A stretch of 64,000 nucleotides of DNA. Source: an uncultured Acidimicrobiia bacterium (GTDB lineage: Bacteria; Actinomycetota; Acidimicrobiia; Acidimicrobiales; AC-14). The stretch spans positions 128,001 to 192,000 of the forward strand of contig CAWIIV010000024.1 in NCBI GenBank assembly GCA_963836205.1. Reading direction: 5' to 3'. Made by a program: the position numbers and the translations under genes. This document shows positions 1 to 64,000 of this stretch, one piece after another (the stretch's first letter is position 1; every line of letters starts with the position of its first letter). The notes beneath the pieces were generated by a model that did no database searches, was not told the origin of the DNA, and worked only from the letters and a program-made list of their open reading frames with translations.

Positions 1-2
1 CC

Positions 3-842
3 TTTCCGTCGGACGCGGGCGCGGCCGTCGCCCGGGTGTGGCAGTTGCAGCCGGCGGGCGACTCCCAACCCGACGTGGTCTACGCGGGCGTGGAGCCGGC
101 GGCGCTCTTCCGATCCGACGACGGGGGCGAGTCGTTCGCGCTCGACCGTGGCCTGTGGGACCATCCCCATCGTCCGCAATGGAATCCGGGCGGCGGCGGG
201 CTGTGCCTGCACACGGTCCTGCCCGATCCCGCGGGCGGACCGCGGCTGGCGGTGGCGGTGTCGGCCGCCGGGTTCTACCGCACGCTCGAAGGGCAGACAT
301 GGGAGGCGGCCAACGTCGGCATCCGGGCCCCGTTCCTCCCCGAGCCGACGCCCGAGTTCGGCCAGTGCGTCCACAAGGTCGACCGTCACCCGTCCGAGCC
401 CGACACCCTCTTCCTCCAGCACCACTGGGGTGTCTACCGGTCCGACGACTTCGGGGGGCGCTGGACGGAGGTGGGCGCCGACGACCTGCCGTCGACGTTC
501 GGTTTCCCGGTGGTGGCCGACCCCAACCGGCCCGGGACGGCCTACGTGCTGCCCCTCACGTCCGACGGGTTCCGGGTCGTCCCCGACGGGCGGCTGCGGG
601 TCTACCGCACGATGGACGGTGGGGCGACGTGGATGGCCCTGGCCGAGGGTCTGCCCCAGGAGGACGCCTACCTGTCGGTGCTGCGGGACGGGTTCGGGGC
701 CGACACCCTCGACCCCACCGGGCTGTATTTCGGCACCCGGACGGGCGACGTGTACGCGTCCGCCGACGGCGGGGAGACGTGGACCGAGCTGGCCCGCCAC
801 CTGCCGCCGGTGCTGTGCGTGAAGGCCGCGGTCCTGCGCTGA
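3..842 (+). CDS. BNR/Asp-box repeat beta-propeller protein (glycosyl hydrolase/sialidase-like), 5' truncated by the window
   Basis: Repeated Asp-box motifs (RSDDGGESF, RSDDFGGRW, RTMDGGATW, SADGGETW); frame is open to the left edge. Confidence 0.85.
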   Translation, partial: FPSDAGAAVARVWQLQPAGDSQPDVVYAGVEPAALFRSDDGGESFALDRGLWDHPHRPQWNPGGGGLCLHTVLPDPAGGPRLAVAVSAAGFYRTLEGQTWEAANVGIRAPFLPEPTPEFGQCVHKVDRHPSEPDTLFLQHHWGVYRSDDFGGRWTEVGADDLPSTFGFPVVADPNRPGTAYVLPLTSDGFRVVPDGRLRVYRTMDGGATWMALAEGLPQEDAYLSVLRDGFGADTLDPTGLYFGTRTGDVYASADGGETWTELARHLPPVLCVKAAVLR

Positions 843-1114
843 ACGTCACCGTGCGGCTCGCCGCCGCGCTCCGGCCCCACGCCGGCGGGGCGTCGTCGGT
901 CGAGGTCGACATCGAGGCGCCGGCCACCGTCGGCCAGGTGATCGACGCGGTCGCGGCCGCCCACCCCGGCGTCGGCCGCCGCGTCCGGGACGAGGCGGGG
1001 GCGCTCCGTCGCCACGTCAACGTCTTCGTCGGCTCGGAGAAGGCCGCCGCCGACACGCCCGTGCCCGAGGGCGCCGAGCTCACCGTCCTCCCGGCGGTGT
1101 CCGGAGGTTTGTGA
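839..1114 (+). CDS. MoaD/ThiS-family ubiquitin-like protein
   Basis: 3' part of ORF 38..1114: NVTVRL...RRHVNVFVG...LTVLPAVSGGL; start uncertain (CTG 839 overlapping the upstream TGA, or GTG 851). Confidence 0.85.
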   Translation: MNVTVRLAAALRPHAGGASSVEVDIEAPATVGQVIDAVAAAHPGVGRRVRDEAGALRRHVNVFVGSEKAAADTPVPEGAELTVLPAVSGGL

Positions 1115-1153
1115 GGAAAAGCGACCCGTGATGTCGCTTTTCCTCCAAAAGCG
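1106..1153. repeat. REP-like palindrome family A, copy 1 (may also act as a terminator)
   Basis: GAGGAAAAGCGAC-N7-GTCGCTTTTCCTC perfect 13-bp stem; same length as and similar to 45949-45996. Confidence 0.6.
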
Positions 1154-1158
1154 CCGGT

Positions 1159-1452
1159 TCAGGCGGGCGGGAGAGGGTCGGCCAGGCCGGTGCCGACGGC
1201 GCCCGCGGCGGCGCCGACGCCCAGCGCCGCCACCACCTTGGCCGGGCCGGACTGCCCGGCGAGCGCCAACACCAGGGCCACCACCACGGCGAGGGTTCCG
1301 CCAACGGGGAGGTCGGACCGGCGCAGGCGGGTACGGCCGACCCGCAGCGCCCACTTCGGCGACGACGGCGACCGGTGCGAGTGGCGGGTGACGACGACGC
1401 CCGCGGCCAGGCCGACCAGGCCGGCGACGAGCGAGGTCACGACGAGTCCCAT
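1159..1452 (-). CDS. small membrane protein
   Basis: MGLVVTSLVAGLVGLAAGVVV...; three hydrophobic segments. Confidence 0.55.
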   Translation of the reverse strand: MGLVVTSLVAGLVGLAAGVVVTRHSHRSPSSPKWALRVGRTRLRRSDLPVGGTLAVVVALVLALAGQSGPAKVVAALGVGAAAGAVGTGLADPLPPA

Positions 1453-1501
1453 GGCCGGGGAGCGTATGCGGATGGGGGACCATGGGGGCCGTGGGGGCCG
1501 G

Positions 1502-2065
1502 ATGCGGTTCGTGAAATCGGTCGACGACACCAAGGACCTTCCCCCCTCGCGCGCCGAGGTGGCGGTGGTGGGACGGTCGAACGTGGGCAAGTCGTCGCTG
1601 GTCAACGCCCTCGGCGGCCACAAGGACCTGGCCCGGGTGTCGAAGACGCCGGGCCGCACCCGTCTCCTCAACCTGTTCGAGGTGGCCGACGGGGCCACCC
1701 TGGTCGACTGCCCCGGCTACGGGTACGCCACCGCGTCGAAGGCGGACCGGAACGCGTGGCAGAAGATGATCGAGCGCTACCTGCTCAGCCGGGAGCAGCT
1801 GTCGATGGTGATCGTCCTCGTCGACGGCGAGATCGGCCCGACCCCGCTCGACCTCCAGCTCCTCGACTGGCTGCGGGCCAACGAGCTGCCCCACACCGTG
1901 GTCGCCACCAAGCACGACAAGGTGAGGTCGTCGCTCCGGGGCCGCCGCCAGCGCGACGTGGCCGCCGCCTGCCGACTCATGCCGGACGACGTGGTGTGGG
2001 TGAGCGCGGCCAAAGGCACCGGCATCCCCCGCCTCCGGGGCCTGGTCCACCTCTGGCTCTCCTGA
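1502..2065 (+). CDS. engB: ribosome biogenesis GTPase YihA/YsxC (EngB)
   Basis: GRSNVGKSS, VSKTPGRT, DCPGYGYA and TKHDK G-motifs. Confidence 0.93.
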   Translation: MRFVKSVDDTKDLPPSRAEVAVVGRSNVGKSSLVNALGGHKDLARVSKTPGRTRLLNLFEVADGATLVDCPGYGYATASKADRNAWQKMIERYLLSREQLSMVIVLVDGEIGPTPLDLQLLDWLRANELPHTVVATKHDKVRSSLRGRRQRDVAAACRLMPDDVVWVSAAKGTGIPRLRGLVHLWLS

Positions 2066-2498
2066 GCCACCGCCCGCCGACCGGCCGAGACCCACGGACC
2101 CCGACCGGGCCCGCACAGGCAAGCAAGAGAAGCGGGAAGCCGCGCAACGACCTCCGTCGGCGCCGCCGCATCCTCGAGCGGGAAACGGGGCAGTTGGCCT
2201 CCCGCCTCCGGCGGGGGCGGCATCGAAGGAGGCGCGCGGGCCGGCGACGGCTGAGGCCGACCCGGGCCACCCCGGCCGCGCCGAATGCGGGGTCGGGGAT
2301 CCCGTTGACGCCGGCGGCTGCCGGGATGGCGGCCAACGAGTGAAACGGCCCGCCGCAGGTGCATCCTCAGGCTCGACCGATTCACCGCCGAACTGAAGGT
2401 TCGCATCCGGGTCGCGGTCGGCGATCCACTGACGAGCTCCTCGGCCGCCTCCGGGCGACCGAGGAGTCCCCCGACGTCAGCGCGAGACCGCTGGAGGC

Positions 2499-2792
2499 TT
2501 AGCGCGAGCTCCAGTCGGTGGTGTGGCCGCCCTTGGGGGCCCGGGGGGCGGTGTAGCCCCGCCCGCCCGAGCTGCCACCACCCTTGCTCCTTCCGCCGCC
2601 GCGGCCACCGAGCCCGGCCAGGCCGAGGAGACCAAGGAGGCCGAACAGGCCGAGGTTCTCCTCGATCCAGCTCTCGTCGTCGGAGTCCTCGACTTCGGCC
2701 TCCTGGGCGACGGCCGCGTGGGCCACCGCCGACGTCCCGATCCCCATGCTGAGCATGGCGGCCAATGCTGCGGAACCGAGTGCCTTGCGCAT
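2499..2792 (-). CDS. WGxxGxxG-CTERM-like small secreted/membrane protein
   Basis: Signal peptide ending AHA, acidic linker, LGLFGLLGLLGLAGL transmembrane motif, basic Gly-rich tail. Confidence 0.7.
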   Translation of the reverse strand: MRKALGSAALAAMLSMGIGTSAVAHAAVAQEAEVEDSDDESWIEENLGLFGLLGLLGLAGLGGRGGGRSKGGGSSGGRGYTAPRAPKGGHTTDWSSR

Positions 2793-2827
2793 GCCGTACT
2801 CCTCGTTCGTCGAACCGTGCGGGTGCC

Positions 2828-2854
2828 CTACCCACCGTGAGTGCTAGCAGAACC
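2828..2854 (-). promoter_or_regulatory. putative SigB/SigF-type stress promoter
   Basis: Minus strand GGTTC-N16-GGGTAG about 35 nt upstream of the 2792 start. Confidence 0.4.
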
Positions 2855-2880
2855 ACGGCCCCGAGGTGCATTCTCTGCCC

Positions 2881-3453
2881 ATGTACCACGACGGTCACCG
2901 CAAGCTGCAGGACCGGTTCGGCAGCCGCCGCATCGCCGACCGCCTGGAGGAGGTGACGGTGCACGAGGAGCTGTCCGACGGCGACGTCGCCTTCGTCGAG
3001 CGCAGCCCCATGTTCTTCCTGGCCACGGCCGACACCGACGGGTGGCCCGACGTGTCGTACAAGGGCGGCCGCCCCGGGTTCGTCCGTTGCCTCGACCGGC
3101 GGACGATCGCCTTCCCGTCCTACGACGGCAACGGCATGTTCCGGTCGCTGGGGAACGTCGTGGTCAACGAGCGGGTGTCACTCCTCTTTGTCGACTTCGA
3201 ACATCCCGACCGGCTGCGGATTCAGGGCACGGCGTCGATCTCGGATTCCGACGACCCCCTCCTCGCGGCGTGGGACGGCGCCCAAGCCGTCGTCCGGGTC
3301 ACGGTCGTGCAGGCGTTCCCCAACTGCCCCCGGTACATCCACCGGATGAAGCTCGAGGAGCTGTCGGTGTACGCCCCGGCCCCCGGCCATGTCCCGCCCG
3401 ACCCGGAGTGGAAGGCGATGGGCGTGTTCCGCGACTACCTGCCGGAGCGGTAG
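2881..3453 (+). CDS. pyridoxamine 5'-phosphate oxidase-family FMN-binding protein
   Basis: FFLATAD...PDVSYKGG.PGFV, YDGNGMFRSLGN, NCPRYIH. Confidence 0.85.
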   Translation: MYHDGHRKLQDRFGSRRIADRLEEVTVHEELSDGDVAFVERSPMFFLATADTDGWPDVSYKGGRPGFVRCLDRRTIAFPSYDGNGMFRSLGNVVVNERVSLLFVDFEHPDRLRIQGTASISDSDDPLLAAWDGAQAVVRVTVVQAFPNCPRYIHRMKLEELSVYAPAPGHVPPDPEWKAMGVFRDYLPER

Positions 3454-3454
3454 C

Positions 3455-6400
3455 TCACGAGGCGGCCTCGTCGCTCCCACCGTCGGTGTCGCCCCGCTTG
3501 CGTTTGAGGAGGCGGTCGATGGTGGGCGGGGGGACGGGCGCGGCCGGCGGGGGCGGGGGCGGGGGCTTCTTGGGCCGGGGCGGACGCTCGACGCCCGGAC
3601 GGGCCGGCAGGCGGGACTTGAGCTCGTCGACCAGGCGGCGCCGGCCGGCCTGGAGCGCGGCCACGCCCGAGCCGTGGAGGGCCACCCGGCTGAGGGCGAC
3701 CGCCACCGGCCACAGCGACGCCGCCGCCAGCAGCATCCACCCGGCCAGGGCCAGACGGCCGTGGCCCACGGGGAGGCCGGTGCCGTCGAAGGCGGCGGCC
3801 GGCTCGATGAAGCCCCGTCCACCGGCGAGGGCCGACACCCGGGCCAATGCGTCGGGGTCGACCGAGCCCACCGCGTATTCGGCCGAGTACGACTGGACTG
3901 CGGTGGTCGTGGCCGCCAGGAGCGTCTCCCCGCCGGGACCGGTGACCGAGACGCCCACTGCGTAGGTGCCGGCGGCGGACGCGGCCACCTCACCCACGAA
4001 GGTCTGGTCCGACGTCCGCTCGAGCGCCACCTCCCGGCCCTGGAGGTCGGGGCCGGCCACCCTGGCCACCGCCGTCGCCCCGTCGGGCCACCCGTCCGCC
4101 GACTCGGCCGTCACCCGCAGCCGCCCGTCCACCAGCTCGGCCCGGGCCCCCGCGCCGGCCGACCCGCCCAGGGGGAACGTGTCCTTCACCACGCCCGCCC
4201 AGAACGACGTGTAGCCGTCCCACGTCGTCCACGCCTGCGACCAGCGGGCCGACGCGTCGCTCGTCCATGCCGTGGCCCGGCCCAGCCCCACCTGCCACGA
4301 GGCCAGCAGGGGATCGCTCTCCTCGCCCACGACCAGATGGGTCTGGGCCGTCGGCTTGGTGGTAGCACCCTGGTAGCCGAGGATCGGGGGCGACGCCCGC
4401 AGGTCGCGCACCGGCGCCGCCGAGGAGACGACCTTGGGGAAGAACTCGCCCTCGTTCACGATCTGGCGGGAGGCGAGGATGGCCTCCTGCATCATGATCT
4501 GGGGCACCTGGCTGAGGTCGGTCTCGTTGTAGAAGCGGCCCCGCCCGGCCTCGGCCACCGCGGCCAGGCTGACTTCGGCGCCCGTCTCCCCGGTGGCCAC
4601 CACCGACACGGTGATGCCCTCGGCGGCCAGGTCGGTCGCCTGCTGGACCAGCGCCGAAAGGTTGCCCTCGTTGGTGAAGCCGTCGGTGAACAGGATGATG
4701 TGCTTGAGCTTGGCCTTGTCGTTGCGGAGGGCCTCGCCCGCGGTGAGCAGGGGAAGGGCCAGGTTGGTGCCGCCGGCCGGGGACAGCTGGCGCAGGCCCT
4801 TGGTGACGACCTCCTCCGCCGGCAGCTGTTGCAGGGGGACGATCCACGCCTGCTCGGTGTTGAAGGCGAGCACGCCGACGTGGTCGTCGGCGGCCAGGGC
4901 GGAGATGGTGCGGGCGGCCGCGGCCCGGGAGATGTCGGTCTTGTTGACCCCGCCGTTGACCTGGTTGCCGCCCATGAGCCCGTTGGCCCCGCCCTCCGAG
5001 CAGTGGCAGGCGCCCATCGACCCGCTGCTGTCGATGGCCAGCACCTCCGCCACCGACGGCCGGCGGAGGGGATCCTTGATGTCGCTGATGACGGGGAGCA
5101 GCTTCTCCAGCTCGCTGTCGAGGTAGCCGCCGAGGGCGAACGAGCGGTCGCCGCCGACGGCCACCAGCCCCCGGCCGAGGTCGCGGGTGGCGACGGTGAG
5201 GCTGGCCACCTGGTCGGCCGACAGGCTGTGGGCGTCGACGTCGACCAGCACGGTGGACGAATAGGTGGCCAGGCGGTCGACAGGCGGCAGCTCGGCCGCC
5301 CCCACCACGTCCACCGGTAGCCCACCGGCCCGCAGGGCGGCGGCCAGGGTGGCGCCCTCGCCGGTCATCCCCTCGACCAGGAGGATGCGGGCCGGGCCCT
5401 CGATCTGCACCGCCGCGAACCCGACGTCGTTCTCCAGGCGGGCGTCGTCGGGACCGGTGACCTGGAGGCGGTAGCTGGCCAGGGGGTTGGAGCTGGCGCC
5501 CGCGGTCTGTGGGAGCTCGACCACGGTCTGCCCGGCGGCGACGTCGACCACCCGCTCCTCCACCGTCTCGCCGTCTCGGGTCCACCGCAGGGCGATGGTC
5601 TGGGCGGTGGTGGACGTGATGGTGGCCCGCACGGTGAAGGCCTCGCCCTCCTTGACGTGGCTGGGGGCGTCGACCCGGGACACGGCCATGTCGGCCCCGC
5701 CGAGGGCGTCGACGGCGTGGACGTCGACCCGGATGCCCTGCTCCCGCAGCCGCTTGGCCTCGGTGGCGGCGTCGCCCTCGGTGGCCCGCCCGTCGGACAC
5801 GACCACGATGCGCCGGCGGGCGTCGGAGGGGAGCACGGCCCCGGCCAGGCGGAGGGCCCCGGCCAGGTTGGTGCGGGAGGCGTCGACCTTGGTCGCCGGC
5901 TGGACCAGGCTGGCGTCGGCCTGGACGGTGAGCTCGAGGCGGGCGTCGCCGCCGAAGAAGGCCACGCCCGCGAGGGCGCCGTCGGGCTGGTGGCGGAGGG
6001 CGTCGCGCACCCAGTCGACGGCCGCCGCCTGGCCGCCGGCACCGAGCGAGTCCGACCCGTCGACGAGGAACATCACCGCCACCCGCTTCGAGGTGCGGGG
6101 GATGGCGAGGCCGGCCAGGGCGCCGATGAGGAGGAGGGCGATCGCACCACGGAGGGCGACCGCGGCCCGCCACTGGCGACGGCTCACGCCCCGGCGCCGG
6201 CGGCTGAGGAGGAGCTCGGCGGCGAGCGTGGCCAGGAGGGCGGCGATGACCCATTGCAGCCACGGGCGCTCGCCGGTGGCCCGCCGCTCGCCGGGGGCGA
6301 GGGCCCGCTCGGGCACGGGCAGGCTGGCCGCGGGGGCGAGGGCCGACTCGCCGGGGTCGGCGTTGACCGCGAAGGTGACGTCGGGGCGTCCTTCCTGGTG

Positions 6401-7975
6401 GACGGTCCAGTAGCCGATGGCGTCGGTGACGGGCGCCGCCCCGCCGGCGGCCAGGCTGAGCTGGACCCCGGCCGGGGCGTCGACCGTGGCCGGGCCGGCG
6501 AGGCTCACCGGGAGGGGCTGGCCGACGCGGAGGTCGGCCGGGGGGAGGGCGGCGCCGGCCAGCTCGGTGAGGAGGCGGTCGCCGAGGAGGGGGAAGGCGA
6601 CCTGGAGGGGGAGGTTGCTCTGGTTGAGGGCGAAGGCGAGGTAGGCGAAGGGCCGCCCGCCGTGGGCGCCCCGGAGGAGGAGGGGAGCGCCCTCGGCCCC
6701 GACCAGGACGTCGGCGCTCGGGGCGTCGAGCTTCTGGGCCGTGGCGATCCCGACCTCGGACAGGTCGAGGCCGGCGAGGAGGGCGTCGTCGCTGCGGACG
6801 AGGGTGACGGCCGGGTTCTCCACCTCGCCGGTCACGGCCACGCCCGCGGCGGTGGCGCCCCCGGGCGGGGCGATGGCCAGGAAGGGGGCGCCGGGGTCGG
6901 CGGGCACGGCCACCCCGTCGTAGACGACGAGGTCGAAGCCGGGGGCGGGGCGGGCGTCGGGGCTGCGTTCGACGGTCACCGCCGGCAGGCTGGCGAAGAG
7001 ACGGTCGAGGAAGACGTTGTCGGGGCCGGCCAGGAGGACCTTGAGCGGGCGGCGGCGGCGGGCGGTGGCGAAGGCGTGGTTGTCGGCCGCCAGGAGGTCC
7101 TCGCCCTCGAGAAAGGCCTCCACCCGGTCGCCCCCGGGGAGGTCGATCTCCCGCTCGACCGCCGCGCCCGCGTCGAGTTGCACCTGCTCGGTGTGGGCGG
7201 TGCGGCCGTCGACGTCGAGGCGCAGGGTCTGGGTGGCGGCCGGCCCTCCCGTGTTGCGCAGGCTGACCCGGGCGTGGAGGCCGCTGCCCCGGGGCTCGAC
7301 GGTCAGGCGGGTGACGGCCCGGTTGGTCGACCGGGAGCCGGTGCGGCGGTAGTCGGTGTCGGGCGGGAGGAGCTTCTGCTGCTCGTCGGTGAGCCCACCG
7401 TCGGAGAGGAGGACGAAGCCGACGGGAGTCCCCGGCGTCTCCACGCTCTCGGCCAGGGTGAAGGCGGTGGCGAAGTCGGCCGGGCCGGGGGTCGTGCGGA
7501 TGGCGTTGATGGCCGTGGTGAAGGCGTCGGAATCGGGGCTGGCCGACAGCACCACCCGGGGCTGGGCGTCGGCCACCACCACGCTGGCCACACCGCCCCC
7601 GGGGAGCTGGCGGCGCAGGTCGCGGGCCTTGTCCTTGGCCTCGTCCAGCCGGTCTGGACTGCCGTCGGTGGCGGCCATGGAGCCCGACGCATCGAGGATG
7701 AACACGGTGTGCTCGGCCAGGCGGGCGGCGGTGGGCCGCACCGGCTGGGCCACGGCGGCGGCCAGCAGGGCGACGGCCAGCAGCTGGAGGGCGAGGAGCG
7801 TGCTCGGCCGCAGCTTCTGCCACGGCGCCGCCACCGACACCGGCCGTTCCACCGCCCGCCACAGGAACGTGGAGCTCACCTCCACCGGCGGCCGCCGGGG
7901 CCGGAGGATGTGGAGCACCACGATCGGGATGGCCAGCAGTCCCAACCACAGCCCGGCCGGGTTGGCGAACCTCAC
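3455..7975 (-). CDS. large BatA/VWA domain membrane protein with class I glutamine amidotransferase-like region
   Basis: BatA-like N-terminus (FANPAGLWLGLLAIPIVVLHILR); three MIDAS motifs DASGS, DGSDS, DSSGS with SDG/TDG; GTG start at 7975. Confidence 0.85.
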   Translation of the reverse strand: MRFANPAGLWLGLLAIPIVVLHILRPRRPPVEVSSTFLWRAVERPVSVAAPWQKLRPSTLLALQLLAVALLAAAVAQPVRPTAARLAEHTVFILDASGSMAATDGSPDRLDEAKDKARDLRRQLPGGGVASVVVADAQPRVVLSASPDSDAFTTAINAIRTTPGPADFATAFTLAESVETPGTPVGFVLLSDGGLTDEQQKLLPPDTDYRRTGSRSTNRAVTRLTVEPRGSGLHARVSLRNTGGPAATQTLRLDVDGRTAHTEQVQLDAGAAVEREIDLPGGDRVEAFLEGEDLLAADNHAFATARRRRPLKVLLAGPDNVFLDRLFASLPAVTVERSPDARPAPGFDLVVYDGVAVPADPGAPFLAIAPPGGATAAGVAVTGEVENPAVTLVRSDDALLAGLDLSEVGIATAQKLDAPSADVLVGAEGAPLLLRGAHGGRPFAYLAFALNQSNLPLQVAFPLLGDRLLTELAGAALPPADLRVGQPLPVSLAGPATVDAPAGVQLSLAAGGAAPVTDAIGYWTVHQEGRPDVTFAVNADPGESALAPAASLPVPERALAPGERRATGERPWLQWVIAALLATLAAELLLSRRRRGVSRRQWRAAVALRGAIALLLIGALAGLAIPRTSKRVAVMFLVDGSDSLGAGGQAAAVDWVRDALRHQPDGALAGVAFFGGDARLELTVQADASLVQPATKVDASRTNLAGALRLAGAVLPSDARRRIVVVSDGRATEGDAATEAKRLREQGIRVDVHAVDALGGADMAVSRVDAPSHVKEGEAFTVRATITSTTAQTIALRWTRDGETVEERVVDVAAGQTVVELPQTAGASSNPLASYRLQVTGPDDARLENDVGFAAVQIEGPARILLVEGMTGEGATLAAALRAGGLPVDVVGAAELPPVDRLATYSSTVLVDVDAHSLSADQVASLTVATRDLGRGLVAVGGDRSFALGGYLDSELEKLLPVISDIKDPLRRPSVAEVLAIDSSGSMGACHCSEGGANGLMGGNQVNGGVNKTDISRAAAARTISALAADDHVGVLAFNTEQAWIVPLQQLPAEEVVTKGLRQLSPAGGTNLALPLLTAGEALRNDKAKLKHIILFTDGFTNEGNLSALVQQATDLAAEGITVSVVATGETGAEVSLAAVAEAGRGRFYNETDLSQVPQIMMQEAILASRQIVNEGEFFPKVVSSAAPVRDLRASPPILGYQGATTKPTAQTHLVVGEESDPLLASWQVGLGRATAWTSDASARWSQAWTTWDGYTSFWAGVVKDTFPLGGSAGAGARAELVDGRLRVTAESADGWPDGATAVARVAGPDLQGREVALERTSDQTFVGEVAASAAGTYAVGVSVTGPGGETLLAATTTAVQSYSAEYAVGSVDPDALARVSALAGGRGFIEPAAAFDGTGLPVGHGRLALAGWMLLAAASLWPVAVALSRVALHGSGVAALQAGRRRLVDELKSRLPARPGVERPPRPKKPPPPPPPAAPVPPPTIDRLLKRKRGDTDGGSDEAAS

Positions 7976-7982
7976 GCCAAAC

Positions 7983-8038
7983 CCTGCGAACTGGTGACGG
8001 TTTTGGTTGCCAGGACCACCGTTCGTGTCACCGGTTCG
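7983..8038. repeat. REP-like palindrome family B, copy 1
   Basis: CCTGCGAACTGGTGAC...TGTCACCGGTTCG; matches the reverse complement of 59692-59747 at both arms. Confidence 0.6.
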
Positions 8039-8051
8039 AGGCCGGCGGTGG

Positions 8052-8927
8052 TCATCGCAGGACGCCCTCGCGGCGCCACGCACCCAGGAGGGCGGTCTCC
8101 AGGTCGTCGTCGGCCAGGATGCGGACGTAGGCCGCGCCCACCTGGGCGCACCGTCCCCGCACCCGCTCCAGCCAGGCCTCGGCGGCCCGCTCGTACTCTT
8201 TGATGGAGTCGGAGGCGAGGCTGACGACCACCCGTCCCCCTCCTTCCCGGTCGACCAGCTCGAGGTCGCCGACGAGCGTGGGGTGGAGCTCCTCGGCGGC
8301 CAGCACGTGGACGACCATCACGTCGCCCCCCCGGGACGGCAGCCGGCTGAGGGCGCCCTCCCATTCCTCGGTGAGGAGGTCGGAGATCACCACGGTGAGG
8401 CCGGCGGGGCCGGGACGGGCCAGGAGCGACGACACCGCGGCGGCGAAGGCGGTGTCGCCCGTGGCTTCGAGGCTCGACAGGTGGCGGAAGAGCAGCGGCA
8501 CCGCCCCCCGTCCCGTGAAGCGGGGCGCCGCCCGTTGCAGCGGGAAGGTGTGGACGCTCACCGGGTCGCGCCGGGTGAGGGCCACGAAGCCGAGGGCGGC
8601 CGCCACCCGGGTGGCCTGTTCGAGCTTCCCGCCGGTCGCCATCGAGGCCGACGTGTCGACCAGCAGGCGCAGGTGGAGGTCGTCCTCGGCCTCGAACAGC
8701 TTGAGCAGGAGGACGTCGAGGCGGGCGTAGAGGAAGTAGTCGATGCGCCGGAAGTCGTCGCCCGGGTGGTACTGGCGGTAGTCGGCGAAGTCGGTCGACG
8801 ACCCGTGGCGGGTCGATCGGTGCTCCCCCGCGAAATGTCCCGCCAGCCGCCGGCGGGTGCCAATCTGCAACGCCTCCAGCCGGGCCAGCAGCCGGGGGTC
8901 GAGCAGGCGGGCGCCGGTTTCATGCAC
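8052..8927 (-). CDS. DUF58 family protein (MoxR-associated)
   Basis: FADYRQYHPGDDFRRID, DTSASM, VVISDL; start 8927 or 8969. Confidence 0.9.
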   Translation of the reverse strand: MHETGARLLDPRLLARLEALQIGTRRRLAGHFAGEHRSTRHGSSTDFADYRQYHPGDDFRRIDYFLYARLDVLLLKLFEAEDDLHLRLLVDTSASMATGGKLEQATRVAAALGFVALTRRDPVSVHTFPLQRAAPRFTGRGAVPLLFRHLSSLEATGDTAFAAAVSSLLARPGPAGLTVVISDLLTEEWEGALSRLPSRGGDVMVVHVLAAEELHPTLVGDLELVDREGGGRVVVSLASDSIKEYERAAEAWLERVRGRCAQVGAAYVRILADDDLETALLGAWRREGVLR

Positions 8928-8994
8928 TCGGGGAGGGGTGATTTCGCCGGAAACGGGTGATTTCACCACGCTACGAGTGCACGAGACGTGGGTC

Positions 8995-9996
<1,002 letters not shown>

Positions 9997-10000
<4 letters not shown>

Positions 10001-11577
10001 TGGCCTTCCGCGAGCGCTGCGAAATAGGACTGGACCAGCGCCCGCTGGGTGGGCGGGATGTCGAGCCGGTCGAGGGCGGCGGTGGCCTCGGCCGAGTAGC
10101 GGGGGAGGACGTTGCCCACCGGGACCTGGGCCCCGTTCTGCAGGGTGAGTCCGTCGCCCTTGCCGACGACCTGGCTCGGACCCTCGCCCTGCTGGCCGGT
10201 GGTGTTGAGCACCTCGCCGTCGGTGCCACCGGCCGGGTCGAAGACGGTGGCCGTCTCCAGTCCGCCGGACGGGTTGTTGCCCGTTCCACCGCCGGGGACG
10301 CCCGGCCCGCCCTGGCCGCTACCGGTGCGGGCGTTGGTCCCCCCGGCCTGCCCCGACGCCCCACCCTGCGCCTGCTGCCCCTGCCCGCCCCCCTGCCCGC
10401 CCCCTTGCCCTTGCCCTTGCCCCTGCCCCTGCCCCTGGCCCTGGCCCTGGCCCTGGCCCTGGCCCTGGCCTTGCCCCTGGCCGGTGGCCGACAGGGCGGC
10501 GCGGGCGGCGGCGATGGACGACAGTGCGCCGAGGGTGGCCTCCTGGCCGGCAACCGACCCGGCGGCGGCGGACTGGGCGTCGGCCGCGGCACCGAGCGCG
10601 GTGGCCGCCGCGGTCAGGTCGCCGGTGCCCAGGGCCGCGGCCGCGGCCGACAGGGCGGAGGCGGCGTCGGTGTTGCCCGCGGCCTGGGTGGCGGCGAGGG
10701 CGGCCAGCCGTTCGGCCAGCGCCTGGCGCTCCTCCGGGCTGAGCGCGGCCAGGGCCGACGCCGCCGACTCCAACTGGCTGGCGGCGTCGCCCCCGGCCGT
10801 CGCCCCGGGTAAGGGTGACGACGCCAGGCTGCGGTCGAGGCCCCGCGCCGCCGCCTTCTGGGCCAGCAGGTTCGGCGACAGCTGGCCGGCCAGCTCCCGG
10901 GCGGCGGCGTCGAGCGCCTCCTGGCCCTTGGGCAGGTCGGCGGCGGTGGCCAGCTCCCGGGCCAGCTCCTCCAGCCGCTGGGCCAGCTCCTCCTGCGTCG
11001 GCGTCGGCGGGGTGGCGGTGCGCAGCTCCTCGGCCGCGTCCTGGAGCTTGGCCGCCTCGGCGTCGAGAACCTGCTGGTCGGCGGCCTGCCGGCGGCGGAC
11101 CGTGTCCTGGTGGTTGGCCATGAGGCCGAGGGCGACGGCGGCCACCGTCAGCCCCGCCACCACGCCCATCCGCCGCCCGTCGAGCCGCACCGGCACCGCC
11201 TCCGACGGCTTCCGTCCCGCAGCCAGGTCGGACGCCCGCGCCCGCACCCGTTCCCCGAACGGACCGCCCGACCCCGGCCCCCGTGCCTCCAACTCCAGGG
11301 CGGTGGCGAACACGTCGCCCGTCCCCAGGCCCCGGTCGGCGGCCCGGGCCGCGACCAGCGGCGGCACCTTCACCACCAGGGCCGCGACCACGAGGGCGAC
11401 CACGGCCGCCACCGCCAGCCCCACCGCCACCGGCTCGGGCCACGCCCACGGCCGGAACCGCCCGGCCAGCACCAGGGCCAGGGCCAGGGCCGCCACCGCG
11501 GGGGCGATCCACTGGGCGGTGGCCACCCCCCAGGCCAGCCGCAGCCGGCGCCGCACCCCGGCCAGCAGCTCGGTCAC
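9997..11577 (-). CDS. membrane-anchored coiled-coil protein with a GQ-repeat tract (MoxR operon member)
   Basis: N-terminal TM helices, Ala/Glu-rich helical body, (GQ)n tract, C-terminal IPPTQRALVQSYF; GTGA overlap with the upstream gene. Confidence 0.8.
10369..10480 (-). repeat. coding hexamer repeat encoding (Gly-Gln)n
   Basis: Runs of ccctgg/ccctgc/cccttg on the plus strand. Confidence 0.85.
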
Positions 11578-12773
11578 GAGAAGTCCCGGGCCGACGGGAG
11601 ACTCACCCGGCGCACGGCCACGAACAGGGCCAGCCCGCCGATCACGATCGACGCCAGCAGCCACGCCACCCACAGGCGCACGCCGGCCACCTCCGCCTGG
11701 GGCCGGACCGGCTCGTCGAACTGCCCGAGCGGGATGCCGTCACCGATCCCGTCCCCGGGGTCGATGATCACCTGGCCACCCGCCGCGTTGAGGATCGCGA
11801 TCTGGCTGCGGATCTCTGCGTCCGCCGGGAGGTCGGGCGCCGGCACCGGCATGGTGGTCATGGGCGGTGCCGGCAGGAAGGGCTCGGCCATGGCCGTCGC
11901 CGGCACCGGCATCGGGACCGGCCGCACGTCGACGCCTGCGAATCCCATCCCGGAGTCGGTGGCGAACCCGAAGCTGTCCGGCCGGACCAGATCGGCCAGC
12001 GCGGTGAACGGCGAGTCGATGGAATTGGTGGCGGTTCGCCCTTGCACCACGTCGGCGGTTGCCACGAACGGGTTCAGGGCCAGCACCGCCGGCGAGGCCC
12101 GGTCGATGGGCCCGTCCATGGCCCGCTGCCCGCCGTAGACGATGAACGTCCCCACCGTGAGGGCGGCGGTGAGCCCGTAGGCGATGACGGTGGCGGCCTG
12201 GGTGCGGCGGAGGAGGGCGGAGCAGGCGACGCTGAGGCAGGCCAGCACCACTGCCGTGAGCAGGACCATCGCCACGCCCTTGAGCACCTCGGCCACCGAC
12301 ACCCCGCCCACGAGGAAGGGGACGCTGAGCAGGGGCAGGCTGGCCACCACCAGGAAGGCGGTGAACGCCAGCGACGAGAGCAGCTTGCCCAGGACGATCG
12401 ACCGGGGCCGCAGCAGCGTGACCTGGAGCGAGACGAGCGTCTGCCGCTCCCGCTCGCCGGAGATCGCCGAGGCGGTGAGCCCGGGGACGATGAAGCACAC
12501 CAGCATGAGCATGAAGAACAGCAGCCAGTGGAAGATCGAGCGCCCGACCGAGGCCGACGCCAACGGGTCGGCGAACCCCGAGCCCGACAACGAGTTCGAC
12601 GCGCCCAGGTACACGAAGCGCAGGATGAGGGCGAGGATGGCCAGGTAGGCGGTGACGACCAGCCACGTCAGCCGGCCCCGCATGCGCTGCTTGAGCTCGC
12701 GGGCCAGCACCGGGTTGAGGGGCGGCAGGGCGCGTCGAAGGGAGGCCAACGAAGCTGTCCCAGTAGGTCTCAT
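11574..12773 (-). CDS. ABC-2 type transporter permease
   Basis: NPVLARELKQRMRG, ISGERERQTLVSLQVT, IVLGKL; multiple TM helices. Confidence 0.88.
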   Translation of the reverse strand: MRPTGTASLASLRRALPPLNPVLARELKQRMRGRLTWLVVTAYLAILALILRFVYLGASNSLSGSGFADPLASASVGRSIFHWLLFFMLMLVCFIVPGLTASAISGERERQTLVSLQVTLLRPRSIVLGKLLSSLAFTAFLVVASLPLLSVPFLVGGVSVAEVLKGVAMVLLTAVVLACLSVACSALLRRTQAATVIAYGLTAALTVGTFIVYGGQRAMDGPIDRASPAVLALNPFVATADVVQGRTATNSIDSPFTALADLVRPDSFGFATDSGMGFAGVDVRPVPMPVPATAMAEPFLPAPPMTTMPVPAPDLPADAEIRSQIAILNAAGGQVIIDPGDGIGDGIPLGQFDEPVRPQAEVAGVRLWVAWLLASIVIGGLALFVAVRRVSLPSARDFS

Positions 12774-13699
12774 TGGAGCGTGCCTTCCGTCACCTGCATG
12801 AACACGTCCTCCAGCCCCGACCCGTCGACCCGGAACTCGACCACGGCCAGGCCTTCGTCGACCACCAGCCGGCGCAGGAGGGCCTGCTGCTCGTCCTCGT
12901 CGGCGACGGTGAAGGTGCGCACCTCGCCGCCGGCCAGGGTCACGGTGACCTGGCGCCCGGCGACCGCCGTCAGCCGGGCTCCGATCTCCTTGGGCGGCCC
13001 GACGGCCAGCAGCCGGCCCGCCTCCATGATGGCGATGTGGCTGCACATCTCCTCCATCTCGGAGAGGATGTGGGAGCTGATCACGACGGTCTTGCCCATC
13101 GACTGGAGCTCGGCCAGCAGCCCCCGCAGCTCCACCCGGGCCCGGGGGTCGAGGCCGCTGGCGGGCTCGTCGAGCAGGAGCACCTCGGGGTCGTGGACGA
13201 GGGCCCGGGCCAGGGCCAGGCGTTGCTTCATGCCCCGCGACAGCGACTCCACCATGGCCGTGCGCTTGACCTCGAGCCCGACCAGCTCCAGCAGGCCGTC
13301 GACCAGGCCCTTCCACCCCGGCCGGGGCAGCGAGTAGGCGGCGGCGAAGAACTCCAGGTACTCCTGCACCGACAGGTTGTCGTAGACGCCGAGGACGTCG
13401 GGCATGTAGCCCACCTTCCGGCGCACGCCCCGGGGGTCGGTCACCGGATCGCAGCCGGCCACCCGGGCCGTGCCCGAGGTGGGCGTGAGCACCGACGCCA
13501 GGATCGACAGGGTGGTGCTCTTCCCCGCCCCGTTGGGACCGATGAGCCCGAACACGCTCCCCGCCGGCACCTCCAGGCTCAGGTCGCGCACCGCGAACAG
13601 GTCGCCGAAGCGCTTGGTCAGGCCCACGGTGCGGACGGCGAAGGCGGGGCCGACCTCGGACGGCTCGTCGACCTCGTCCACCGCCACCACGTCGGTCAT
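12770..13699 (-). CDS. ABC transporter ATP-binding protein
   Basis: GPNGAGKST, LSRGMKQR, LLLDEP, SSH. Confidence 0.93.
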   Translation of the reverse strand: MTDVVAVDEVDEPSEVGPAFAVRTVGLTKRFGDLFAVRDLSLEVPAGSVFGLIGPNGAGKSTTLSILASVLTPTSGTARVAGCDPVTDPRGVRRKVGYMPDVLGVYDNLSVQEYLEFFAAAYSLPRPGWKGLVDGLLELVGLEVKRTAMVESLSRGMKQRLALARALVHDPEVLLLDEPASGLDPRARVELRGLLAELQSMGKTVVISSHILSEMEEMCSHIAIMEAGRLLAVGPPKEIGARLTAVAGRQVTVTLAGGEVRTFTVADEDEQQALLRRLVVDEGLAVVEFRVDGSGLEDVFMQVTEGTLQ

Positions 13700-15861
13700 G
13701 TGCCCTCCCGCACGGTGAAGAGGCCGTTGACGTCGACGAGCGAGGTGAACGCCGGGAAGCGCAGCCACACCACGTCGCCCTGGACCGCGCCGGCAGGGAG
13801 GGCGAAGGCGGCCGACCCGCCGTTGCCACCGGCGCCGGCCAATGGCGTGAGCGTCCGCCAGCCCCCGTCCTGCCACACCTCCACCTCGGGGCCGGGGACG
13901 CGGGTGGTGAGCCGGGTCAGGTCGGGCGTGCGTCCGCCCCGGTCGGCGTCGCGGAGCACGAAGCGGGTGACGTAGGACTCGGCCTGCCCCTTCCGGAAGT
14001 CGGCGGCGCGCACGACCTCCCGGCGGACGTCGAGGGCGGTGCTGTCGGCCGGGACCTCGACCCGGTTACGGCCCAGGACGACGGAGCGCCCGCCGCCGGC
14101 GTCGCGGCCGTCGACCTCGACCGGCGGCGCGAACGACCGGGTCCAGCCGGCGGCGAGCACCTCGCCCGGTCCCCGGAACTCGGGTCCGCTGATGGCCTCC
14201 GCCGTCTGCCACAGGCTCCAGTCGACGGTGCTGTCGGAGTCGGGGTCGAAGCCGCCGAACAGGTTCCAGACCCGTCCCTCCACGCCGCCCTCGCCGCCGA
14301 AGAGGAAGTTGGCGTCGGTCTCGGCGATGCGCCAGTCCCGTTCCTCACCCGGCTCCAGCCGGCCGACCAGGGTGCCGCCGGTGCCGACGAACACGCCCAC
14401 CTCGTCGAGCACCCACGAGGTCGCGTTCTTGACCCGGCCCGACGCCTGGCCCGGGGCCATGGCCACCGCCGAAACCTCGAGGATGCCCTCGGTCGCCACC
14501 GGCCCGGTGGAGGGGACGATGCCGAACTGGCCGGCGTCGAGGGGGAGTGAGCCTTCGAGACCGTCCGGCGTGACGGTGACCGACGAGAACGAGTTGGTGC
14601 TCCCGATGTCGGACTCGCCGCCGGGGGCCCATCCCGGGCCGAGGCGGATGCGCGACGTCTGGCCGCCGGCGGAGAACACTCCCGTCCACGTGGACGCCGT
14701 CGCCCCGTTCACGCCGGTGGACACCACGCTGGTGTGGACCTGACGGGTCGTGGCCCGCAGGTCACGTCCCCCGACGTAGCTGCCGGCGGTGAACATGACC
14801 GCCACCAGGGGGACGGCGACCCAGGCCAGCTCGGGATGGCCCCGGCGGCGGACGACGAGGAACGCGATCGGACCCGCCACCAGCACATACAGGACGAGGA
14901 AGGCGACCAGCCAGCCCAGCCGGGGGACCTGCAGCCCGGCCTCGTTGGCGAGGGTCTGGCCCACCAGGGTGTCGCCGAAGCGCATGGAGGGGTCACCGGT
15001 GACGGCCCAGCCGGTGGGCTCCACCAGCCCCGTCCACTGCCCGCCGGCGATGGCGCCGCCGGTGAGCCGGACCTCGCCCCGCCCTGCCGCCGACCGCCCG
15101 TCGGTGCCCGGCTGCCAGCTCGGGGGCAGACCCTCCACCGACTGGCCCCGGTCGGCGTCGACCAGGAGGTGGCCTCCCTGCTCGACCCAGGCCAGCACCG
15201 CGGCGCGGGTGTCGACCGGCATCCGGGCCAGCTCGTCGGCCGCGGCCCCGATGGTGCTCACCGGGCCCAGGCTGCCGGGGGCCTGGGCCAGCTCGGCGGC
15301 GCCGACGGCGGTGAAACGGGCGGTGCCGGCGTCGACGGCGAGGGGGGCCGGGCCGGGGACGCTGCGCCCGCCGAGGGCCCCCGGGAGCAGCCCGACCAGC
15401 TCCTGCCCGGTCGAGCTCTGCAGCACACCGTCGCCGGTGGCGATCTCGTCCGACCCGTCCCGGAGCAGGGCCTGGACGCCGATGGCCCCGTCGAACCGGA
15501 ACGACTGCCAGGCGGGCATGACGACGAGGAACTCCTTGGTGCTGCCGCCGGGAACCTCGACCGGGATGGCCACCGGAGTGCCGCCGGCGGTCCCGACCTC
15601 CAACCGTCCCCGCACCAGGCGGTCGGCCGTCACCTGCACCCGCACCGCCAGCGGCCGGCCGGGGACGTAGGACCCGTCGTAGGCGCCGACGACCTTGAGC
15701 GACGTGGCCGCCGCCGCCGGGCCGGCCGCGGGGCCGAGGGTCAGGAGGAGGGGGACGATCGCGAGCGCGACGAGTCCGAGCCGCCTGGGCCAGCCTCGAT
15801 TGGGCCAGCCTCGATCGGGCCAGCGATCTCGCACGTCCGTTCCTCGGCTTTCTCCCGCCAC
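13696..15861 (-). CDS. secreted/membrane protein of the MoxR-ABC operon (GATase-like extracellular region)
   Basis: Signal-like N-terminus, LAWVEQGGHLLV, TM pair LVAFLVLYVLVAGP...AWVAVP; coupled to the ABC ATPase; start uncertain. Confidence 0.75.
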   Translation of the reverse strand: MAGESRGTDVRDRWPDRGWPNRGWPRRLGLVALAIVPLLLTLGPAAGPAAAATSLKVVGAYDGSYVPGRPLAVRVQVTADRLVRGRLEVGTAGGTPVAIPVEVPGGSTKEFLVVMPAWQSFRFDGAIGVQALLRDGSDEIATGDGVLQSSTGQELVGLLPGALGGRSVPGPAPLAVDAGTARFTAVGAAELAQAPGSLGPVSTIGAAADELARMPVDTRAAVLAWVEQGGHLLVDADRGQSVEGLPPSWQPGTDGRSAAGRGEVRLTGGAIAGGQWTGLVEPTGWAVTGDPSMRFGDTLVGQTLANEAGLQVPRLGWLVAFLVLYVLVAGPIAFLVVRRRGHPELAWVAVPLVAVMFTAGSYVGGRDLRATTRQVHTSVVSTGVNGATASTWTGVFSAGGQTSRIRLGPGWAPGGESDIGSTNSFSSVTVTPDGLEGSLPLDAGQFGIVPSTGPVATEGILEVSAVAMAPGQASGRVKNATSWVLDEVGVFVGTGGTLVGRLEPGEERDWRIAETDANFLFGGEGGVEGRVWNLFGGFDPDSDSTVDWSLWQTAEAISGPEFRGPGEVLAAGWTRSFAPPVEVDGRDAGGGRSVVLGRNRVEVPADSTALDVRREVVRAADFRKGQAESYVTRFVLRDADRGGRTPDLTRLTTRVPGPEVEVWQDGGWRTLTPLAGAGGNGGSAAFALPAGAVQGDVVWLRFPAFTSLVDVNGLFTVREGT

Positions 15862-16040
15862 CCGCAGGTACGACGTCGGCTGGCCACGCCCGGTTCCCGG
15901 CCCGCGGCCGGATTCCCGGATAGGCCCCGACGGTACCGGGCCGCCCGTCCGATGAGGTGGCGCGGCCCACGCCCGTGGCTCAGGGCATCCTCCCGGGAAC
16001 CCCCGAGGATCGTCACAGGCCGGACCCCGAGGATGCGGCC

Positions 16041-16938
16041 ATGCGCACGCGAATCGTCCTGGCCACGACCCTGATCGTGGCGGCGGTGGGAATCGGAGCG
16101 GCCTCGGGATCGACCGGCGGGAGCCGGCCGGCCGCGGTCGCCGTAGCCGTCAGCCAGGTGGCTGCGACCGGCTCGCCGGCCGCGACCCGCCTCGTCGGTG
16201 AAGGTGCTGGCCGCGGCGGGTGCGTTGGTGTACCTCCACGACCTCGGGTTCTCGGGGCAGGCGAGGGTGACGATGGACGGCGAGACCTTCACCGTCGCCG
16301 ACGTCTACCGGGCGGCCATCGTCGACGGCGAGAGCGCGGCCTACGACACCCTGGTCCGGATCGCAGGCGTGGACTGGCTCAACACCCGGTTCCTCGCCGC
16401 CGCCAACGGCTTTCCGAGGACGGTGATCCAGCGGTCGTACACCGGCCTGGGCGTGCCCTGGTCGCCGGCCATGCGGATCGTCGAGGGCTCCCGTTCCCGG
16501 ACGGTGGCGGCCCGGACCGCCACCGGTACCTACGACTGTTCCGACGACGGCAACTGCTCGAACCTCCTCGAGCTGACGGAGTCCGTGCGCCGGGTCGTGC
16601 TCGACGCCGAGCTCCCGGCCGCCGAGCGGTTCGACCTGGACCCGTCCGACATCGCCGGCCTGTCCGCGGCCCTGCTGCACGCCAACGGGTTCGTCGGTCC
16701 CGCCGCCGCCTAGGTCCTGGGTCGGACGCCCTTGTCTACGACAAGCCCGGATACGTACCTGGCGACGCGTGCGTCGACGCGTCCGTCGTCATCGATCCGA
16801 CGACCGGCGAGCGCTACGTCCTGGGGATCGCCACCCCCGAGGACGGTCCCGACTTGCCAGGCCCTGGGTGCGATCGCTGCCGCCACCCTCGACTTCCTCA
16901 CACCGCCGGCGGGTCCGGGAGGGGTTGCTCAAGGGTGA
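16041..16938 (+). pseudogene. degraded serine hydrolase (class A beta-lactamase-like fold)
   Basis: Signal peptide, then ASSVKV (SxxK) in another frame, TAG at 16711, DKPG (KTG-like) back in the first frame; several breaks. Confidence 0.6.
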
Positions 16939-17836
16939 GGACGGGCCCGAACAGGTCGCCGTGCTCGGTCACCCGGTCGAGGACCGCGGGGGCCTCGAAG
17001 ACGAGGGAGTCGGCGTCGCCGCTGGTGGCGGCTTCGGCCACCTCGTCCCACGTCACGGGCGTCGACACCGTGGGGCGGGGACGGGCCCGGAGGGAGTAGA
17101 TCGAGATGGTGGTCTTGTGCTCGTCGTTCTGGCTCCAGTCGATGAAGACCTTGCCCGTGCGCAGCTCCTTCTTCATCAGCGACAGGATCTGCTTGGGATG
17201 CTCGGCCTCGAGCAGGCGGGCGAGGGCGTGGGCGAAGGGCTTCGTGTCGTCGTAGGTGACGGTGGTGTTGAGGGGCACGTAGATCTGGAGCCCCTTCGAC
17301 CCCGACGTCTTGGGGAACGATTGAAGTCCGAGCCCGTCGAGAGCCTCCTTGAGGAGCAGCCCGACCTGGCAACACTCGAGGAGGGCGGCCGGCGGGCCGG
17401 GGTCGAGGTCGAAGACCAACATCGTCGGCCGCTGGTTCTCGGGCGCCCGCGACAACGACGGGTGGAGCTCGAGGGCGGCCAGGTTGGCCATCCACACGAG
17501 GGTGGGGAGGTCGTCGGCGACGCAATAGTCCATGAGCTCGTTCTTGCGCCCGGCGTACACCGGCGTGGTCGCCACCCACGGTGGCCGGTGCTTCGGACAG
17601 TTCTTCTCGTAGAAGAACTGGCTGGCCACGCCATTCGGATAGCGCTTGAGCGTCAGCGGCCGCCCTTGGAGGTGGGGCACGAGCACGTCCGCGATGCGGG
17701 TGTAGTAGTCGATCACCTGGCCCTTGGTGAATCCGGCCTCGGGATACAGCACCTTCTCAAGGTTGGAGAGCGAGAGCTGCCGCCCCCCGACCTCGACCAC
17801 CACCTCCGTCTTGCCCCCGCTCGACGACGGACTCAT
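16898..17836 (-). CDS. ligD: NHEJ LigD polymerase/primase domain, stand-alone
   Basis: LSNLEKVLYP, KRYPNGV...FYEK, ALELHP, FDLDPG, KTSGSKGLQIY, FIDWSQN. Confidence 0.92.
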   Translation of the reverse strand: MSPSSSGGKTEVVVEVGGRQLSLSNLEKVLYPEAGFTKGQVIDYYTRIADVLVPHLQGRPLTLKRYPNGVASQFFYEKNCPKHRPPWVATTPVYAGRKNELMDYCVADDLPTLVWMANLAALELHPSLSRAPENQRPTMLVFDLDPGPPAALLECCQVGLLLKEALDGLGLQSFPKTSGSKGLQIYVPLNTTVTYDDTKPFAHALARLLEAEHPKQILSLMKKELRTGKVFIDWSQNDEHKTTISIYSLRARPRPTVSTPVTWDEVAEAATSGDADSLVFEAPAVLDRVTEHGDLFGPVLTLEQPLPDPPAV

Positions 17837-18652
17837 GAGACTCGATGCTACGGCGAGGGCAGGTGGATGGCGGGGACAGGGTGGCCGGGTCTCCCCGCGC
17901 CACGAGGCACATAGCGAATGCGCCCGCCAAGGGCGGGCTCGTGGCGAACCTAAGATTTAGGTGCAGGAGCGCAGCCTTTACGACTCGTGGGGGGACGGCG
18001 ATCCTCCGGGCATGGCCGATCGAGGAACGGGCCTATTGATAGCAGGAAGGGGAATGCTCCTACTCCTCATCGGTTTCGCGCCACTGCTACAAGCTCCTGG
18101 CACGCGTGGATCCGCCGGGTCGGAAGTTGACGGTCGATATACGGTATGGCGACGCCGTTTCAGAGCGGGCACGAAACAGATCGCACTCATCTGCGGGAAA
18201 AACAGCCCTAGGTGGGATCGTGGTTGTTGTCGGAGTCATCGTCGAGGCCATTGCTTAGCCGTGTTCCGAGGTTCCCTCGACCGCTTCTCCAGGGCGCCCG
18301 CATCCGGACCCGTTTGGGGGATCTCGTCTGAGTGGAGAGAGGGGATCCGCGTCGCCCGGCAACCGACAAAGACGCAGGTAAGGGAGCCTATGGCGCGGGC
18401 CCTCCCTCCTTCCGCTCCAGGTCCGAGGAGCCTTCTCGGCGACCCGTTCCTCCAGGAGCGGAGAACCTTGTTTGGTCCGATCCGTCACCAGATGAGAGCC
18501 GAGGCCAGCCGAGGTTCGGAACCTTGTCTCACAAGGGTGTCTTCGATGACTCCCGCTCCCCTAGGACGGTGGGGCGCCCCGATCACGACTTGATACTAGG
18601 CGCTCAATCGGCGTGTCTGTCTTTCATCTGCTCAAGAATTGAGGAAATCGAC

Positions 18653-18682
18653 TTGCGAAGCAAACGTGTGTTCGACTATAAT
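18653..18682 (+). promoter_or_regulatory. sigma70-type promoter with a LexA (SOS) box in the spacer
   Basis: TTGCGA-N18-TATAAT; spacer contains GCAAAC-GTGT-GTTCGA, close to the actinobacterial TCGAAC-N4-GTTCGA consensus. Confidence 0.7.
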
Positions 18683-18689
18683 CGTACCT

Positions 18690-19967
18690 ATGGGCGAGTG
18701 CTCAGAGAGTGAGGCCAAGGCGGTCCGGTTGGAGGCCGAGATCGCCGAGGTGTGCGGGATGATCAATGCCGCTACCGCTCGGTTGGTTCGGCTTCTGGGT
18801 GAGGTTTTGGCGACGGGGTCGTGGGAGGGTGCGGGCATTCGCTCGCCGGAGCAATGGGTGGCCTGGAAGTGCGGGGTCGGTCCGGCTCGGGCACGGTCGT
18901 TGGTGGCGATGGCCCGGCGGCTCCCGGAGTTGCCCGAGACTCGAACCTCGTTCGAGGCGGGCGAGCTGACGGAGGACCAAGTGGCGGTCATCGCCCGTCG
19001 TGCACCTGCGTCGACCGATGCCGAGGTGGCCGAGCTCGCCCGGCAGGCCACCGTGTGCCAACTCGGGCGTGTCCTCAATGGATACCGCTTCGCCGAGGAA
19101 TCCGAGACGACCAAGGCCCAGCCGGCGGCCGAGCAGCCGGCTCCGGAGGTGCCCGAGGAGCAGCGGCGGGTCAGCTTCGGCTACGACGACGACGGCGGAT
19201 GGCGGCTGTCAGCGGTGTTGCCGGCCGACGAGGGCGCGCTCTGGGAACGGGCGCTGACCGAGGCGAGGGAGTCGTTGTTCCGGGCGCAGCAGTCCGACGA
19301 GCACGACCGGCGGATCGCTGTGGGGTGGGCCGACGCCCTCGTGGCGGTTGCCGACCGGAGCCTGGCCGAGGGTGCCGCCGTGCGGCCCCACCGCGACCGG
19401 CATCTGGTGATGGTCCACGTCGGAGCGAGCCCCAGCGGTGCTGTCGGGGGCCATCTGCACCTCGGCCCCGAGTTGCCTGCCGGTCTGCGGCAGTACATCA
19501 GCTGCGACGGGCGTGTGCGGGCCGTCTTCGAGGCGAGTGGCACGCCGGTCAGCGTCGGCCGGTCGTATCGCACGGTGCCCGATCGCACGCGTGCCGTCAT
19601 CGAGGAACGAGACCGCGGGTGCCGGGTGCCCGGTTGCGATCGTAGGCGGTGGTTGCACGTCCACCACATTCGCCATTGGGAGGATGGCGGGCCATCCGAT
19701 ACTCCCAATCTTCTGGCCCTGTGCTCGTTCCATCACCGGCTTCTCCACCGGGGCGGCCTCAGGATAACGGGGAATGCCGACGAGCCCGACGGGCTGATGT
19801 TCGCCGATCATCGCGGGCGGCGGCTTGCCACCAACGGTCGGCCGATACCGCCGAATGGTTCGTTCACCGACGCCGCCCGCCACCTGGGCATCCCCGAACC
19901 AAGCTGGAGCCCTCCATCCGGCGAGCGCCACGACCCCCGGGCCGTGTACTTCAACGATTCCCCGTAG
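18690..19967 (+). CDS. DUF222 + HNH endonuclease (13E12 repeat-like family)
   Basis: DUF222-like N-terminus; C-terminal RDRGCRVPGC...HVHHIRHWEDGGPSDTPNLLALCSFHH. Confidence 0.9.
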   Translation: MGECSESEAKAVRLEAEIAEVCGMINAATARLVRLLGEVLATGSWEGAGIRSPEQWVAWKCGVGPARARSLVAMARRLPELPETRTSFEAGELTEDQVAVIARRAPASTDAEVAELARQATVCQLGRVLNGYRFAEESETTKAQPAAEQPAPEVPEEQRRVSFGYDDDGGWRLSAVLPADEGALWERALTEARESLFRAQQSDEHDRRIAVGWADALVAVADRSLAEGAAVRPHRDRHLVMVHVGASPSGAVGGHLHLGPELPAGLRQYISCDGRVRAVFEASGTPVSVGRSYRTVPDRTRAVIEERDRGCRVPGCDRRRWLHVHHIRHWEDGGPSDTPNLLALCSFHHRLLHRGGLRITGNADEPDGLMFADHRGRRLATNGRPIPPNGSFTDAARHLGIPEPSWSPPSGERHDPRAVYFNDSP

Positions 19968-20518
19968 ACGTGGAACGACGGGACACCGACTTCGAAGATC
20001 CCGCCGCGGACCTTCGCGCGTCAGTGCCCCGTCGGCCCCGGCACGGCGTGCTACACGACGGTTGTCGGGGAGCGGCCGAGGGGCCGGCACCCTGACGTCC
20101 GGAACGTCGTGTGCGGCGGGGGTGGCAGGCCGGGGCAGGATGCGCACGGGCGGCGCGTCGTGCCGGCGTGGGGCCGAGCGCTCAGACGGTTGGTGGCCAG
20201 GCGTTTCGTGCTCCGGCAACGTCGAAAACGAGTCATGTCGAGCGACCCCCCGATCGCAACACCCCAGTGACTGGGCAGCGTCCGGCCCGACCAACCAGGG
20301 TTGACGTTGAATCCAGCCTCCTGATCGCCCGCCGCCCGGATTCGACCTCCGCCGTGTCCTCCGGTCTGCGATCAGGTGGTTGGCACCGTCACCCTGGTTG
20401 GTCGAGTGTCGGACACCCGCCTGAGCCACAGCCTCGTCGCCCGTCCCCGCCGGCGCATCGGGAGGATGCCTTATGTCGGCGGCCGCGACTCCTTACTTCG
20501 GCCCCTCACTTCCGCCCC

Positions 20519-23500
20519 TCACTTCCGCAGCGCCATCCGGTGGGCGACCGACGCCGCCTCGACCCGGCTGACGACGTTGAGCTTGGCCAGGATGTGGGAG
20601 ACGTGGACGCTCGCCGTCTTCTCGCTGATGAAGAGGGTGTTGGCGATCTGGCGGTTCGACGCCCCCTCGGCGATGAGGTCGAGCACCTCCCGCTCGCGGG
20701 ACGTGAGGCCGAAGGGGGCGGGTTCGGCCGGCGCGGCGGCGGCGGCCCCCGACCCGTCCCCGGCCGCGTCGTCCGCCGGCGACTCGACCACCGCGATCCG
20801 AGCCCGGGTCGCCAGCTGCTCGATCTCGGCCTGGAACGGCGCCGCGCCCAGAGCCACGGCTGTGGCGTGGGCCGACCGGAGCAGGCGGGTGGCGACGGCC
20901 ACCCCTCCGCCCTCCCGCAGGTAGAGGGTCGCCTCCGCCCCCCGGTAGCGGGCGTAGGCCGCCGGATAGGGCTGGCCCACCGCGTCCCACGCGGCGGCGG
21001 CGTCGACCCACAGGTGGGGGGCGGGGGTGCCCTCCACCCGGGCGTGCTCGGCCGTCGCCAGCCGCTGGTAGGCGTCGATGATGCCGGCGTAGGCGAAGGG
21101 CAACAGCGACGACGCCGCCACCATCTGGGCCATGTCGGACATCAGGTCGGCGGCGGTTGCCAGGGCCGACGCCAGTTCCACCGGCGAGTGCCGCGCCCGC
21201 GCCCGCTCGGCCCGGTCGCCGTGGGCCCGCAGGCCGTGCCAAAGGAGCGGGGCCCCGAACCAGGGGTTGTCGGTGCCGCCCAGCGCCTTCAGCCCGTCCT
21301 CCACCGCGTCGCAGGCCTTGTCGAGGTCGCCCTGCCACATGGCCAGCCCCGCGGTGAGGGTGCTCAGCGGCGCCCGGTACTGGGGCGCGAGGGCCCGGGC
21401 CGACAGCGCCCGGGCGGTGTCGAGGTCGGCGGCGGCGTCGGCGAACCGGCCCCGTCCCACCGACATCCGGCCCCGGGCCAGGTACAGGTCGATGGCCGCC
21501 GTCCCGCTCGGCCGCAGGGCCATGGCCTCGTCGAGCAGAGCGTCGGCCTCGTCCCACCGCCCGAGCCGGAACAGACCGTTGGCTGCCGCCGCCAGCAGGG
21601 ACACGCCGTGGACCCGGTCGATGCCCAGGGAGCGGACCCGTCGCAGGCCCTGGGTGGCGGTGGCGACGGCCTCGTCGACCCGGTTGAGGGGACCGGACAG
21701 CAGCTCCGACAGGCTGAGATAGGCGCGGCCGACGTCGTCCGGGCGCCCGTCGTCCTCGAGGATGCGGATGGCCTCCCGGAGGTGGGCGATGCCGCTCTCG
21801 TCCTCCCCGAGCAGGACCAGGTCGGCGCCCAGGGTGGCCAGGGCCTGGCCCTCGTAGGGGCGGGAGTCGAGGCTGCGGGCCAGGGCCACCGCCTCCTCGG
21901 CCTGGACCCGCGACTCGCGGTACCGGCCCGCGAGCATGAGCGCCTGGGCCACCGACGCCACCACCCGGGCCCGTTCCGCCACCTGGCCCGCCCCCGCGCC
22001 CACCAGGGCGACCGCCTCCTCGTAGGCCACGAGCGCGGACTCGGTCTCGCCCGCGGCCCACAGGTAGCGGCCGAGGGACTCCTGGAGCAGGCCGGCCGCC
22101 ACCGGGTCGACGGTGGGGTCGACGCCGGACAGGGCCTTGCCGACGAGGATGCGAGCCCGGTCGTCGTCGCCCGCCAGGTGGGCGGCTTCGGCGGCCCGGG
22201 CCCGCAGCGTGGTGCGGTCGCAGCCGGCGAGACGTTCGGGATCGCGGGCCCGGCTCCAGAGTTGAAGGGCCCGCTCATAGTGGCTCTGGGCTTCGGCGAA
22301 GCCGTGCAGGCCCTGGGCGACGACCGCGGCCTCGACCGCGGCCGGCACCGCCCGGTCGGCGTTTTGGGCCGCGTACCAGTGGTAGGCCACCTCGGCCACG
22401 TGCTCGCCGGGGCTGTCGGCCAGCTCGGGGTGGAGGCTGAGCGCTTCCGCGTAGCAGGCATGGAGGCGGGCCCGTTCCTCGAACAGCAGCTCGCCGTAGG
22501 CCACCTCCCGCTGCAGGGCGTGGCGGAAGCGGTAGGTGCGGCGGTCGGAGTCGAACACCAGGAGCTGGTGGTCGATTGCTTCCCGGAGAGCGTCGTCGAG
22601 GGCGTCGTCGGCGATGCCGGTGGCCGCTCCCACCAGCCAGTGGGCCACCTCCCCGCCACCGACCGCGGCGGCCCGCAACAACCGCTGCGACGCGGGCGAG
22701 ACCACGCCCAGGCGGGCGGTGAGCATGTCGTGCAGTGTCAGGGGCAGACCCTGCTCGTCGCCCTGCTCGGCGGTGGCGAGCAGCTCTTCGGCGTGGAACG
22801 GGTTGCCTTCGCTTCGGCGCCAGATGGCGTCGACCAGCTCGGGCCGGGGCGGCTCGCCCCGGATGCCGGTGAGCTGCGCCACCAGCTCGTCGCGGTCGAA
22901 GCGGCCGAGCTCGAAGCGGTCGACCCGACCCCGCCGGTAGAGCTCGGCCAGGTACCGCCGGAGGGGATGCCGGCTGGGCAGCTCGTCGCTGCGATAGGTG
23001 ACGACCACGAGCACCGGTTCGTTCATGAGGTTGACGAGGAGGAAGGTGAGCAGGTCGCGGGTGGAGCTGTCGGCCCAGTGGGCGTCCTCCACCACCAGCA
23101 GCACGGGCGCCCGCTCCCCGAGCCGGCCGAGGACGTCACGCACCGTCTCGAACAGCCGCGCCCGCGACGTCGGCCCCGCGGGGCCGCTGTCCTCCTCCGG
23201 CTCGAGCGTCCGCCGCAGCTCGGGGACGAGGCGGGCGATCTCATGGGCGCCCGGCCCGAGCACGTCGGCCCGTTCGGAGCCCGAGGTGGCCCGCATGAGG
23301 TTGCGGAGGGCCTCCGCGATCGGGCTGTACGGCAGCCCGTCCTCGGTGGCCTCGATGCAGCTCCCGACGAGGACCCACGCCCCCGCCGCGGAGGCACGGC
23401 GGGCGAGCTCGCCGACCAACCGGCTCTTGCCCACGCCCGCCTCGCCGCCGACGATGACCGCGTTGGGCTCCCCCGCCGCGGCTCGGTCGAGGGCGGCCGA

Positions 23501-23560
23501 GAGCTGTTCCAATTCCTGCGTCCGCCCGAGGAACGGTGCGCTGAGGACTCGGCCAGGCAC
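20519..23560 (-). CDS. large ATP-binding LuxR-family regulator (AAA + TPR + HTH)
   Basis: GEAGVGKS, VVEDAHWAD, SEGNPF, C-terminal LTSREREVL...ISEKTASVHVSHILAKL. Confidence 0.92.
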   Translation of the reverse strand: MPGRVLSAPFLGRTQELEQLSAALDRAAAGEPNAVIVGGEAGVGKSRLVGELARRASAAGAWVLVGSCIEATEDGLPYSPIAEALRNLMRATSGSERADVLGPGAHEIARLVPELRRTLEPEEDSGPAGPTSRARLFETVRDVLGRLGERAPVLLVVEDAHWADSSTRDLLTFLLVNLMNEPVLVVVTYRSDELPSRHPLRRYLAELYRRGRVDRFELGRFDRDELVAQLTGIRGEPPRPELVDAIWRRSEGNPFHAEELLATAEQGDEQGLPLTLHDMLTARLGVVSPASQRLLRAAAVGGGEVAHWLVGAATGIADDALDDALREAIDHQLLVFDSDRRTYRFRHALQREVAYGELLFEERARLHACYAEALSLHPELADSPGEHVAEVAYHWYAAQNADRAVPAAVEAAVVAQGLHGFAEAQSHYERALQLWSRARDPERLAGCDRTTLRARAAEAAHLAGDDDRARILVGKALSGVDPTVDPVAAGLLQESLGRYLWAAGETESALVAYEEAVALVGAGAGQVAERARVVASVAQALMLAGRYRESRVQAEEAVALARSLDSRPYEGQALATLGADLVLLGEDESGIAHLREAIRILEDDGRPDDVGRAYLSLSELLSGPLNRVDEAVATATQGLRRVRSLGIDRVHGVSLLAAAANGLFRLGRWDEADALLDEAMALRPSGTAAIDLYLARGRMSVGRGRFADAAADLDTARALSARALAPQYRAPLSTLTAGLAMWQGDLDKACDAVEDGLKALGGTDNPWFGAPLLWHGLRAHGDRAERARARHSPVELASALATAADLMSDMAQMVAASSLLPFAYAGIIDAYQRLATAEHARVEGTPAPHLWVDAAAAWDAVGQPYPAAYARYRGAEATLYLREGGGVAVATRLLRSAHATAVALGAAPFQAEIEQLATRARIAVVESPADDAAGDGSGAAAAAPAEPAPFGLTSREREVLDLIAEGASNRQIANTLFISEKTASVHVSHILAKLNVVSRVEAASVAHRMALRK

Positions 23561-23621
23561 GATGCCAGTATTGCCGGAAAGCGGTGGCGCGAAGCCGGGC
23601 GCCTCGCTAGCGTGCCCGCCC

Positions 23622-24362
23622 ATGACAACTACGGCGGATGTTGTGGAGCATGTGGGTACGATCGCGGAAGCGCTCGACCGCATGGCGGAGATCGGCGTGT
23701 TGGTGGAGTTCGACCCGGACGACCCCGGGCCTCCCGGGTCCCAGGACGGGCTGGTGTGCTTCAACCACCTCTACACCAAGGTCACCAAAAGGGTCGACGA
23801 TCTGGTGAACGAAGGCGGGTTCGGCGACGGCAAGTTCATGACCGCCCTCGACGTGGCCTTCGCCAACCGCTACTTCGAGGCGATCGCGGCGTGGGAGGCC
23901 CGGCGGGTCGACGACCTGCCTCGGGTCTGGGGGGTGCTGCTCGACCGTCGGGACGTGCCCGACATCGCGTCGATCCAGTTCGCGGCGGCGGGCGTCAACG
24001 CCCACATCAACCTCGACCTCGCGATCGCACTGGTGCACACCTGCAACCAGCTCGGAGTCCCCCTCGGCGCCGGTGACCAGCGGGCGGAGTACGAGAAGAT
24101 CAACGAGATCTTCGGCGACCTGTTCGCGATCTTCCGGGCGGAGTTCACCCAGGGTCGCTACGAGCACATTGACCAAGGCAAGGTCGAGCGCCATCTCGAC
24201 CGCGTCAGCCACTTCGTCGTCGACAAGGCCCGGGACGTGGCGTGGGAGAGCGCGGAGGAGATCTTCGAGCAGATGGAGCGCAGCAAGCGGCGCGCCGACC
24301 GGTTCACCAACCGGCTCGACACCATCTTCGGGTTCGCGGCGCGTGGACTGCTGATCCGCTGA
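23622..24362 (+). CDS. DUF5995-family protein
   Basis: DGLVCFNHLYTKVT, LDVAFANRYF, AGVNAHINLDL. Confidence 0.75.
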   Translation: MTTTADVVEHVGTIAEALDRMAEIGVLVEFDPDDPGPPGSQDGLVCFNHLYTKVTKRVDDLVNEGGFGDGKFMTALDVAFANRYFEAIAAWEARRVDDLPRVWGVLLDRRDVPDIASIQFAAAGVNAHINLDLAIALVHTCNQLGVPLGAGDQRAEYEKINEIFGDLFAIFRAEFTQGRYEHIDQGKVERHLDRVSHFVVDKARDVAWESAEEIFEQMERSKRRADRFTNRLDTIFGFAARGLLIR

Positions 24363-24685
24363 CCCTCCTGGGGTCCTAGCCCCTCCGTTAGCTTCGGCGC
24401 AGGCCATTCCGGTCGATGCCGGCGGGCAGAACCGGCCTCCTTCGAGCCAGGCGTCGAGGTCGCCGTGGGCGTGGTGGGCGGTGCCATGGATCCCACGGAG
24501 CCGGGTGGCGCGCCCACACCGGCCGCCGACGAGCGAATGGCGCGAGTGGTCCCTGCCGGGGCCCAGTAGCGCCGCTCGTTCGGAGAACCGGCGCCGCCCT
24601 GCGCCGAGCGAATGCCACGAGTACCCCCTCTGAAGCGGGGTCGTGGCGAACGCTCGGCCCATGCCACTCGCTCGCCCCGCGACCC

Positions 24686-25468
24686 CTACTTGCCCTTCTT
24701 GACCGCGGCCAGGCTTGCTTCCAGCGCGGCCATGAGGTCGACGACCTTCGGCGCGTCGTCGGCGGCTTCCTCGACCACGATCTCCTGGCCGGCGGCCTTC
24801 TGCTCGATGAGCTGGAGGACGCGCTCCCGGTAGTCGTCCTTGTACTTGTCGGGGTCGAAGTCGGTGGTGAGGGAGTCGATGAGCTGGCGGGCCATCTTCT
24901 CCTCCCGCTCGGTGACTTCGATCTCGTCGCCGGGGACGTCGAGCTCGTCGAGCGGGTTGACCTCGTCCGGGTAGAGCATCGTCTCCAGCACGAGGGCCCG
25001 GCCCAGGGGCCGGATGGCGGCCAGGTACTGCTTGGTGCGCAGGACGACCCGGGCGATCCCGACCTTGTTGGTCTCCTGCATCGCCCGGCGCAGCAGGACG
25101 TAGGCCTTGGCCCCGCCCTTGTCGGGCGCCAGGTAGTACGGGTGGTCGTAGTAGATGGGGTCGATCTGGTCGAGGTCGACGAAATCCTCGATGTCGATCG
25201 ACCGGGTGGCCTTGGGGTCGAGGGCGTTGAGCTCCTCGGGCGAGATCATCACGTAGGTGTCGGGGCCCAGCTCGTAGCCCTTGACGATGTCCTCGTAGGG
25301 GACCTCTTCGCCGGTGGCGGCCGACACCCGCTTCTGCTTCACCCGCGACTTGCTCTTGGCGTCGATCTGGTGGAACCGGACGTCCTTGGGGGACACCGCG
25401 CTGTAGAGCTTCACCGGCACGTTCACCAGCCCGAAGCTGATGGCGCCGGACCACATCGAACGGGCCAC
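24686..25468 (-). CDS. ku: NHEJ DNA end-binding protein Ku
   Basis: RSMWSGAISFGLVNVPVKLY, IVKGYE, PYYLAP, VVDLMAALEAS; GGAGG RBS. Confidence 0.96.
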   Translation of the reverse strand: MARSMWSGAISFGLVNVPVKLYSAVSPKDVRFHQIDAKSKSRVKQKRVSAATGEEVPYEDIVKGYELGPDTYVMISPEELNALDPKATRSIDIEDFVDLDQIDPIYYDHPYYLAPDKGGAKAYVLLRRAMQETNKVGIARVVLRTKQYLAAIRPLGRALVLETMLYPDEVNPLDELDVPGDEIEVTEREEKMARQLIDSLTTDFDPDKYKDDYRERVLQLIEQKAAGQEIVVEEAADDAPKVVDLMAALEASLAAVKKGK

Positions 25469-25496
25469 GGTTACCTCCTGCCCACAGATCGTAGGG

Positions 25497-26924
25497 TCAA
25501 CCGTTCTCCTTCGGAGTCATACGGCGGATCGCGTCCAACGCCCGGGCCAAGGCCTCCGGTGAGTCGGCGCCGCCCACCACCGTCCCGCCCTCGCCGACCT
25601 CCTCGACGTCCTGGTCGACGCGGACGCTGTCGCCACCCACAACGCCGATGATCGTCCCGTCCACGCGGTCGGCGTCCTGGTCGACGGCGACGGCCCCGGT
25701 CGCCCCCGGCTCGACCACGGCGCCCAGGACGAGGCCGCCGGCGGACACGTTGCCGACCCGCTGGCGGTAGAGGCGGGCCGATCCCGCCACCGCCTCCTCC
25801 CGGGCGGCCCGCGCCGAAACCGGCTCGAACAGCCGACCGCCGTGATCCCGCAGGTAGAGGACGGGGACGGCCCAGTCGCGGTCGTCGGCGTGGTCGCCGG
25901 TGGACACGGTGCGGATGGCGGTGCGGCCGAGGGCGACGGCCTCGTCGACGGTGAGTCCCGCCACCAATGCCCGGTAGAGGCCGCCGGCGAAGGCGGCCGC
26001 CCGCCGGTCGCCGATGGTGAACTGCATGGCGACCACCGCGGGGACGCCCCGCTGGACGAGGGCCGCCGCCGCACCCGCCCATACGTTGTGGTCGTCGCGA
26101 CGGCCGGTGTCGCAGGCGCCGAGGACTGCCAGGCGGACGCCCTTGGCCTGCACCATCTCCGCCACCCGCGCCGCCGGGACCACCTCGGCCGGGCCGCCGG
26201 CACCGCCGCCCCCCGCGAACACCAGCCCCCCGTCGGGGGTGCCGTGGCCGGCGAAGTGGAACACGTCCGCCCCCGCCGCCAGCGCCTCCAGCACCGAGGC
26301 CTGCCCGGCGTCGGCCACGAAGTCGGCGGTGACGCCGGCCACGCCGTCGAGGGCGGCGGCCAGGGCCTCCCGCTCGGCGGCCAGCGAGGGCAGGGGCGGG
26401 TACCCCTCGGGACTGGCGGTCGCCACCACCACCCGTCGACCGGCGGCCGCCTCGGCCGGCGCAGGCAACGGCGTGGCCACCGCCTGGTGGCGGACGATCG
26501 AGATCCGGGGGTCGAGGGCCAGGAACCCGGTCGCGTCGGGCTCGCCCGTGTGCCGGGCGACCCATGCCAGCTCCCAGGGGACGTCGGCCAGCTCGTCGGC
26601 CAGCCGGAGGCGGACCCGGAGGCCCTCGTCGTCGGCCAGCCGGGCCAGGCTGGCGTCGAACAGGCGCCGGGCACCGTCGGGGAGGAGCAGGCCGCCGAGG
26701 ATCGCGCCCAGCTCGATCTGGGCCCCGAGGTCGTCGTCGATCTGGCGGCGGTCGAGCCAGCCGATGCGAGGGGCGAGGTCGGCGGGCATCTTCACCCGCT
26801 CCTCGCGCTCGCCCTCGCCCGCGGGCGACTCGAACACCCGCACCCCGAAGGAGGCGATCAGCCCCTTCCGCCGCTTCACCTGGTCGGCGAGGACGACGAA
26901 GTCGAGGTAGCGGGTCAGCGGCAT
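25497..26924 (-). CDS. CHAT (caspase-like) domain protease with C-terminal beta-repeat tail
   Basis: LADVPWEL, catalytic FHFAGHG and VLGACDTG, VVAMQFTI, DWAVPVLY. Confidence 0.88.
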   Translation of the reverse strand: MPLTRYLDFVVLADQVKRRKGLIASFGVRVFESPAGEGEREERVKMPADLAPRIGWLDRRQIDDDLGAQIELGAILGGLLLPDGARRLFDASLARLADDEGLRVRLRLADELADVPWELAWVARHTGEPDATGFLALDPRISIVRHQAVATPLPAPAEAAAGRRVVVATASPEGYPPLPSLAAEREALAAALDGVAGVTADFVADAGQASVLEALAAGADVFHFAGHGTPDGGLVFAGGGGAGGPAEVVPAARVAEMVQAKGVRLAVLGACDTGRRDDHNVWAGAAAALVQRGVPAVVAMQFTIGDRRAAAFAGGLYRALVAGLTVDEAVALGRTAIRTVSTGDHADDRDWAVPVLYLRDHGGRLFEPVSARAAREEAVAGSARLYRQRVGNVSAGGLVLGAVVEPGATGAVAVDQDADRVDGTIIGVVGGDSVRVDQDVEEVGEGGTVVGGADSPEALARALDAIRRMTPKENG

Positions 26925-27967
26925 CGGGCCCGAACCCATCGACCGACGTCGGGCAGCCACCCGAGGGCCGCCAGGGGGGCGACGAAGCCGACCACCATGA
27001 CCACGCGGAACCCGGGCCGCAGCCATGGGAGCAGCAGTGCCACCGGCAGGGCCATGAGCAGGAGCAGGTGGAGGGTGCCCGCCAGCCGCAGTGACTCCGG
27101 CTCGCCGCCGGCAGCCACCGCGCCCGACAACGCCCAGCCCCCGGCCGCGCCCAGCCCGAGCACGGCCAGCAACGTCGCCGCCCGGGCCCCGAAACCGTAT
27201 GCGAGCCCGCCTCCGGCCCACGCCCCCACGACCAGCGCCACCAGCCCGACGTGGAGCACCCACGCGTAGACCACCGTCAGCTGCGGGAGTGAGATCCGCC
27301 CGTCGTCATCGGCCCGGGCGCCCATGGCGATGGCGGTCGACCAGGCCCCGCAGCGGGCGTCGTTGGCCAGATCGCGAAGCCCGCCGTGGACCCCGTTGGC
27401 GAGCACGATGAACACCGTCCAGAAGGCGAACAGCCACCACGTGAGCGCCGTCCACGGCCCCCGGACGGCGGCCCCGTAGAGGAACAACGACGCCCACCCC
27501 AGGCCCTGGGCCACGTCGAGCAGCCACGGCACGGGCGAGCGCTTGCCCCACCCGTCGTAGACGGCCATGAGGGCGAAGGCCACCACCAGGGCGGCCAACG
27601 CCCGTCCGCCCCCGTCCCCCGAGGCCACCGCCACCGCCAGGCTCGCCGCCGCCCCGGCCAACGCCAGCGCCAGCGCCACCCCTGGACCGACCGAGCCCCG
27701 CACGAGGGGGCTGACCGCCCGGCGGGGCTCGTGGCGGTCGATGGGCAGGTCGACCACGTCGTTGAGCAGGTAGGCGAACAGGTGGTAGCCGAGGGCGACC
27801 GCCACCAGCACGCCGGCCGTCCCCCACGGCAACGACGGCGACACCGACGCCGCCCCCAGCAGGGGCATGGCGAGCGTGCCGCCGAGGGCCGACAGCCGCA
27901 CGAACAGCCCGAGCGCCTGCAACCGCCGGTGGCGGCGCACCACCGGCGCCCACGTGGTCCGGGTCAC
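26915..27967 (-). CDS. UbiA-family prenyltransferase
   Basis: YLLNDVVDLPIDR (NDxxDxxxD) followed by SPLVRG; second motif RDLAND; multi-TM; GTGA coupling to the upstream ATPase. Confidence 0.82.
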   Translation of the reverse strand: MTRTTWAPVVRRHRRLQALGLFVRLSALGGTLAMPLLGAASVSPSLPWGTAGVLVAVALGYHLFAYLLNDVVDLPIDRHEPRRAVSPLVRGSVGPGVALALALAGAAASLAVAVASGDGGGRALAALVVAFALMAVYDGWGKRSPVPWLLDVAQGLGWASLFLYGAAVRGPWTALTWWLFAFWTVFIVLANGVHGGLRDLANDARCGAWSTAIAMGARADDDGRISLPQLTVVYAWVLHVGLVALVVGAWAGGGLAYGFGARAATLLAVLGLGAAGGWALSGAVAAGGEPESLRLAGTLHLLLLMALPVALLLPWLRPGFRVVMVVGFVAPLAALGWLPDVGRWVRARCR

Positions 27968-30900
27968 GCGTCGGTCCACCGTTCGAGGCGGTAGTCGGCC
28001 TTCCGCAGCATGTCCAGCGGGCCGGGCGTGATCTTGCGCACGAAGGCTTTGGCGTCCTTGGCCGTGGCCAGGGCGCCCAGGATCCCGGTCAGCAGCCCGA
28101 CCCGCATCTTGGGATGGAACAGCGCCTGGTGGACCCCGTTGTTGTAGAACCCGACCCACACCACGTAGCGCCGCACCACCTCCACGTCGCCCCGCTGGGC
28201 CACCAGCAGCCGCAGCCGGTCGGGGGCGCCGACGTCGCGCAGGAACAGGTCGACGGTGTCGGGGTGGAGGACTCTCATGGTGGCCAGGGTGGTGGCCAGG
28301 CTGTCCTCCACGGCCGGGTCGAGCAGCTGGGGGACCGACTCCCGCAACGTCTCCAGCACCGCCTGGGGATACGAGAAGCCGACCGGCGCCAGCCCCCGGA
28401 TGACCCGGTCGAGCAGGGCCGGATCGCCCCCGGCAGCCGCGCCCGACAGGAGCGTCCCCAGGTAGGTCATGGGCCCGCCCCGCTTGCCGTAGGCCAGCCC
28501 GAGGGGGAGGAGGTCGATCTCGAACGGGACGCTCGTCCCCCCGTCGGCGGCGAGGAACGCGGGCCGGTTCTCGTCCACGAACGTACGGGTGAGGTCCTCC
28601 AGCAACCCGACCCACCCGGTCGGTGCCTTCTCCACCAGCACCGCGAACGCCCACAGCGCCCACCGCCGCCCGTTGTCGTCGAGCCGGTCGAACAGCCCCC
28701 GGACGAAGGCGTCGGTGCCCGCGGGGTCGTGGAACGAGTGGATGGCAATCACCATCCCGCCCACCATCCGGGTCTGGGAGAAGGGCGACTGGAGGAGGGC
28801 GGCCAGGTCGTCGGCCCGAGCCCCCACGTCGGTGGCGGGGTCGACGAGCGGGACGACCCGGCCGATGGCCTTCCGGTCCGACGCGAAGAACCGGCGGGCC
28901 TCGTCGGGGCTGCTGAACAGGAACGTCTCCAGCAGGCGCTTCGCGTAGACCTGGGCCACCAACGGGGTGGCCACCTTCACCAGCGCCTTCACGTTCAGCA
29001 GGTGGAGCTTGAGCCGGTTGCGCAGCACCTCGTGCCAGAGGGCACTGGTCTGGGCCACCACGTCGGCCCGGTCGGGGTGGTTGACGTAGATCAGGATCGA
29101 CAGCCCGGCCAGGAAGTCGAGGACCAGGCGGTCGTTCTTGCGGAGGATCTGGCCGCTGATGGTGACCGTCGACGCCAGGTCGGTGAGGAGCTGCACCGGC
29201 AGGCAGCCGGGGTCGTCCGGCCGCCAGCGGAGGTAGGCGTAGAGGCAGGCCGCCTGGCGCACGACGTCGCGGCTGTCGACCGCCGCCCGCCGGAACACGT
29301 CGAGCGCCCCCGCGGCGGCGGCCGCCTTGAGGGCCACGTTCCAGGCGTCGGCCGATTGGGTGGCCAGCAGGCGGAGCATGGTGTCGAGCGCCCGCCGCCC
29401 GTTCGCCCCCCCGTCCTTGGCCGCCAGCTGCACCAGGGCCTCGGTGGCCAGGCCCCGCAGCTCGACCTCGGCTGCCACCGCCATCGTCTCCACCAGCCCC
29501 ACCAGCCGGTCCGGCCCACCGGGCGGGGGCGGGGCCAGGCCCACCTCGACCGCGGTGCGGACGTCGTCGTAGATCGCCGCCGGGCCGCCGGGCGCCTCCT
29601 GCTGGCGGGCCCGGAACCCGGGGTCGAGCACGACGTCGAACAGCTCGCCGGTGCGGGTGGCCCGGTCGGCGGGCCGGTCGAGGGCGCCCAGGCTGGCGGC
29701 CATGTGGCGGACGAGGTTGCGCAGGCAGTAGCCGTCGTCGCAGTTGGCCCAGTCACCACCCCACAGGTCGGCCCGCGCCCGCTGGTAGTGGCGGACGATG
29801 CGGTCGTGCTGCTTGGGCGGGGCCACGTAGAAGCGGTTGTCGGAGCCGCGGTCGTCGATGTAGCGGGTGGCCAGGAAGTCGGCCAGCGACCGGTGGTAGA
29901 GCCGCCACCCGCCGCCGCTGCCTCCACCTCCGGCGGTGCCGCCCTCGGGGGTCGGCTCCCACTCGGTGACCTGCTCCACCGATTGGAGGAAGCGGCTGAG
30001 GTCGTCGTCCTCCCACTCCAGCCAGCCCAGGAGGCGGTCGGCGGGGGCAGCCGGCAGGGCCACGCTGATGCTGCCCAGCAGGGGCTGGTAGCGCTCGCCC
30101 CAGGCTGGGCCCCGGTCGCGGTCGTCGAAGCCGGGGACGATGCGCTGGAGGTACTGGCGGTAGAGGTCGAACAGGCCGGTGGGCAGGTCGGCGGTGTCGG
30201 TGAGGGGACGGGTGCCCTTGGCCAGCTCGTCGAGCAGGAAGTCGATGAACAGGAAGTTCCCGGCCGCCTGCCGGGCCAGGCGCTCGACCACCGAGTCGAC
30301 GGTGGCCGGCGCCTCGATGCGGGCGGCCAGGCCGTCGGCGTCCAGCCGGGTGCGCACGAACCGGCGGACGTCGGCCTCGTTCGCCACCGCCCCGTCGCCG
30401 GAGGAGAGGTCGAGGTGGCGGACGTCGCCCCCGAACCCGTCCGTCAGCCGGGTCACGAGGGCCCGCTCGTTGCGGCTCGTGACCAGGAAGCGGACGTTGC
30501 CGGGCAGGCTGCCGGAGCGGGCCAGGAGCGACACGACCGTGGGCTCGGGGCCGCCGAACGCCTCGTCCACCCCGTCCACCAGGACGGCGAAGGTGCGGTC
30601 GGGGTGGGCCTCGGCCATGGTCCGCAGCGGCTCCACCACCCCCTGGGCGTAGCGGTCGCGGGCGTCGGGGATCTTGACGTCGAGGTCACCCACATGGCCG
30701 ACGACGGTGCCCTGGTTGACGCCCACCTCCTGGTGGACGAGCTCGGGCAGGTTGACCCGGAGGAAGGCGTCGGCGAACTCGGGGTGGCGGGCGGACAGTT
30801 GGTTGACCAGGCTGGTGACGAACCAAGCGGGGGTGATGTCGGCCCCGTCCTGGCCCCTGGTCATGCAGAAGCAGGCGGCCGACCACCCCGCCCGCACCCC

Positions 30901-31110
30901 TTCGAGGGCGGCGGCGTCGTCGGCCGCCGTTGGGGCCGGGCCCGCTCCCGCCAGCCAGGCGGCCAGCACCGACTTGCCCGATCCGGGCTCGCCGGTCAGG
31001 AGGAAGAGACGCTCGGACCCGGTGCCGAGCCACTCCGCCACCTGGTGCAGGGCCCACTCCCGGCCCACCAGGCCGGCCGCCTTCTGGCCGATGACGGCCG
31101 GGATGCGCAC
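27964..31110 (-). CDS. STAND/NACHT-like P-loop NTPase with C-terminal helical region
   Basis: LVGREW, Walker A GEPGSGKS, Walker B VLVDGVDE, RFLVTSR, AAGNFLF, LYHRSLADFL. Confidence 0.85.
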   Translation of the reverse strand: MRIPAVIGQKAAGLVGREWALHQVAEWLGTGSERLFLLTGEPGSGKSVLAAWLAGAGPAPTAADDAAALEGVRAGWSAACFCMTRGQDGADITPAWFVTSLVNQLSARHPEFADAFLRVNLPELVHQEVGVNQGTVVGHVGDLDVKIPDARDRYAQGVVEPLRTMAEAHPDRTFAVLVDGVDEAFGGPEPTVVSLLARSGSLPGNVRFLVTSRNERALVTRLTDGFGGDVRHLDLSSGDGAVANEADVRRFVRTRLDADGLAARIEAPATVDSVVERLARQAAGNFLFIDFLLDELAKGTRPLTDTADLPTGLFDLYRQYLQRIVPGFDDRDRGPAWGERYQPLLGSISVALPAAPADRLLGWLEWEDDDLSRFLQSVEQVTEWEPTPEGGTAGGGGSGGGWRLYHRSLADFLATRYIDDRGSDNRFYVAPPKQHDRIVRHYQRARADLWGGDWANCDDGYCLRNLVRHMAASLGALDRPADRATRTGELFDVVLDPGFRARQQEAPGGPAAIYDDVRTAVEVGLAPPPPGGPDRLVGLVETMAVAAEVELRGLATEALVQLAAKDGGANGRRALDTMLRLLATQSADAWNVALKAAAAAGALDVFRRAAVDSRDVVRQAACLYAYLRWRPDDPGCLPVQLLTDLASTVTISGQILRKNDRLVLDFLAGLSILIYVNHPDRADVVAQTSALWHEVLRNRLKLHLLNVKALVKVATPLVAQVYAKRLLETFLFSSPDEARRFFASDRKAIGRVVPLVDPATDVGARADDLAALLQSPFSQTRMVGGMVIAIHSFHDPAGTDAFVRGLFDRLDDNGRRWALWAFAVLVEKAPTGWVGLLEDLTRTFVDENRPAFLAADGGTSVPFEIDLLPLGLAYGKRGGPMTYLGTLLSGAAAGGDPALLDRVIRGLAPVGFSYPQAVLETLRESVPQLLDPAVEDSLATTLATMRVLHPDTVDLFLRDVGAPDRLRLLVAQRGDVEVVRRYVVWVGFYNNGVHQALFHPKMRVGLLTGILGALATAKDAKAFVRKITPGPLDMLRKADYRLERWTDA

Positions 31111-31183
31111 CCGCTCGGTCGTGCCGCACCCCCTTTCGCCCGTCGGATCGTGGTTTCCGTCTGCGCCAGACAGACTACGGACC

Positions 31184-31771
31184 ATGCCGGAGCCGACGAC
31201 GCCGCCCGCCCTCGCCGACCTCAAGCGGGCCCTGGTCGAGATCATCCTGGCCAAGGGTCACCTGCAGCTGGACGAGCCGGTCAAGCTGGCGTCGGGCGAC
31301 TGGAGCAGGGACTACATCGACAACAAGCGGGCGTTCGCCCTCGGCTCCGACCTGCGCCTGGCGGGCGAGGGCCTGGTGGCGCTGGCCCGGGACGAAGGAT
31401 GGGATTTCGACGCCGTCGGCGGGCTCACCCTCGGGGCCGACCACTTCTCCCACGTTGTGGCCATCGTGGCCGACCGCTCCTGGTTCGTGGTCCGCAAGGC
31501 GGAGAAGGACCACGGGACCAAGCGCAGGATCGAAGGGGCGGCGCTGGGTTCCGGCGTCCGGGTCGTCGTGGTCGACGACGTCGTCACCCGGGGCGGGTCG
31601 ATCCTCGACGCCTACCACGCGGTCAAGGAGTCGGGCGCCGAGGTGGTGGGCGTGACCACCCTCGTCGACCGGGGCCCGGCCACCGCCGCCGTCTTCGCCG
31701 GCCTCGGCGTCCCCTACCGGGCCCTCCTCACCTACGCCGACCTGGGAATCGAGCCCGTCGGCGGGCCCTGA
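31184..31771 (+). CDS. pyrE: orotate phosphoribosyltransferase
   Basis: KLASG, VGGLTLGAD, VRKAEKDHG, PRPP motif VVVDDVVTRGGS. Confidence 0.92.
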   Translation: MPEPTTPPALADLKRALVEIILAKGHLQLDEPVKLASGDWSRDYIDNKRAFALGSDLRLAGEGLVALARDEGWDFDAVGGLTLGADHFSHVVAIVADRSWFVVRKAEKDHGTKRRIEGAALGSGVRVVVVDDVVTRGGSILDAYHAVKESGAEVVGVTTLVDRGPATAAVFAGLGVPYRALLTYADLGIEPVGGP

Positions 31772-31775
31772 GCCG

Positions 31776-32360
31776 TCAGGACGACTGCGTGGCGATGACC
31801 CGGTCGTCGTCGGGACCGTCGTCGGTGCGGACGATCTCGGTCTGGGCGACGTCGAGAAACTCGGCGAAGGCGGCGTCGACCGCCGCCTGCAGGTCCAGGA
31901 GGGTCATGGAGGGCATCTCGTACCTCAGCGCCTCCAGGCTGTCCTCCACCGCCTTCAGCCGGTCGTGCCCCGCCTCCGACAGCGCCGCCGGCCCACCTGT
32001 CTCGACCACGATCTGCTTGGCCGAGGCCCACGTGACGCACCCGTCGCACTCGATGTTGGTGGCCAGCCCCTCGTTGTGGGGAGCGAACGTCGACGGAGGC
32101 TTGGTCACGAGGACAAGTTGGAAGGCGGCCGCGAGGGTCTGGCAGTCGGTGCACCTGGCCACTGCGTAGGCCCGGTTCTCCTCGTCGACGACGCCGTTGG
32201 CCGCCTTCCGGTAGTCGACGCTCGCCCGGACCATGGCCCGGTTGTCCTTGCGGTTGACGGCGACGACGACGTTGTCGTCGCTGGCCCCGGCGGCGGAGGG
32301 GGCGAGCACGACACTGGCGGCGATGACGGAGCTGAGAAGGGTCCGGGCCAGGCGGTTCAT
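31776..32360 (-). CDS. secreted protein with two CxxC-containing repeats
   Basis: Sec signal peptide (MNRLART...AAGA); ENRAYAVARCTDCQTLAAAFQLV and HNEGLATNIECDGCVTWASAKQIV. Confidence 0.8.
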   Translation of the reverse strand: MNRLARTLLSSVIAASVVLAPSAAGASDDNVVVAVNRKDNRAMVRASVDYRKAANGVVDEENRAYAVARCTDCQTLAAAFQLVLVTKPPSTFAPHNEGLATNIECDGCVTWASAKQIVVETGGPAALSEAGHDRLKAVEDSLEALRYEMPSMTLLDLQAAVDAAFAEFLDVAQTEIVRTDDGPDDDRVIATQSS

Positions 32361-32381
32361 CGGCTTCTCCTTGGTGATCGG

Positions 32382-34160
32382 TTAGCTGGCGGTGGTGGTC
32401 GGGGGGACGGATGTGGCGGACGACGGCTCGTCGTCGTCGGAGGCGGCCACGGTCGTGGTGGTAGACGGGGTGTCGTCGGTCGGGACGGTGGACTCGATGC
32501 CGTCGTCGACTCCATCGGTGTCGCCCAGTGCGGGAGCGGGAGGGGGCTCGGGCTCGGTGGGGCCCTCGCTCAGGTCCCAGGCCTGGCTGGGAGCGCCGTC
32601 GAACTCGGCCTCGGTGTCGGGGGTGAGGCCGGGACGCCCGGTGCCGACCTCCGAGACGGCCGCGACCGCATCGGCCACGGTGCCCCGCTCGCCGGGCTGG
32701 ATCGGCCGGTACTCGCCGTTGGGCCACCAGGTGAAGGCCAGCGCGCCCGCCAACCCGATCGTCAGCAAGGCCAGCAGCGGCCGTCCCAACCGGACCTCGC
32801 CCGCCCGCGACCAGCCCCACGAGCCCGCCTTGCGGCCGAAGCGGCTCAGCGCGTAGGCCGTACCAAGGACGGGCAGGGCGATGGCGATCACGCCCAGCAC
32901 ACCGACGACGACCGTAAGCCACTTCCCGGAGTCGAGGGCCACGCCCACGGCGTGCCATTGGAGGCCCACCGAGTCCCACGCGGTGGCGATCATCCGGGGG
33001 GCCGAGATCACCACTGTCAGCAGGCTGAACAGCAGCAGGGGCACGACGGTGAGCACCCAGAGGACCACCACGAACCGCACCCACGGCTTCAGCACCGACG
33101 CCTCCTTGCCCACCCGGCGGCCGGGCACGAAGCCGAGGAGGGTGGGCTTGATGCGGGCGAACAGGTCGGGCACCCCAACCAGGTCGGAGAGGATGTGGTA
33201 GCCGTCCATGCGGATGAACGGCAGCAGCTGGTGCACCATCTGCAGGACCTGCACCGGGATCAGCAGGAGGAGGGCCTCCACGCCCGTGACGGCCCACGCC
33301 CCGAACGTGGCCAGGGCGAAGATGGCGTTGAAGTACAGGCCGCCGAGGTCGGTGCGCAGCCGACCCCGCCGGTCGAGGCGGTAGGCGTCGGTGACGTCGG
33401 TGTAGAAGGCCGGCCACACCAGGTAGAGGCCGCAGCCCATCGCTCCCGGGCGCCCGCCCGAGTAGCGGCAGGCGGCGGCGTGGCCGAACTCGTGGAACGA
33501 GGCCGAGGCGATGGTGAGGGCGAACGTGGCCAGCATGAGCCCCGGCGAATAGAGCAGCTGGCGGGCCCCGGCGCCGACACCCCTCGCCCCGATCACCCAC
33601 GCCACCACGGCCACGAACCCGACCACGACGGGGAGGACCACCCACGGCCGGAACAGGATGGCGAACGGGGCGGTGAGGCGGTTCGTCCACTGCTCGCTGG
33701 TGAGCTGGAGGCGCAGGCGGAGGGCGAGGAGCGGGTTGGCTTTCCGGACCTGCGGGTCACTCCCGTCGGGGCTCTTGACCAGCCCCGCCGGGCGGAGCTT
33801 CTCGACCACCAGATAGCGAACGTTGTCGGCGCTGACCCGCCGCCCGATGCGCTCCCCGAGGGCGGCCGCGATCCGGGACTCGTCGCGGTGGCCGTCGATC
33901 TGCTCGAGGGTGGCGAACAGGAGCGGGGTCAGCTGGATGGTCTGGCCGTCGGCCCGGCGGACGAGGCAGGGGGGCTCCTTGTAACCGGATGCCTCGTAGT
34001 CGCCGATGAGCTCGACGCCCGTGGCCAGGCGGGGAACGTCGCCCCCGGCGCCGTCCCCAGCCGCGGGTGCGGTCCCGTTCTCGGCCGGCCTCCGATCGGG
34101 CCGGCGGCCCCGCCCCCGGACCCGGGGGATGCGCCGGGTGTCGTCCAGCTGTTGGGCCAT
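32382..34160 (-). CDS. M50/site-2 intramembrane zinc metallopeptidase with N-terminal PqqD/RRE-like domain (YydH/MpaP-like)
   Basis: FHEFGH, PAFYTDVT, QLLPFIRMDGY; N-terminal LVRRADGQTIQLT...IDG...KLRPAGLV resembles an RRE winged helix. Confidence 0.82.
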   Translation of the reverse strand: MAQQLDDTRRIPRVRGRGRRPDRRPAENGTAPAAGDGAGGDVPRLATGVELIGDYEASGYKEPPCLVRRADGQTIQLTPLLFATLEQIDGHRDESRIAAALGERIGRRVSADNVRYLVVEKLRPAGLVKSPDGSDPQVRKANPLLALRLRLQLTSEQWTNRLTAPFAILFRPWVVLPVVVGFVAVVAWVIGARGVGAGARQLLYSPGLMLATFALTIASASFHEFGHAAACRYSGGRPGAMGCGLYLVWPAFYTDVTDAYRLDRRGRLRTDLGGLYFNAIFALATFGAWAVTGVEALLLLIPVQVLQMVHQLLPFIRMDGYHILSDLVGVPDLFARIKPTLLGFVPGRRVGKEASVLKPWVRFVVVLWVLTVVPLLLFSLLTVVISAPRMIATAWDSVGLQWHAVGVALDSGKWLTVVVGVLGVIAIALPVLGTAYALSRFGRKAGSWGWSRAGEVRLGRPLLALLTIGLAGALAFTWWPNGEYRPIQPGERGTVADAVAAVSEVGTGRPGLTPDTEAEFDGAPSQAWDLSEGPTEPEPPPAPALGDTDGVDDGIESTVPTDDTPSTTTTVAASDDDEPSSATSVPPTTTAS

Positions 34161-34202
34161 GGCCAGGTCCGGGTCGGAGGCGGTGTCGCGGGGCGGTCAG
34201 CC

Positions 34203-34589
34203 TCAGCCGGCGACCGCGCCACCGCCCGACTGGTCGAGGTCGGCGTTCTGGGTGGCGTTGGCCACGGCCGTGCCGTCGAGGTCCTGGGAGATGATCGAGT
34301 CCTGGTCGGCCAGGGCGCCCGCCTCGGAGTCGACCGAGAGGACGTTGGCGCTGACGGCGGCGTCGATGGGCGCGGCCACGTTGGCGTTGGCCGCCACCGC
34401 GGCGTCGATGGGAGCGGCGACGTCGGCGTCGACGGCGAGGTCGACGTCGACGTTCAGCAGGGACGTCCCCAGCAGGGCCGACGGGTCGAGGGCATCGCCC
34501 AGCACCGACATCGCTTCCCGGTCGGGCACAGCGGTGACGTCCTGGGACTCGAGCTCGGCGTCGGTGATGCCGGCGGTTGCTTCCTTCAT
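34203..34589 (-). CDS. leader-bearing precursor protein 3 (acidic, Ala/Val/Asn-rich core)
   Basis: Leader ITDAELESQDVTAVPDREAMS; core paralogous to 34617-34976; GAGGAG RBS. Confidence 0.85.
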   Translation of the reverse strand: MKEATAGITDAELESQDVTAVPDREAMSVLGDALDPSALLGTSLLNVDVDLAVDADVAAPIDAAVAANANVAAPIDAAVSANVLSVDSEAGALADQDSIISQDLDGTAVANATQNADLDQSGGGAVAG

Positions 34590-34616
34590 GGCGTTCTCCT
34601 CGGAAATTCGGGCGAG

Positions 34617-34976
34617 CTACTGGTTGACGGTCGCGTCCTGGTTGGCGTTGGCGACGGCCGTGCCGTCGAGGTCCTGGACGATGATCGAGTCCTGGTCGGC
34701 CACGGCGGTGGCCTCCGACCCGACCGAGCCGATGTTGGCGGCCACGGCCGCGTCGATGGGGGCGGCCACGTTGGCGTTGGCCGCCACCGCGGCGTCGACC
34801 GGTGCGGCCAGGTCGAGGGCGAGGTCGAGATTGAGGTTGAGGTCGAGCAGCGACATCGCCTCCCGGTCGGGGAGGGCGGCGGCGCGCTCGGCGTCCATCT
34901 CGTCCAGCGACAGTTCGGGCTCGTCTAGCGACAGTTCGGGCTCGTCCAGCGACAGTTCGGGCTTCTGGGTGGTCAT
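34617..34976 (-). CDS. leader-bearing precursor protein 2
   Basis: Leader (PELSLDE)3 MDAERAAALPDREAMS; core AAPVDAAVAANANVAAPIDAAVAANIGS...; GGAG RBS. Confidence 0.85.
   Translation of the reverse strand: MTTQKPELSLDEPELSLDEPELSLDEMDAERAAALPDREAMSLLDLNLNLDLALDLAAPVDAAVAANANVAAPIDAAVAANIGSVGSEATAVADQDSIIVQDLDGTAVANANQDATVNQ
34899..34963. repeat. 21-bp tandem repeat x3 in the precursor 2 leader
   Basis: CTCGTCCAGCGACAGTTCGGG x3 with one substitution. Confidence 0.92.
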
Positions 34977-34987
34977 GTTCGGTTCTC

Positions 34988-35218
34988 CTAGTCCTCGTCC
35001 ACCTGGGTGATGATCACGATCTGGTCGGCGTCGGCGACGGCGACCGAGTTGGTGGATGCGATGTTCATGGCGGTCGCCTCGTTGATCGGCATGGCGAAGT
35101 TGTCGATCCCCAGGCCCGACCCGAGGTCGACCTTCGACATGGCCTGCCGCTCGGGCAAGGCCAACGCCTCCTCCGCTTCGAGGTCCTCGAGACTCAGTTC
35201 GTGGGCGCCGTTCGTCAC
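34988..35218 (-). CDS. leader-bearing precursor protein 1
   Basis: Leader ELSLEDLEAEEALALPERQAMS; core PINEATAMNIASTNSVAVADADQIVIITQ; GGGAG RBS. Confidence 0.82.
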   Translation of the reverse strand: MTNGAHELSLEDLEAEEALALPERQAMSKVDLGSGLGIDNFAMPINEATAMNIASTNSVAVADADQIVIITQVDED

Positions 35219-35258
35219 AGGTGCTCCCTTCGTGATCCCCGCCGTGCTGGCCGGTTTC

Positions 35259-35285
35259 CTACCCCCGTGGGCGCGGTCGAAAAAC
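35259..35285 (-). promoter_or_regulatory. putative SigB/SigF-type promoter for the precursor operon
   Basis: Minus strand GTTT-N17-GGGTAG, 40 nt upstream of the GTG start at 35218. Confidence 0.5.
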
Positions 35286-35331
35286 GCTTCGCGTCAGCAA
35301 TCGACCACCGGCGGGCGCCGGCGGGCGTCGG

Positions 35332-36345
35332 TCAGCCGGCGGGGAAGGAGGCCGCGATCTCGTCGTCCCACGTCACGTCGGTGGCGATCACGTCGGTGCG
35401 CAGGCCCTTGATCGACGGCTGGCGGAGGGTTCCGCCGTCGGTCACCTCGGTGTAGGCGACCTCGACCACGAGCAGCGGGCGGACCCAGTGGAGGGGGGCC
35501 CGGGGCGGGTTCACGAACGGTGACGACTCCACCTCGATCTGGGCGAAGAGCCGGGTGAGCTGGCGGATCATGTCCTCGTTGAGCCCGGAGCCGGCCTGGC
35601 CGGTGTAGAAGAGACGTTGCGGGCGGCCGGCGGCGTCGGCCTCCTCGGAGGCGACGTCGTACACGCCCAGGGCCAGCGAGCCGATGCTTGTCTCCCTCGA
35701 CCCGCTGCCGGTCGACCACCCGCCGACCACGAACTCGCGCCGCCGGCCGCACTTGACCTTTGACCAGGCGGTGGACCGCCTCCCGGGCAGGTAGGGGGCG
35801 TCGACCCGCTTGGCCATGAAGCCCTCCAGGCCGGCCTGGCGGCAGGCATCGATCAGCTCGGCGGGCGTGGCGTCGAGGACGGGGGCCGTCTGCCAGGCCC
35901 GGCCCTTGATGGCGAGCCCGTCGAGGATGCGCCGCCGCTCCGACTGCGGCCGGTCGACGAGCAGTTCGCCGTCGAGCCAGATGACGTCGAAGGCCACGAA
36001 CGAAACGGGCGTGTCGACCAGGAGGCGAGCGCTCGGCTGGACGACGTGCATCCGCCGCTGCAACCGCTGGAAGCTCGTCTGCCCCCTCTCGTTGAACGCC
36101 ACCACCTCCCCGTCGAGGACGGCCCGGTGGGGGTCGAGGGCGGCCGCCAGGCCCTCGACCTCGGGGAAGGTGGCGGTGGCCTCCAGGCCCCGCCGGTTGG
36201 TGAGGGTGACGTGGCCGCCGTCGACGGTGGCGATGATGCGCTGGCCGTCGAGCTTGGGCTCGAACATCCAGCCGTCGGGGTTCGCCGGGGCGCCGGTGCC
36301 GCCGGCGAGCATCGGGAGCAGGTGCGGCGGCGGGTCGTCCGGCAT
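35332..36345 (-). CDS. ligD: NHEJ ATP-dependent DNA ligase (LigD ligase domain, stand-alone)
   Basis: MFEPKLDGQR adenylation motif, LDGEVV, AFDVI, EGFMAKR, LRQPS. Confidence 0.9.
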   Translation of the reverse strand: MPDDPPPHLLPMLAGGTGAPANPDGWMFEPKLDGQRIIATVDGGHVTLTNRRGLEATATFPEVEGLAAALDPHRAVLDGEVVAFNERGQTSFQRLQRRMHVVQPSARLLVDTPVSFVAFDVIWLDGELLVDRPQSERRRILDGLAIKGRAWQTAPVLDATPAELIDACRQAGLEGFMAKRVDAPYLPGRRSTAWSKVKCGRRREFVVGGWSTGSGSRETSIGSLALGVYDVASEEADAAGRPQRLFYTGQAGSGLNEDMIRQLTRLFAQIEVESSPFVNPPRAPLHWVRPLLVVEVAYTEVTDGGTLRQPSIKGLRTDVIATDVTWDDEIAASFPAG

Positions 36346-36461
36346 CGGGCCGGCTCAGGCCGCGGCGGCGGCGGCGGTGGCGGTGTCGGCCCGGACGGGC
36401 GCCGTGTTGGGCACCGGTCGACGGTATCCCGGATGTCCGCCTCGCTACGCTCCGCAGCGGG

Positions 36462-38390
36462 ATGACGGGAGCCGGACGATGCCGCGCCGGGATGGTGGCC
36501 GTCCTCGTCGCCGGCGGGTTCCTGGGGCCGGCACCGGCGGCGGGGGCCGCCCCCGGAAAGGCCATCCTCCCGGTGGCGCTGGTCCTGGTGGCCGACCTCA
36601 CGTGGGCGACGGCTCCGCCAGCGATCGACGGCTACGCCCGGGCCAGCCTCTCGCTGCGCACCGCCGACGCCAAGCCGACCGCGGCCGACGTCTACCTCAC
36701 CCTGGGCAAGGGCGCCCGGTCGGGCGCGCCCGCGGCCGACGTGGCGGCCGTGGATCGGCTGGAACCCGTCCCTGGAGGCGGCGTGCGGCTGGCCGACTGG
36801 GCGTCGCTCCAGGATCACGACCGGGGGCTGCGCTACGGCGGTGCTCTGGGCTCGGTCGGCGGCGCCCTGGGTGACGCCGGCCGGCGGTGGGCCCTGGCCG
36901 GCGGCGGTGGGGCGGCGGCGGCCGTCGTGGCCGACACCGACGGTGTCCTCCCGCCGACCTACCCGGGCACACCTGCGGGCGTTGAGGCGGCGCTCGCGAC
37001 CGGTCTCGACGCCCTCGTGGTGGCCATCCCGGCCGACCGGCTGCTCGAGACGCTCCAAGTCCTCGACGGCGGGTGCACGCTCGTGGCCAGCGCGTCGACG
37101 CCCGACCAGGGCCGGCACCTCGGCGTCCTCGCCGCATCCCCCCGGTGCGGGTTGGGCACCGCCGGCCTCGGTTCCCCCTCGACCCACGACGCCCACCTGG
37201 CCACCCTGCCCGACGTGAGCCGGACGTTCCTCCACCTGGTGGGCGTGATCCCGCCGGCTTCGGTCGGCGGCGCCGTCGTCGAACCGACCTCCGCCATCGG
37301 TCGTCAGACCCTGGTCGAGCGAGACCGGAAGACGTGGACGTCGGACCGTTCGCGCACCGCCTTCGTGTGGCTGTTCGTCCTCCTCCACCTGGTGGGGGCG
37401 GTGGTGGCCGTGCGCCGGCGGCGGGCCCGGACGGTGGTCGCCTGCGTCCTCATGGCGATCCCGCCGGCCAGCCTGCTCATGATGATCGTCCCCTGGTGGC
37501 GGGGAGGGGCGGGGGCCGGGCTGGCGGTCGGTGGACTGGTGTCGGCGGTGATCGCGGCCGGGGGCCTGGCCGTCGCCCGGCGCGGCCCGGCCCTCGCCGT
37601 GGGCGCCCTGGCCGCCCTGACCGCGGCGGTGGTGGCGGTGGACGCCCTGTTCGCCAGCCCCCTCCAGGTCGACGCCCCCTTCGGCAACTCGCCGGTGGTG
37701 GCGGGGCGCTTCTTCGGCGTCGGGAACATCGGTTCCGGGTTCCTCGCCGCCGGACTGATCGTTGCCGGTGCCCTGGCCATCGACCGGTGGGGCCGGCGGG
37801 CGATCCCGTGGGTGGCGGGGGCGCTGTTCGCAGGCGTGGTGGCCGGGGGCGCCCCCCAGTTCGGGGCCGATGTGGGCGGCATTCTCTTCGCCGTGCCCGC
37901 CTACGGGGTGGTGCTCCTCGGTGCCAAACGGGCGCGGGTGACCCTGCGCCACGTGCTGCTGCTCGGCGCGGCCGCGGTGGTGGCGGTGGCCCTGTTCGCC
38001 GCCGTCGACCTGGCCCGGGACGCAGGCTCGCAGACCCACCTGGCCAAGGGGGTCGCCGGCCACGGGCTGGGCGACGAGATCGTGCGCAAGGCCACCCGGG
38101 CCGTCCAGACGATCAAGGCGCCGATGGCCAACCTGGTGGTCATCTCGGCCGCCGCCCTGATCTTGACCCGGTGGTCGCCCCGGTCCCGGCCCGCCCTCCG
38201 GTTCGGGGCCTACGCGGTCCTGGTCGCGGCGGTGTTGGGCTCGCTCCTGAACGACTCCGGCCTGAACGTGGCCGCCGCCGTCCTCGCGGTGGCCTGGCCG
38301 GCGGCGTTGGTGGTCGGCGCGGCGGCGGCCGCGCCCGCGCCGAAGGACCCGCGCCCGTGGCCCCCCGACCGCGCGCCGGTTGCCGCGTGA
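36462..38390 (+). CDS. multi-pass membrane protein with extracellular N-terminal domain
   Basis: GRFFGVGN, GADVGG, QTHLA and LNDSG motifs among many TM helices; coupled to the downstream glycosyltransferase. Confidence 0.7.
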   Translation: MTGAGRCRAGMVAVLVAGGFLGPAPAAGAAPGKAILPVALVLVADLTWATAPPAIDGYARASLSLRTADAKPTAADVYLTLGKGARSGAPAADVAAVDRLEPVPGGGVRLADWASLQDHDRGLRYGGALGSVGGALGDAGRRWALAGGGGAAAAVVADTDGVLPPTYPGTPAGVEAALATGLDALVVAIPADRLLETLQVLDGGCTLVASASTPDQGRHLGVLAASPRCGLGTAGLGSPSTHDAHLATLPDVSRTFLHLVGVIPPASVGGAVVEPTSAIGRQTLVERDRKTWTSDRSRTAFVWLFVLLHLVGAVVAVRRRRARTVVACVLMAIPPASLLMMIVPWWRGGAGAGLAVGGLVSAVIAAGGLAVARRGPALAVGALAALTAAVVAVDALFASPLQVDAPFGNSPVVAGRFFGVGNIGSGFLAAGLIVAGALAIDRWGRRAIPWVAGALFAGVVAGGAPQFGADVGGILFAVPAYGVVLLGAKRARVTLRHVLLLGAAAVVAVALFAAVDLARDAGSQTHLAKGVAGHGLGDEIVRKATRAVQTIKAPMANLVVISAAALILTRWSPRSRPALRFGAYAVLVAAVLGSLLNDSGLNVAAAVLAVAWPAALVVGAAAAAPAPKDPRPWPPDRAPVAA

Positions 38391-39835
38391 GCGTCGTCCG
38401 CCGGCCGGCGCCGACCACCAGCGACCGCCGGTGGGCGGTGCGCCTGGCGGTGGGCTTCGCCGCCGCCGCCCTCCTGCTCCACGTCCCCGGCCTGGTCGGG
38501 CGCCTGTTCAACTCCGACGAGGCCAGCCTGGCCACCATGGCCATGGAGATCCAGCGGGGCGGCACCCTCTACCACGAGACCGCCGACCGCAAGCCGCCGG
38601 CGGTCCCCTACCTGTACGCCCTGGTCTTCGACGCCACCGGCCGGCGCGACATCCGCCCGGTGCGCGCCCTCGCGTCCCTGGTGCTCGCGGGAACCGCCCT
38701 CCTCCTGGCCCTGGAGGCGAAGCGCCGCACCGGCAGCCGCACCGCGGCCGTCGCCGCCGGCGTGTTCCTCCTGGCCGGCACGGCGGCCAACTTCCCGGCC
38801 GACTCCCAGGCCGCCGGCTTCGAGATGTTCATGCTCCTGCCCATGACCGCGGCGGTGGTGGCCGCCGGGCGGGGGAAGGCGGTCCTGGCCGGGCTGGGCC
38901 TGGCCCTGGCCTGCCTGTGCAAGCAGACCGCGTTCCTCACCGCCCTGCCGGTGGCGTTCCTGCTGTACCGGGCGGGCGGGTGGCAGGCGGTGGCACGCGC
39001 AGCCATCGCCGCGGCCGGGGTGGTGGGGGTCACGGCCGCCTTCTTCGGCCCCCGGGACTTCCTCCTGTGGACGGTCACCGGCAACGGTGGCTACCTGGCC
39101 CTCCGGGGCTCGCTGTTGGCATCTGTCCTCAGGGGCGTGGGGATGACCACCGCCTTCGTGGTCCTGAACGGGGTGGTGATCTGGTGCTGCGTGGTCGCCC
39201 ACCGCCGGGGGGCGGTCGACTGGGACCTGTGGCTGTGGCTGGCCGGGGGAGCGGTGGCGGTGCTGGCCGGGTTCCGGTTCTTCGGGCACTACTACCTGCA
39301 GCTCGTCCCACCCCTGGCCCTCATCGGGGCCAGGGGCCTGCCCGCGGTGGCCAGGCACTGGCGGAGGGCGGCCGCGGGCCTGGCCCTGCCGGTGGTGGGG
39401 ATGTGGCTGTTCAGCTTCTCGCCGCCCAACTCCCGGGGCATCATCCCCTACCGCGCCGTCGCCGAACGGGTCCGGGAGCTGACCACGCCCGCCGACCGCA
39501 TCTTCGTGTGGGGCGAGTACCCCGAGATCTACTGGGCCGCCAACCGGGAACCGGCCACCCGCTTCATCCACACCGGGTTCGTCACCGGGAACTCCGGGGG
39601 CCGCGACGCGACGGCGGTGGAGGAGTCCGACGGGGTGCCCGGGGCGTGGGAGTTCCTGGCGGCCGACATCGCGGCCACGCCCCCCGACCTCATCGTCGAC
39701 ACCGGCCCGGCGTCGATCCGCAAGTCCGATCTCCACCCCCTCGAGGAGACCTTCCTGTGGGACGAGGTCGTCCGCCGGTACCGGCTGGTCGACGTGGTCG
39801 ACGGCGTCCGCCTGTACCTGCGCATCAATCCCTGA
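38387..39835 (+). CDS. GT-C (ArnT/PMT-like) membrane glycosyltransferase
   Basis: NSDEA, DRKPP, LCKQ, FFGHYYLQL, IFVWG. Confidence 0.8.
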   Translation: MSVVRRPAPTTSDRRWAVRLAVGFAAAALLLHVPGLVGRLFNSDEASLATMAMEIQRGGTLYHETADRKPPAVPYLYALVFDATGRRDIRPVRALASLVLAGTALLLALEAKRRTGSRTAAVAAGVFLLAGTAANFPADSQAAGFEMFMLLPMTAAVVAAGRGKAVLAGLGLALACLCKQTAFLTALPVAFLLYRAGGWQAVARAAIAAAGVVGVTAAFFGPRDFLLWTVTGNGGYLALRGSLLASVLRGVGMTTAFVVLNGVVIWCCVVAHRRGAVDWDLWLWLAGGAVAVLAGFRFFGHYYLQLVPPLALIGARGLPAVARHWRRAAAGLALPVVGMWLFSFSPPNSRGIIPYRAVAERVRELTTPADRIFVWGEYPEIYWAANREPATRFIHTGFVTGNSGGRDATAVEESDGVPGAWEFLAADIAATPPDLIVDTGPASIRKSDLHPLEETFLWDEVVRRYRLVDVVDGVRLYLRINP

Positions 39836-40102
39836 CCGGCCGCCTGCGCCCAAACGGGGGCGCTACCACCATTGATCCGACTGCCCCCGGACTGGTCCAA
39901 TCGACCGTGCAAGGCGGACGAGGCCAGCACGAGCGAAGCGAAGAGGCGGGGAACCGATGGCGGACACCAGGCAGCGATCTGCGCACCGGCGCGGTGGTGA
40001 CGGGTCCCGCCCGGCGCCGATCCTCGTCCTCCTTGCCCACGACACGCCGGCCGCGCCGCCCCACGGCGTTCGCTCCCCGGCATTCGCACCTCGGAAGGGA
40101 AC

Positions 40103-40516
40103 GTGATGATCCGTTCGATCCTCGTAGGAACCGACACGTCGGCCGCCGCCACCCTGGCCGTCGAGGAGGCCGGCCAGCTGGCCCGCGCCCACGACGCCGA
40201 GCTGGTGGTGCTCTACGTGCGTCCCCCGGTCGACGCCCGGGAGGTGTTCGACCCCGCCGCCGTCCCCGATGTCGACGGTCACTTCGCGGGGCTGGCCGAG
40301 CGGCTCTCGGGCCTCAACTTCCGCACCCGCAAGGAGTCCGGCGACGCGGCCGCCACCATCTGCGACGTCGCCCAGGCCGAAGGCGTCGACGTCATCGTCG
40401 TCGGCAACCGGGGCACCCATGCCCGCCGCCGGTGGCTGCTCGGCAGCGTGCCCAACGCCGTGCTCCAGCGCTCCCCGTGCTCGGTCTACGTGGTCGACAC
40501 CCGGGAGGCCCAGTGA
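40103..40516 (+). CDS. universal stress protein
   Basis: ILVGTDTS, DVIVVGNRG, LLGSVPNAVL...PCSVYVV. Confidence 0.9.
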   Translation: MMIRSILVGTDTSAAATLAVEEAGQLARAHDAELVVLYVRPPVDAREVFDPAAVPDVDGHFAGLAERLSGLNFRTRKESGDAAATICDVAQAEGVDVIVVGNRGTHARRRWLLGSVPNAVLQRSPCSVYVVDTREAQ

Positions 40517-41196
40517 GCCCGTCGCTCGCGGCCCGGGTCGGCGACTCGGCCCGCACCTGGCGGCGCGTCCTGCGGGCCTTCTACTCCCGGCCCCTCGCCT
40601 ACGGCGCCGCCCTCTTCGTCTCCGCCACCCTGGCCTACGCCGGCGGCGGGATCATGTTCTGGCTCCACGCCGTCTACCGGGGCGAGCACGGCCCCGCCAT
40701 CGACTACTGGCAGCACTGGTTCCTCGACTCGACCCTGGGGTTCATCGCCCTCACGCCGGTGGTCCTGCTCCTGCTGCCCGCCGTCCTGTGGACCCTCGGC
40801 TGGCAGGGCCGCAAGGGCGGTGGCGTGCGGGTCGGCGCCTACGTGTTCGTGGTGGGCACCCTCTTCGCCCTGGTCACGGGGCCGGGGCCGTTGCTCCACA
40901 ACGTGGTCGCGGGGGCGGGGACCCCGCTGGCCGACCTGGCCACCGACGTGTTCGGCCACGACCCCCAGATCGCCCGCCAGCACGCCCACGCCCCCGAGCG
41001 CTCGGCGTTCACCGAGGGCGTCCTCCAGGTGGCGGTGGGCATCCCGTCCTACTCGATGCTGACGTTGGCCTCGGTCCTCGTCGTCCGGCGGGTGGCGCGG
41101 AGCCGCCACCGCGGCCGCGGACGCGGTGCCGGTGGCGGTGGCGGTGGCGGCCAGCCCGGCTCCGCCCGGGCTCCAACCTTGAGCCGGTCGTCGTGA
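40513..41196 (+). CDS. His-containing membrane protein of unknown function
   Basis: 3' part of ORF 38380..41196; GTGA overlap with the USP gene; about four TM segments. Confidence 0.7.
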   Translation: MSPSLAARVGDSARTWRRVLRAFYSRPLAYGAALFVSATLAYAGGGIMFWLHAVYRGEHGPAIDYWQHWFLDSTLGFIALTPVVLLLLPAVLWTLGWQGRKGGGVRVGAYVFVVGTLFALVTGPGPLLHNVVAGAGTPLADLATDVFGHDPQIARQHAHAPERSAFTEGVLQVAVGIPSYSMLTLASVLVVRRVARSRHRGRGRGAGGGGGGGQPGSARAPTLSRSS

Positions 41197-41209
41197 AGGC
41201 GGTGGCGCG

Positions 41210-42502
41210 ATGACGCTCCTCGTCGTGGGGCTGAGCCACCGGGGCGTGCCGCTCGACCTGCTCGAGCGCATGACGGTACCCGCCGACCGATTGCCGAAGG
41301 CCCTGGACGACCTGTCCGGGCGGCCGTACGTCAGCGAATCGGTGATCCTCTCGACCTGCCACCGCACCGAGGTCTACGCCGTCACCGAGGGCTTTCACGG
41401 CGGCATGCAGTCCATCCGGACATTCCTGTCCGAGCTCGCCTTCGTGGCGCCGGAGGACTTCACCGACCACCTCGTCACCTACCACGACGAAGCCGCGGTG
41501 GCCCACCTGTTCGCAGTGGCGGCCGGGGTCGAGTCGGTGGTGCGGGGTGAGAGCCAGATCCAGGGCCAGGTCCGGAACGCGTGGGAGCAGGCCCGCAAGC
41601 TCGGCGCCTGCGGGCCCCGGCTCGACGCCGTCTTCCGCCACGCCATGGAGACGGGCAAGCGGGCCCGTTCGGAGACGGCCATCGGGAAGGGGATCTCGTC
41701 CCTGTCCCAGGCGGCGGTGGCCATGGCTGCCGACCGGCTGGGCTCGCTCGACGGGCGCCGCATCGTGGTGCTCGGGGCCGGGGAGATGGGCCAGGGCGTG
41801 GTGGCCGGCGTGGCCGCTCGCCACCCGGGCCATTCGGGCCACTCGGGCCTCGCCGGCTTGGCGGTGGAGGTGGTGGTGGCCAGCCGCAGCCGGGCCCGGG
41901 CGCAGGCGGTGGCCGATCAGGTGGGCGCCCGCACCATCGAGCTCGCCGACCTCGACAGTGCCCTGGAGGACGCCGACCTGCTGGTCACGTCCACCGGCGC
42001 CCCGTCGGTGGTCGTCACCACCGCCCAGATGGCCGACCTCGTCCACCGGCGGGACGGCCGGCCCCTGCTCGTCGTCGACATGGGCATGCCCCGTGACGTC
42101 GACGGGGGCGTGGGCCTGCTTCCCGGCATCACCCTGCTCGACCTGGCCGACCTGCGGGCCTACGTCGACGCGGGCGCGGACCAGCGCCTGGAGGTCGAGC
42201 GGGCCCGGGCGATCGTCGTCGACGAGACCGCCCGGTTCCTCGACGCGGCCGCCCAGCGCCGGGCTGCGCCCACCGTCAGCGCCCTCCGGGCCCGGGCCGA
42301 GGAGCTGCGCCTGGCCGAGGTGGCCCGCTACCGCAGCCGCCTGGCCGGGCTCGACGCCCGCCAGCAGGAGGCGGTCACCGCCCTCACGCGCGGCATCCTG
42401 GGCAAGCTGCTCCACCAGCCGACGGTGCAGCTCAAGGAGGCGGCGGGGTCGCCGCGGGGCGAGCGCCTGTCGGACGCGGCCCGGGAGTTGTTCGGGCTGT
42501 AA
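41210..42502 (+). CDS. hemA: glutamyl-tRNA reductase
   Basis: VGLSHR, ILSTCHRTE, GESQIQGQV, GAGEMG, DMGMPRDV, KLLHQP. Confidence 0.93.
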   Translation: MTLLVVGLSHRGVPLDLLERMTVPADRLPKALDDLSGRPYVSESVILSTCHRTEVYAVTEGFHGGMQSIRTFLSELAFVAPEDFTDHLVTYHDEAAVAHLFAVAAGVESVVRGESQIQGQVRNAWEQARKLGACGPRLDAVFRHAMETGKRARSETAIGKGISSLSQAAVAMAADRLGSLDGRRIVVLGAGEMGQGVVAGVAARHPGHSGHSGLAGLAVEVVVASRSRARAQAVADQVGARTIELADLDSALEDADLLVTSTGAPSVVVTTAQMADLVHRRDGRPLLVVDMGMPRDVDGGVGLLPGITLLDLADLRAYVDAGADQRLEVERARAIVVDETARFLDAAAQRRAAPTVSALRARAEELRLAEVARYRSRLAGLDARQQEAVTALTRGILGKLLHQPTVQLKEAAGSPRGERLSDAARELFGL

Positions 42503-42715
42503 GCCGCCCCCGATGGCGCGGATTCGACGTGGTACCCACCCCCCGGCGAACGGCGGCTAGCACCCTTTCAACGGATCCCCCACTCGGAACTAAATGGGGT
42601 GCGGCGGGATGAGCATCGTTTGGAAGCACCAGCGACGCACGTCCTCCTCGCCGCATGCAGTCAAGGCAATCGGGCCGCGGCGGCTCGACGGCACGACACT
42701 TCGAGGAGAAGACTG

Positions 42716-44473
42716 ATGCTCAACCTGAAGCACGGCGGGCACGTCCCGGCGATCGACACCAAAGGCGCCGGGGCCGTGGACAAGAAGACTGACGCGGCCT
42801 TCCTGGGCAAGAAGGACCAGCCGACGGCAACTCCGTTCGATTACCTGTTCCCTCAGCTGGAGGGCAAGCCGGACGCCCATCTGCCGGGTGCCCCGGCCAC
42901 GGTGGTGGCCGCCCTCAAGGCCCTCGGTTCGGCCATGGTCGACACCGCACCGGCCTCGGCGACCGACCCCAAGGTCCCGGTCAACTCGATCATCCCGGCC
43001 GTCTACACCTACTGGGGCCAGTTCATCGACCACGACACGACGGCCAACACCGACCGTGACTCGAAGGTCAGCGACATCACCCGGCCCGACCTGAAGCCGG
43101 TGCCGCCGGCCCAGGTCACCAAGCTGCTCAAGAACCTGCGCCGGCCGACCCTCGACCTCGACAGCCTGTACGGCAACGGGCCTGCGTTCATGAATCCCCA
43201 CCACAACGACGACGGCCTGTACGACGGGCCTCGCTTCCGGCTGGGCAAGAACGACGAGACGCCCGGAATCCCGGGCGACAAGATCCCGCCCGTGGCCGAC
43301 CTCAGCCGCGACCTGCCCCGCATCGGCCCCCTGCTCGACGCCGGCGTCATCACCCTCGACGACCTGCCCCCGAGCCTACGGACCGACCCCAACCTGCGCA
43401 CCCGGGCCTTCGTGGGTGACCTGCGCAACGACGAGAACCTGCTCGTGGCCCAGTTCCACGTGGCCATGCTGCGCTTCCACAACAAGATCGTCGACCGGCT
43501 GGCCAAGAAGAACACCGGGGCCAAGGTCCTCTTCCGGCGGGCGCAGAAGCTCACCCGGTACCACTACCAGTGGCTCGTGGTGAACGACTACCTGCGCACC
43601 GTCACCGCCCCCGGCGTGGTCGACAAGGTCCTCACCGGCGGTCCGAAGCACTACCACCCGCTCCAGGGCCACGAGCTGTTCATGCCCCTCGAGTACTCGG
43701 TGGCCGCCTTCCGCTTCGGGCACAGCATGGTCAGGGGTGGCTACGACCACAACCGCAACTTCGGCAGCCCGGGCGTCGTCAAGGGCTTCGCGTCCTTCGA
43801 CGAGCTGTTCCTCTTCACCGGCAACGGCTTCGAGCTCAACCCGACCGACCCGAGCAAGAGCACCCGCAACCCGTTCCTGGGCCTGCCCACGCTGCCCTTC
43901 AACTGGATCCTCGAGTTCGACCGCATGACCAACAAGGCCGACCCCAACGAGGGCCACTTCGCCCGCAAGATCGACACCCGGCTGGTGCCGCCGATCACCC
44001 GCATGGTGAACGAGGGCACCGCGGGCGACATCCAGGACGACGCCAACAAGCCCCTCCGGGAGCTCCTCCGCCACCTGGCCAACCGCAACCTGCTGCGGGG
44101 CTACCTCCTCAGCATCCCCACCGGCCAGGCAGTGGCGGCCGAGCTGGGCGTTGTCCCGCTCTCGGCGGCCGAGCTCCAGCAGGGCAACAGCGCCGAGGTC
44201 AACGCCGCTCTGGCTCAGGGCGGGTTCCTCGACCACACGCCCCTCTGGTACTACGTGCTGAAGGAGGCCGAGGTGCGGGCCAACGGCAACTCGCTGGGCG
44301 AGGTCGGCAGCCGCATCGTCTGCGAGACGCTCATCGGGGTGCTTCGCAACGACCCCGACTCGTACCTGAACGTGCCCACCGGCTGGGACCCGTCCGAGGG
44401 CGTCACCCTGCCCAACGGCGACCCCATCACCACCATCCGGGACCTCCTGTCCTTCACGGGCATCCCGGCCTGA
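42716..44473 (+). CDS. heme peroxidase (peroxidase-cyclooxygenase superfamily)
   Basis: YWGQFIDHD, DLDSLYG, GDLRNDEN, HYQW, AAFRFGHSMVR, PLWYYVLKE; GAGGAG RBS. Confidence 0.9.
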   Translation: MLNLKHGGHVPAIDTKGAGAVDKKTDAAFLGKKDQPTATPFDYLFPQLEGKPDAHLPGAPATVVAALKALGSAMVDTAPASATDPKVPVNSIIPAVYTYWGQFIDHDTTANTDRDSKVSDITRPDLKPVPPAQVTKLLKNLRRPTLDLDSLYGNGPAFMNPHHNDDGLYDGPRFRLGKNDETPGIPGDKIPPVADLSRDLPRIGPLLDAGVITLDDLPPSLRTDPNLRTRAFVGDLRNDENLLVAQFHVAMLRFHNKIVDRLAKKNTGAKVLFRRAQKLTRYHYQWLVVNDYLRTVTAPGVVDKVLTGGPKHYHPLQGHELFMPLEYSVAAFRFGHSMVRGGYDHNRNFGSPGVVKGFASFDELFLFTGNGFELNPTDPSKSTRNPFLGLPTLPFNWILEFDRMTNKADPNEGHFARKIDTRLVPPITRMVNEGTAGDIQDDANKPLRELLRHLANRNLLRGYLLSIPTGQAVAAELGVVPLSAAELQQGNSAEVNAALAQGGFLDHTPLWYYVLKEAEVRANGNSLGEVGSRIVCETLIGVLRNDPDSYLNVPTGWDPSEGVTLPNGDPITTIRDLLSFTGIPA

Positions 44474-44549
44474 CGGCGGCGAGCGTGGGGCCTGCGACCA
44501 ACCGGGTTCGTCCCGGCGGGTCGCAGGCCTCGCCCGCGTCCGGGGCCAG

Positions 44550-45935
44550 TCAGGCCTTGAGCACCACCAGCCGCTCCTCGGTCATCTCCCGGACGGCGGC
44601 GGCCGGCCCCTCCTTGGTGTTGCCGCTCGACCGAACACCGCCGTAGGGCATCTGATCGGCCCGCCACGTCGGGACCTCGTTGACCAGCACCGTCCCGAAG
44701 TGGAGCTCGCGAGCGGCCCGCATGGCCGTGGCCAGGCTGGACGTGTAGATGCCGGCCTGGAGGCCGTAGCGGGTGTCGTCGGCCAGGCGCAGTCCCTCGT
44801 CGGTCGACGGGTACGCCTGCACGGCCACCACCGGGCCGAAGACCTCCTCCCGGCACACTCGCATGTCGGGAGTCACGTCGGCCAGGACGGTAGGCCTCAG
44901 GATGCCGTCGTCGCCGACGCGGCCACCGGTGACGATCCGGGCTCCCGCCGCCACCGCCTCGTCGATCCACGCCACCACCCGGTCGCGGTCGTCGGTGGAG
45001 ATGAGGGCGGACGCGTCGGTCGCCTCGTCGAGGGGATCGCCGACGACGAGGTCGGCGACGTGGGCGGCCAGGGCTTCGGTGAAGCCGTCGGCCACCTCGT
45101 CGTGCACGAGGACCCGCTGCACCGACACGCACGACTGGCCGGCGTGAGCGAAGCCGGTGGTGGCAACGGCCTTGGCCGCGGCCCGCCAGTCTCCGTCGGC
45201 CTCGATCACGACCGGCGAGTTGTTCCCCAGCTCGAGGGCCACCTTCTTGCGCCCGGCCCGCTCCTTGATCGCCCACCCGACCTCTCCCGAGCCGGTGAAG
45301 GTGAGGTAGGCGACGTCGGGGTGGCGGACGAGGGCCTCGCCCACGTCGGCCCCGCTGCCGGTGACGACGTGGAGGTGGTCGGCGGGCAGGCCCGCGTCGT
45401 GGACGAGCAGGTCGGCCAGGGCCACCGCGGTGAGCGGCGTCTGGCTGGCCGGCTTGAGGACGACGGGGCAGCCGGCGGCGATGGCCGGGGCGAGCTTGTG
45501 GGCCACCAGGTTGAGCGGGAAGTTGAACGGGGAGATGGCTCCGACCACGCCGATCGGCACCCGGAGGGTGAAGGCGAGGCGGCCCTCGCCGATCTCGGTG
45601 GCGTCGATGGGCACCATGTCGCCGGTGAGGCGGCGGGCCTCGACCGCGGCGAAGGTGAAGGTGGACACCGCCCGCTTGGCTTCCACCCGGGCCGTCTTGA
45701 GGGGCTTGGCCGACTCCAGGGCGATGGTGCGGGCGAAGTCGTCCACCCGCTCGGCCAGGAGGCGGGCGGCGGCGTCGAGGATCTCCGCCCGCCGCCAGGG
45801 CGGAAGCGGCCCCTTGGCGAGCGCCGCCCCGGCTCCCGTCACCGCCCGGTCGACGTCTTCGGCCGTGCACTTCGGCACCCGCCCCACCTCGGCGCCGTCG
45901 TACGGCGAGCGAACCACGATCTGGTCAGCCGTCAT
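44550..45935 (-). CDS. aldehyde dehydrogenase
   Basis: SPFNFP, FTGS, LELGNN, GQSCVS, EEVFGP. Confidence 0.93.
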   Translation of the reverse strand: MTADQIVVRSPYDGAEVGRVPKCTAEDVDRAVTGAGAALAKGPLPPWRRAEILDAAARLLAERVDDFARTIALESAKPLKTARVEAKRAVSTFTFAAVEARRLTGDMVPIDATEIGEGRLAFTLRVPIGVVGAISPFNFPLNLVAHKLAPAIAAGCPVVLKPASQTPLTAVALADLLVHDAGLPADHLHVVTGSGADVGEALVRHPDVAYLTFTGSGEVGWAIKERAGRKKVALELGNNSPVVIEADGDWRAAAKAVATTGFAHAGQSCVSVQRVLVHDEVADGFTEALAAHVADLVVGDPLDEATDASALISTDDRDRVVAWIDEAVAAGARIVTGGRVGDDGILRPTVLADVTPDMRVCREEVFGPVVAVQAYPSTDEGLRLADDTRYGLQAGIYTSSLATAMRAARELHFGTVLVNEVPTWRADQMPYGGVRSSGNTKEGPAAAVREMTEERLVVLKA

Positions 45936-45948
45936 GACCCCGAGCGTA

Positions 45949-45996
45949 GGTTCTGGAGCCAAAACGACAGTACGTGTCGTTTTTCCTCCAGAACCG
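45949..45996. repeat. REP-like palindrome family A, copy 2
   Basis: GGTTCTGGAGCCAAAACGAC-N7-GTCGTTTTTCCTCCAGAACC; aligns without gaps to 1106-1153. Confidence 0.6.
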
Positions 45997-46014
45997 GCGG
46001 GCGACCGGGCGGGC

Positions 46015-46701
46015 TCAGGCGGGGCTGGGGACGAAGGTGACGGTGACGGTGGTGAAGCCGAGGGTGCCGAGCAGGGCCTCGAGCATCTGGCGGGTGTTCT
46101 GCTCCGCCCGGGTGGCGAGGTCGCTGGCCGCGGCCGCGGTGCGCATCTTCTCCAGGGCGGCGAGTTGGAGCTCGCGTTCGCCCGTGGGGGAGTCGGAGAA
46201 CACCGAGCCCAGGCGGTCGAGGAGGCCCCGGTCGCGGCTGATCACCTGGCTGTTGGCCAGGTCGAGCTTGGGTTCGCCCAGGGTCGGCGGTGGGAGCGAG
46301 ATGGTGACCGACTGCCGGTCCTCGGACACGACGATCGACTGGGCGTCGAGGTTGGAGAAGTCGACCGAGGCGTCGACCGACCCGGCGGCCGAGTACGTCG
46401 TGCGCTCGCCCCGGATGACCGAGGGCAAGAACTTGGCGTCCTTCTCGGTGTCGACCAGGACCTGGAAGTTGCCGGCCGCAGCGTGGTACTCGCTCAGGTC
46501 CTCCATCGCCTGGAGGAGGGCGGGCTGGGTGCGGTCGACGGTGCGGCTGGAGAACGGGTTGGGAATCGACGGCAGGAGCTTGCCCAGGGCGCCGGTGAAC
46601 GCGAGGAGGCCGCACACGAGGATCGCGCCCACGACCACCCATCCCGAGCGGGACCGGGGCCGCATGACCACGAGCCGCTCTTCCCGGTTGCGGTGGAGCA
46701 T
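46015..46701 (-). CDS. DUF4230-family membrane-anchored protein
   Basis: N-terminal TM, GSVDASVDFS, ISLPPP, RAEQNTRQML...LGF. Confidence 0.75.
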   Translation of the reverse strand: MLHRNREERLVVMRPRSRSGWVVVGAILVCGLLAFTGALGKLLPSIPNPFSSRTVDRTQPALLQAMEDLSEYHAAAGNFQVLVDTEKDAKFLPSVIRGERTTYSAAGSVDASVDFSNLDAQSIVVSEDRQSVTISLPPPTLGEPKLDLANSQVISRDRGLLDRLGSVFSDSPTGERELQLAALEKMRTAAAASDLATRAEQNTRQMLEALLGTLGFTTVTVTFVPSPA

Positions 46702-46719
46702 CCTCCTACTTTCCCACCG

Positions 46720-48108
46720 TCACGGGGTTAGCAGGCCCGCGGCCGCCTCCTGGGCCTGGCGGATGCAGGCGGCGATGCCCAGGCCCCGGTAGCCGGCACC
46801 GGCGACCACCACGCCCGGCATGGCCGCGGCCAGGGCGGCCGTCAGCCGGTCGACCCGGCGCTGGTGGCCGGGTTGGTACTGGGGGAAGCCGTTGGCCCAG
46901 CGGGACACGAGGCTGGTGACGGGCGGTCGGCGCACGTCGATGACGTCGGAGAGCTCACGGTGGAGGTGGGCCACCAGTTCGTCGTCGTCGAGGTCGGCGA
47001 AGCGGTCGTCGCCCGCCCGGCCGGCCGAGGCCCGGACCAGGACCAACCCGCTCTCCGCCAGGGCCGGCCATTTCGACGTCGACCACGTGCACGCCGTCAT
47101 CATCCGCCGCTCGACCCGGGGGACGAGGAAGCCGGCCCCGTCGAGGTCGTGGCCGACGTCGTCCGGCCGGTAGGCCAGGGTGGACACCGCCACCGACGCG
47201 TACCGGATGCGCTCGAGGTCGGTGGCCACCGCCGGCACCGCCCCCCGGAGCATGGGAGCGGCGGCGAAGGCGGGGACGGTGACGATCACGGCCGCCGCCT
47301 CCAGCACCGTCCCGTCGGCGGTCACCACCCGGTACCCGCCCCCATCGGGTTCGACCGCCTTTACGGGCGAGCCGGTGCGGATGTCGACGCCCGCCTCCAC
47401 GAGAGCCGTCGCCAGCCGCTCGACCAGCCGTCCGAGGCCGCCGGCGACGCCCAGGAACAGCGGCCCGGTGCCGGCCGCGGACGAGGGACGGTGGCGGAGG
47501 CCGAGGATGAGGCTGCGGGAGCCGGCGGCGGCCTCGGCCAGTTGGGGCGCGGTGGCGGCCAGGCTGAGATCGTCGGCCCGGCCCGCGTTGATGCCCCCCA
47601 CCAGCGGCTCCACCAGCCGGTCGACCACGCCCTGGCCCATTCGGGCGCCGATCACGTCGGTCACCGACGGGTCGGCGCTCAGGCCCGGACGGCGACGCGG
47701 GAGCACCAGGTCGAGTCCCGCCCGCGCCACCGCCGCCGGGGGGAGCACGCCCGAGCGCAGCAACGGTCGCAGCGCCACCGGCACGCCCAGGACCTGGCCC
47801 TCGGGCAGGCGGCGCAGGTGCCCCCGCGTCCACACGAACGCCTTGCTCGTCGCCGGCTCCGCCAGCTCGTCGCCCAGGCCGATGTCGACCGCCAACGAAC
47901 GGGCGTGGGGCACCCGGGCGAGGAACGTGTCCGGGCCCTCTTCCACCGGTACGCCCCCGAGCGACGACGTGCGGATCTTGCCGCCCAGCCGGCCGTCGGC
48001 CTCCAGCACCGTCACCCGGGCCCGGTCCCGGAGGAACCAGGCCGTGGCCAGGCCGGTGATCCCGCCCCCCACCACGACCACGTGGGGGGACTCAGGCGAT
48101 GCCGGCAC
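46720..48108 (-). CDS. hemY: copro/protoporphyrinogen oxidase (HemY/HemG, CgoX)
   Basis: VVVGGGITGL, RLGGKI, EEGPDTF, EPLVGGINAG, GFLVP, FPQY. Confidence 0.9.
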   Translation of the reverse strand: MPASPESPHVVVVGGGITGLATAWFLRDRARVTVLEADGRLGGKIRTSSLGGVPVEEGPDTFLARVPHARSLAVDIGLGDELAEPATSKAFVWTRGHLRRLPEGQVLGVPVALRPLLRSGVLPPAAVARAGLDLVLPRRRPGLSADPSVTDVIGARMGQGVVDRLVEPLVGGINAGRADDLSLAATAPQLAEAAAGSRSLILGLRHRPSSAAGTGPLFLGVAGGLGRLVERLATALVEAGVDIRTGSPVKAVEPDGGGYRVVTADGTVLEAAAVIVTVPAFAAAPMLRGAVPAVATDLERIRYASVAVSTLAYRPDDVGHDLDGAGFLVPRVERRMMTACTWSTSKWPALAESGLVLVRASAGRAGDDRFADLDDDELVAHLHRELSDVIDVRRPPVTSLVSRWANGFPQYQPGHQRRVDRLTAALAAAMPGVVVAGAGYRGLGIAACIRQAQEAAAGLLTP

Positions 48109-49017
48109 GGGCCCGCACCACGTCCGCCAGGGTGGCGCACAGGGCCGGGTGGTCGTTGGGCGACGGGGTGCGGGCGAAGTCGATGCGCATGGCCTCCGCC
48201 ATCTTGCGGGCCTCGATGTCGAGGTCGTACAGGACCTCGAGGTGATCGGACGTGAACCCGCACGGGCACACGACCACCCCCCGGGCCCCGGCCGACGCCA
48301 GCTGCGGCAGGACGGCCAGGATGTCGGGCCCGAGCCACGGCTCCGTCCCCCCGGTGCGGGCCGCGCTCTGCCAGGCCGTCGACCACCGGGGATGGGGCAC
48401 CCGCATGGCCACGCTGATGGCCGTCTCCCGCAGCTGGGTCGGGTAGGGGTCGCCCGACGCCTCGATGAAGGCGGGCAGGCTGTGGGCGGTGAAGACGACC
48501 TCCACGTCGAGCTTCTTGTGGGGGAGCGATGCGACGGCGTCGGCCACGAACCCGGCCAGCAGGTCGAGGTAGCCGGGGGCGGTGTGCCACGAGTCGACCA
48601 TGAGGACCTCGACGCCGTGGGTGGTGCCCGCCGCCGCCGCCCGCTCGGCGTACTGCCCCACCGACAGGAACGAGTAATGGGGTGCGAGGACGAGCCCCAC
48701 TGCCCGGGTGACACCCCGAGCGGCCAGGGCGGCCACGCCGTCCTCGATGAACGGCGGGGCGTGCTTCATGCCCAGCTCGACAGTGAACTCCGGTCCCAGG
48801 GCGGGCCGCGATCCCGGCCGCCTGGGCGGCGGTGCGCTCGAGGAGGGGGGACGTGCCGCCGATGGCCTGGTAGCGGCGGGTGAGGTCGTCGAGGAGGTCG
48901 GCGGGGGGCGTCCGGCCCCGGCGGACGTGGGTGTAGTACGACTCGATGTCGGCGGTGGTGGCCGGCGTGCCGTAGGCCATGACCAGCACGCCCACCGTGG
49001 GCCGCCGGTTCAGCCAC
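48092..49017 (-). CDS. hemH: ferrochelatase (HemH/CpfC), apparently frameshifted
   Basis: VMAYGTP...YQAIGGTSPL in one frame; GMKH, FTAHSLP, WQSA, GFTSDHLEVLYDLD in the next; extra base near 48804 and near 49000. Confidence 0.88.
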
Positions 49018-50029
49018 CGGTCGTGGTGTGCACCAGGTCGACGACCCGCCGCAGGATGTCGGGGTCGGTCTCGGGGAGGACGCCCCACCCGAGGTTGAAC
49101 ACGTGGCCGGGGCGGCCGCCGTTGGCGTCGAGGACGGCCCGGGTGGCGGCGGCGGCCGTGTCCCAGTCGGCCAGGCACACGGTGGGGTCGAGGTTGCCCT
49201 GCACGCTCACGTCGGGGCCGAGTCGAGCCCGGGCCTGCGCCAACGGCACCCGCCAGTCGACCCCCACCACGTCGGCCCCGGCCTCGTGCATGACCTCCAG
49301 CAGCTCGCCCGTCCCCACGCCGAAGTGGATGCGGGGCACGCCCAGGTCGGCCAGCCCGCCCAGCACCTTGCGGGAGGCCGGCAGCACGTGGCGGCGGTAG
49401 TCGGACGGGCTGAGCACGCCGGCCCACGAGTCGAACAGCTGGACGGCGGCCGCCCCCGCTCCCACCTGGGCCCGCAGCGAGGCCAGCACGATGTCGGCCA
49501 ATCGATCGAGCAGGTCGGCCCACAGCGCGGGCTGCGAGTGCATGAACGCCTTGGCCTTGGTCTGCTCCTTGGACGACCCGATGAGGTAGGTGGCGAGGGT
49601 GAACGGCCCCCCCGCGAACCCGATCAACGGCACGTCGAGCTCGGCGACCAGCAGCTTCACCGTCTCCAACACGTAGGGCATGTCGGACTCGGGCTCCAAC
49701 GGCCGCAGCCGGTCGAGGTCGGCGGCCGTCCGGAACGGCTCCGCCACCACCGGGCCCGGGGCCAGGTCGATCTCCACCCCAATGGCGGTCAACGGCACGA
49801 CGATGTCGGAGAACAGGATGGCGGCATCGACGCCGAGGCGCCGCACCGGCTGCATCGTCACCTCCGCCGCCAGCTCCGGCGTGCGGATGACGTCGAACAT
49901 GCCGTGCTGCTCCCGGATGGCCCGGTACTCGGGCAGCGACCGTCCCGCCTGGCGCATGAACCAGACCGGCGTGCGGGCCGCGGGCTTCCCCCAACAGGTG
50001 TCGACGAAGGTGGAGGTCGAGGCGGGCAT
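49010..50029 (-). CDS. hemE: uroporphyrinogen decarboxylase
   Basis: PVWFMRQAGRSLPEY, DAAILFSDI, QLFDSW, QGNLDP. Confidence 0.95.
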   Translation of the reverse strand: MPASTSTFVDTCWGKPAARTPVWFMRQAGRSLPEYRAIREQHGMFDVIRTPELAAEVTMQPVRRLGVDAAILFSDIVVPLTAIGVEIDLAPGPVVAEPFRTAADLDRLRPLEPESDMPYVLETVKLLVAELDVPLIGFAGGPFTLATYLIGSSKEQTKAKAFMHSQPALWADLLDRLADIVLASLRAQVGAGAAAVQLFDSWAGVLSPSDYRRHVLPASRKVLGGLADLGVPRIHFGVGTGELLEVMHEAGADVVGVDWRVPLAQARARLGPDVSVQGNLDPTVCLADWDTAAAATRAVLDANGGRPGHVFNLGWGVLPETDPDILRRVVDLVHTTTGG

Positions 50030-50047
50030 GCCGCCCCGACCCTACCG

Positions 50048-50893
50048 TCACCCCCGCTGGTACCGGCGAGCGGCGAGGGGGGCGAAGAGGGCGGCGAAGA
50101 CGAGCGACCACAGCAGCGACCGCACCGCGAAGTACCCCGCGGGATGGCCGAGGACGGCCTCCGCCTTGTCGCCCAGGGAGAAGGCCCGCACCGCGTTGAC
50201 CAGTTGGGTGAGGGGTTGCTGCTCGGCGAAGGGCTGCATCCAGCCCGGCATCGAGTCCACCGGCACGAAGGCGCTGGACACGAACGTGAACGGGAAGACC
50301 AGCAGGCCGATGCTCTGGGCCGCCTGGGGGGTGCCGGCCATGATGCCCAGCCACACGAACAGCCAGGTGAAGGCGAAGGCGGCAATCACGCACAGGGCCA
50401 CCGCGGCCAGCAGGCTGAGGATGGCGGCCGACGTGCGGAAGCCCACCGCGAAGCCGACCGCGGTCGTCACCGCCAGGCCGATGACGCCCAGGGAGGTGTC
50501 GGCCACGACCCGCCCGGAGACGACGCCCAGGCGGGGCACGGGCAAGGACCGCAGCCGGTCGAACAGGCCCTCGTTGAGGTCCTCGGCCGCGCCGATGGAG
50601 GCGGTCATGCCCGAGAACAGCACGCCCGTGCCCACGAAGCCGGGGACGAGGAAGTCGACGTAACGGATCCCGCCGATGGGGATGGCGCCGCCGAACACGT
50701 ACCGGAAGATGAGCAGGAACATGGCGCCCTGGATCATCCCGATCACGAAGACCTGGGGCGTCCGCACGTTGCGCAGGACCGTGCGCCGGGCGATGCCCAA
50801 GGTGGTGACCAGGAAACCGGCCGGCTTGGCCGGACGGGGGAGATCGATCCCGGGCTCGAGCCCGTCGGTGACGGCGGGGGTGGTGGCAGTCAT
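50048..50893 (-). CDS. ABC-2 (DrrB-like) permease
   Basis: FRYVFGG, GLFDRLRSLP, FVSSAFVPVDSMPGWMQ. Confidence 0.9.
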   Translation of the reverse strand: MTATTPAVTDGLEPGIDLPRPAKPAGFLVTTLGIARRTVLRNVRTPQVFVIGMIQGAMFLLIFRYVFGGAIPIGGIRYVDFLVPGFVGTGVLFSGMTASIGAAEDLNEGLFDRLRSLPVPRLGVVSGRVVADTSLGVIGLAVTTAVGFAVGFRTSAAILSLLAAVALCVIAAFAFTWLFVWLGIMAGTPQAAQSIGLLVFPFTFVSSAFVPVDSMPGWMQPFAEQQPLTQLVNAVRAFSLGDKAEAVLGHPAGYFAVRSLLWSLVFAALFAPLAARRYQRG

Positions 50894-50907
50894 GTCGTCT
50901 CGTCCTC

Positions 50908-51912
50908 CTATGCCGCGGGGCGGCCGCGCTTGCGGCCGGTGGTGGGGGCCGACTCGTCCGGCGTCTCCTCCGCCCGACGGCCGGTGAGCTTGAGGAACAC
51001 CTCGTCGAGGGTCGCCCGGCGCAGGCCGACGTCGGCCACCTGCACCCCCAGCGAGTCGAGGATCCGCACCGTCTCCAGGAGTTGGGCGGAGCCCTCGGCG
51101 ACGGGGATGGCGACCGACCGGGTGGGAACGTCGACCCGGGGCGGCTCCATCCCGAGGGGAGCCAGGGCGGCCACCACCCGTTCGAGGTCGGCCGGGTCGG
51201 TGACGTGGACCTGGACCACGTCGACTCCGCCGAGCGACTTGAGCTGGTCGGAGGAACCCTCGGCGATGACCTTGCCGTGGTCGATGATGGCGATGTGGGA
51301 GGCCAGGTGGTCGGCCTCGTCGAGGTACTGGGTGGTGAGCAGCACGTCGGTGCCCGACGCCACCAGATCGCGGATGATCTCCCACAGCTCGTTGCGGCTG
51401 CGGGGGTCGAGGCCGGTGGTGGGCTCGTCGAGCAGCAGCAGCGCGGGTGCCCCCACCAGGCTGGCGCCCAGGTCGAGCTTGCGGCGCATGCCGCCGGAGT
51501 AGGTGCGCACCAGGCGGTCGGCGGCGTCGGCCAGCCCCAGCCGGCCGAGCACCACCTTGGCGCTGGCCTCGGCCTGCTTGGTGTCGTGGCCGAAGAGACG
51601 GCCGATGAGCACCAGGTTCTCCCGTCCCGACATGGCCCCCTCGACCGCGGCCGACTGGCCGGCCAGGCCGATGACCCGGCGGACCTTGGCCGGCTCGGCC
51701 AGGGCGTCGATGCCGCCCACGGTGAGCGTGCCCGCGTCGGGCAGGAGAAGGGTGGCCACCATGCGGATGAAGGTGGTCTTGCCCGCCCCGTTGGGACCGA
51801 GGATGGCCGTGACCTGGCCCCGTTCGGCCACCAGGTCGAGCCCGGCCAGGGCCTCGGTCTTCTTGAACCGCTTGGTGAGCCCGTGGGCTTCGATGATGGG
51901 CGGCATCGTCAT
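50908..51912 (-). CDS. DrrA-like ABC ATP-binding protein
   Basis: GPNGAGKTT, YSGGMRRKLD, LDEPTTGLDP, TTQYLDEA. Confidence 0.92.
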   Translation of the reverse strand: MTMPPIIEAHGLTKRFKKTEALAGLDLVAERGQVTAILGPNGAGKTTFIRMVATLLLPDAGTLTVGGIDALAEPAKVRRVIGLAGQSAAVEGAMSGRENLVLIGRLFGHDTKQAEASAKVVLGRLGLADAADRLVRTYSGGMRRKLDLGASLVGAPALLLLDEPTTGLDPRSRNELWEIIRDLVASGTDVLLTTQYLDEADHLASHIAIIDHGKVIAEGSSDQLKSLGGVDVVQVHVTDPADLERVVAALAPLGMEPPRVDVPTRSVAIPVAEGSAQLLETVRILDSLGVQVADVGLRRATLDEVFLKLTGRRAEETPDESAPTTGRKRGRPAA

Positions 51913-52631
51913 CGCTCCTGACTGGGTTCGGGGTTGGTGAGGTCGGTGGGGCATTTCGGGTCGGGCGGGGGTCCGGCGCGGTCGGCGCGGTCGGCGTCGT
52001 CGGCCCGCTCGCCGCCGGGGGCATACCAGCTGCGCCACTCGTCGAGGCCGCTCAGCTCGCCCGACTCGAGGTCCTTCGCCAGCCGCTCCACGTAGTCGAG
52101 CTCGGCTCGGCGCAGCGCCTGCACATACTCCGTCTCCAGGGCGAACAGTCGGGGCAGGCCGTGGGACCGGGCCGCGGCCACCGCCCCGTCGAGGAGGGCG
52201 ATCTCGATCTCCAGGGCCCTGGCCCGCTGGAGGAGGGCGTCGAGGGCCTCGTCCGGGGGCAGGGCGGGGAGCAGGCTGAGGGCGGCCTCGAACTGGAGGT
52301 ACTCCTTCACCGGCGCCGCCAGCAGCTCCGAAAGCCAGTCGGACATCTCCCGCATTCCGGCGTCGGTGATCTCGTAGATCGTGCGCTCGGGCCGCCGCCC
52401 GGCCCGGACGGTCTCCCGGGCCCGGATCAGGTCCCGCTTCTCGAGGGCCTCGACCACGCCGTAGAGGGAGCCGTAGTTGAGGCGGATGCTCTCGTGCTTG
52501 GCCCGGTGGCGGAGGGTCTGGGCCACCTCGTAGGGGTGCATCGGCTTCTCCAGGAAGCACGTGAGCACGGCCAGGGCCAGCGGGTTCGAGCGGGCGCCGC
52601 GGAACGACACTCGGACAGAATACCCGCCCAC
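51909..52631 (-). CDS. PadR-family transcriptional regulator
   Basis: PMHPYE, GSLYG, RPERTIYEITDAG; start uncertain. Confidence 0.87.
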   Translation of the reverse strand: MGGYSVRVSFRGARSNPLALAVLTCFLEKPMHPYEVAQTLRHRAKHESIRLNYGSLYGVVEALEKRDLIRARETVRAGRRPERTIYEITDAGMREMSDWLSELLAAPVKEYLQFEAALSLLPALPPDEALDALLQRARALEIEIALLDGAVAAARSHGLPRLFALETEYVQALRRAELDYVERLAKDLESGELSGLDEWRSWYAPGGERADDADRADRAGPPPDPKCPTDLTNPEPSQER

Positions 52632-52752
52632 AAGTACTCGTCAAGGGATATGTGGTTTGGACGCGAGGGCTGCGGCCCGATCGCCAACCTTAACGTCGGT
52701 CAGGCGGGCGACCTGCCCGGCGAGCGGCGAGAGGGTCGGGTCCGGCGGCACC

Positions 52753-53193
52753 TCAGCCGGCGGGCTCCCAGATGAGCTCGGCCACCTCGACGGCCACGAC
52801 GAAGCCGCTCCCGTCGGCGGCCGGCCGGACCTCGCCGGCGAGGGTGCAGACGGCGTCGTTCAGCCCGCGGTAGCGGGGGTCGTCGCTCAGATGGGTGAGG
52901 CTGCCGACCAGCCGTCCTGGCCCGCCGTCCACCGCCGAGCCGTACCCGTGCCAGGCGAACAGGACCGTGGCGCCGTCGTCGGTCTCGATCACGCCCCGGA
53001 AGTCCGGGGTGAGCGTGCCGTCGGTGCGCTTGCGGGGGTAGTTGGCGGCGCGGAGGCGCCCGGAGAGTCGTCCCTCCGAGCGCCCCTCCACCAGCAGGAA
53101 GCCCTGTCCCTCCACACCGTGGGCCCCGGCCAGCTCGACGCTCCACCGTTCGGTGGGCGCGAACGTGGCCCGGTACAGGGGTTCGAGGCGCAT
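52753..53193 (-). CDS. DUF3237-like beta-barrel protein
   Basis: GRLSGRL, IETDDGATV, DPRYRGLN. Confidence 0.65.
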   Translation of the reverse strand: MRLEPLYRATFAPTERWSVELAGAHGVEGQGFLLVEGRSEGRLSGRLRAANYPRKRTDGTLTPDFRGVIETDDGATVLFAWHGYGSAVDGGPGRLVGSLTHLSDDPRYRGLNDAVCTLAGEVRPAADGSGFVVAVEVAELIWEPAG

Positions 53194-53203
53194 CGCTCCG
53201 GCT

Positions 53204-54229
53204 TCAGCCGGCGGCCAGGCCGCCGACCGTCGCCGGTAGGCCCCCCTCGGCCGTCGAGCCGGCGGGCGTCAGTGACCCGTCGCCGTCGACCGCCCAGCCG
53301 TAGACGCTGCCCGAGTCGGCGTCGAGGGCGTACAGAAACGCCCCGTCGCCGGTGAGGCCGAGATCGCGCAGGCCGGTGCGGCCGTCGACGGTGACGCCGG
53401 CGGTCGCGTCCTCCAGGGTGAGGCTGCCGTCGGTGTCGATCCGGTACCGGGACACGGCCCCGTCGGCGAAGTTGGTGGTGAACGCGTGGCGGCCGTCGGC
53501 GGTCACGACCGCCCAGCAGATCTCGCTGCGCCCGTTGCCGACCGACTGCGTCACGGGGGTGATGGTCGCGCCGTCGACCGAGTACGACGAGGCCGCGGCC
53601 GCCCCCTTCCGGGCGCCGAACGCCTCCGTGACGACCAGGGTGCCGTCGCTGGTGATGGCGAAGCCGTAGGGCGTCGGCCCCGACGACTCCACCGCGTGGA
53701 GCGACCCGAGGGTCCCGTCGGTGCCGACGGCGAAGGAGGAGATCGAGTTCGCCCCCCGCTCGGTGACGACGAGCGTGGACCCGTCCGCCGTGAACCCGAC
53801 CTGGGCACCGTCGGCGTCGGGCGCCGACAACGACGTCTCCCCGCCTGCGATCGGCTTGAGGCCACCCTCGCCCAGCCGGAAGCCGGTCACCATGGCCGTG
53901 CCGGTGTTGAGGACGTAGACGAGGCCGCCGTGCTCGGCCACGCTCTTGGGCGCGCTACCGGAGGGGGTCCGCCCGGCCGCCTCCAGCTCGCCGCCGGCGC
54001 CCACCGTGAAGACGGTGACGTCGTCGCTGGCCGCGTTGGTGACGACGAGGTGCCGTCCGTCCCCGGACAGGACCACCGAGCCCTGCGACGTGAGGTGGGG
54101 CTTGTCGTCTCCGGACCCGCCGGTGGGGTAGGAACCGATCACGGTCAGGCTGCCGTCGCCTTCCCGGCGGAACGCGACCACCCGGTTCTCCTGCTCGTTC
54201 GTCTGCACGTACACCGTGGCATCGGACAC
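53204..54229 (-). CDS. lactonase-family 7-bladed beta-propeller protein
   Basis: VYVQTN, SQGSVVLS, repeated blades, ICWAVVT. Confidence 0.8.
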   Translation of the reverse strand: MSDATVYVQTNEQENRVVAFRREGDGSLTVIGSYPTGGSGDDKPHLTSQGSVVLSGDGRHLVVTNAASDDVTVFTVGAGGELEAAGRTPSGSAPKSVAEHGGLVYVLNTGTAMVTGFRLGEGGLKPIAGGETSLSAPDADGAQVGFTADGSTLVVTERGANSISSFAVGTDGTLGSLHAVESSGPTPYGFAITSDGTLVVTEAFGARKGAAAASSYSVDGATITPVTQSVGNGRSEICWAVVTADGRHAFTTNFADGAVSRYRIDTDGSLTLEDATAGVTVDGRTGLRDLGLTGDGAFLYALDADSGSVYGWAVDGDGSLTPAGSTAEGGLPATVGGLAAG

Positions 54230-54383
54230 GTCGCCTCCACTTCACTCCTCGGGTTGACGGGCTGTCGTCCGGCGGGGGTGGGGCCGCGTTACACGAAACT
54301 GATTCTCAAGCGGGAGGCGGGGCCGGGCTGCGTCGGGGCCGAGGCAGGCCTCCGGGACCGCAGCCGGTGTGTGCCAAGCTGGG

Positions 54384-56219
<1,836 letters not shown>

Positions 56220-56224
56220 ACGAG

Positions 56225-56800
56225 ATGCCCGAGACGTGCGCCCTTTGCGGCGGGGAGGCCGGCCAGTCCGAATACGGGCTGGTCAGCTGGCCCGCCCTCC
56301 CCGACATCGGCTGGCACTACGAGTGCATGGCCACGCCCGAGGGGGCGGAGTGGTTCGCCGGCCAGCGGGCGGCGCACCCCCTCCTCGACCGCCAGGTCAC
56401 GCTCCGCACGCTCCGGGTGCAGCAGGAGTGCGAGTGGTGCCACGAGGTGCAGCTGGTGAGCCCCACCGCCATCGGCCACAACGTCACCGGCTGGTGGATC
56501 ACGTGCGACTCGTGCCCCACCCCGTGGCGGGACGCGGTCAACGGGTGGGACAACGAGGACGTCATCCGCAAGCTGTGGGGCCTCCGCCTGCGCTACGAGG
56601 TCGACGACTGGGACGACGCGGCCGAGGCCGAGCTGGCCGCCCTCGACGAGATCCTGCCCAGCGCCTTCCGCAAGTGCGGGGCCTGCGGCGGACAGTTCAG
56701 CTTCGCCTCCCGGGTGCGGTGCGTGGAATGCGCGGCCCTGCTGCCCATCGACTCCTGGTTCCACTACAGCTACCAGCCGGAGGATGACGAGGAGGAAGGT
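56225..56800 (+). CDS. Cys-rich (multi-CxxC) hypothetical protein, 3' end uncertain
   Basis: CALC, HYEC, CEWC, CDSC, CGAC, CVEC; frame runs on into the next gene with no nearby stop. Confidence 0.6.
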
Positions 56801-56804
56801 GACG

Positions 56805-57482
56805 ATGCTGTTGGCCGAGGAGCTGGCGTTGGTGGCCGTGAACCCGGACACGGGACGCCACGCCACCGGCAACCGATCCCACCTCAACGCCTGCCTGGCC
56901 GGGCTCCTCGTGGCCGAGCTGGTGTTGGACGGGGCGGTCGCTCCGGGGGACCCCGCCGGGCAGGTGGTGGTCACCAGCCGGAAGGCCCCCGACTCGCCCA
57001 CATTGGCCGCCGCGGCCCAGGTCGTGGCCGAGAAGGCGCCCAAGCTGAAGGCGGTTCTTCAGCACATGAGCCGCGGCCTCGAGGGCCAGCTCGGCCTCGG
57101 CACCTGGGACGTGATCGTCGCCGGGCTGGTGGCCGACGGCGCCCTGGCCCCGACCGAGGGCTCGATCCGGCCCAGGACCGACGTCCTCGACGCCCGCCGC
57201 CGCGACGGTGTGGTCGCCCGGTTGCAGTCCGCGGCCAACAGCGACGCGCCGATGGACCCTCGCACTGCACTGGTCCTCAACATGGCCGGCCCGGCCAACC
57301 TCTTGGAGGTGGTGGCGCCCGAGCGGGGTATCCGGAGGCACGCCCGCCGCCGCATCGACCACGGGCTCGACGGCACCGACCTGGAGATCTTCGGCAAGAC
57401 CGTGCGCAAGCTGATCGCGGAGGCGGCTGCGGCCGCGTCGGCCACCGGGGCCGGGGGCGCGGTCGCCGCCAGCAGCGGCTGA
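56805..57482 (+). CDS. GPP34/GOLPH3-like protein
   Basis: MLLAEELALVA, LAGLLVAELVLDG, DPRTAL, Ala-rich C-terminus. Confidence 0.8.
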   Translation: MLLAEELALVAVNPDTGRHATGNRSHLNACLAGLLVAELVLDGAVAPGDPAGQVVVTSRKAPDSPTLAAAAQVVAEKAPKLKAVLQHMSRGLEGQLGLGTWDVIVAGLVADGALAPTEGSIRPRTDVLDARRRDGVVARLQSAANSDAPMDPRTALVLNMAGPANLLEVVAPERGIRRHARRRIDHGLDGTDLEIFGKTVRKLIAEAAAAASATGAGGAVAASSG

Positions 57483-57616
57483 CCGGATCGCCTCAGGCCG
57501 GATCGACTCAGGCCGGATCGACTCAGGCCGGATCGACTCAGGCCGGATCGACTCAGGCCGGATCGACTCAGGCCGGATCGACTCAGGCCGGATCGTCTCG
57601 GCCGGATCGACTCAGG
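57483..57616. repeat. 15-bp tandem repeat (VNTR), 9 units
   Basis: CCGGATCGACTCAGG x9 (units 1 and 8 degenerate) filling the gap between convergent genes; no spacers. Confidence 0.95.
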
Positions 57617-58524
57617 CGGGGCGGGTGACGTCCGGCTCGAGATAGATGATCCGGGCCTCGGGCACAGAGGTCCGCACCGACGTCTCCACCCGGTCGATGG
57701 CGTCCGCCACCTCCCGGAAGGCGAGGTCGGTGTCGAGCTCGATCTTGGCCGCCAGCAACAGCTCGTCGGGGCCGAGGTGTTGGGTGCGCATGTGGATCAC
57801 CCGTCGTACCCCGGGGTCGCCCTCGATGGCGGCGCGGATCTTGGCCACCATCTCGGGCGTCGCCGACTCGCCGATGAGGAGGCCCTTCATCTCGATCATG
57901 AGGATGACGGCGATCACGCCGAGGAGCACGCCGATGGCGAGGGTGCCGGCGGCGTCGAAGCGGGCGTTGCCGGTGATCTCGGCCAGACCGATGCCGGCGA
58001 GGGCGAAGCAGAGGCCGACCTCGGCGCCGATGTCCTCCAGCAGCACGACGGGCAGCTCGGGGATCTTCGAGTGGCGGATGAAGCTCCACCACGACTGGTC
58101 GCCCTTGGTGTGGCGGCTCTCCTTGATGGCCGTGCGCAGGGAGTAGGTCTCGAGGGCGATGGCCACGAGGAGGATCCCGACCGCGATCGGCACCGATCCG
58201 ATCTCGTGCGGGTGGCGCATCTTCTCATCACCCTCGAACAGGGCGAAGAGCGAGCCCAGGGTGAAGATGACCAGCGCCACGACGAACGACCAGAAGTACC
58301 GCTCCCGGCCGTAGCCGAAGGGGTGCTCGACGTCGGCCCGCCGCCGGGCGCGGTTGCCGCCCAGGAGCAGGAGACCCTGGTTGCTGCTGTCGGCCACCGA
58401 GTGGACGGCCTCGGCCAGCATCGACGTCGCCCCGGTGAGGAGGAAACCCGACGAACTTGGCGATGGCGATCCCCGCGTTGGCGAAGAAGGCGGCGATGAT
58501 GGCCTTGCGGCTGCCGTCCTGCAT
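57612..58524 (-). CDS. cation diffusion facilitator transporter, apparently frameshifted
   Basis: AIIAAFFANAGIAIAKF, then MLAEAVHSVADSSNQ, HPFGYGRERYFW, VLLED; extra base near 58445. Confidence 0.88.
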
Positions 58525-58535
58525 GGGGGCGGACC

Positions 58536-59147
58536 TTATCCGGCCGATACCTCGGTCAGCCTCTTTGCCACCGTGCGCAGGTCGTCGACGAAGGCGGCCA
58601 TCTCCCGGTGGCGGGCGTCGTCGTCGCGGGCCCGCAGGATCGACGACGGGTGGACGGTGGCGGTGATCGTGGGCCGGTCGGCCTGCTCGAAGAACTCGCC
58701 CCGGTGCTTGGTGACCCGGAAGTCCTTGCCCAGGAGGGCCTGGGCGGCGGTCGCGCCCAGGGCGACCACGATCTTCGGCTGGACGGCGGCGATCTCCGCC
58801 TCCAACCACGGCCGGCAGGCCTCGACCTCGGCCGCGTTCGGCTTCTGGTGGATGCGGCGCTTGCCCTTGGCCGTCCACTTGAAGTGCTTGACCGCGTTGG
58901 TGAGGTAGGTCGTGGCCCGGTCGATGCCGGCCTCGTCGAGGGCCTTGTCGAGAAGGGCGCCGGCGGGACCTACGAACGGGTGGCCCTCGACGTCCTCCCG
59001 GTCGCCGGGCTGCTCACCGACCAGCATCAGGCTGGCGTGTTCGGGCCCCTCGCCGAAGACGGTCTGGGTGCCCGTCCGCCACAGGTCGCACGCCTGGCAG
59101 CCGGCGGCGTCGGTGCGCAGCCCGTCGAGCGGCGTCGGCTCGGCCAC
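58536..59147 (-). CDS. udgX: UdgX family-4 uracil-DNA glycosylase-like protein
   Basis: CxxC Fe-S motif, GEQPG, TNAVKHF, signature KRRIH loop, HPSS. Confidence 0.9.
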   Translation of the reverse strand: MAEPTPLDGLRTDAAGCQACDLWRTGTQTVFGEGPEHASLMLVGEQPGDREDVEGHPFVGPAGALLDKALDEAGIDRATTYLTNAVKHFKWTAKGKRRIHQKPNAAEVEACRPWLEAEIAAVQPKIVVALGATAAQALLGKDFRVTKHRGEFFEQADRPTITATVHPSSILRARDDDARHREMAAFVDDLRTVAKRLTEVSAG

Positions 59148-59169
59148 GGTCGGGGCGCTACCCGGGGGC

Positions 59170-59661
59170 TCAGGTGAGCAAACGGCCCTGCTCGACCGCG
59201 GGGTAGCCCTCGGCGGCCAGGAGCGCCCGCTTGGCGTCGAGCCCGAGGCCGAACCCGCCCAGCCCGTTGGCCGCAACCACCCGGTGGCAGGGGACGATCA
59301 CCGGCACCCGGTTGCGCCCGAGGGCGCCGCCGACGGCCCGGGCAGCCCCCGGCTTGCCGATGGCCTCGGCCACCTCGCCGTAGGTCCAGGCGTCGCCCGG
59401 AGGGATGGCCCGGATGGCGGTGAGCACGGCCCGGTCGAACTCGGGCACCCCCCGCCAGTCGATCGGGACCGGCTGGCGGGTGAGCAGCTCGGGCGGCTGC
59501 TCGGCCCGGGTGACCGGGCGCCCGAACTGCTCCTTGAACCCAGCCTCGAACCGGGCCGCGTCGGTACCGGGCTCCACCCGGCACACCCCGTGGTCGTTCC
59601 ACGCCACGAAGGCGGGCCCCATGGGCGTGTCGAGGGCGATGTAGGCATCGTGGTCGGCCAT
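59170..59661 (-). CDS. ogt: methylated-DNA--protein-cysteine methyltransferase
   Basis: IPPG..TYGEVA, ARAVG, PCHRV. Confidence 0.92.
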   Translation of the reverse strand: MADHDAYIALDTPMGPAFVAWNDHGVCRVEPGTDAARFEAGFKEQFGRPVTRAEQPPELLTRQPVPIDWRGVPEFDRAVLTAIRAIPPGDAWTYGEVAEAIGKPGAARAVGGALGRNRVPVIVPCHRVVAANGLGGFGLGLDAKRALLAAEGYPAVEQGRLLT

Positions 59662-59691
59662 GCGACCAGTATGCCGGGAGGGTGCGACATC

Positions 59692-59747
59692 CGAACCGGT
59701 GACATTTTCGGTGCCTGGGGCCACCGGAAGTGTCCCCAGTTCGCAGG
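59692..59747. repeat. REP-like palindrome family B, copy 2
   Basis: CGAACCGGTGACA...TGTCCCCAGTTCGCAGG; inverted relative to 7983-8038. Confidence 0.6.
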
Positions 59748-59761
59748 CGGGCGCATCGGCG

Positions 59762-61219
59762 TCACCAGTTGGGGCGGATGCGGACCAGGCGGAGGACGTC
59801 GGTGACGGGGTCGGGATCCTTGGGCGATCCGACGAGGACGGCGACGACGTCGTCGGTCTTGACGATCCCGAGGTCGACCGCGGCCATGACCGCGAACCAC
59901 ACGATGTCGTCGGTGGTGCCCTGGCGCTCGGTGACGATCGGCGTGATGCCCCAGGCCACCGACAGCTGGCGGGCGGTGCGCAGCGACGGGGTGGCGGCCA
60001 GGATCGGCACCCGCGGCCGGAACCGGGAGATGGCTCGGGCCGTCGCCCCGCTGTTGGTGCAGGCGATGATGGCGGCGGCGTCGGAGTCGAGCGCGGCCCG
60101 CCAGGCAGCGGCCGACACCGCGGCGCTGATCCGGTCGAGGGCCGGCCCGCCCTTGACCCCGGCCAGCTGTTGCAGGCCCAGGTTGCGGCCCCAGGTCTCG
60201 TAGTCGAACTCCCGCTCGGCCCGGGTCGCGATCCGGGCCATCGCCCGCACCGCGGCGGCCGGGTCGTGGCCGATGGCCGTCTCCCCCGACAGCATCAACG
60301 CGCTCGTCCCGTCGAACACGGCGTTGGCCACGTCGCTGACCTCGGCGCGGGTCGGTGTGGGTGCCGAGATCATGGACTCGAGCATCTGGGTGGCGGTGAT
60401 CACCGGGCGGGCGTAGCTCACCCCGGTGAGGATGATCCGCTTCTGGTAGTGGGGGACGTCCTCCAGGTCGCAGCGCACGCCGAGGTCGCCCCGGGCCACC
60501 ATCACGCCGTCGGACGCGGCGATCACGTCGTTGATGGCGTCGACCGCCTCCTGGGTCTCGATCTTGGCCACCACCATGGGGCCGTCGGGACCCACCGCGT
60601 CCCGCACCCGCTCCACGTCGGCCGCCGAGCGCACGAACGACACCGCCACCGCGTCGACGCCTACCGCGTTCACCACCTCGAGCAGGCGCAGGTCCTCGGC
60701 GGTGGGGGTGGCGGGTGCCGGCCGTCCCGCGGGGAAGCTCACGCCCGGCCGGCCCCGCACCAGCCCGCCCGCCACCACGCTCGCCACCACCCGGCCCCTG
60801 CCGACGGACACCACCGAGAGCTGGATGCCGCCGTCGCCCAGCGCCACCCGGTCGCCGGACTGGACGTGGTCGAGCAGGTCGGGGTCGTCGACCGCGATGC
60901 GCCAGGCCACGCTCATCTCCGCGCCCGCCCCGGCGGGTACGAGCTCGGTGGTGTCGCCCTCGGTCAGGACGGCGCCGTCGTCGGGGAAGCTGGCCGCCCT
61001 CACCTTGGGGCCGGGGAGGTCGACGAGCACGCCCACGGTGCGGCCGACGTCGGCCGCCGCCCGCCGGACGAGGGCGATGCGCTCGACCGTCTCCGCCACC
61101 GGGCCGTGGGCCAGGGACAGGCGGGCCATGTCCATGCCGGCGGTCACCATCGCCCGGAGGGTGACGATGTCCTCCGAGGCGGGGCCGACGGTGGCGACGA
61201 TCTTGGTCCGGCGCTCCAC
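59762..61219 (-). CDS. pyk: pyruvate kinase
   Basis: RRTKIVATVGPAS, DLPGPK, AKIET, MVARGDLG, ATQMLESM, MLSGET. Confidence 0.95.
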   Translation of the reverse strand: MERRTKIVATVGPASEDIVTLRAMVTAGMDMARLSLAHGPVAETVERIALVRRAAADVGRTVGVLVDLPGPKVRAASFPDDGAVLTEGDTTELVPAGAGAEMSVAWRIAVDDPDLLDHVQSGDRVALGDGGIQLSVVSVGRGRVVASVVAGGLVRGRPGVSFPAGRPAPATPTAEDLRLLEVVNAVGVDAVAVSFVRSAADVERVRDAVGPDGPMVVAKIETQEAVDAINDVIAASDGVMVARGDLGVRCDLEDVPHYQKRIILTGVSYARPVITATQMLESMISAPTPTRAEVSDVANAVFDGTSALMLSGETAIGHDPAAAVRAMARIATRAEREFDYETWGRNLGLQQLAGVKGGPALDRISAAVSAAAWRAALDSDAAAIIACTNSGATARAISRFRPRVPILAATPSLRTARQLSVAWGITPIVTERQGTTDDIVWFAVMAAVDLGIVKTDDVVAVLVGSPKDPDPVTDVLRLVRIRPNW

Positions 61220-61274
61220 GGCCGCCAGGCTACGGCCCGCCCGGGAAGGGCTCAGACGCCTCTAGCCTGGACGC

Positions 61275-61415
61275 ATGGCTACGACGTGTGGACACGAGGG
61301 ATGCAACTGCGAGCCCCGGGAGGACGGGTTCTGCAGCGACTACTGCCAGCGCCACGCCACCCGCGAGGGTCACCAGGCCCACGACTGCAACTGCGGACAT
61401 CCCGGTTGCCACTGA
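61275..61415 (+). CDS. bacterial metallothionein-like peptide (46 aa, absent from the ORF track)
   Basis: MATTCGHEGCNCEPREDGFCSDYCQRHATREGHQAHDCNCGHPGCH*: 8 Cys, 6 His, FCSxxC and CxCGHxxC. Confidence 0.82.
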   Translation: MATTCGHEGCNCEPREDGFCSDYCQRHATREGHQAHDCNCGHPGCH

Positions 61416-61419
61416 CCCG

Positions 61420-62367
61420 GTGACGGTGATCGGCCCCGGCGTCGTCCAGATCGACACCCTCCTGGGCGGGTGGGAACGGGTCACCGCCGGCTACCTGGTC
61501 GAGGGCCCGGAGCCGGTGCTGGTGGAGACGGGCAGCCAGACGTCGGTGCCGTCGCTGCTCGCCGCGCTGGCCGACCACGGGTTGGGGCCGTCCGACCTGG
61601 CCGGTGTGGTCGTCACCCACATCCACCTCGACCACGCCGGTGGGGTGGGCGACGTGGCCGCCGCCTTCCCCCGGGCGCGGGTGTACGTGCACGAGAAGGG
61701 GGCCCGCCACCTGGCCGACCCGTCGAGACTGGTGGCGTCGGCCGCCCGGGTCTACGGCGACCTCCTCGACTCTCTCTACGGCCGCCTGGAGCCGACGCCC
61801 GCCGACCGCATCACCGTGCTCGGCGACGGCGACCAGGTGGTGGTCGGACCGGGGCGGACATTGACCGCGGTCGACTCCCCCGGGCACGCCAAGCACCACC
61901 TGGGCCTGCACGATTCCGAGTCGGGGATCCTCTTCGTGGGCGACGCGGTGGGCGTGCGTCTCCCCGACGTGGGCGTGCTCCGGCCGGCGACCCCCCCGCC
62001 CGACTTCGACCTCGACCTCGCCCTCGACTCCCTGGGTCGCTTCGCCGCCCGCCGCCCCTCGGCCCTCGCCCTGGCCCACTTCGGGATCATCCCGGGCGAC
62101 CCGTCGGAGTCGCTGGCCGAGGCGGCCGAGGTGCTGCGCCGGTGGGCGGAGGTGGCGGAGGCGGCGTGGCGGGAGGGTCGCGACATCCCCGCCGCCCTGT
62201 CGGCCGCCTTCGGCGCCGATCTCGCCGGTGTCGGCGCCGACGACCAGGCCCGGCTGGAGACCCTCAACGGCGTGCACTCCAACGCCGCCGGCATCCGCCG
62301 CTGGCTGGAGCAACGGGCCGCGGCCACCCCGGGCTCCGGTTCGGACGCCGGCGGTCGGCCGGCGTGA
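61420..62367 (+). CDS. metallo-beta-lactamase fold hydrolase
   Basis: THIHLDHAGG, SPGHAKHH, VGDA, LAHFG; GTG start 4 nt after the metallothionein stop. Confidence 0.9.
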   Translation: MTVIGPGVVQIDTLLGGWERVTAGYLVEGPEPVLVETGSQTSVPSLLAALADHGLGPSDLAGVVVTHIHLDHAGGVGDVAAAFPRARVYVHEKGARHLADPSRLVASAARVYGDLLDSLYGRLEPTPADRITVLGDGDQVVVGPGRTLTAVDSPGHAKHHLGLHDSESGILFVGDAVGVRLPDVGVLRPATPPPDFDLDLALDSLGRFAARRPSALALAHFGIIPGDPSESLAEAAEVLRRWAEVAEAAWREGRDIPAALSAAFGADLAGVGADDQARLETLNGVHSNAAGIRRWLEQRAAATPGSGSDAGGRPA

Positions 62368-62370
62368 TCC

Positions 62371-63426
62371 TCACACGTTGACGACGACGTACTCGAAGAC
62401 GGGGCCGGCGGTGAGACCGGTCGGCTGGCCGTTGACGACGACCGGCGTGCCCGCCAGGACCTGCCCCGCGAGCTTGAGCTCGAACATGATGCCCATGGCC
62501 GCGTCGAAATGGGCGGGCTCACCGTCGAAAACCCGTTGCAGGGCGTTGAGGAGTCGGCTGAGGGTGATCTGAAACTGGTTGGCCCGCCGTCGGGCCTCGG
62601 TCTTCGGATCGAGGGCGGCGAGAACCTGGTTGGGGGTCATCGGCCAGACACCCTCGGCGTCGAAGGGGTAGGGGTCGCCGGTGTACGAGAAGCCGATGGC
62701 GACGGACGGGTCGCGGACCAGCCGTCTGCCCCGCACGATCGCCTCGAACCGGTAGTAGTGGGCGACGTCGCCGTCCGGGTCGAGCGGTTTGGTCGGGGTT
62801 CCTTCGCCCTCCTCGATGATCAGCTCGATCGCCCGCACCGCCGAGACGGCGTCGGTGATGGCGAACAATCGCTCGGCCGGGTACCACTCCGGTACTACCA
62901 ACTGGCGGGCGGGATCACCGGCGAACGCGGTATCACCGAGGTCGGCGAACTTGTTGCGCAGCTCCCGGTAGAACTCGCCGATCGTGGCAAACGTCGGGAG
63001 CGCCTCCCGGAGGCTCGGGCCCGGAATCACCAGCACCTTCTCGGGCTCTTCGATCTCCATGAAGACCTTCCGCAGAAGCTCGTGGGAGAACGGTTCCAGG
63101 CCGACGAGAAGTTCGTCGGTGACGCCGAGCGGTAGACGGGACGGGTAGTCGGGCAGGAAATCGGAATCCGCGATCACCGGTCGCCGGCCCAGCGCGTTGA
63201 GGAGGTTGCAGGCGATCGCCATGTGCAGCATCTCGTCGACGACGATGTCGTGGATGTCCCACCAGATCTCCCGGTTGCGGCCCGGTTTCAGCGACAGCAT
63301 GGCGGTCAGATACGGCGGGATCGTGGAGAACTCGAGCTCGACCGCCTTTTGCACGAGAGGGGCCAGGTCGTCGGCCGACGTCGCCTCGTTGGCCGCGTCC
63401 ACCGCGGCTCGATCGATCCGAAGCAT
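62371..63426 (-). CDS. ferritin-like domain protein (VioB C-terminal-like)
   Basis: ELEFSTIPPYLTA, DEMLHMAIACNLLNALG, FMEIEEP, TIGEFY, EEGEG, AHYYRF. Confidence 0.82.
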   Translation of the reverse strand: MLRIDRAAVDAANEATSADDLAPLVQKAVELEFSTIPPYLTAMLSLKPGRNREIWWDIHDIVVDEMLHMAIACNLLNALGRRPVIADSDFLPDYPSRLPLGVTDELLVGLEPFSHELLRKVFMEIEEPEKVLVIPGPSLREALPTFATIGEFYRELRNKFADLGDTAFAGDPARQLVVPEWYPAERLFAITDAVSAVRAIELIIEEGEGTPTKPLDPDGDVAHYYRFEAIVRGRRLVRDPSVAIGFSYTGDPYPFDAEGVWPMTPNQVLAALDPKTEARRRANQFQITLSRLLNALQRVFDGEPAHFDAAMGIMFELKLAGQVLAGTPVVVNGQPTGLTAGPVFEYVVVNV

Positions 63427-63435
63427 GACGGCCTC

Positions 63436-63999
63436 CTAGTCCTCGGGCTCGGGCTCGGGCTCGGGTTCGGTGCCGAGCCGCGCCGCCACCTGCCGTCCGA
63501 TCTCGGCGGCAGCCGCGCTCTTGGCGTCGGGCACGGGTGAAACGTCTCGATCGGCGGGCGGCGACCCGCTGTCGCTCGGCGCGAGCCCCAGTCGTCTGCG
63601 GTCGCCGGGTCTGTCGGGGGGACGACCTCCGGCGGCCGGGAGCTGTTCGAGCCAGCGGACGATCGTGGCCTGCTTGGGCTCCGAGAGGTCGCGGGTGACG
63701 GGCATGTAGTTGGGGTCGCCCATCTTGCGAGTCATGGCGAACAGCAGCGCCCGACGCCACGGCGGCAGCGCGTCCCGATCACCGAGGTCGACCAGGTGCT
63801 CGCTCATGATCGGGTAGAGCCGGGCGTACTGCGTCAGGATCGGCTTGACGTGGCGGTCCCAGTCCGGACGGTCGGGCACCACGAAGGGATCTCGAACATG
63901 GGCCACGATCACGTCGAGGCCGGTGAGCCCGGTGCCGGTTGGGTCGGGCGAACCGTTGCGCAGCCGGGGCGAGTACCTGACCCTCGCGATCTCGCCGTC
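63436..63999 (-). CDS. C-terminal part of a VioB/RebD/StaD-like protein, 5' truncated by the window
   Basis: ILTQYARLYPIM, DPNYMPVTRDLS; frame is open to the right edge. Confidence 0.65.
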   Translation of the reverse strand, partial: DGEIARVRYSPRLRNGSPDPTGTGLTGLDVIVAHVRDPFVVPDRPDWDRHVKPILTQYARLYPIMSEHLVDLGDRDALPPWRRALLFAMTRKMGDPNYMPVTRDLSEPKQATIVRWLEQLPAAGGRPPDRPGDRRRLGLAPSDSGSPPADRDVSPVPDAKSAAAAEIGRQVAARLGTEPEPEPEPED

Positions 64000-64000
64000 G

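Follow-up and report, generated by a model that had tools for sequence, protein, structure and literature searches.

In the current view, a bacterial NLR-like protein is a sensor made by one gene, and its C-terminal repeats bind phage proteins. The bNACHT proteins have a NACHT-type NTPase at the centre, an effector that varies at the N-terminus and, at the C-terminus, a superstructure-forming repeat that can be of the HEAT type (Kibby et al., bioRxiv 10.1101/2022.07.19.500537). In the Avs proteins, the STAND switch is described as lying between an effector at the N-terminus and a helical sensor at the C-terminus, which binds phage proteins (bioRxiv 10.64898/2026.01.04.697583). NTP-dependent conflict systems join STAND NTPases to EAD adaptors and to effectors of the CHAT/caspase-like, TIR and trypsin types (PMC7159879; PMC8195603). 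Such STAND-effector-EAD combinations, which recur in the loci described below, are placed mainly in filamentous or otherwise 'multicellular' bacteria (Kaur et al. 2020, 2021). In the Craspase TPR-CHAT (CRISPR type III-E) and SAVED-CHAT systems, as far as the sources consulted describe them, the caspase-like His/Cys protease becomes active only once its sensor complex has been triggered.

We analysed a locus in a window of 64,000 nucleotides (contig CAWIIV010000024.1 of assembly GCA_963836205.1, positions 128,001 to 192,000) from an uncultured Acidimicrobiia bacterium. It encodes an NTPase with the layout of bNACHT, and differs from it by the UbiA-family gene linked to the NACHT-HEAT gene, by a HEAT domain more conserved than the NTPase module, and by a separate effector gene. 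The layout is also that of Avs, whereas the domain in the sensor position co-occurs here with an endogenous membrane enzyme. Unlike Craspase and SAVED-CHAT, as described in the same sources, the window has no CRISPR, SAVED or TPR part, and the activator of the protease would be the NACHT NTPase. EAD-adaptor systems have matching EADs on NTPase and effector, but Pfam identified no EAD in the window NTPase or CHAT protein. Judging from the sequences, what would be new relative to NLR-like systems is a UbiA-family partner gene tied to a NACHT-HEAT NTPase. The original prediction knew of no described system of this composition; likewise, our literature searches and look-ups of terms in main texts returned neither such a system nor a link between UbiA and STAND/NACHT. 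The terms 'UbiA' and 'prenyl' do not occur in the main text of Kibby et al.; UbiA, prenyl and carotenoid have 0 occurrences in the main texts of PMC7159879 and PMC8195603, as have 'lipid' in the former main text and 'isoprenoid' in the latter. The features of the locus are the following.

27964..31110, minus strand: STAND (NACHT-type) NTPase gene, 1048 aa (GC3 frame, Pfam, Walker motifs)
29566..31110, minus strand: nucleotide-binding/oligomerisation (NOD) module, NTPase residues 1-515 (Pfam matches span residues 14-317)
27967..29565, minus strand: ATP_C, conserved HEAT-like alpha-solenoid, NTPase residues 516-1048 (AlphaFold2 model, profile search)
26915..27967, minus strand: UbiA1, predicted divergent UbiA-family intramembrane prenyltransferase, 350 aa (Pfam, motifs, model)
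25497..26924, minus strand: CHAT caspase-like protease, 475 aa, soluble (Pfam CHAT, His/Cys dyad)

The three genes are co-oriented and overlap. Direct reading of the sequence bore out both predicted overlaps: the NTPase stop (TGA 27966-27964) and the UbiA1 start (GTG 27967-27965) share the 4 nt GTGA at 27964-27967, and the UbiA1 stop (TGA 26917-26915) lies within the CHAT gene, whose start at ATG 26924-26922 gives an overlap of 10 nt (with the other candidate start, an in-frame ATG at 26939, it would be 25 nt). The phase of the GC3 frame plot changes exactly at the proposed junctions, and the NTPase frame is consistent along the gene. The NTPase starts at GTG 31110, and an alternative in-frame ATG at 31185 adds only 25 residues. 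The next gene, encoding Ku, starts at GTG 25468 after an AGGAGG; since this is 29 nt past the CHAT stop, Ku is outside the triplet overlap.

The NTPase passes the Pfam cut-offs of NPHP3_N (47.3 bits, cut-off 24.8) and AAA_16 (33.1 bits, cut-off 32.6). With NACHT it scores 19 bits, below the cut-off of 26.7, which is passed by relatives sharing the C-terminal domain. It has the P-loop motifs expected of a STAND protein (Walker A GEPGSGKS at residue 40, Walker B AVLVDGVDE at residue 175), and no hydrophobic segment was found in it. As Walker A is already at residue 40, the protein lacks an N-terminal effector domain, in agreement with the original prediction. The tripartite STAND layout is nevertheless present, with a C-terminal HEAT-like solenoid and an effector that is fused in relatives and encoded by the separate CHAT gene in the window. 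The AlphaFold2 model of ATP_C (~510 aa) has 31 helices, a pLDDT of 89.6 and a pTM of 0.88. Structure searches with Foldseek and VIA wide matched only generic HEAT/ARM solenoids (best Z in VIA wide 8.4, the background of helical repeats), which led us to reject an enzyme fold for this domain; the Avs4 sensor region was among the weak matches (Z 6.9), not above background, and the best match in the ESM Atlas (score 0.79) was to hypothetical proteins. A profile search identified ATP_C in 161 representative proteins (E<=1e-30). Some UbiA1 genes lie beside genes for ~1000-aa proteins ending in a NUDIX domain, and tblastn and iterated jackhmmer found no homology between these and ATP_C. Over 385 distant pairs, mean identity was 39.5% for ATP_C, 28.9% for the NOD module and 39.3% for UbiA1, and ATP_C was more conserved than NOD in 87% of the pairs. 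Such conservation is more in keeping with a constant endogenous partner than with a foreign ligand that diversifies.

UbiA1 passes the cut-off of Pfam UbiA (PF01040; 56.4 bits, cut-off 34.2). It shares its fold and Asp-rich motifs with the housekeeping enzymes heme o synthase, MenA, UbiA and DGGGP synthase, but falls far below all NCBIfam equivalog cut-offs of the housekeeping subfamilies (UbiA, MenA, CtaB, DGGGPS, DPPR synthase); the best of its ten matches, PRK12884, scored 42.4 bits for a cut-off of 269. The genome encodes heme o synthase (407 bits, cut-off 246) and MenA (285 bits, cut-off 264) elsewhere. Clustering with such enzymes would have argued against the original prediction, and UbiA1 is not one of them. 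The model (pLDDT 93.3) is a complete multi-helix intramembrane UbiA fold with no extra pro-domain. Foldseek matched it to 6m31, 4od4 and 4tq3 (E 6e-7 to 2e-6, TM 0.66-0.78 normalised to target), and DGGGP synthase and ApUbiA were matched with TM 0.73-0.78, also normalised to target. The motifs NDxxDxxxD and DxxxD (N69/D70/D73/D77 and D199/D203) are invariant in 31/31 sequences and, together with the UbiA-like predicted fold, suggest that UbiA1 is probably an active enzyme.

The CHAT protein matches Pfam CHAT (PF12770) with 108.1 bits for a cut-off of 24, and its catalytic residues H227 (HFAGHG) and C271 (LGAC) are invariant in 23/23 aligned homologues; the dyad is thus as intact as first described. 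A PDB sequence search gave two weak low-complexity matches (E 0.006), which were disregarded. A CHAT-NACHT-HEAT fusion of a relative (L023) corresponds to the window CHAT and the window NTPase in colinear order: residues 22-384 of the fusion match CHAT residues 26-371 (36% identity, E 1e-57), and residues 435-556 match the parts of the NTPase that hold Walker A and Walker B.

We then compared the neighbourhoods of UbiA1 across bacteria. Of 80 UbiA1 loci, 39 (with 7 phylum labels) have ATP_C as the C-terminal domain of the gene that ends where UbiA1 starts; going by their record titles, these are 21 in Chloroflexota, 12 in Actinomycetota, 2 in Pseudomonadota, and 1 each in Cyanobacteriota, Acidobacteriota, Gemmatimonadota and a MAG labelled 'Gracilibacteria'. 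In 11 further loci the upstream gene encodes a STAND NTPase of another type (10 cyclase-AAA_16-TPR, 1 TIR-NB-ARC-TPR). A STAND gene precedes UbiA1 in 50 of the 74 assessable loci; 18/74 have none, and their contexts look plainly biosynthetic. The reciprocal test, whose query was a 10-sequence ATP_C alignment biased towards Chloroflexota, placed UbiA1 directly downstream in 24 of 35 assessable ATP_C loci. The other 11 ATP_C genes are unlinked to UbiA1, and in 7 of these the same assembly has UbiA1 on another contig. The adjacency of NTPase, UbiA1 and CHAT is far beyond chance, since it is seen in 4/4 close relatives and the NTPase-UbiA1 pair recurs across phyla. Lack of synteny in relatives would have weakened the case for a coupled NLR-like STAND module of three genes, and the overlaps and this linkage instead sustain it.

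The N-termini of the NTPases vary. In the 39 loci they are Pkinase (12), TIR_2 (4), CHAT (3), Trypsin_2 (1), Guanylate_cyc (1) and EAD7 (1), with none recognised in 14 and 3 off the contig; among the 44 full-length family representatives that were scanned, of 150 listed, there are CHAT (10), TIR_2 (10), EAD1/5/7/8 (4), kinase (1) and trypsin (1). CHAT synteny is narrow. A separate nearby CHAT gene accompanies an NTPase without N-terminal domain in 7/7 loci of the window clade (Acidimicrobiia) and in 2 Chloroflexia loci (L042 and L076), and CHAT is fused to the NTPase in 3 others. Three loci (L026, L063, L093) lack an N-terminal effector, and no CHAT gene lies within 9 kb of them. The search for the complete triplet in other genomes, proposed with the original prediction, thus upheld a widespread NTPase-UbiA1 pair, and restricted the separate CHAT gene to the window clade and the two Chloroflexia loci. 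The constant unit across relatives is ATP_C with the UbiA1 clade. Because UbiA1 sits beside the NTPase whether the output is TIR, kinase, cyclase, trypsin, EAD7 or CHAT, CHAT is most likely an exchangeable output, and UbiA1 the constant partner of the domain on the sensor side and not, as was initially proposed, an effector.

The triplet lies between lig and ku, a neighbourhood of NHEJ genes and not a recognisable defence island. UbiA1 is found in 6/7 other genomes of the genus, and CHAT abuts Ku in those six. In three sister genera (G416, G419, G410), no UbiA1 match was found and lig abuts ku directly. The triplet is therefore an accessory gene set, present or absent within genus and family. 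In some relatives the lig-ku insertion also carries unrelated genes, a HExxH protease and small ORFs. In the defence search proposed with the original prediction, PADLOC models gave no convincing match to any of the three proteins (best for the NTPase mad8, E 0.005), CHAT matched SAVED_CHAT weakly (E 2e-6), and no Avs model of PADLOC matched the window proteins. A search of public sequencing runs for the window organism returned 6 DNA runs, in which it has small shares, and no RNA run.

The explanation we favour, to which we give about an even chance, is an NLR-like three-gene module in which the NTPase would be an ATP-driven switch, its HEAT domain would be dedicated to UbiA1 or its lipid, and CHAT would be the output. 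What the HEAT-like domain reads would be either the UbiA1 protein or its prenylated lipid product. Upon activation the NTPase would oligomerise and switch on the CHAT protease, recruited in trans as a separate polypeptide in the window lineage and fused to the NTPase N-terminus in others. We infer an input-side place for UbiA1 and a defence role for the module, which most likely serves in conflict, in immunity or in programmed cell death, or as an alarm on lipid or membrane status. A more specific form of this model, which we regard as tentative and rather doubtful, has UbiA1 as a sensor enzyme in the membrane. Its substrate for prenylation would arise or build up only upon infection or envelope damage, and the HEAT domain would read the lipid or the loaded enzyme before the attached effector (CHAT in the window) fires. 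If true, a bacterial NLR would here be activated through a lipid, and the receptor would be an intramembrane prenyltransferase. There is a eukaryotic precedent for a UbiA fold as sensor partner, since UBIAD1, a regulator of the sterol pathway, binds a partner protein in a manner that depends on its isoprenoid ligand. Its complex with HMG-CoA reductase (PDB 8djk) was a fold match to the UbiA1 model; in contrast to the locus described here, it involves no STAND NTPase, and there is no homology beyond the family fold.

The most serious competitor is that UbiA1 is the regulated output, with the STAND protein controlling, through HEAT-UbiA1 binding, whether a specialised product (an isoprenoid lipid, a quinone or a carotenoid-like compound) is made, in a physiological or developmental role rather than in conflict. 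We consider this possible but rather improbable. Genes for lipid tailoring recur beside UbiA1 and fit a STAND-regulated lipid pathway just as well as the favoured module: UbiA1 is often followed by a second UbiA, a methyltransferase, a FAD amine-oxidase/CrtI-like or a CruF-like (Caroten_synth) gene, and FA-desaturase-like, P450 and glycosyltransferase (GT28) genes also occur, while in three Chloroploca loci an HPPD-like dioxygenase gene is next after the NACHT gene. The kinase (12/39) and cyclase (1/39) N-termini are signalling rather than killing domains, which counts against the favoured model and for regulated synthesis, and the strong conservation of ATP_C speaks for the latter too. The absent PADLOC match also speaks for such a role and against the module, as do, against the latter, the NHEJ context, the UbiA1 loci without STAND gene and the unlinked ATP_C genes. 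On the other hand, TIR, CHAT, trypsin and EAD1/5/7/8 N-termini, found in 26/44 representatives and 9/39 loci, are domain types that part of the literature describes as effector or adaptor modules of conflict systems (PMC7159879). Regulated synthesis also sits poorly with the presence/absence distribution within one genus and family, and with the window clade, which has lost all tailoring genes and kept UbiA1 and CHAT.

The invariant catalytic residues of UbiA1, and a membrane enzyme gene directly after the switch gene with a start/stop overlap, could also indicate that UbiA1 is a common effector. Turned on by the activated NTPase, it would kill the cell or halt its growth by consuming polyprenyl-phosphate carriers or making a membrane-disrupting lipid, with the N-terminal domains as second effectors. 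This is unlikely, because a fixed effector plus a second, highly variable one mismatches the modular pattern, and UbiA1 occurs without a STAND gene in biosynthetic-looking contexts. Bacterial gasdermin genes adjoin genes of caspase-like proteases. This likeness, with the overlap of the three genes, is what speaks for UbiA1 as a substrate of CHAT, a gasdermin-like membrane protein freed or activated by cleavage. We find this original suggestion very improbable: UbiA1 is kept beside NTPases with TIR, kinase, cyclase, trypsin or EAD7, its model is a complete UbiA fold without additional pro-domain, and the conservation of its active site points to a catalytic role. That the genes are mere neighbours in a variable lig-ku insertion, without functional link, could draw on the unrelated genes found there in some relatives. 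It is hardly credible and already contradicted by the comparative data: the genes overlap at start and stop, NTPase and UbiA1 are adjacent across 7 phylum labels, and UbiA1 and ATP_C share genomes also where the two are not linked.

Across the whole clade (161 representative clusters at E<=1e-30, 7 phylum labels), a domain in the sensor position is kept beside an intact prenyltransferase while outputs are exchanged, which hints at lipid-linked control of NLR-like switches. If the pairing is functional, it would couple NLR activation to the chemistry of isoprenoid lipids or the state of the membrane and give a role to an uncharacterised UbiA clade, and the compact three-gene version (switch, enzyme, protease) would be suited to reconstitution. 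The methyltransferase, CrtI-like, CruF-like and HPPD-like neighbours of UbiA1 in relatives offer leads to its prenyl transfer activity and substrates.

We rejected ATP_C-UbiA fusions as solid evidence, as only two were found: P0065 has a linker of ~85 residues resembling translated spacer, and P0215 (993 aa) is on a contig with frameshifts. The other 8 'longer' matches (616-664 aa) comprise two with methyltransferase domains beside UbiA and six with PF01040 only, whose length would fit a tandem UbiA1-UbiA2 fusion. EAD7 pairing was seen only in one relative (L067), in which an EAD7-NACHT protein is paired with an EAD7-TIR-FGE-sulfatase protein.

Direct reading of the sequence bore out both gene overlaps of the original prediction. 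The NTPase stop (TGA, 27966-27964) lies on the GTG start of the UbiA gene (27967-27965), and the CHAT gene, read from the ATG at 26924, overlaps the UbiA stop (TGA, 26917-26915) by 10 nt; with the other possible ATG, at 26939, the overlap grows to 25 nt. In this G+C-rich window (~73%), a GC3 frame plot has three successive coding phases on the minus strand, and the changes of phase fall on the proposed junctions. GTG 31110 is the start of the NTPase; an in-frame ATG at 31185 is the alternative and would lengthen the protein by 25 residues. Above ~31150 the codon phase shifts to a plus-strand ORF without a match in the family search, so the NTPase appears to be the first gene of the operon. Ku starts 29 nt past the CHAT stop, with its own AGGAGG.

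The NTPase passes the Pfam cut-offs of NPHP3_N (47.3 bits, cut-off 24.8) and AAA_16 (33.1 bits, cut-off 32.6), and its NACHT score of 19 bits does not reach 26.7. The other two proteins match Pfam UbiA (56.4 bits, cut-off 34.2) and CHAT (108.1 bits, cut-off 24). Motifs are intact in the NTPase (Walker A at residue 40, Walker B at 175) and in the UbiA protein (NDVVDLPID at 69, DLAND at 199), the only one of the three with hydrophobic segments. The CHAT dyad is also intact, as had been proposed: all 23 aligned homologues have both H227 and C271. CHAT residues ~360-475 (25497-25850, minus strand) form a Gly/Val/Asp-rich repetitive tail of ~115 residues without family match, outside the part alignable to the fused CHAT of locus L023.

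UbiA1 is our name for the small clade of divergent prenyltransferases that includes the window's protein. A word-indexed search scored 8,000 candidates and gave 61 proteins at E<=1e-5, and an alignment of 31 sequences shows no variation at the catalytic residues. We scanned with this alignment and kept the best 80 of 124 confirmed loci. We then ran an iterated profile of the HEAT-like C-terminal domain (ATP_C; NTPase residues 516-1048), which detected this domain in 39 of these 80, each time as the C-terminal ~510 residues of a same-strand ORF ending at the UbiA1 start. These comparisons suggest that the constant unit is the C-terminal domain of the NTPase plus UbiA1.

Upstream sequence in the remaining 41 UbiA1 loci
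Guanylate_cyc-AAA_16-TPR STAND protein, usually with a Caroten_synth/CruF-like gene between: 10
TIR-NB-ARC-TPR protein: 1
Divergent NUDIX-ended protein of ~900-1400 aa: 6
Not assessable, upstream sequence shorter than 1.2 kb: 6
No STAND gene seen: 18

A STAND NTPase gene is directly upstream in 50 of the 74 assessable loci among the best 80 of 124. In a quick, midpoint-rooted maximum-likelihood tree of UbiA1 (74 rows, seven too-short rows dropped beforehand), the NACHT-ATP_C label occurs on both sides of the root and changes 9 times, against a mean of 25 when shuffled. The reciprocal test, based on a 10-sequence ATP_C alignment, returned 37 loci, mostly from Chloroflexota and many on contigs already in the set, 2 of them without downstream sequence. 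UbiA1 follows immediately in 24 of the 35 assessable loci, and in 7 of the 11 without adjoining UbiA1 the same assembly has it on another contig.

Other arrangements also recur around UbiA1. In a second architecture (L024, L027, L034, L036, L041, L044, L050, L054, L072, L074), a Guanylate_cyc-AAA_16-TPR STAND protein of ~1370-1435 aa is followed usually by a CruF-like (Caroten_synth) membrane protein and then by UbiA1, often with a second UbiA or FA-desaturase-like gene nearby. A monophyletic subclade (L037, L039, L051, L055, L082, L085; also L011-L013) adjoins the divergently transcribed NUDIX-ended protein (~880-1400 aa), whose N-terminal ~900 residues match no family, and has a second UbiA gene, UbiA2, after UbiA1. 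An Endonuclease_NS (DNA/RNA non-specific endonuclease) gene is convergent to the kinase-NACHT-UbiA1 pair in the Oscillochloris-type loci L052, L057, and L060.

The predicted fold of ATP_C is confident (pLDDT 89.6, pTM 0.88, 31 helices), and its structural matches are all generic HEAT/ARM solenoids; Foldseek gives E 2.5e-4 at best with every TM-score <=0.28, and the best Z in VIA, 8.4, is background level for helical repeats by the tool's own note. Invariant ATP_C residues include R37, R103, Y160, W318, H434, D436, and D439 in domain numbering. We compared conservation in 31 proteins; 8 loci were dropped, five because the domain is partial or split, one because no Walker A was found, and two for lack of a UbiA row. 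In the 385 pairs that share less than 50% identity in UbiA1, the nucleotide-binding module (residues 1-515) averages 28.9% identity, ATP_C 39.5%, and UbiA1 39.3%; ATP_C exceeds the module in 87% of these pairs and is the better conserved of the two. The pairwise identities of ATP_C track those of UbiA1 (Spearman 0.66), a purely descriptive value because related sequences are not independent. The UbiA1 model is likewise confident (pLDDT 93.3) and matches DGGGP synthase, ApUbiA, AfUbiA, and DPPR synthase. The protein reaches no NCBIfam equivalog cut-off, which speaks against a housekeeping UbiA. Among six further PF01040 matches in the genome are a heme o synthase and a MenA, both above their own cut-offs.

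The N-termini attached to ATP_C vary. We assigned them by Pfam in the proteins encoded just upstream of UbiA1 at the 39 loci and in 44 full-length representatives chosen from 150 listed; the ATP_C profile search over 1.84 billion representatives gave 547, 301, and 161 matches at E-value limits of 1e-3, 1e-10, and 1e-30.

N-termini of ATP_C proteins (39 loci; 44 representatives)
Pkinase: 12; 1
TIR_2: 4; 10
CHAT: 3; 10
Trypsin_2: 1; 1
Guanylate_cyc: 1; 0
EAD family: 1 (EAD7); 4 (EAD1, 5, 7, 8)
Window-like, with the NTPase module at the very start: included in the next line; 8
No domain recognised: 14 (7 of them in the window's clade); 9 (short or unassigned proteins)
Off contig: 3 loci
UbiA-containing ATP_C read-through protein (P0065): 1 representative

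The outputs of these NTPases are swappable. The window's CHAT and NTPase are colinear with the single CHAT-NACHT-HEAT protein of L023:

CHAT 26-371 with L023 22-384: 36% identity, E 1e-57
NTPase 30-49 (Walker A) with L023 435-454: short local match
NTPase 171-212 (Walker B) with L023 512-556: short local match
NTPase 543-1046 (HEAT) with L023 802-1315: 34% identity, E 4e-74

The two arrangements are related by gene fission or fusion, which argues that CHAT would be a physical partner of the NTPase, as its effector. A separate CHAT gene also lies near a 'naked' NTPase in two Chloroflexia loci (L042, L076). Within the UbiA1-linked family, L067 (5781-11496) has an EAD7-NACHT-HEAT gene, then UbiA1, then an EAD7-TIR-FGE-sulfatase gene, with the same adaptor domain on the NTPase and on the trans effector.

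Variable N-terminal or trans domains would behave as effectors and the fixed ATP_C-UbiA1 pair as the sensing or control end. ATP_C is without the diversification expected for a receptor of foreign proteins, and UbiA1 has retained its active site. The reading we prefer, at about even chances, is an NLR-like switch whose HEAT domain would read UbiA1 or its lipid product and whose putative output, in the window's lineage, is the CHAT protease. The original prediction had cast UbiA as effector or protease substrate, and neither role survives well: both fit the swapping of effectors poorly, which leaves UbiA1 as a killing effector improbable and UbiA1 as a substrate of CHAT very improbable indeed.

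The main rival, a specialised lipid pathway under STAND regulation, seems to us rather unlikely. Genes of lipid-tailoring enzymes are often downstream of UbiA1 in relatives, and there are none in the window's clade. They encode UbiA2 (nearest to DGGGP-synthase models, below cut-off) or a SAM methyltransferase, both sometimes fused to UbiA1; enzymes of the FAD amine-oxidase type, which resemble CrtO/CrtI or PPO/HpnE but score below cut-offs; and CruF-like, FA-desaturase-like, P450, or GT28 proteins. An HPPD-like dioxygenase gene takes the place of UbiA1 after the kinase-NACHT-ATP_C gene in three loci from Chloroploca:

5954-7144 in L146, L149, and L150, plus strand, HPPD-like dioxygenase gene overlapping the end of the kinase-NACHT-HEAT gene

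In two cases UbiA1 is on another contig of the same assembly (L146/L078, L150/L092). The product of HPPD, homogentisate, is a classic acceptor for UbiA-family enzymes, and this gene may be a lead to the UbiA1 substrate.

Full-text literature searches agree with the expectation that no such system has been described. They gave no relevant match for UbiA with NACHT or STAND, and no paper on UbiA with NLR and phage defense, on UbiA with 'effector-associated domain', on prenyltransferase with STAND NTPases, or on prenyltransferase with NACHT, CHAT, and TIR together; of the papers listed for UbiA with a caspase-like or CHAT domain, none contains UbiA. Searched by term, the main texts of Kaur 2020 (PMC7159879), Kaur 2021 (PMC8195603), Kibby 2022 (bioRxiv 10.1101/2022.07.19.500537), the 2026 Avs preprint (bioRxiv 10.64898/2026.01.04.697583), and the 2025 lipocone paper link neither UbiA nor prenyl to STAND proteins, although such neighbourhoods may be listed in the supplements of any of them; the main text of the last mentions a UbiA-like enzyme only beside the YfiM-1 lipocone. 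NACHT-HEAT proteins with TIR, CHAT, or EAD N-termini are already known. What we did not find in the literature searched is their conserved pairing with a UbiA-family enzyme.

Among species-representative genomes, the window's UbiA protein matched four loci in Acidimicrobiia/Actinomycetota MAGs (56-85% identity), and all four keep the NTPase-UbiA-CHAT order, in line with the predicted synteny. Three have the triplet between the ATP-dependent ligase and Ku. In one of these the ligase adjoins the NTPase directly, and therefore the window's four small or unknown genes on the upstream side of the triplet (an HExxH membrane protease, g194, g128, g101) are not core. Whole-genome searches found UbiA in six of the seven other genomes of the genus, always with CHAT adjoining Ku, and not in G404 (91% complete). 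For G416, G419, and G410, from three other genera of the family, they gave no UbiA1 match, and there the ligase directly abuts Ku. Class-wide, a match at E<=1e-10 exists in 5 of 401 genomes, the window's own included. Six genomes covered by these searches are flagged as unpublished, and no conclusion depends on them. Given this patchy occurrence, the triplet is a rare accessory insertion, and because ligase and Ku abut in sister genera, their junction looks like an insertion hotspot. The window's NHEJ genes spread over 20 kb, broken up by inserted genes:

16898-17956, minus strand, LigD primase-polymerase
24686-25468, minus strand, Ku
35332-36345, minus strand, ATP-dependent ligase
32382-34160, minus strand, 592-aa membrane HExxH protein
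31776-32360, 34203-34589, and 34988-35293, minus strand, three small ORFs flanking it, without family match

The HExxH protein resembles a daptide-maturation intramembrane metalloprotease (NCBIfam, 121.5 bits, below the cut-off of 300). It occurs with the small ORFs in relatives L001 and L002 and is missing with them from L003, and this set is therefore a separate variable cassette, possibly for peptide maturation; its 101-aa ORF is tandemly duplicated in L001. Downstream of Ku, a 1081-aa AAA_16-TPR-LuxR (GerE) regulator (20519-23764, minus strand) is kept beside the locus in L001 and L002. Elsewhere in the window (3455-9996, minus strand), a MoxR-type AAA_3 ATPase adjoins a BatA/VWA protein of 1620 aa that has three VWA stretches and a part resembling GATase1.

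Follow-up and report, generated by a model that had tools for sequence, protein, structure and literature searches.

A CxxC domain of Actinomycetota that shares a repeat with neighbouring leader peptides and is predicted to dock one of them in register

A small secreted protein with two CxxC motifs, encoded in the 64-kb window (the whole stretch of DNA analysed here), is modelled as three strand-turn-strand units, the last of which matches the cores of precursor peptides encoded in the same gene row. The set of peptides, an HExxH membrane protease of the RRE type and the CxxC domain is conserved across Actinomycetota. We propose, at a probability of roughly 0.5, that the CxxC protein is an outward-facing template module that docks leader-cleaved peptides by in-register stacking and likely starts or anchors a stack. 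Templating of assembly by a look-alike of the subunit is known from curli, Fap and TasA; to our knowledge it has been described neither with leader-peptide (RiPP-style) processing nor with a template built into a protease. A full-text literature search, with most subscription journals outside its coverage, found no paper on this peptide-protease-CxxC system.

RESULTS

A five-gene row on the minus strand

The CxxC protein is encoded in a tight row of five genes, with spacers of 11, 27, 42 and 21 nt from p1 to the CxxC gene:

34988-35218, minus strand: precursor gene p1 (76 aa, GTG start)
34617-34976, minus strand: precursor gene p2 (119 aa)
34203-34589, minus strand: precursor gene p3 (128 aa)
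32382-34160, minus strand: HExxH membrane metalloprotease gene (592 aa)
31776-32360, minus strand: gene of the secreted CxxC protein (194 aa)

The CxxC gene is the end of the row, because a convergent phosphoribosyltransferase-like gene stops at 31771. The nearest relatives of the window are uncultured Acidimicrobiia genomes, and its GC content is high (about 0.70-0.78). A STAND NTPase, a CHAT protease, a UbiA-type gene, a ligase and the phosphoribosyltransferase, all in the same window, were considered as parts of the system and rejected, as they are not conserved in related loci.

Three strand-turn-strand units in the CxxC protein

The following features were assigned to the CxxC protein:

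32283-32360, minus strand: putative signal peptide, MNRLAR..AAGA (residues 1-26)
32205-32276, minus strand: unit 1, strand-turn-strand without Cys (residues 29-52; N30, A34, N36 and G40 conserved)
32106-32180, minus strand: unit 2 (residues 61-85)
32142-32153, minus strand: CTDC of unit 2
32001-32081, minus strand: unit 3, which matches the peptide cores and is the predicted docking edge (residues 94-120)
32037-32048, minus strand: CDGC of unit 3
31839-31976, minus strand: two helices (residues 129-147 and 154-174)
31782-31835, minus strand: C-terminal strands (residues 176-178 and 187-193), with a conserved V-[AV]-[AT]-x-S-S end

Read from the sequence, the signal peptide starts with a basic n-region, continues into a hydrophobic core (residues 8-26, maximum hydropathy 1.79) and closes with an AxA-type end. 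Forms of the domain that are fused to the protease (see below) have no such N-terminus. An AlphaFold2 model built from 125 aligned sequences reached a pLDDT of 89 and a pTM of 0.81; its N-terminal helix (residues 3-18) corresponds to the signal peptide and is of low confidence. Strands pair as 29-36 with 42-52, 61-68 with 74-85 and 95-102 with 109-120, and are followed by a short strand and then the helices. The CxxC motifs form the turns of units 2 and 3, at which unit 1 has D and A. Besides the stretch now called unit 3, the earlier sequence-only reading had noticed a second, shorter copy of the repeat, which is indeed present at residues 62-84. The Cys-less unit 1, in the same register as these two copies, is new here. 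Invariant among the 125 relatives are N62, C70, C73, T75, A79 and Q81 in unit 2 and N96, N102, C105, C108, A112, A114 and Q116 in unit 3. When the family was aligned with itself by hhalign, the match between units 2 and 3 was weak (score 14.9, P 0.15) and unit 1 did not emerge, so the three-unit description rests on the conserved columns and the model.

A Foldseek search of PDB folds with the model returned nothing at E <= 0.001. Its best match was the FapC amyloid 9u4u_A (E 0.087, TM 0.14, not significant), and the other weak top matches were beta-helical ice-binding proteins and SufBD, all with TM <= 0.28; this lack of a significant fold match counts against the template reading. Profile searches of PDB sequences with the CxxC family found no relative, and the domain and the peptides have no relative in Pfam, NCBIfam or the PDB. 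The contact list of the co-fold described below and the type of these weak matches hint at a solenoid. The cysteines of the exported domain would be oxidised, although a metal site is equally possible.

Precursor peptides with a leader motif and an acidic core

The three precursors contain the following features:

35135-35158, minus strand: LPERQAMS motif in the acidic leader of p1
35021-35089, minus strand: single-arch core of p1, PINEATAMNIASTNSVAVADADQ
34899-34963, minus strand: tandem repeat in the leader of p2 (21 bp, 3.1 copies)
34851-34874, minus strand: LPDREAMS of p2
34692-34760, minus strand: arch motif of p2
34506-34529, minus strand: VPDREAMS of p3
34302-34370, minus strand: arch motif of p3

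Each has an acidic N-terminus and a [LV]P[DE]R[EQ]AMS motif, followed by a core rich in Ala, Asn, Gln and Asp. The cores are strongly acidic (net charge -7, -11 and -16) and not membrane-like (maximum hydropathy 1.1-1.3). N46, A48, A50, N52, S55, A60, A62, A64 and Q66 are invariant in 16 short precursors.

Orthologues of p1 occupy the same position in 8 Acidimicrobiia-type loci. The peptides of this type are the best match to unit 3 but are confined to such loci, which counts against the template reading. Homologues of p2 fall into 1741 clusters, and p2 is the counterpart of module 1, and p3 of module 2, in the fused two-module precursors of Actinomycetes; a fused-type locus has a single precursor of ~200 aa, in which a low-complexity linker lies between the two modules. 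Two other loci (L004 and L020) have 3-4 precursors each, of 67 to about 76 aa and with one arch apiece.

Predicted alone by AlphaFold2, p2 formed a long helix (residues 37-83) at low confidence (pLDDT 63.8, pTM 0.26) and no beta stack; a beta fold intrinsic to the peptide is thus unsupported, which we count against the template reading. Scans of the precursors against Pfam and NCBIfam found no domain of any kind. Some NCBI records name them 'peptidoglycan-binding protein', and the ESM Atlas clusters of p2 carry the automatic name 'peptidoglycan-binding protein family' without a Pfam family; neither Pfam nor NCBIfam recognised a peptidoglycan-binding domain in the precursors so named.

One register for unit 3 and the peptide cores

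The sequence-only reading had aligned a stretch of the CxxC protein without gaps to stretches of p1 and p2. All three strings are present (residues 96-119 of the CxxC protein, 46-69 of p1 and 75-98 of p2), and the profiles of the two families match in the register of that alignment, P-x-[ND]-x-A-x-A-x-N-x-x-[SC]-x-x-[SC]-x-[AT]-x-A-x-A-x-Q. The same reading had placed the CxxC exactly on the SxxS of the cores; these columns coincide in 125 CxxC relatives and 16 precursors, and the invariant columns of the CxxC domains and of the short precursors fall on this one register. Over 27 gapless positions, 12 residues of p1, 8 of p2 and 5 of p3 are identical to unit 3. Local alignment of the CxxC protein with p1 scored 49 in the unit-3 stretch, a value that shuffling of p1 reached in 3 of 500 trials. 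For p2 and p3, the top-scoring local alignment lay elsewhere and was not significant (reached by 38/500 and 109/500 shuffles).

Comparison of the family profiles, which had been proposed as a check, gave a match on the same register. With 48 CxxC domains and 15 short precursors, hhalign returned a score of 28.4 (P 1e-4, 32 columns), which none of 60 column shuffles reached (mean 10.6, sd 2.2, maximum 18.0); the reversed profile scored 13.1. Larger alignments (125 CxxC rows, 16 precursor rows) gave a probability of 75.5 %, P 2.4e-5 and a score of 35.1 over 37 columns. At a probability of 57-75 %, the match is moderate, and this counts against the template reading. Longer precursors of the p2/p3 type kept the register in a weak alignment (score 18.1, probability 2 %, reached by 1 of 60 shuffles), which likewise counts against that reading.

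When 637 kb of related loci were translated in all six frames, a regular expression of the motif matched 70 times, and every match lay on the operon strand inside a precursor or a CxxC domain. Within the 64-kb window it matched p1 and p2 only; unit 3 of the CxxC protein there, with G at one of the A positions, does not satisfy the strict pattern.

Unit 3 is closer to the peptides (score 28-35) than to unit 2 of its own protein (14.9). At the positions outside the motif, unit 3 also resembled the precursors encoded at its own locus more than those from the other loci, in 40 loci (-0.15 versus -3.93 +/- 0.65) and in the 30 loci of fused type (-2.47 versus -4.17 +/- 0.51), with 0 of 2000 permutations reaching the observed value in either set, a test that is inflated by relatedness among the loci. 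The same test was not significant in the 8 Acidimicrobiia-type loci (reached by 172 of 2000 permutations), a result that counts against the template reading.

Conservation of the set and fusion of the domain to the protease

Searching 1.84 billion representative sequences with a profile of the CxxC domain gave 1875 matches at E <= 1e-3 and, at the stricter limit of E <= 1e-10, still 1570; the family comprises 1875 clusters at 50 % identity, and the matches listed were 165-989 aa long. The ESM Atlas held only unnamed actinobacterial clusters of the CxxC protein. Many of its 92 close homologues bear the JGI name 'putative peptide zinc metalloprotease protein', because the domain is fused to the protease in relatives.

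A scan of one genome per species with two peptide patterns, which was not exhaustive, found at least 50 related loci, all in Actinomycetota. They were located in Acidimicrobiia, Geodermatophilaceae, Pedococcus/Phycicoccus/Oryzobacter, Georgenia, Nocardioidaceae, Planosporangium, Solirubrobacteraceae and Egibacteraceae. Together with the window, 50 scanned loci made a set of 51, of which 48 were informative and 3 were cut by a contig end before the upstream region. A precursor with the leader motif lay upstream in 47 of the 51. In the genomes of relatives, fusion of the domain to the C-terminus of the protease had been suggested as something to look for, and it is the prevailing arrangement: in 36 of the 48 informative loci the HExxH protease carries the CxxC domain at its C-terminus (ORFs of about 760-1070 aa), and in 12 the domain is encoded by a separate gene directly downstream of the protease (the window, the 8 Acidimicrobiia-type loci, L020, L027 and the frameshifted L049). 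No other gene family was common to more than 13 of the 51 loci, antisense shadows of the system genes aside, and no exporter or modification enzyme was conserved around them. The free-standing CxxC protein has no visible anchor, which counts against the template reading.

A protease related to the daptide protease

Three features of the protease bear on its class and orientation:

33099-33974, minus strand: protease core and N-terminal RRE-like region, aligned to NF041824
33480-33494, minus strand: HEFGH (residues 223-227)
32385-32720, minus strand: acidic, Pro/Thr-rich C-terminal tail, probably outside the cell

In addition, the protease has RMDGYH at residue 319 and about 7 hydrophobic segments in a crude hydropathy scan. 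Its best curated match was NF041824, the daptide HExxH protease (E 4.6e-35, residues 63-354), with 121.5 bits, far under the 300-bit cut-off; its relatives scored 92.7-122.2 bits against the same model. The YydH/LiaK model of NCBIfam was matched more weakly, and no Pfam family was above threshold. The label M50, given earlier to this protease, is right in a loose sense only: Peptidase_M50 (PF02163) matched at E 0.18 only (11.5 bits, cut-off 27.2), and the nearest curated model is the daptide protease, itself below its cut-off.

The loop before the last hydrophobic segment contains 5 K/R and 1 D/E, and the tail after it contains 3 K/R and 23 D/E. This charge pattern and the crude hydropathy, with the RRE-like N-terminus in the cytoplasm, suggest that the tail, and with it the fused CxxC domain, is outside the cell. 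The domain is likely extracytoplasmic because its two forms agree, the fused form through the topology of the tail and the split form through its signal peptide.

Predicted docking of the p1 core on unit 3

Co-folding of the core with the mature protein had been proposed together with the alignment. Residues 27-194 of the CxxC protein were co-folded with residues 29-76 of p1 as a single pair with one peptide copy, and the p1 core was placed in register on unit 3. The ipSAE was 0.87, 0.87 and 0.88, compared with 0.01 for the best of 3 controls. The runs shared at least 92 % of their contacts, and the pLDDT of the partner was at least 72. The mark that we used is reached by 116 of 157 solved complexes and by 2 of 215 mismatched pairs, which is a rough guide only, as the alignments were our own. 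The domain has no PDB relative by sequence or fold, so the result does not reflect memory of a solved complex.

The interface comprised residues 90-122, 64, 66 and 68 and a face of helix 154-176 of the CxxC protein, and residues 39-72 of p1. The contacts of lowest error (110-60, 112-62, 114-64, 116-66, 117-67 and 118-68) join homologous positions at an offset of 50, as predicted if the p1 core is a fourth rung that stacks parallel and in register on unit 3. A100 and N102 contacted A60 and A62 across the arch, a pattern more in keeping with stacked arches than with a flat meander sheet. The model supports, but does not demonstrate, binding of the p1 core by the CxxC domain. Contact between peptide and domain would also fit the sequence comparisons, in which unit 3 is the most peptide-like unit and resembles the precursors of its own locus. 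The sequence-only reading had supposed that the helical tail could cap growth. In the co-fold, helix 154-176 has one face next to the docked peptide and leaves the unit-3 edge unblocked, at variance with that idea.

DISCUSSION

A proposed template at the cell surface

The system would have three components: 1-4 small acidic Ala/Asn/Gln-rich peptides with the leader LP[DE][RK]E[AV][MI]S; an intramembrane HExxH protease that bears an RRE and is akin to the daptide protease; and a domain of three strand-turn-strand rungs. In the fused form this domain would be the extracytoplasmic C-terminus of the protease, whereas here it would be exported by Sec as a protein of its own, encoded 21 nt downstream of the protease gene. 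Its last rung, unit 3, appears to copy the peptide arch, except that its turn has Cys where the peptides have Ser. Once the leader is removed, presumably by the protease, the freed core may dock on the open edge of unit 3 as a fourth rung through parallel, in-register beta-stacking, as the co-fold predicts, and the side of helix 154-176 may steady it. This capture would then most likely start or anchor a putative surface stack to which further peptides could add. No exporter is conserved nearby and the cores are strongly acidic and not membrane-like, which offers the peptide no evident route to the outside and counts against the template reading.

The system looks like a new means by which soil-dwelling Gram-positive bacteria could initiate or anchor a fibre on their surface. 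Should the docking prove real, it would offer a directly testable model for a new surface structure in Geodermatophilaceae, Intrasporangiaceae and Acidimicrobiia, which are common soil actinobacteria, as well as a compact template-subunit pair to study, and RRE-protease fusions would gain a role outside natural-product maturation. A bolder version holds that the RRE protease recognises the acidic precursors in the cytoplasm, cuts off the leader and, with no transporter besides itself, passes the core outward, where its own C-terminal domain templates a cross-beta surface fibre, so that protease, exporter and nucleator would be one polypeptide. We regard this version as doubtful; if true, it would be a Gram-positive functional-amyloid pathway of undescribed kind, widespread in Actinomycetota.

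Other roles for the domain

Two alternatives share the docking geometry of the template and differ from it only in what follows the first peptide. The domain could be a receptor or feedback sensor that binds one released peptide without any polymer and signals its occupancy to the protease, as autoinduction or as a stop signal. Many S2P-type proteases carry regulatory extracytoplasmic domains, the CxxC domain is covalently joined to its protease in three quarters of the informative loci (36/48), and a single peptide completes the domain in the co-fold, with the helix alongside. We nevertheless consider a sensor rather unlikely, since the split form is a free secreted protein that would have to bind the protease again in order to signal, and the multi-module, highly repetitive precursors (~200 aa, two modules) resemble building material more than signals.

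Alternatively, the domain could bind the end of a growing stack and stop it, thereby setting its length or preventing runaway assembly near the membrane. Docking in the co-fold would look identical for such a terminator and for a nucleator, and extension at the other end could be prevented by the helices, the C-terminal strands and the unit-1 end; residues 1-63 and 177-194 are not listed in the co-fold interface, which is itself no proof of non-contact. Fusion to the protease through a long linker, however, would put the domain at the base of a stack, a place that fits a start or an anchor better, and we judge a terminating role improbable.

It is also conceivable that the peptides and the domain never meet and resemble each other through duplication of a peptide gene or convergence on a common Ala-rich hairpin. 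Both are biased in composition (Ala, Asn and Gln), the peptides have no demonstrated export route, and the profile probability is just 57-75 %. Against this, the composition-keeping shuffles did not reach the observed score (0/60), the genes are strictly linked in classes that lie far apart within the phylum, the co-fold outscores its controls by a wide margin and similarity within a locus exceeds that across loci. Resemblance without contact is likewise improbable in our estimate.

The protease next to the CxxC gene is nearest to the daptide protease, and hydrophobic peptides are made with such a protease according to the available part of the daptide preprint; with the helix predicted for p2 alone, this could suggest a self-protection protein or chaperone that sequesters the producer's own bacteriocin-like helical peptide at the surface. 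The cores are strongly anionic and moderately hydrophobic at most, and no modification enzyme or ABC transporter is conserved nearby, unlike in the daptide clusters of that part of the preprint, so that we hold this role to be quite improbable. Finally, the four invariant Cys, in two CxxC turns of adjacent units, could form a zinc site of the zinc-ribbon kind with a structural or redox role instead of templating, but this is very improbable, as the exported location argues for disulfides, which are usual outside the cell, and the peptides keep Ser-x-x-Ser at the same places, making turn geometry rather than metal the common feature; a metal site is in any case compatible with the template explanation too.

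Relation to known systems

The system is outside the curlin, chaplin and daptide families. The template is best read as working like CsgB or TapA while belonging to neither family. The sequence-only reading had compared it with CsgB versus CsgA, and the comparison stands for the working principle and fails for family membership: scans against Pfam gave no curlin-repeat match. As in CsgB and CsgA, going by the available text of PMC10192328, a minor protein has the strand-arc-strand repeat of the subunit and offers a matching edge. Here the sequence pattern and the three modelled units fit a strand-arc-strand repeat, and the beta-solenoid fold matches were not significant. The curlin kernel is given there as N-x-psi-x-psi-x-Q (PMC10192328), which N-x-A-x-A-x-N and [AT]-x-A-x-A-x-Q resemble in that small residues alternate along strands with Asn or Gln at their ends. 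When the CxxC protein, p1, p2, p3 and relatives were scanned against Pfam at E up to 0.1 or 1, neither a curlin nor a chaplin family was matched. Unlike curli, the system is found in a Gram-positive host without CsgE/F/G-type partners, its subunits would be leader peptides cut by an RRE-HExxH protease, and its template has Cys turns and helices and is mostly fused to the protease.

In Bacillus subtilis, the TapA-SipW-TasA operon combines the gene of a fibre subunit with those of its dedicated processing peptidase and of an accessory protein, which through strand donation starts or anchors the fibre. Its likeness to the present system lies in the grouping of subunit, dedicated peptidase and accessory protein in one operon. 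SipW is, however, a signal peptidase acting on Sec substrates, whereas the peptides here have no signal peptide; the folds are unrelated, and the accessory domain is here often part of the protease itself. In Streptomyces, long chaplins anchor short chaplins; they are Sec-exported and sortase-anchored and have no leader protease. With them the system shares an actinobacterial surface amyloid, on our reading, and a cell-bound protein with the same domain as the free subunits.

The daptide protease MpaP is an RRE fused N-terminally to an intramembrane site-2 protease, and several similar short precursors with a leader motif adjoin it (daptide preprint, available part); here, too, an RRE-type protease has next to it several short precursors that resemble one another and have a conserved leader motif in common. 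The leader is LP[DE][RK]E[AV][MI]S here and ELExMEAP in that part of the preprint, where daptides have an invariant C-terminal Thr, compared with D, Q, G and others at the C-termini of the precursors here. The dehydrogenase, aminotransferase, methyltransferase and ABC transporter reported there for daptide clusters are not conserved at the 51 loci, and the same part does not describe a CxxC domain with daptide proteases. A term search of the mSystems paper on the definition of the RRE (PMC12710340) returned no passage on site-2 or intramembrane proteases. In bacterial amyloid signalling, as far as the available part of 10.1101/2020.01.06.895854 describes it, a short motif occurs in adjacent NLR and effector genes. 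A short amyloid-type motif repeated in neighbouring genes as a basis for templating is common to both cases, but the signalling pairs of that account are cytoplasmic and tied to NLRs and effectors, while the motif described here is located in an exported domain and in leader peptides.

Precursor annotation and the p2 leader

Five of the precursor homologues (P0248, P0254, P0264, P0311 and P0320) are named 'peptidoglycan-binding protein' in NCBI records, and the automatic name assigned to the precursors in the ESM Atlas repeats this NCBI name. These five homologues contain no detectable domain, peptidoglycan-binding or other, and the label looks unfounded.

The leader of p2, the second precursor gene of the operon, carries a short repeat in the window:

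34899-34963, inside the p2 leader: tandem repeat, 21-bp unit, 3.1 copies, 95% matches

The repeat translates to three copies of ELSLDEP. Because p2 is 119 aa long in the window versus 104-105 aa in its closest homologues, the leader of this p2 copy has been recently expanded in frame.

Genes surrounding the operon

Three genes lie directly beyond the operon's neighbour on the minus strand (25497-31254), and a ligase-domain gene is found on the other side, 113 nt upstream of the precursor gene p1:

27964-31254, minus strand: STAND/NACHT-like NTPase, 1096 aa (NPHP3_N, 3.9e-12; AAA_16)
within 26915-28663, minus strand: UbiA-type prenyltransferase ORF (E = 1e-14)
25497-27263, minus strand: CHAT-domain protease (E = 1.3e-30)
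35332-36345, minus strand: NHEJ-type ATP-dependent DNA ligase domain protein (TIGR02779 match at 238.3 bits, cut-off 227.75)

The NTPase and CHAT protease together resemble a defence or cell-death module; their pairing next to the peptide system was not conserved in the other loci. The ligase-domain gene is probably unrelated to the operon.

On the plus strand, the region 36462-39835 is occupied by a large membrane-protein gene and a long ORF overlapping it:

36462-38390, plus strand: large membrane protein

No Pfam family was assigned to the membrane protein, and the C-terminal half of the overlapping ORF matched PMT_2 glycosyltransferases (E = 1.7e-05) with a score of 25.5 bits, just under the cut-off of 26.1. 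The membrane protein and this sub-threshold match point to cell-envelope genes near the operon.

Variant loci

Departures from the usual organization were seen in the following related actinobacterial loci, listed here in their own coordinates:

L004, 2055-5976: variant locus with a separate CxxC protein
L020, 4251-7759: variant locus with a separate CxxC protein
L012, 4400-5374: precursor with an altered inter-module linker
L027, 4363-6855: protease ORF, with a separate CxxC protein

In L004 and L020 the precursors number three or four, measure 67 to ~76 aa and have one arch apiece. In L004 the CxxC gene follows the peptides instead of the protease, and the contig starts with a second CxxC gene. 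The CxxC protein of L020 has a Pro/Thr-rich tail at its C-terminus, preceded by a stretch rich in His and Asp. In the L012 precursor, the inter-module linker is replaced by ~200 residues of GGYGGTGGYGG-type glycine/tyrosine repeats, which are reminiscent of structural fibre proteins. The L027 protease ORF apparently runs on, in place of the usual tail, into a P-loop ATPase segment resembling ParA/MinD (KGGAGKTT); this could be either a genuine fusion or the product of an ORF called too long in high-GC DNA.
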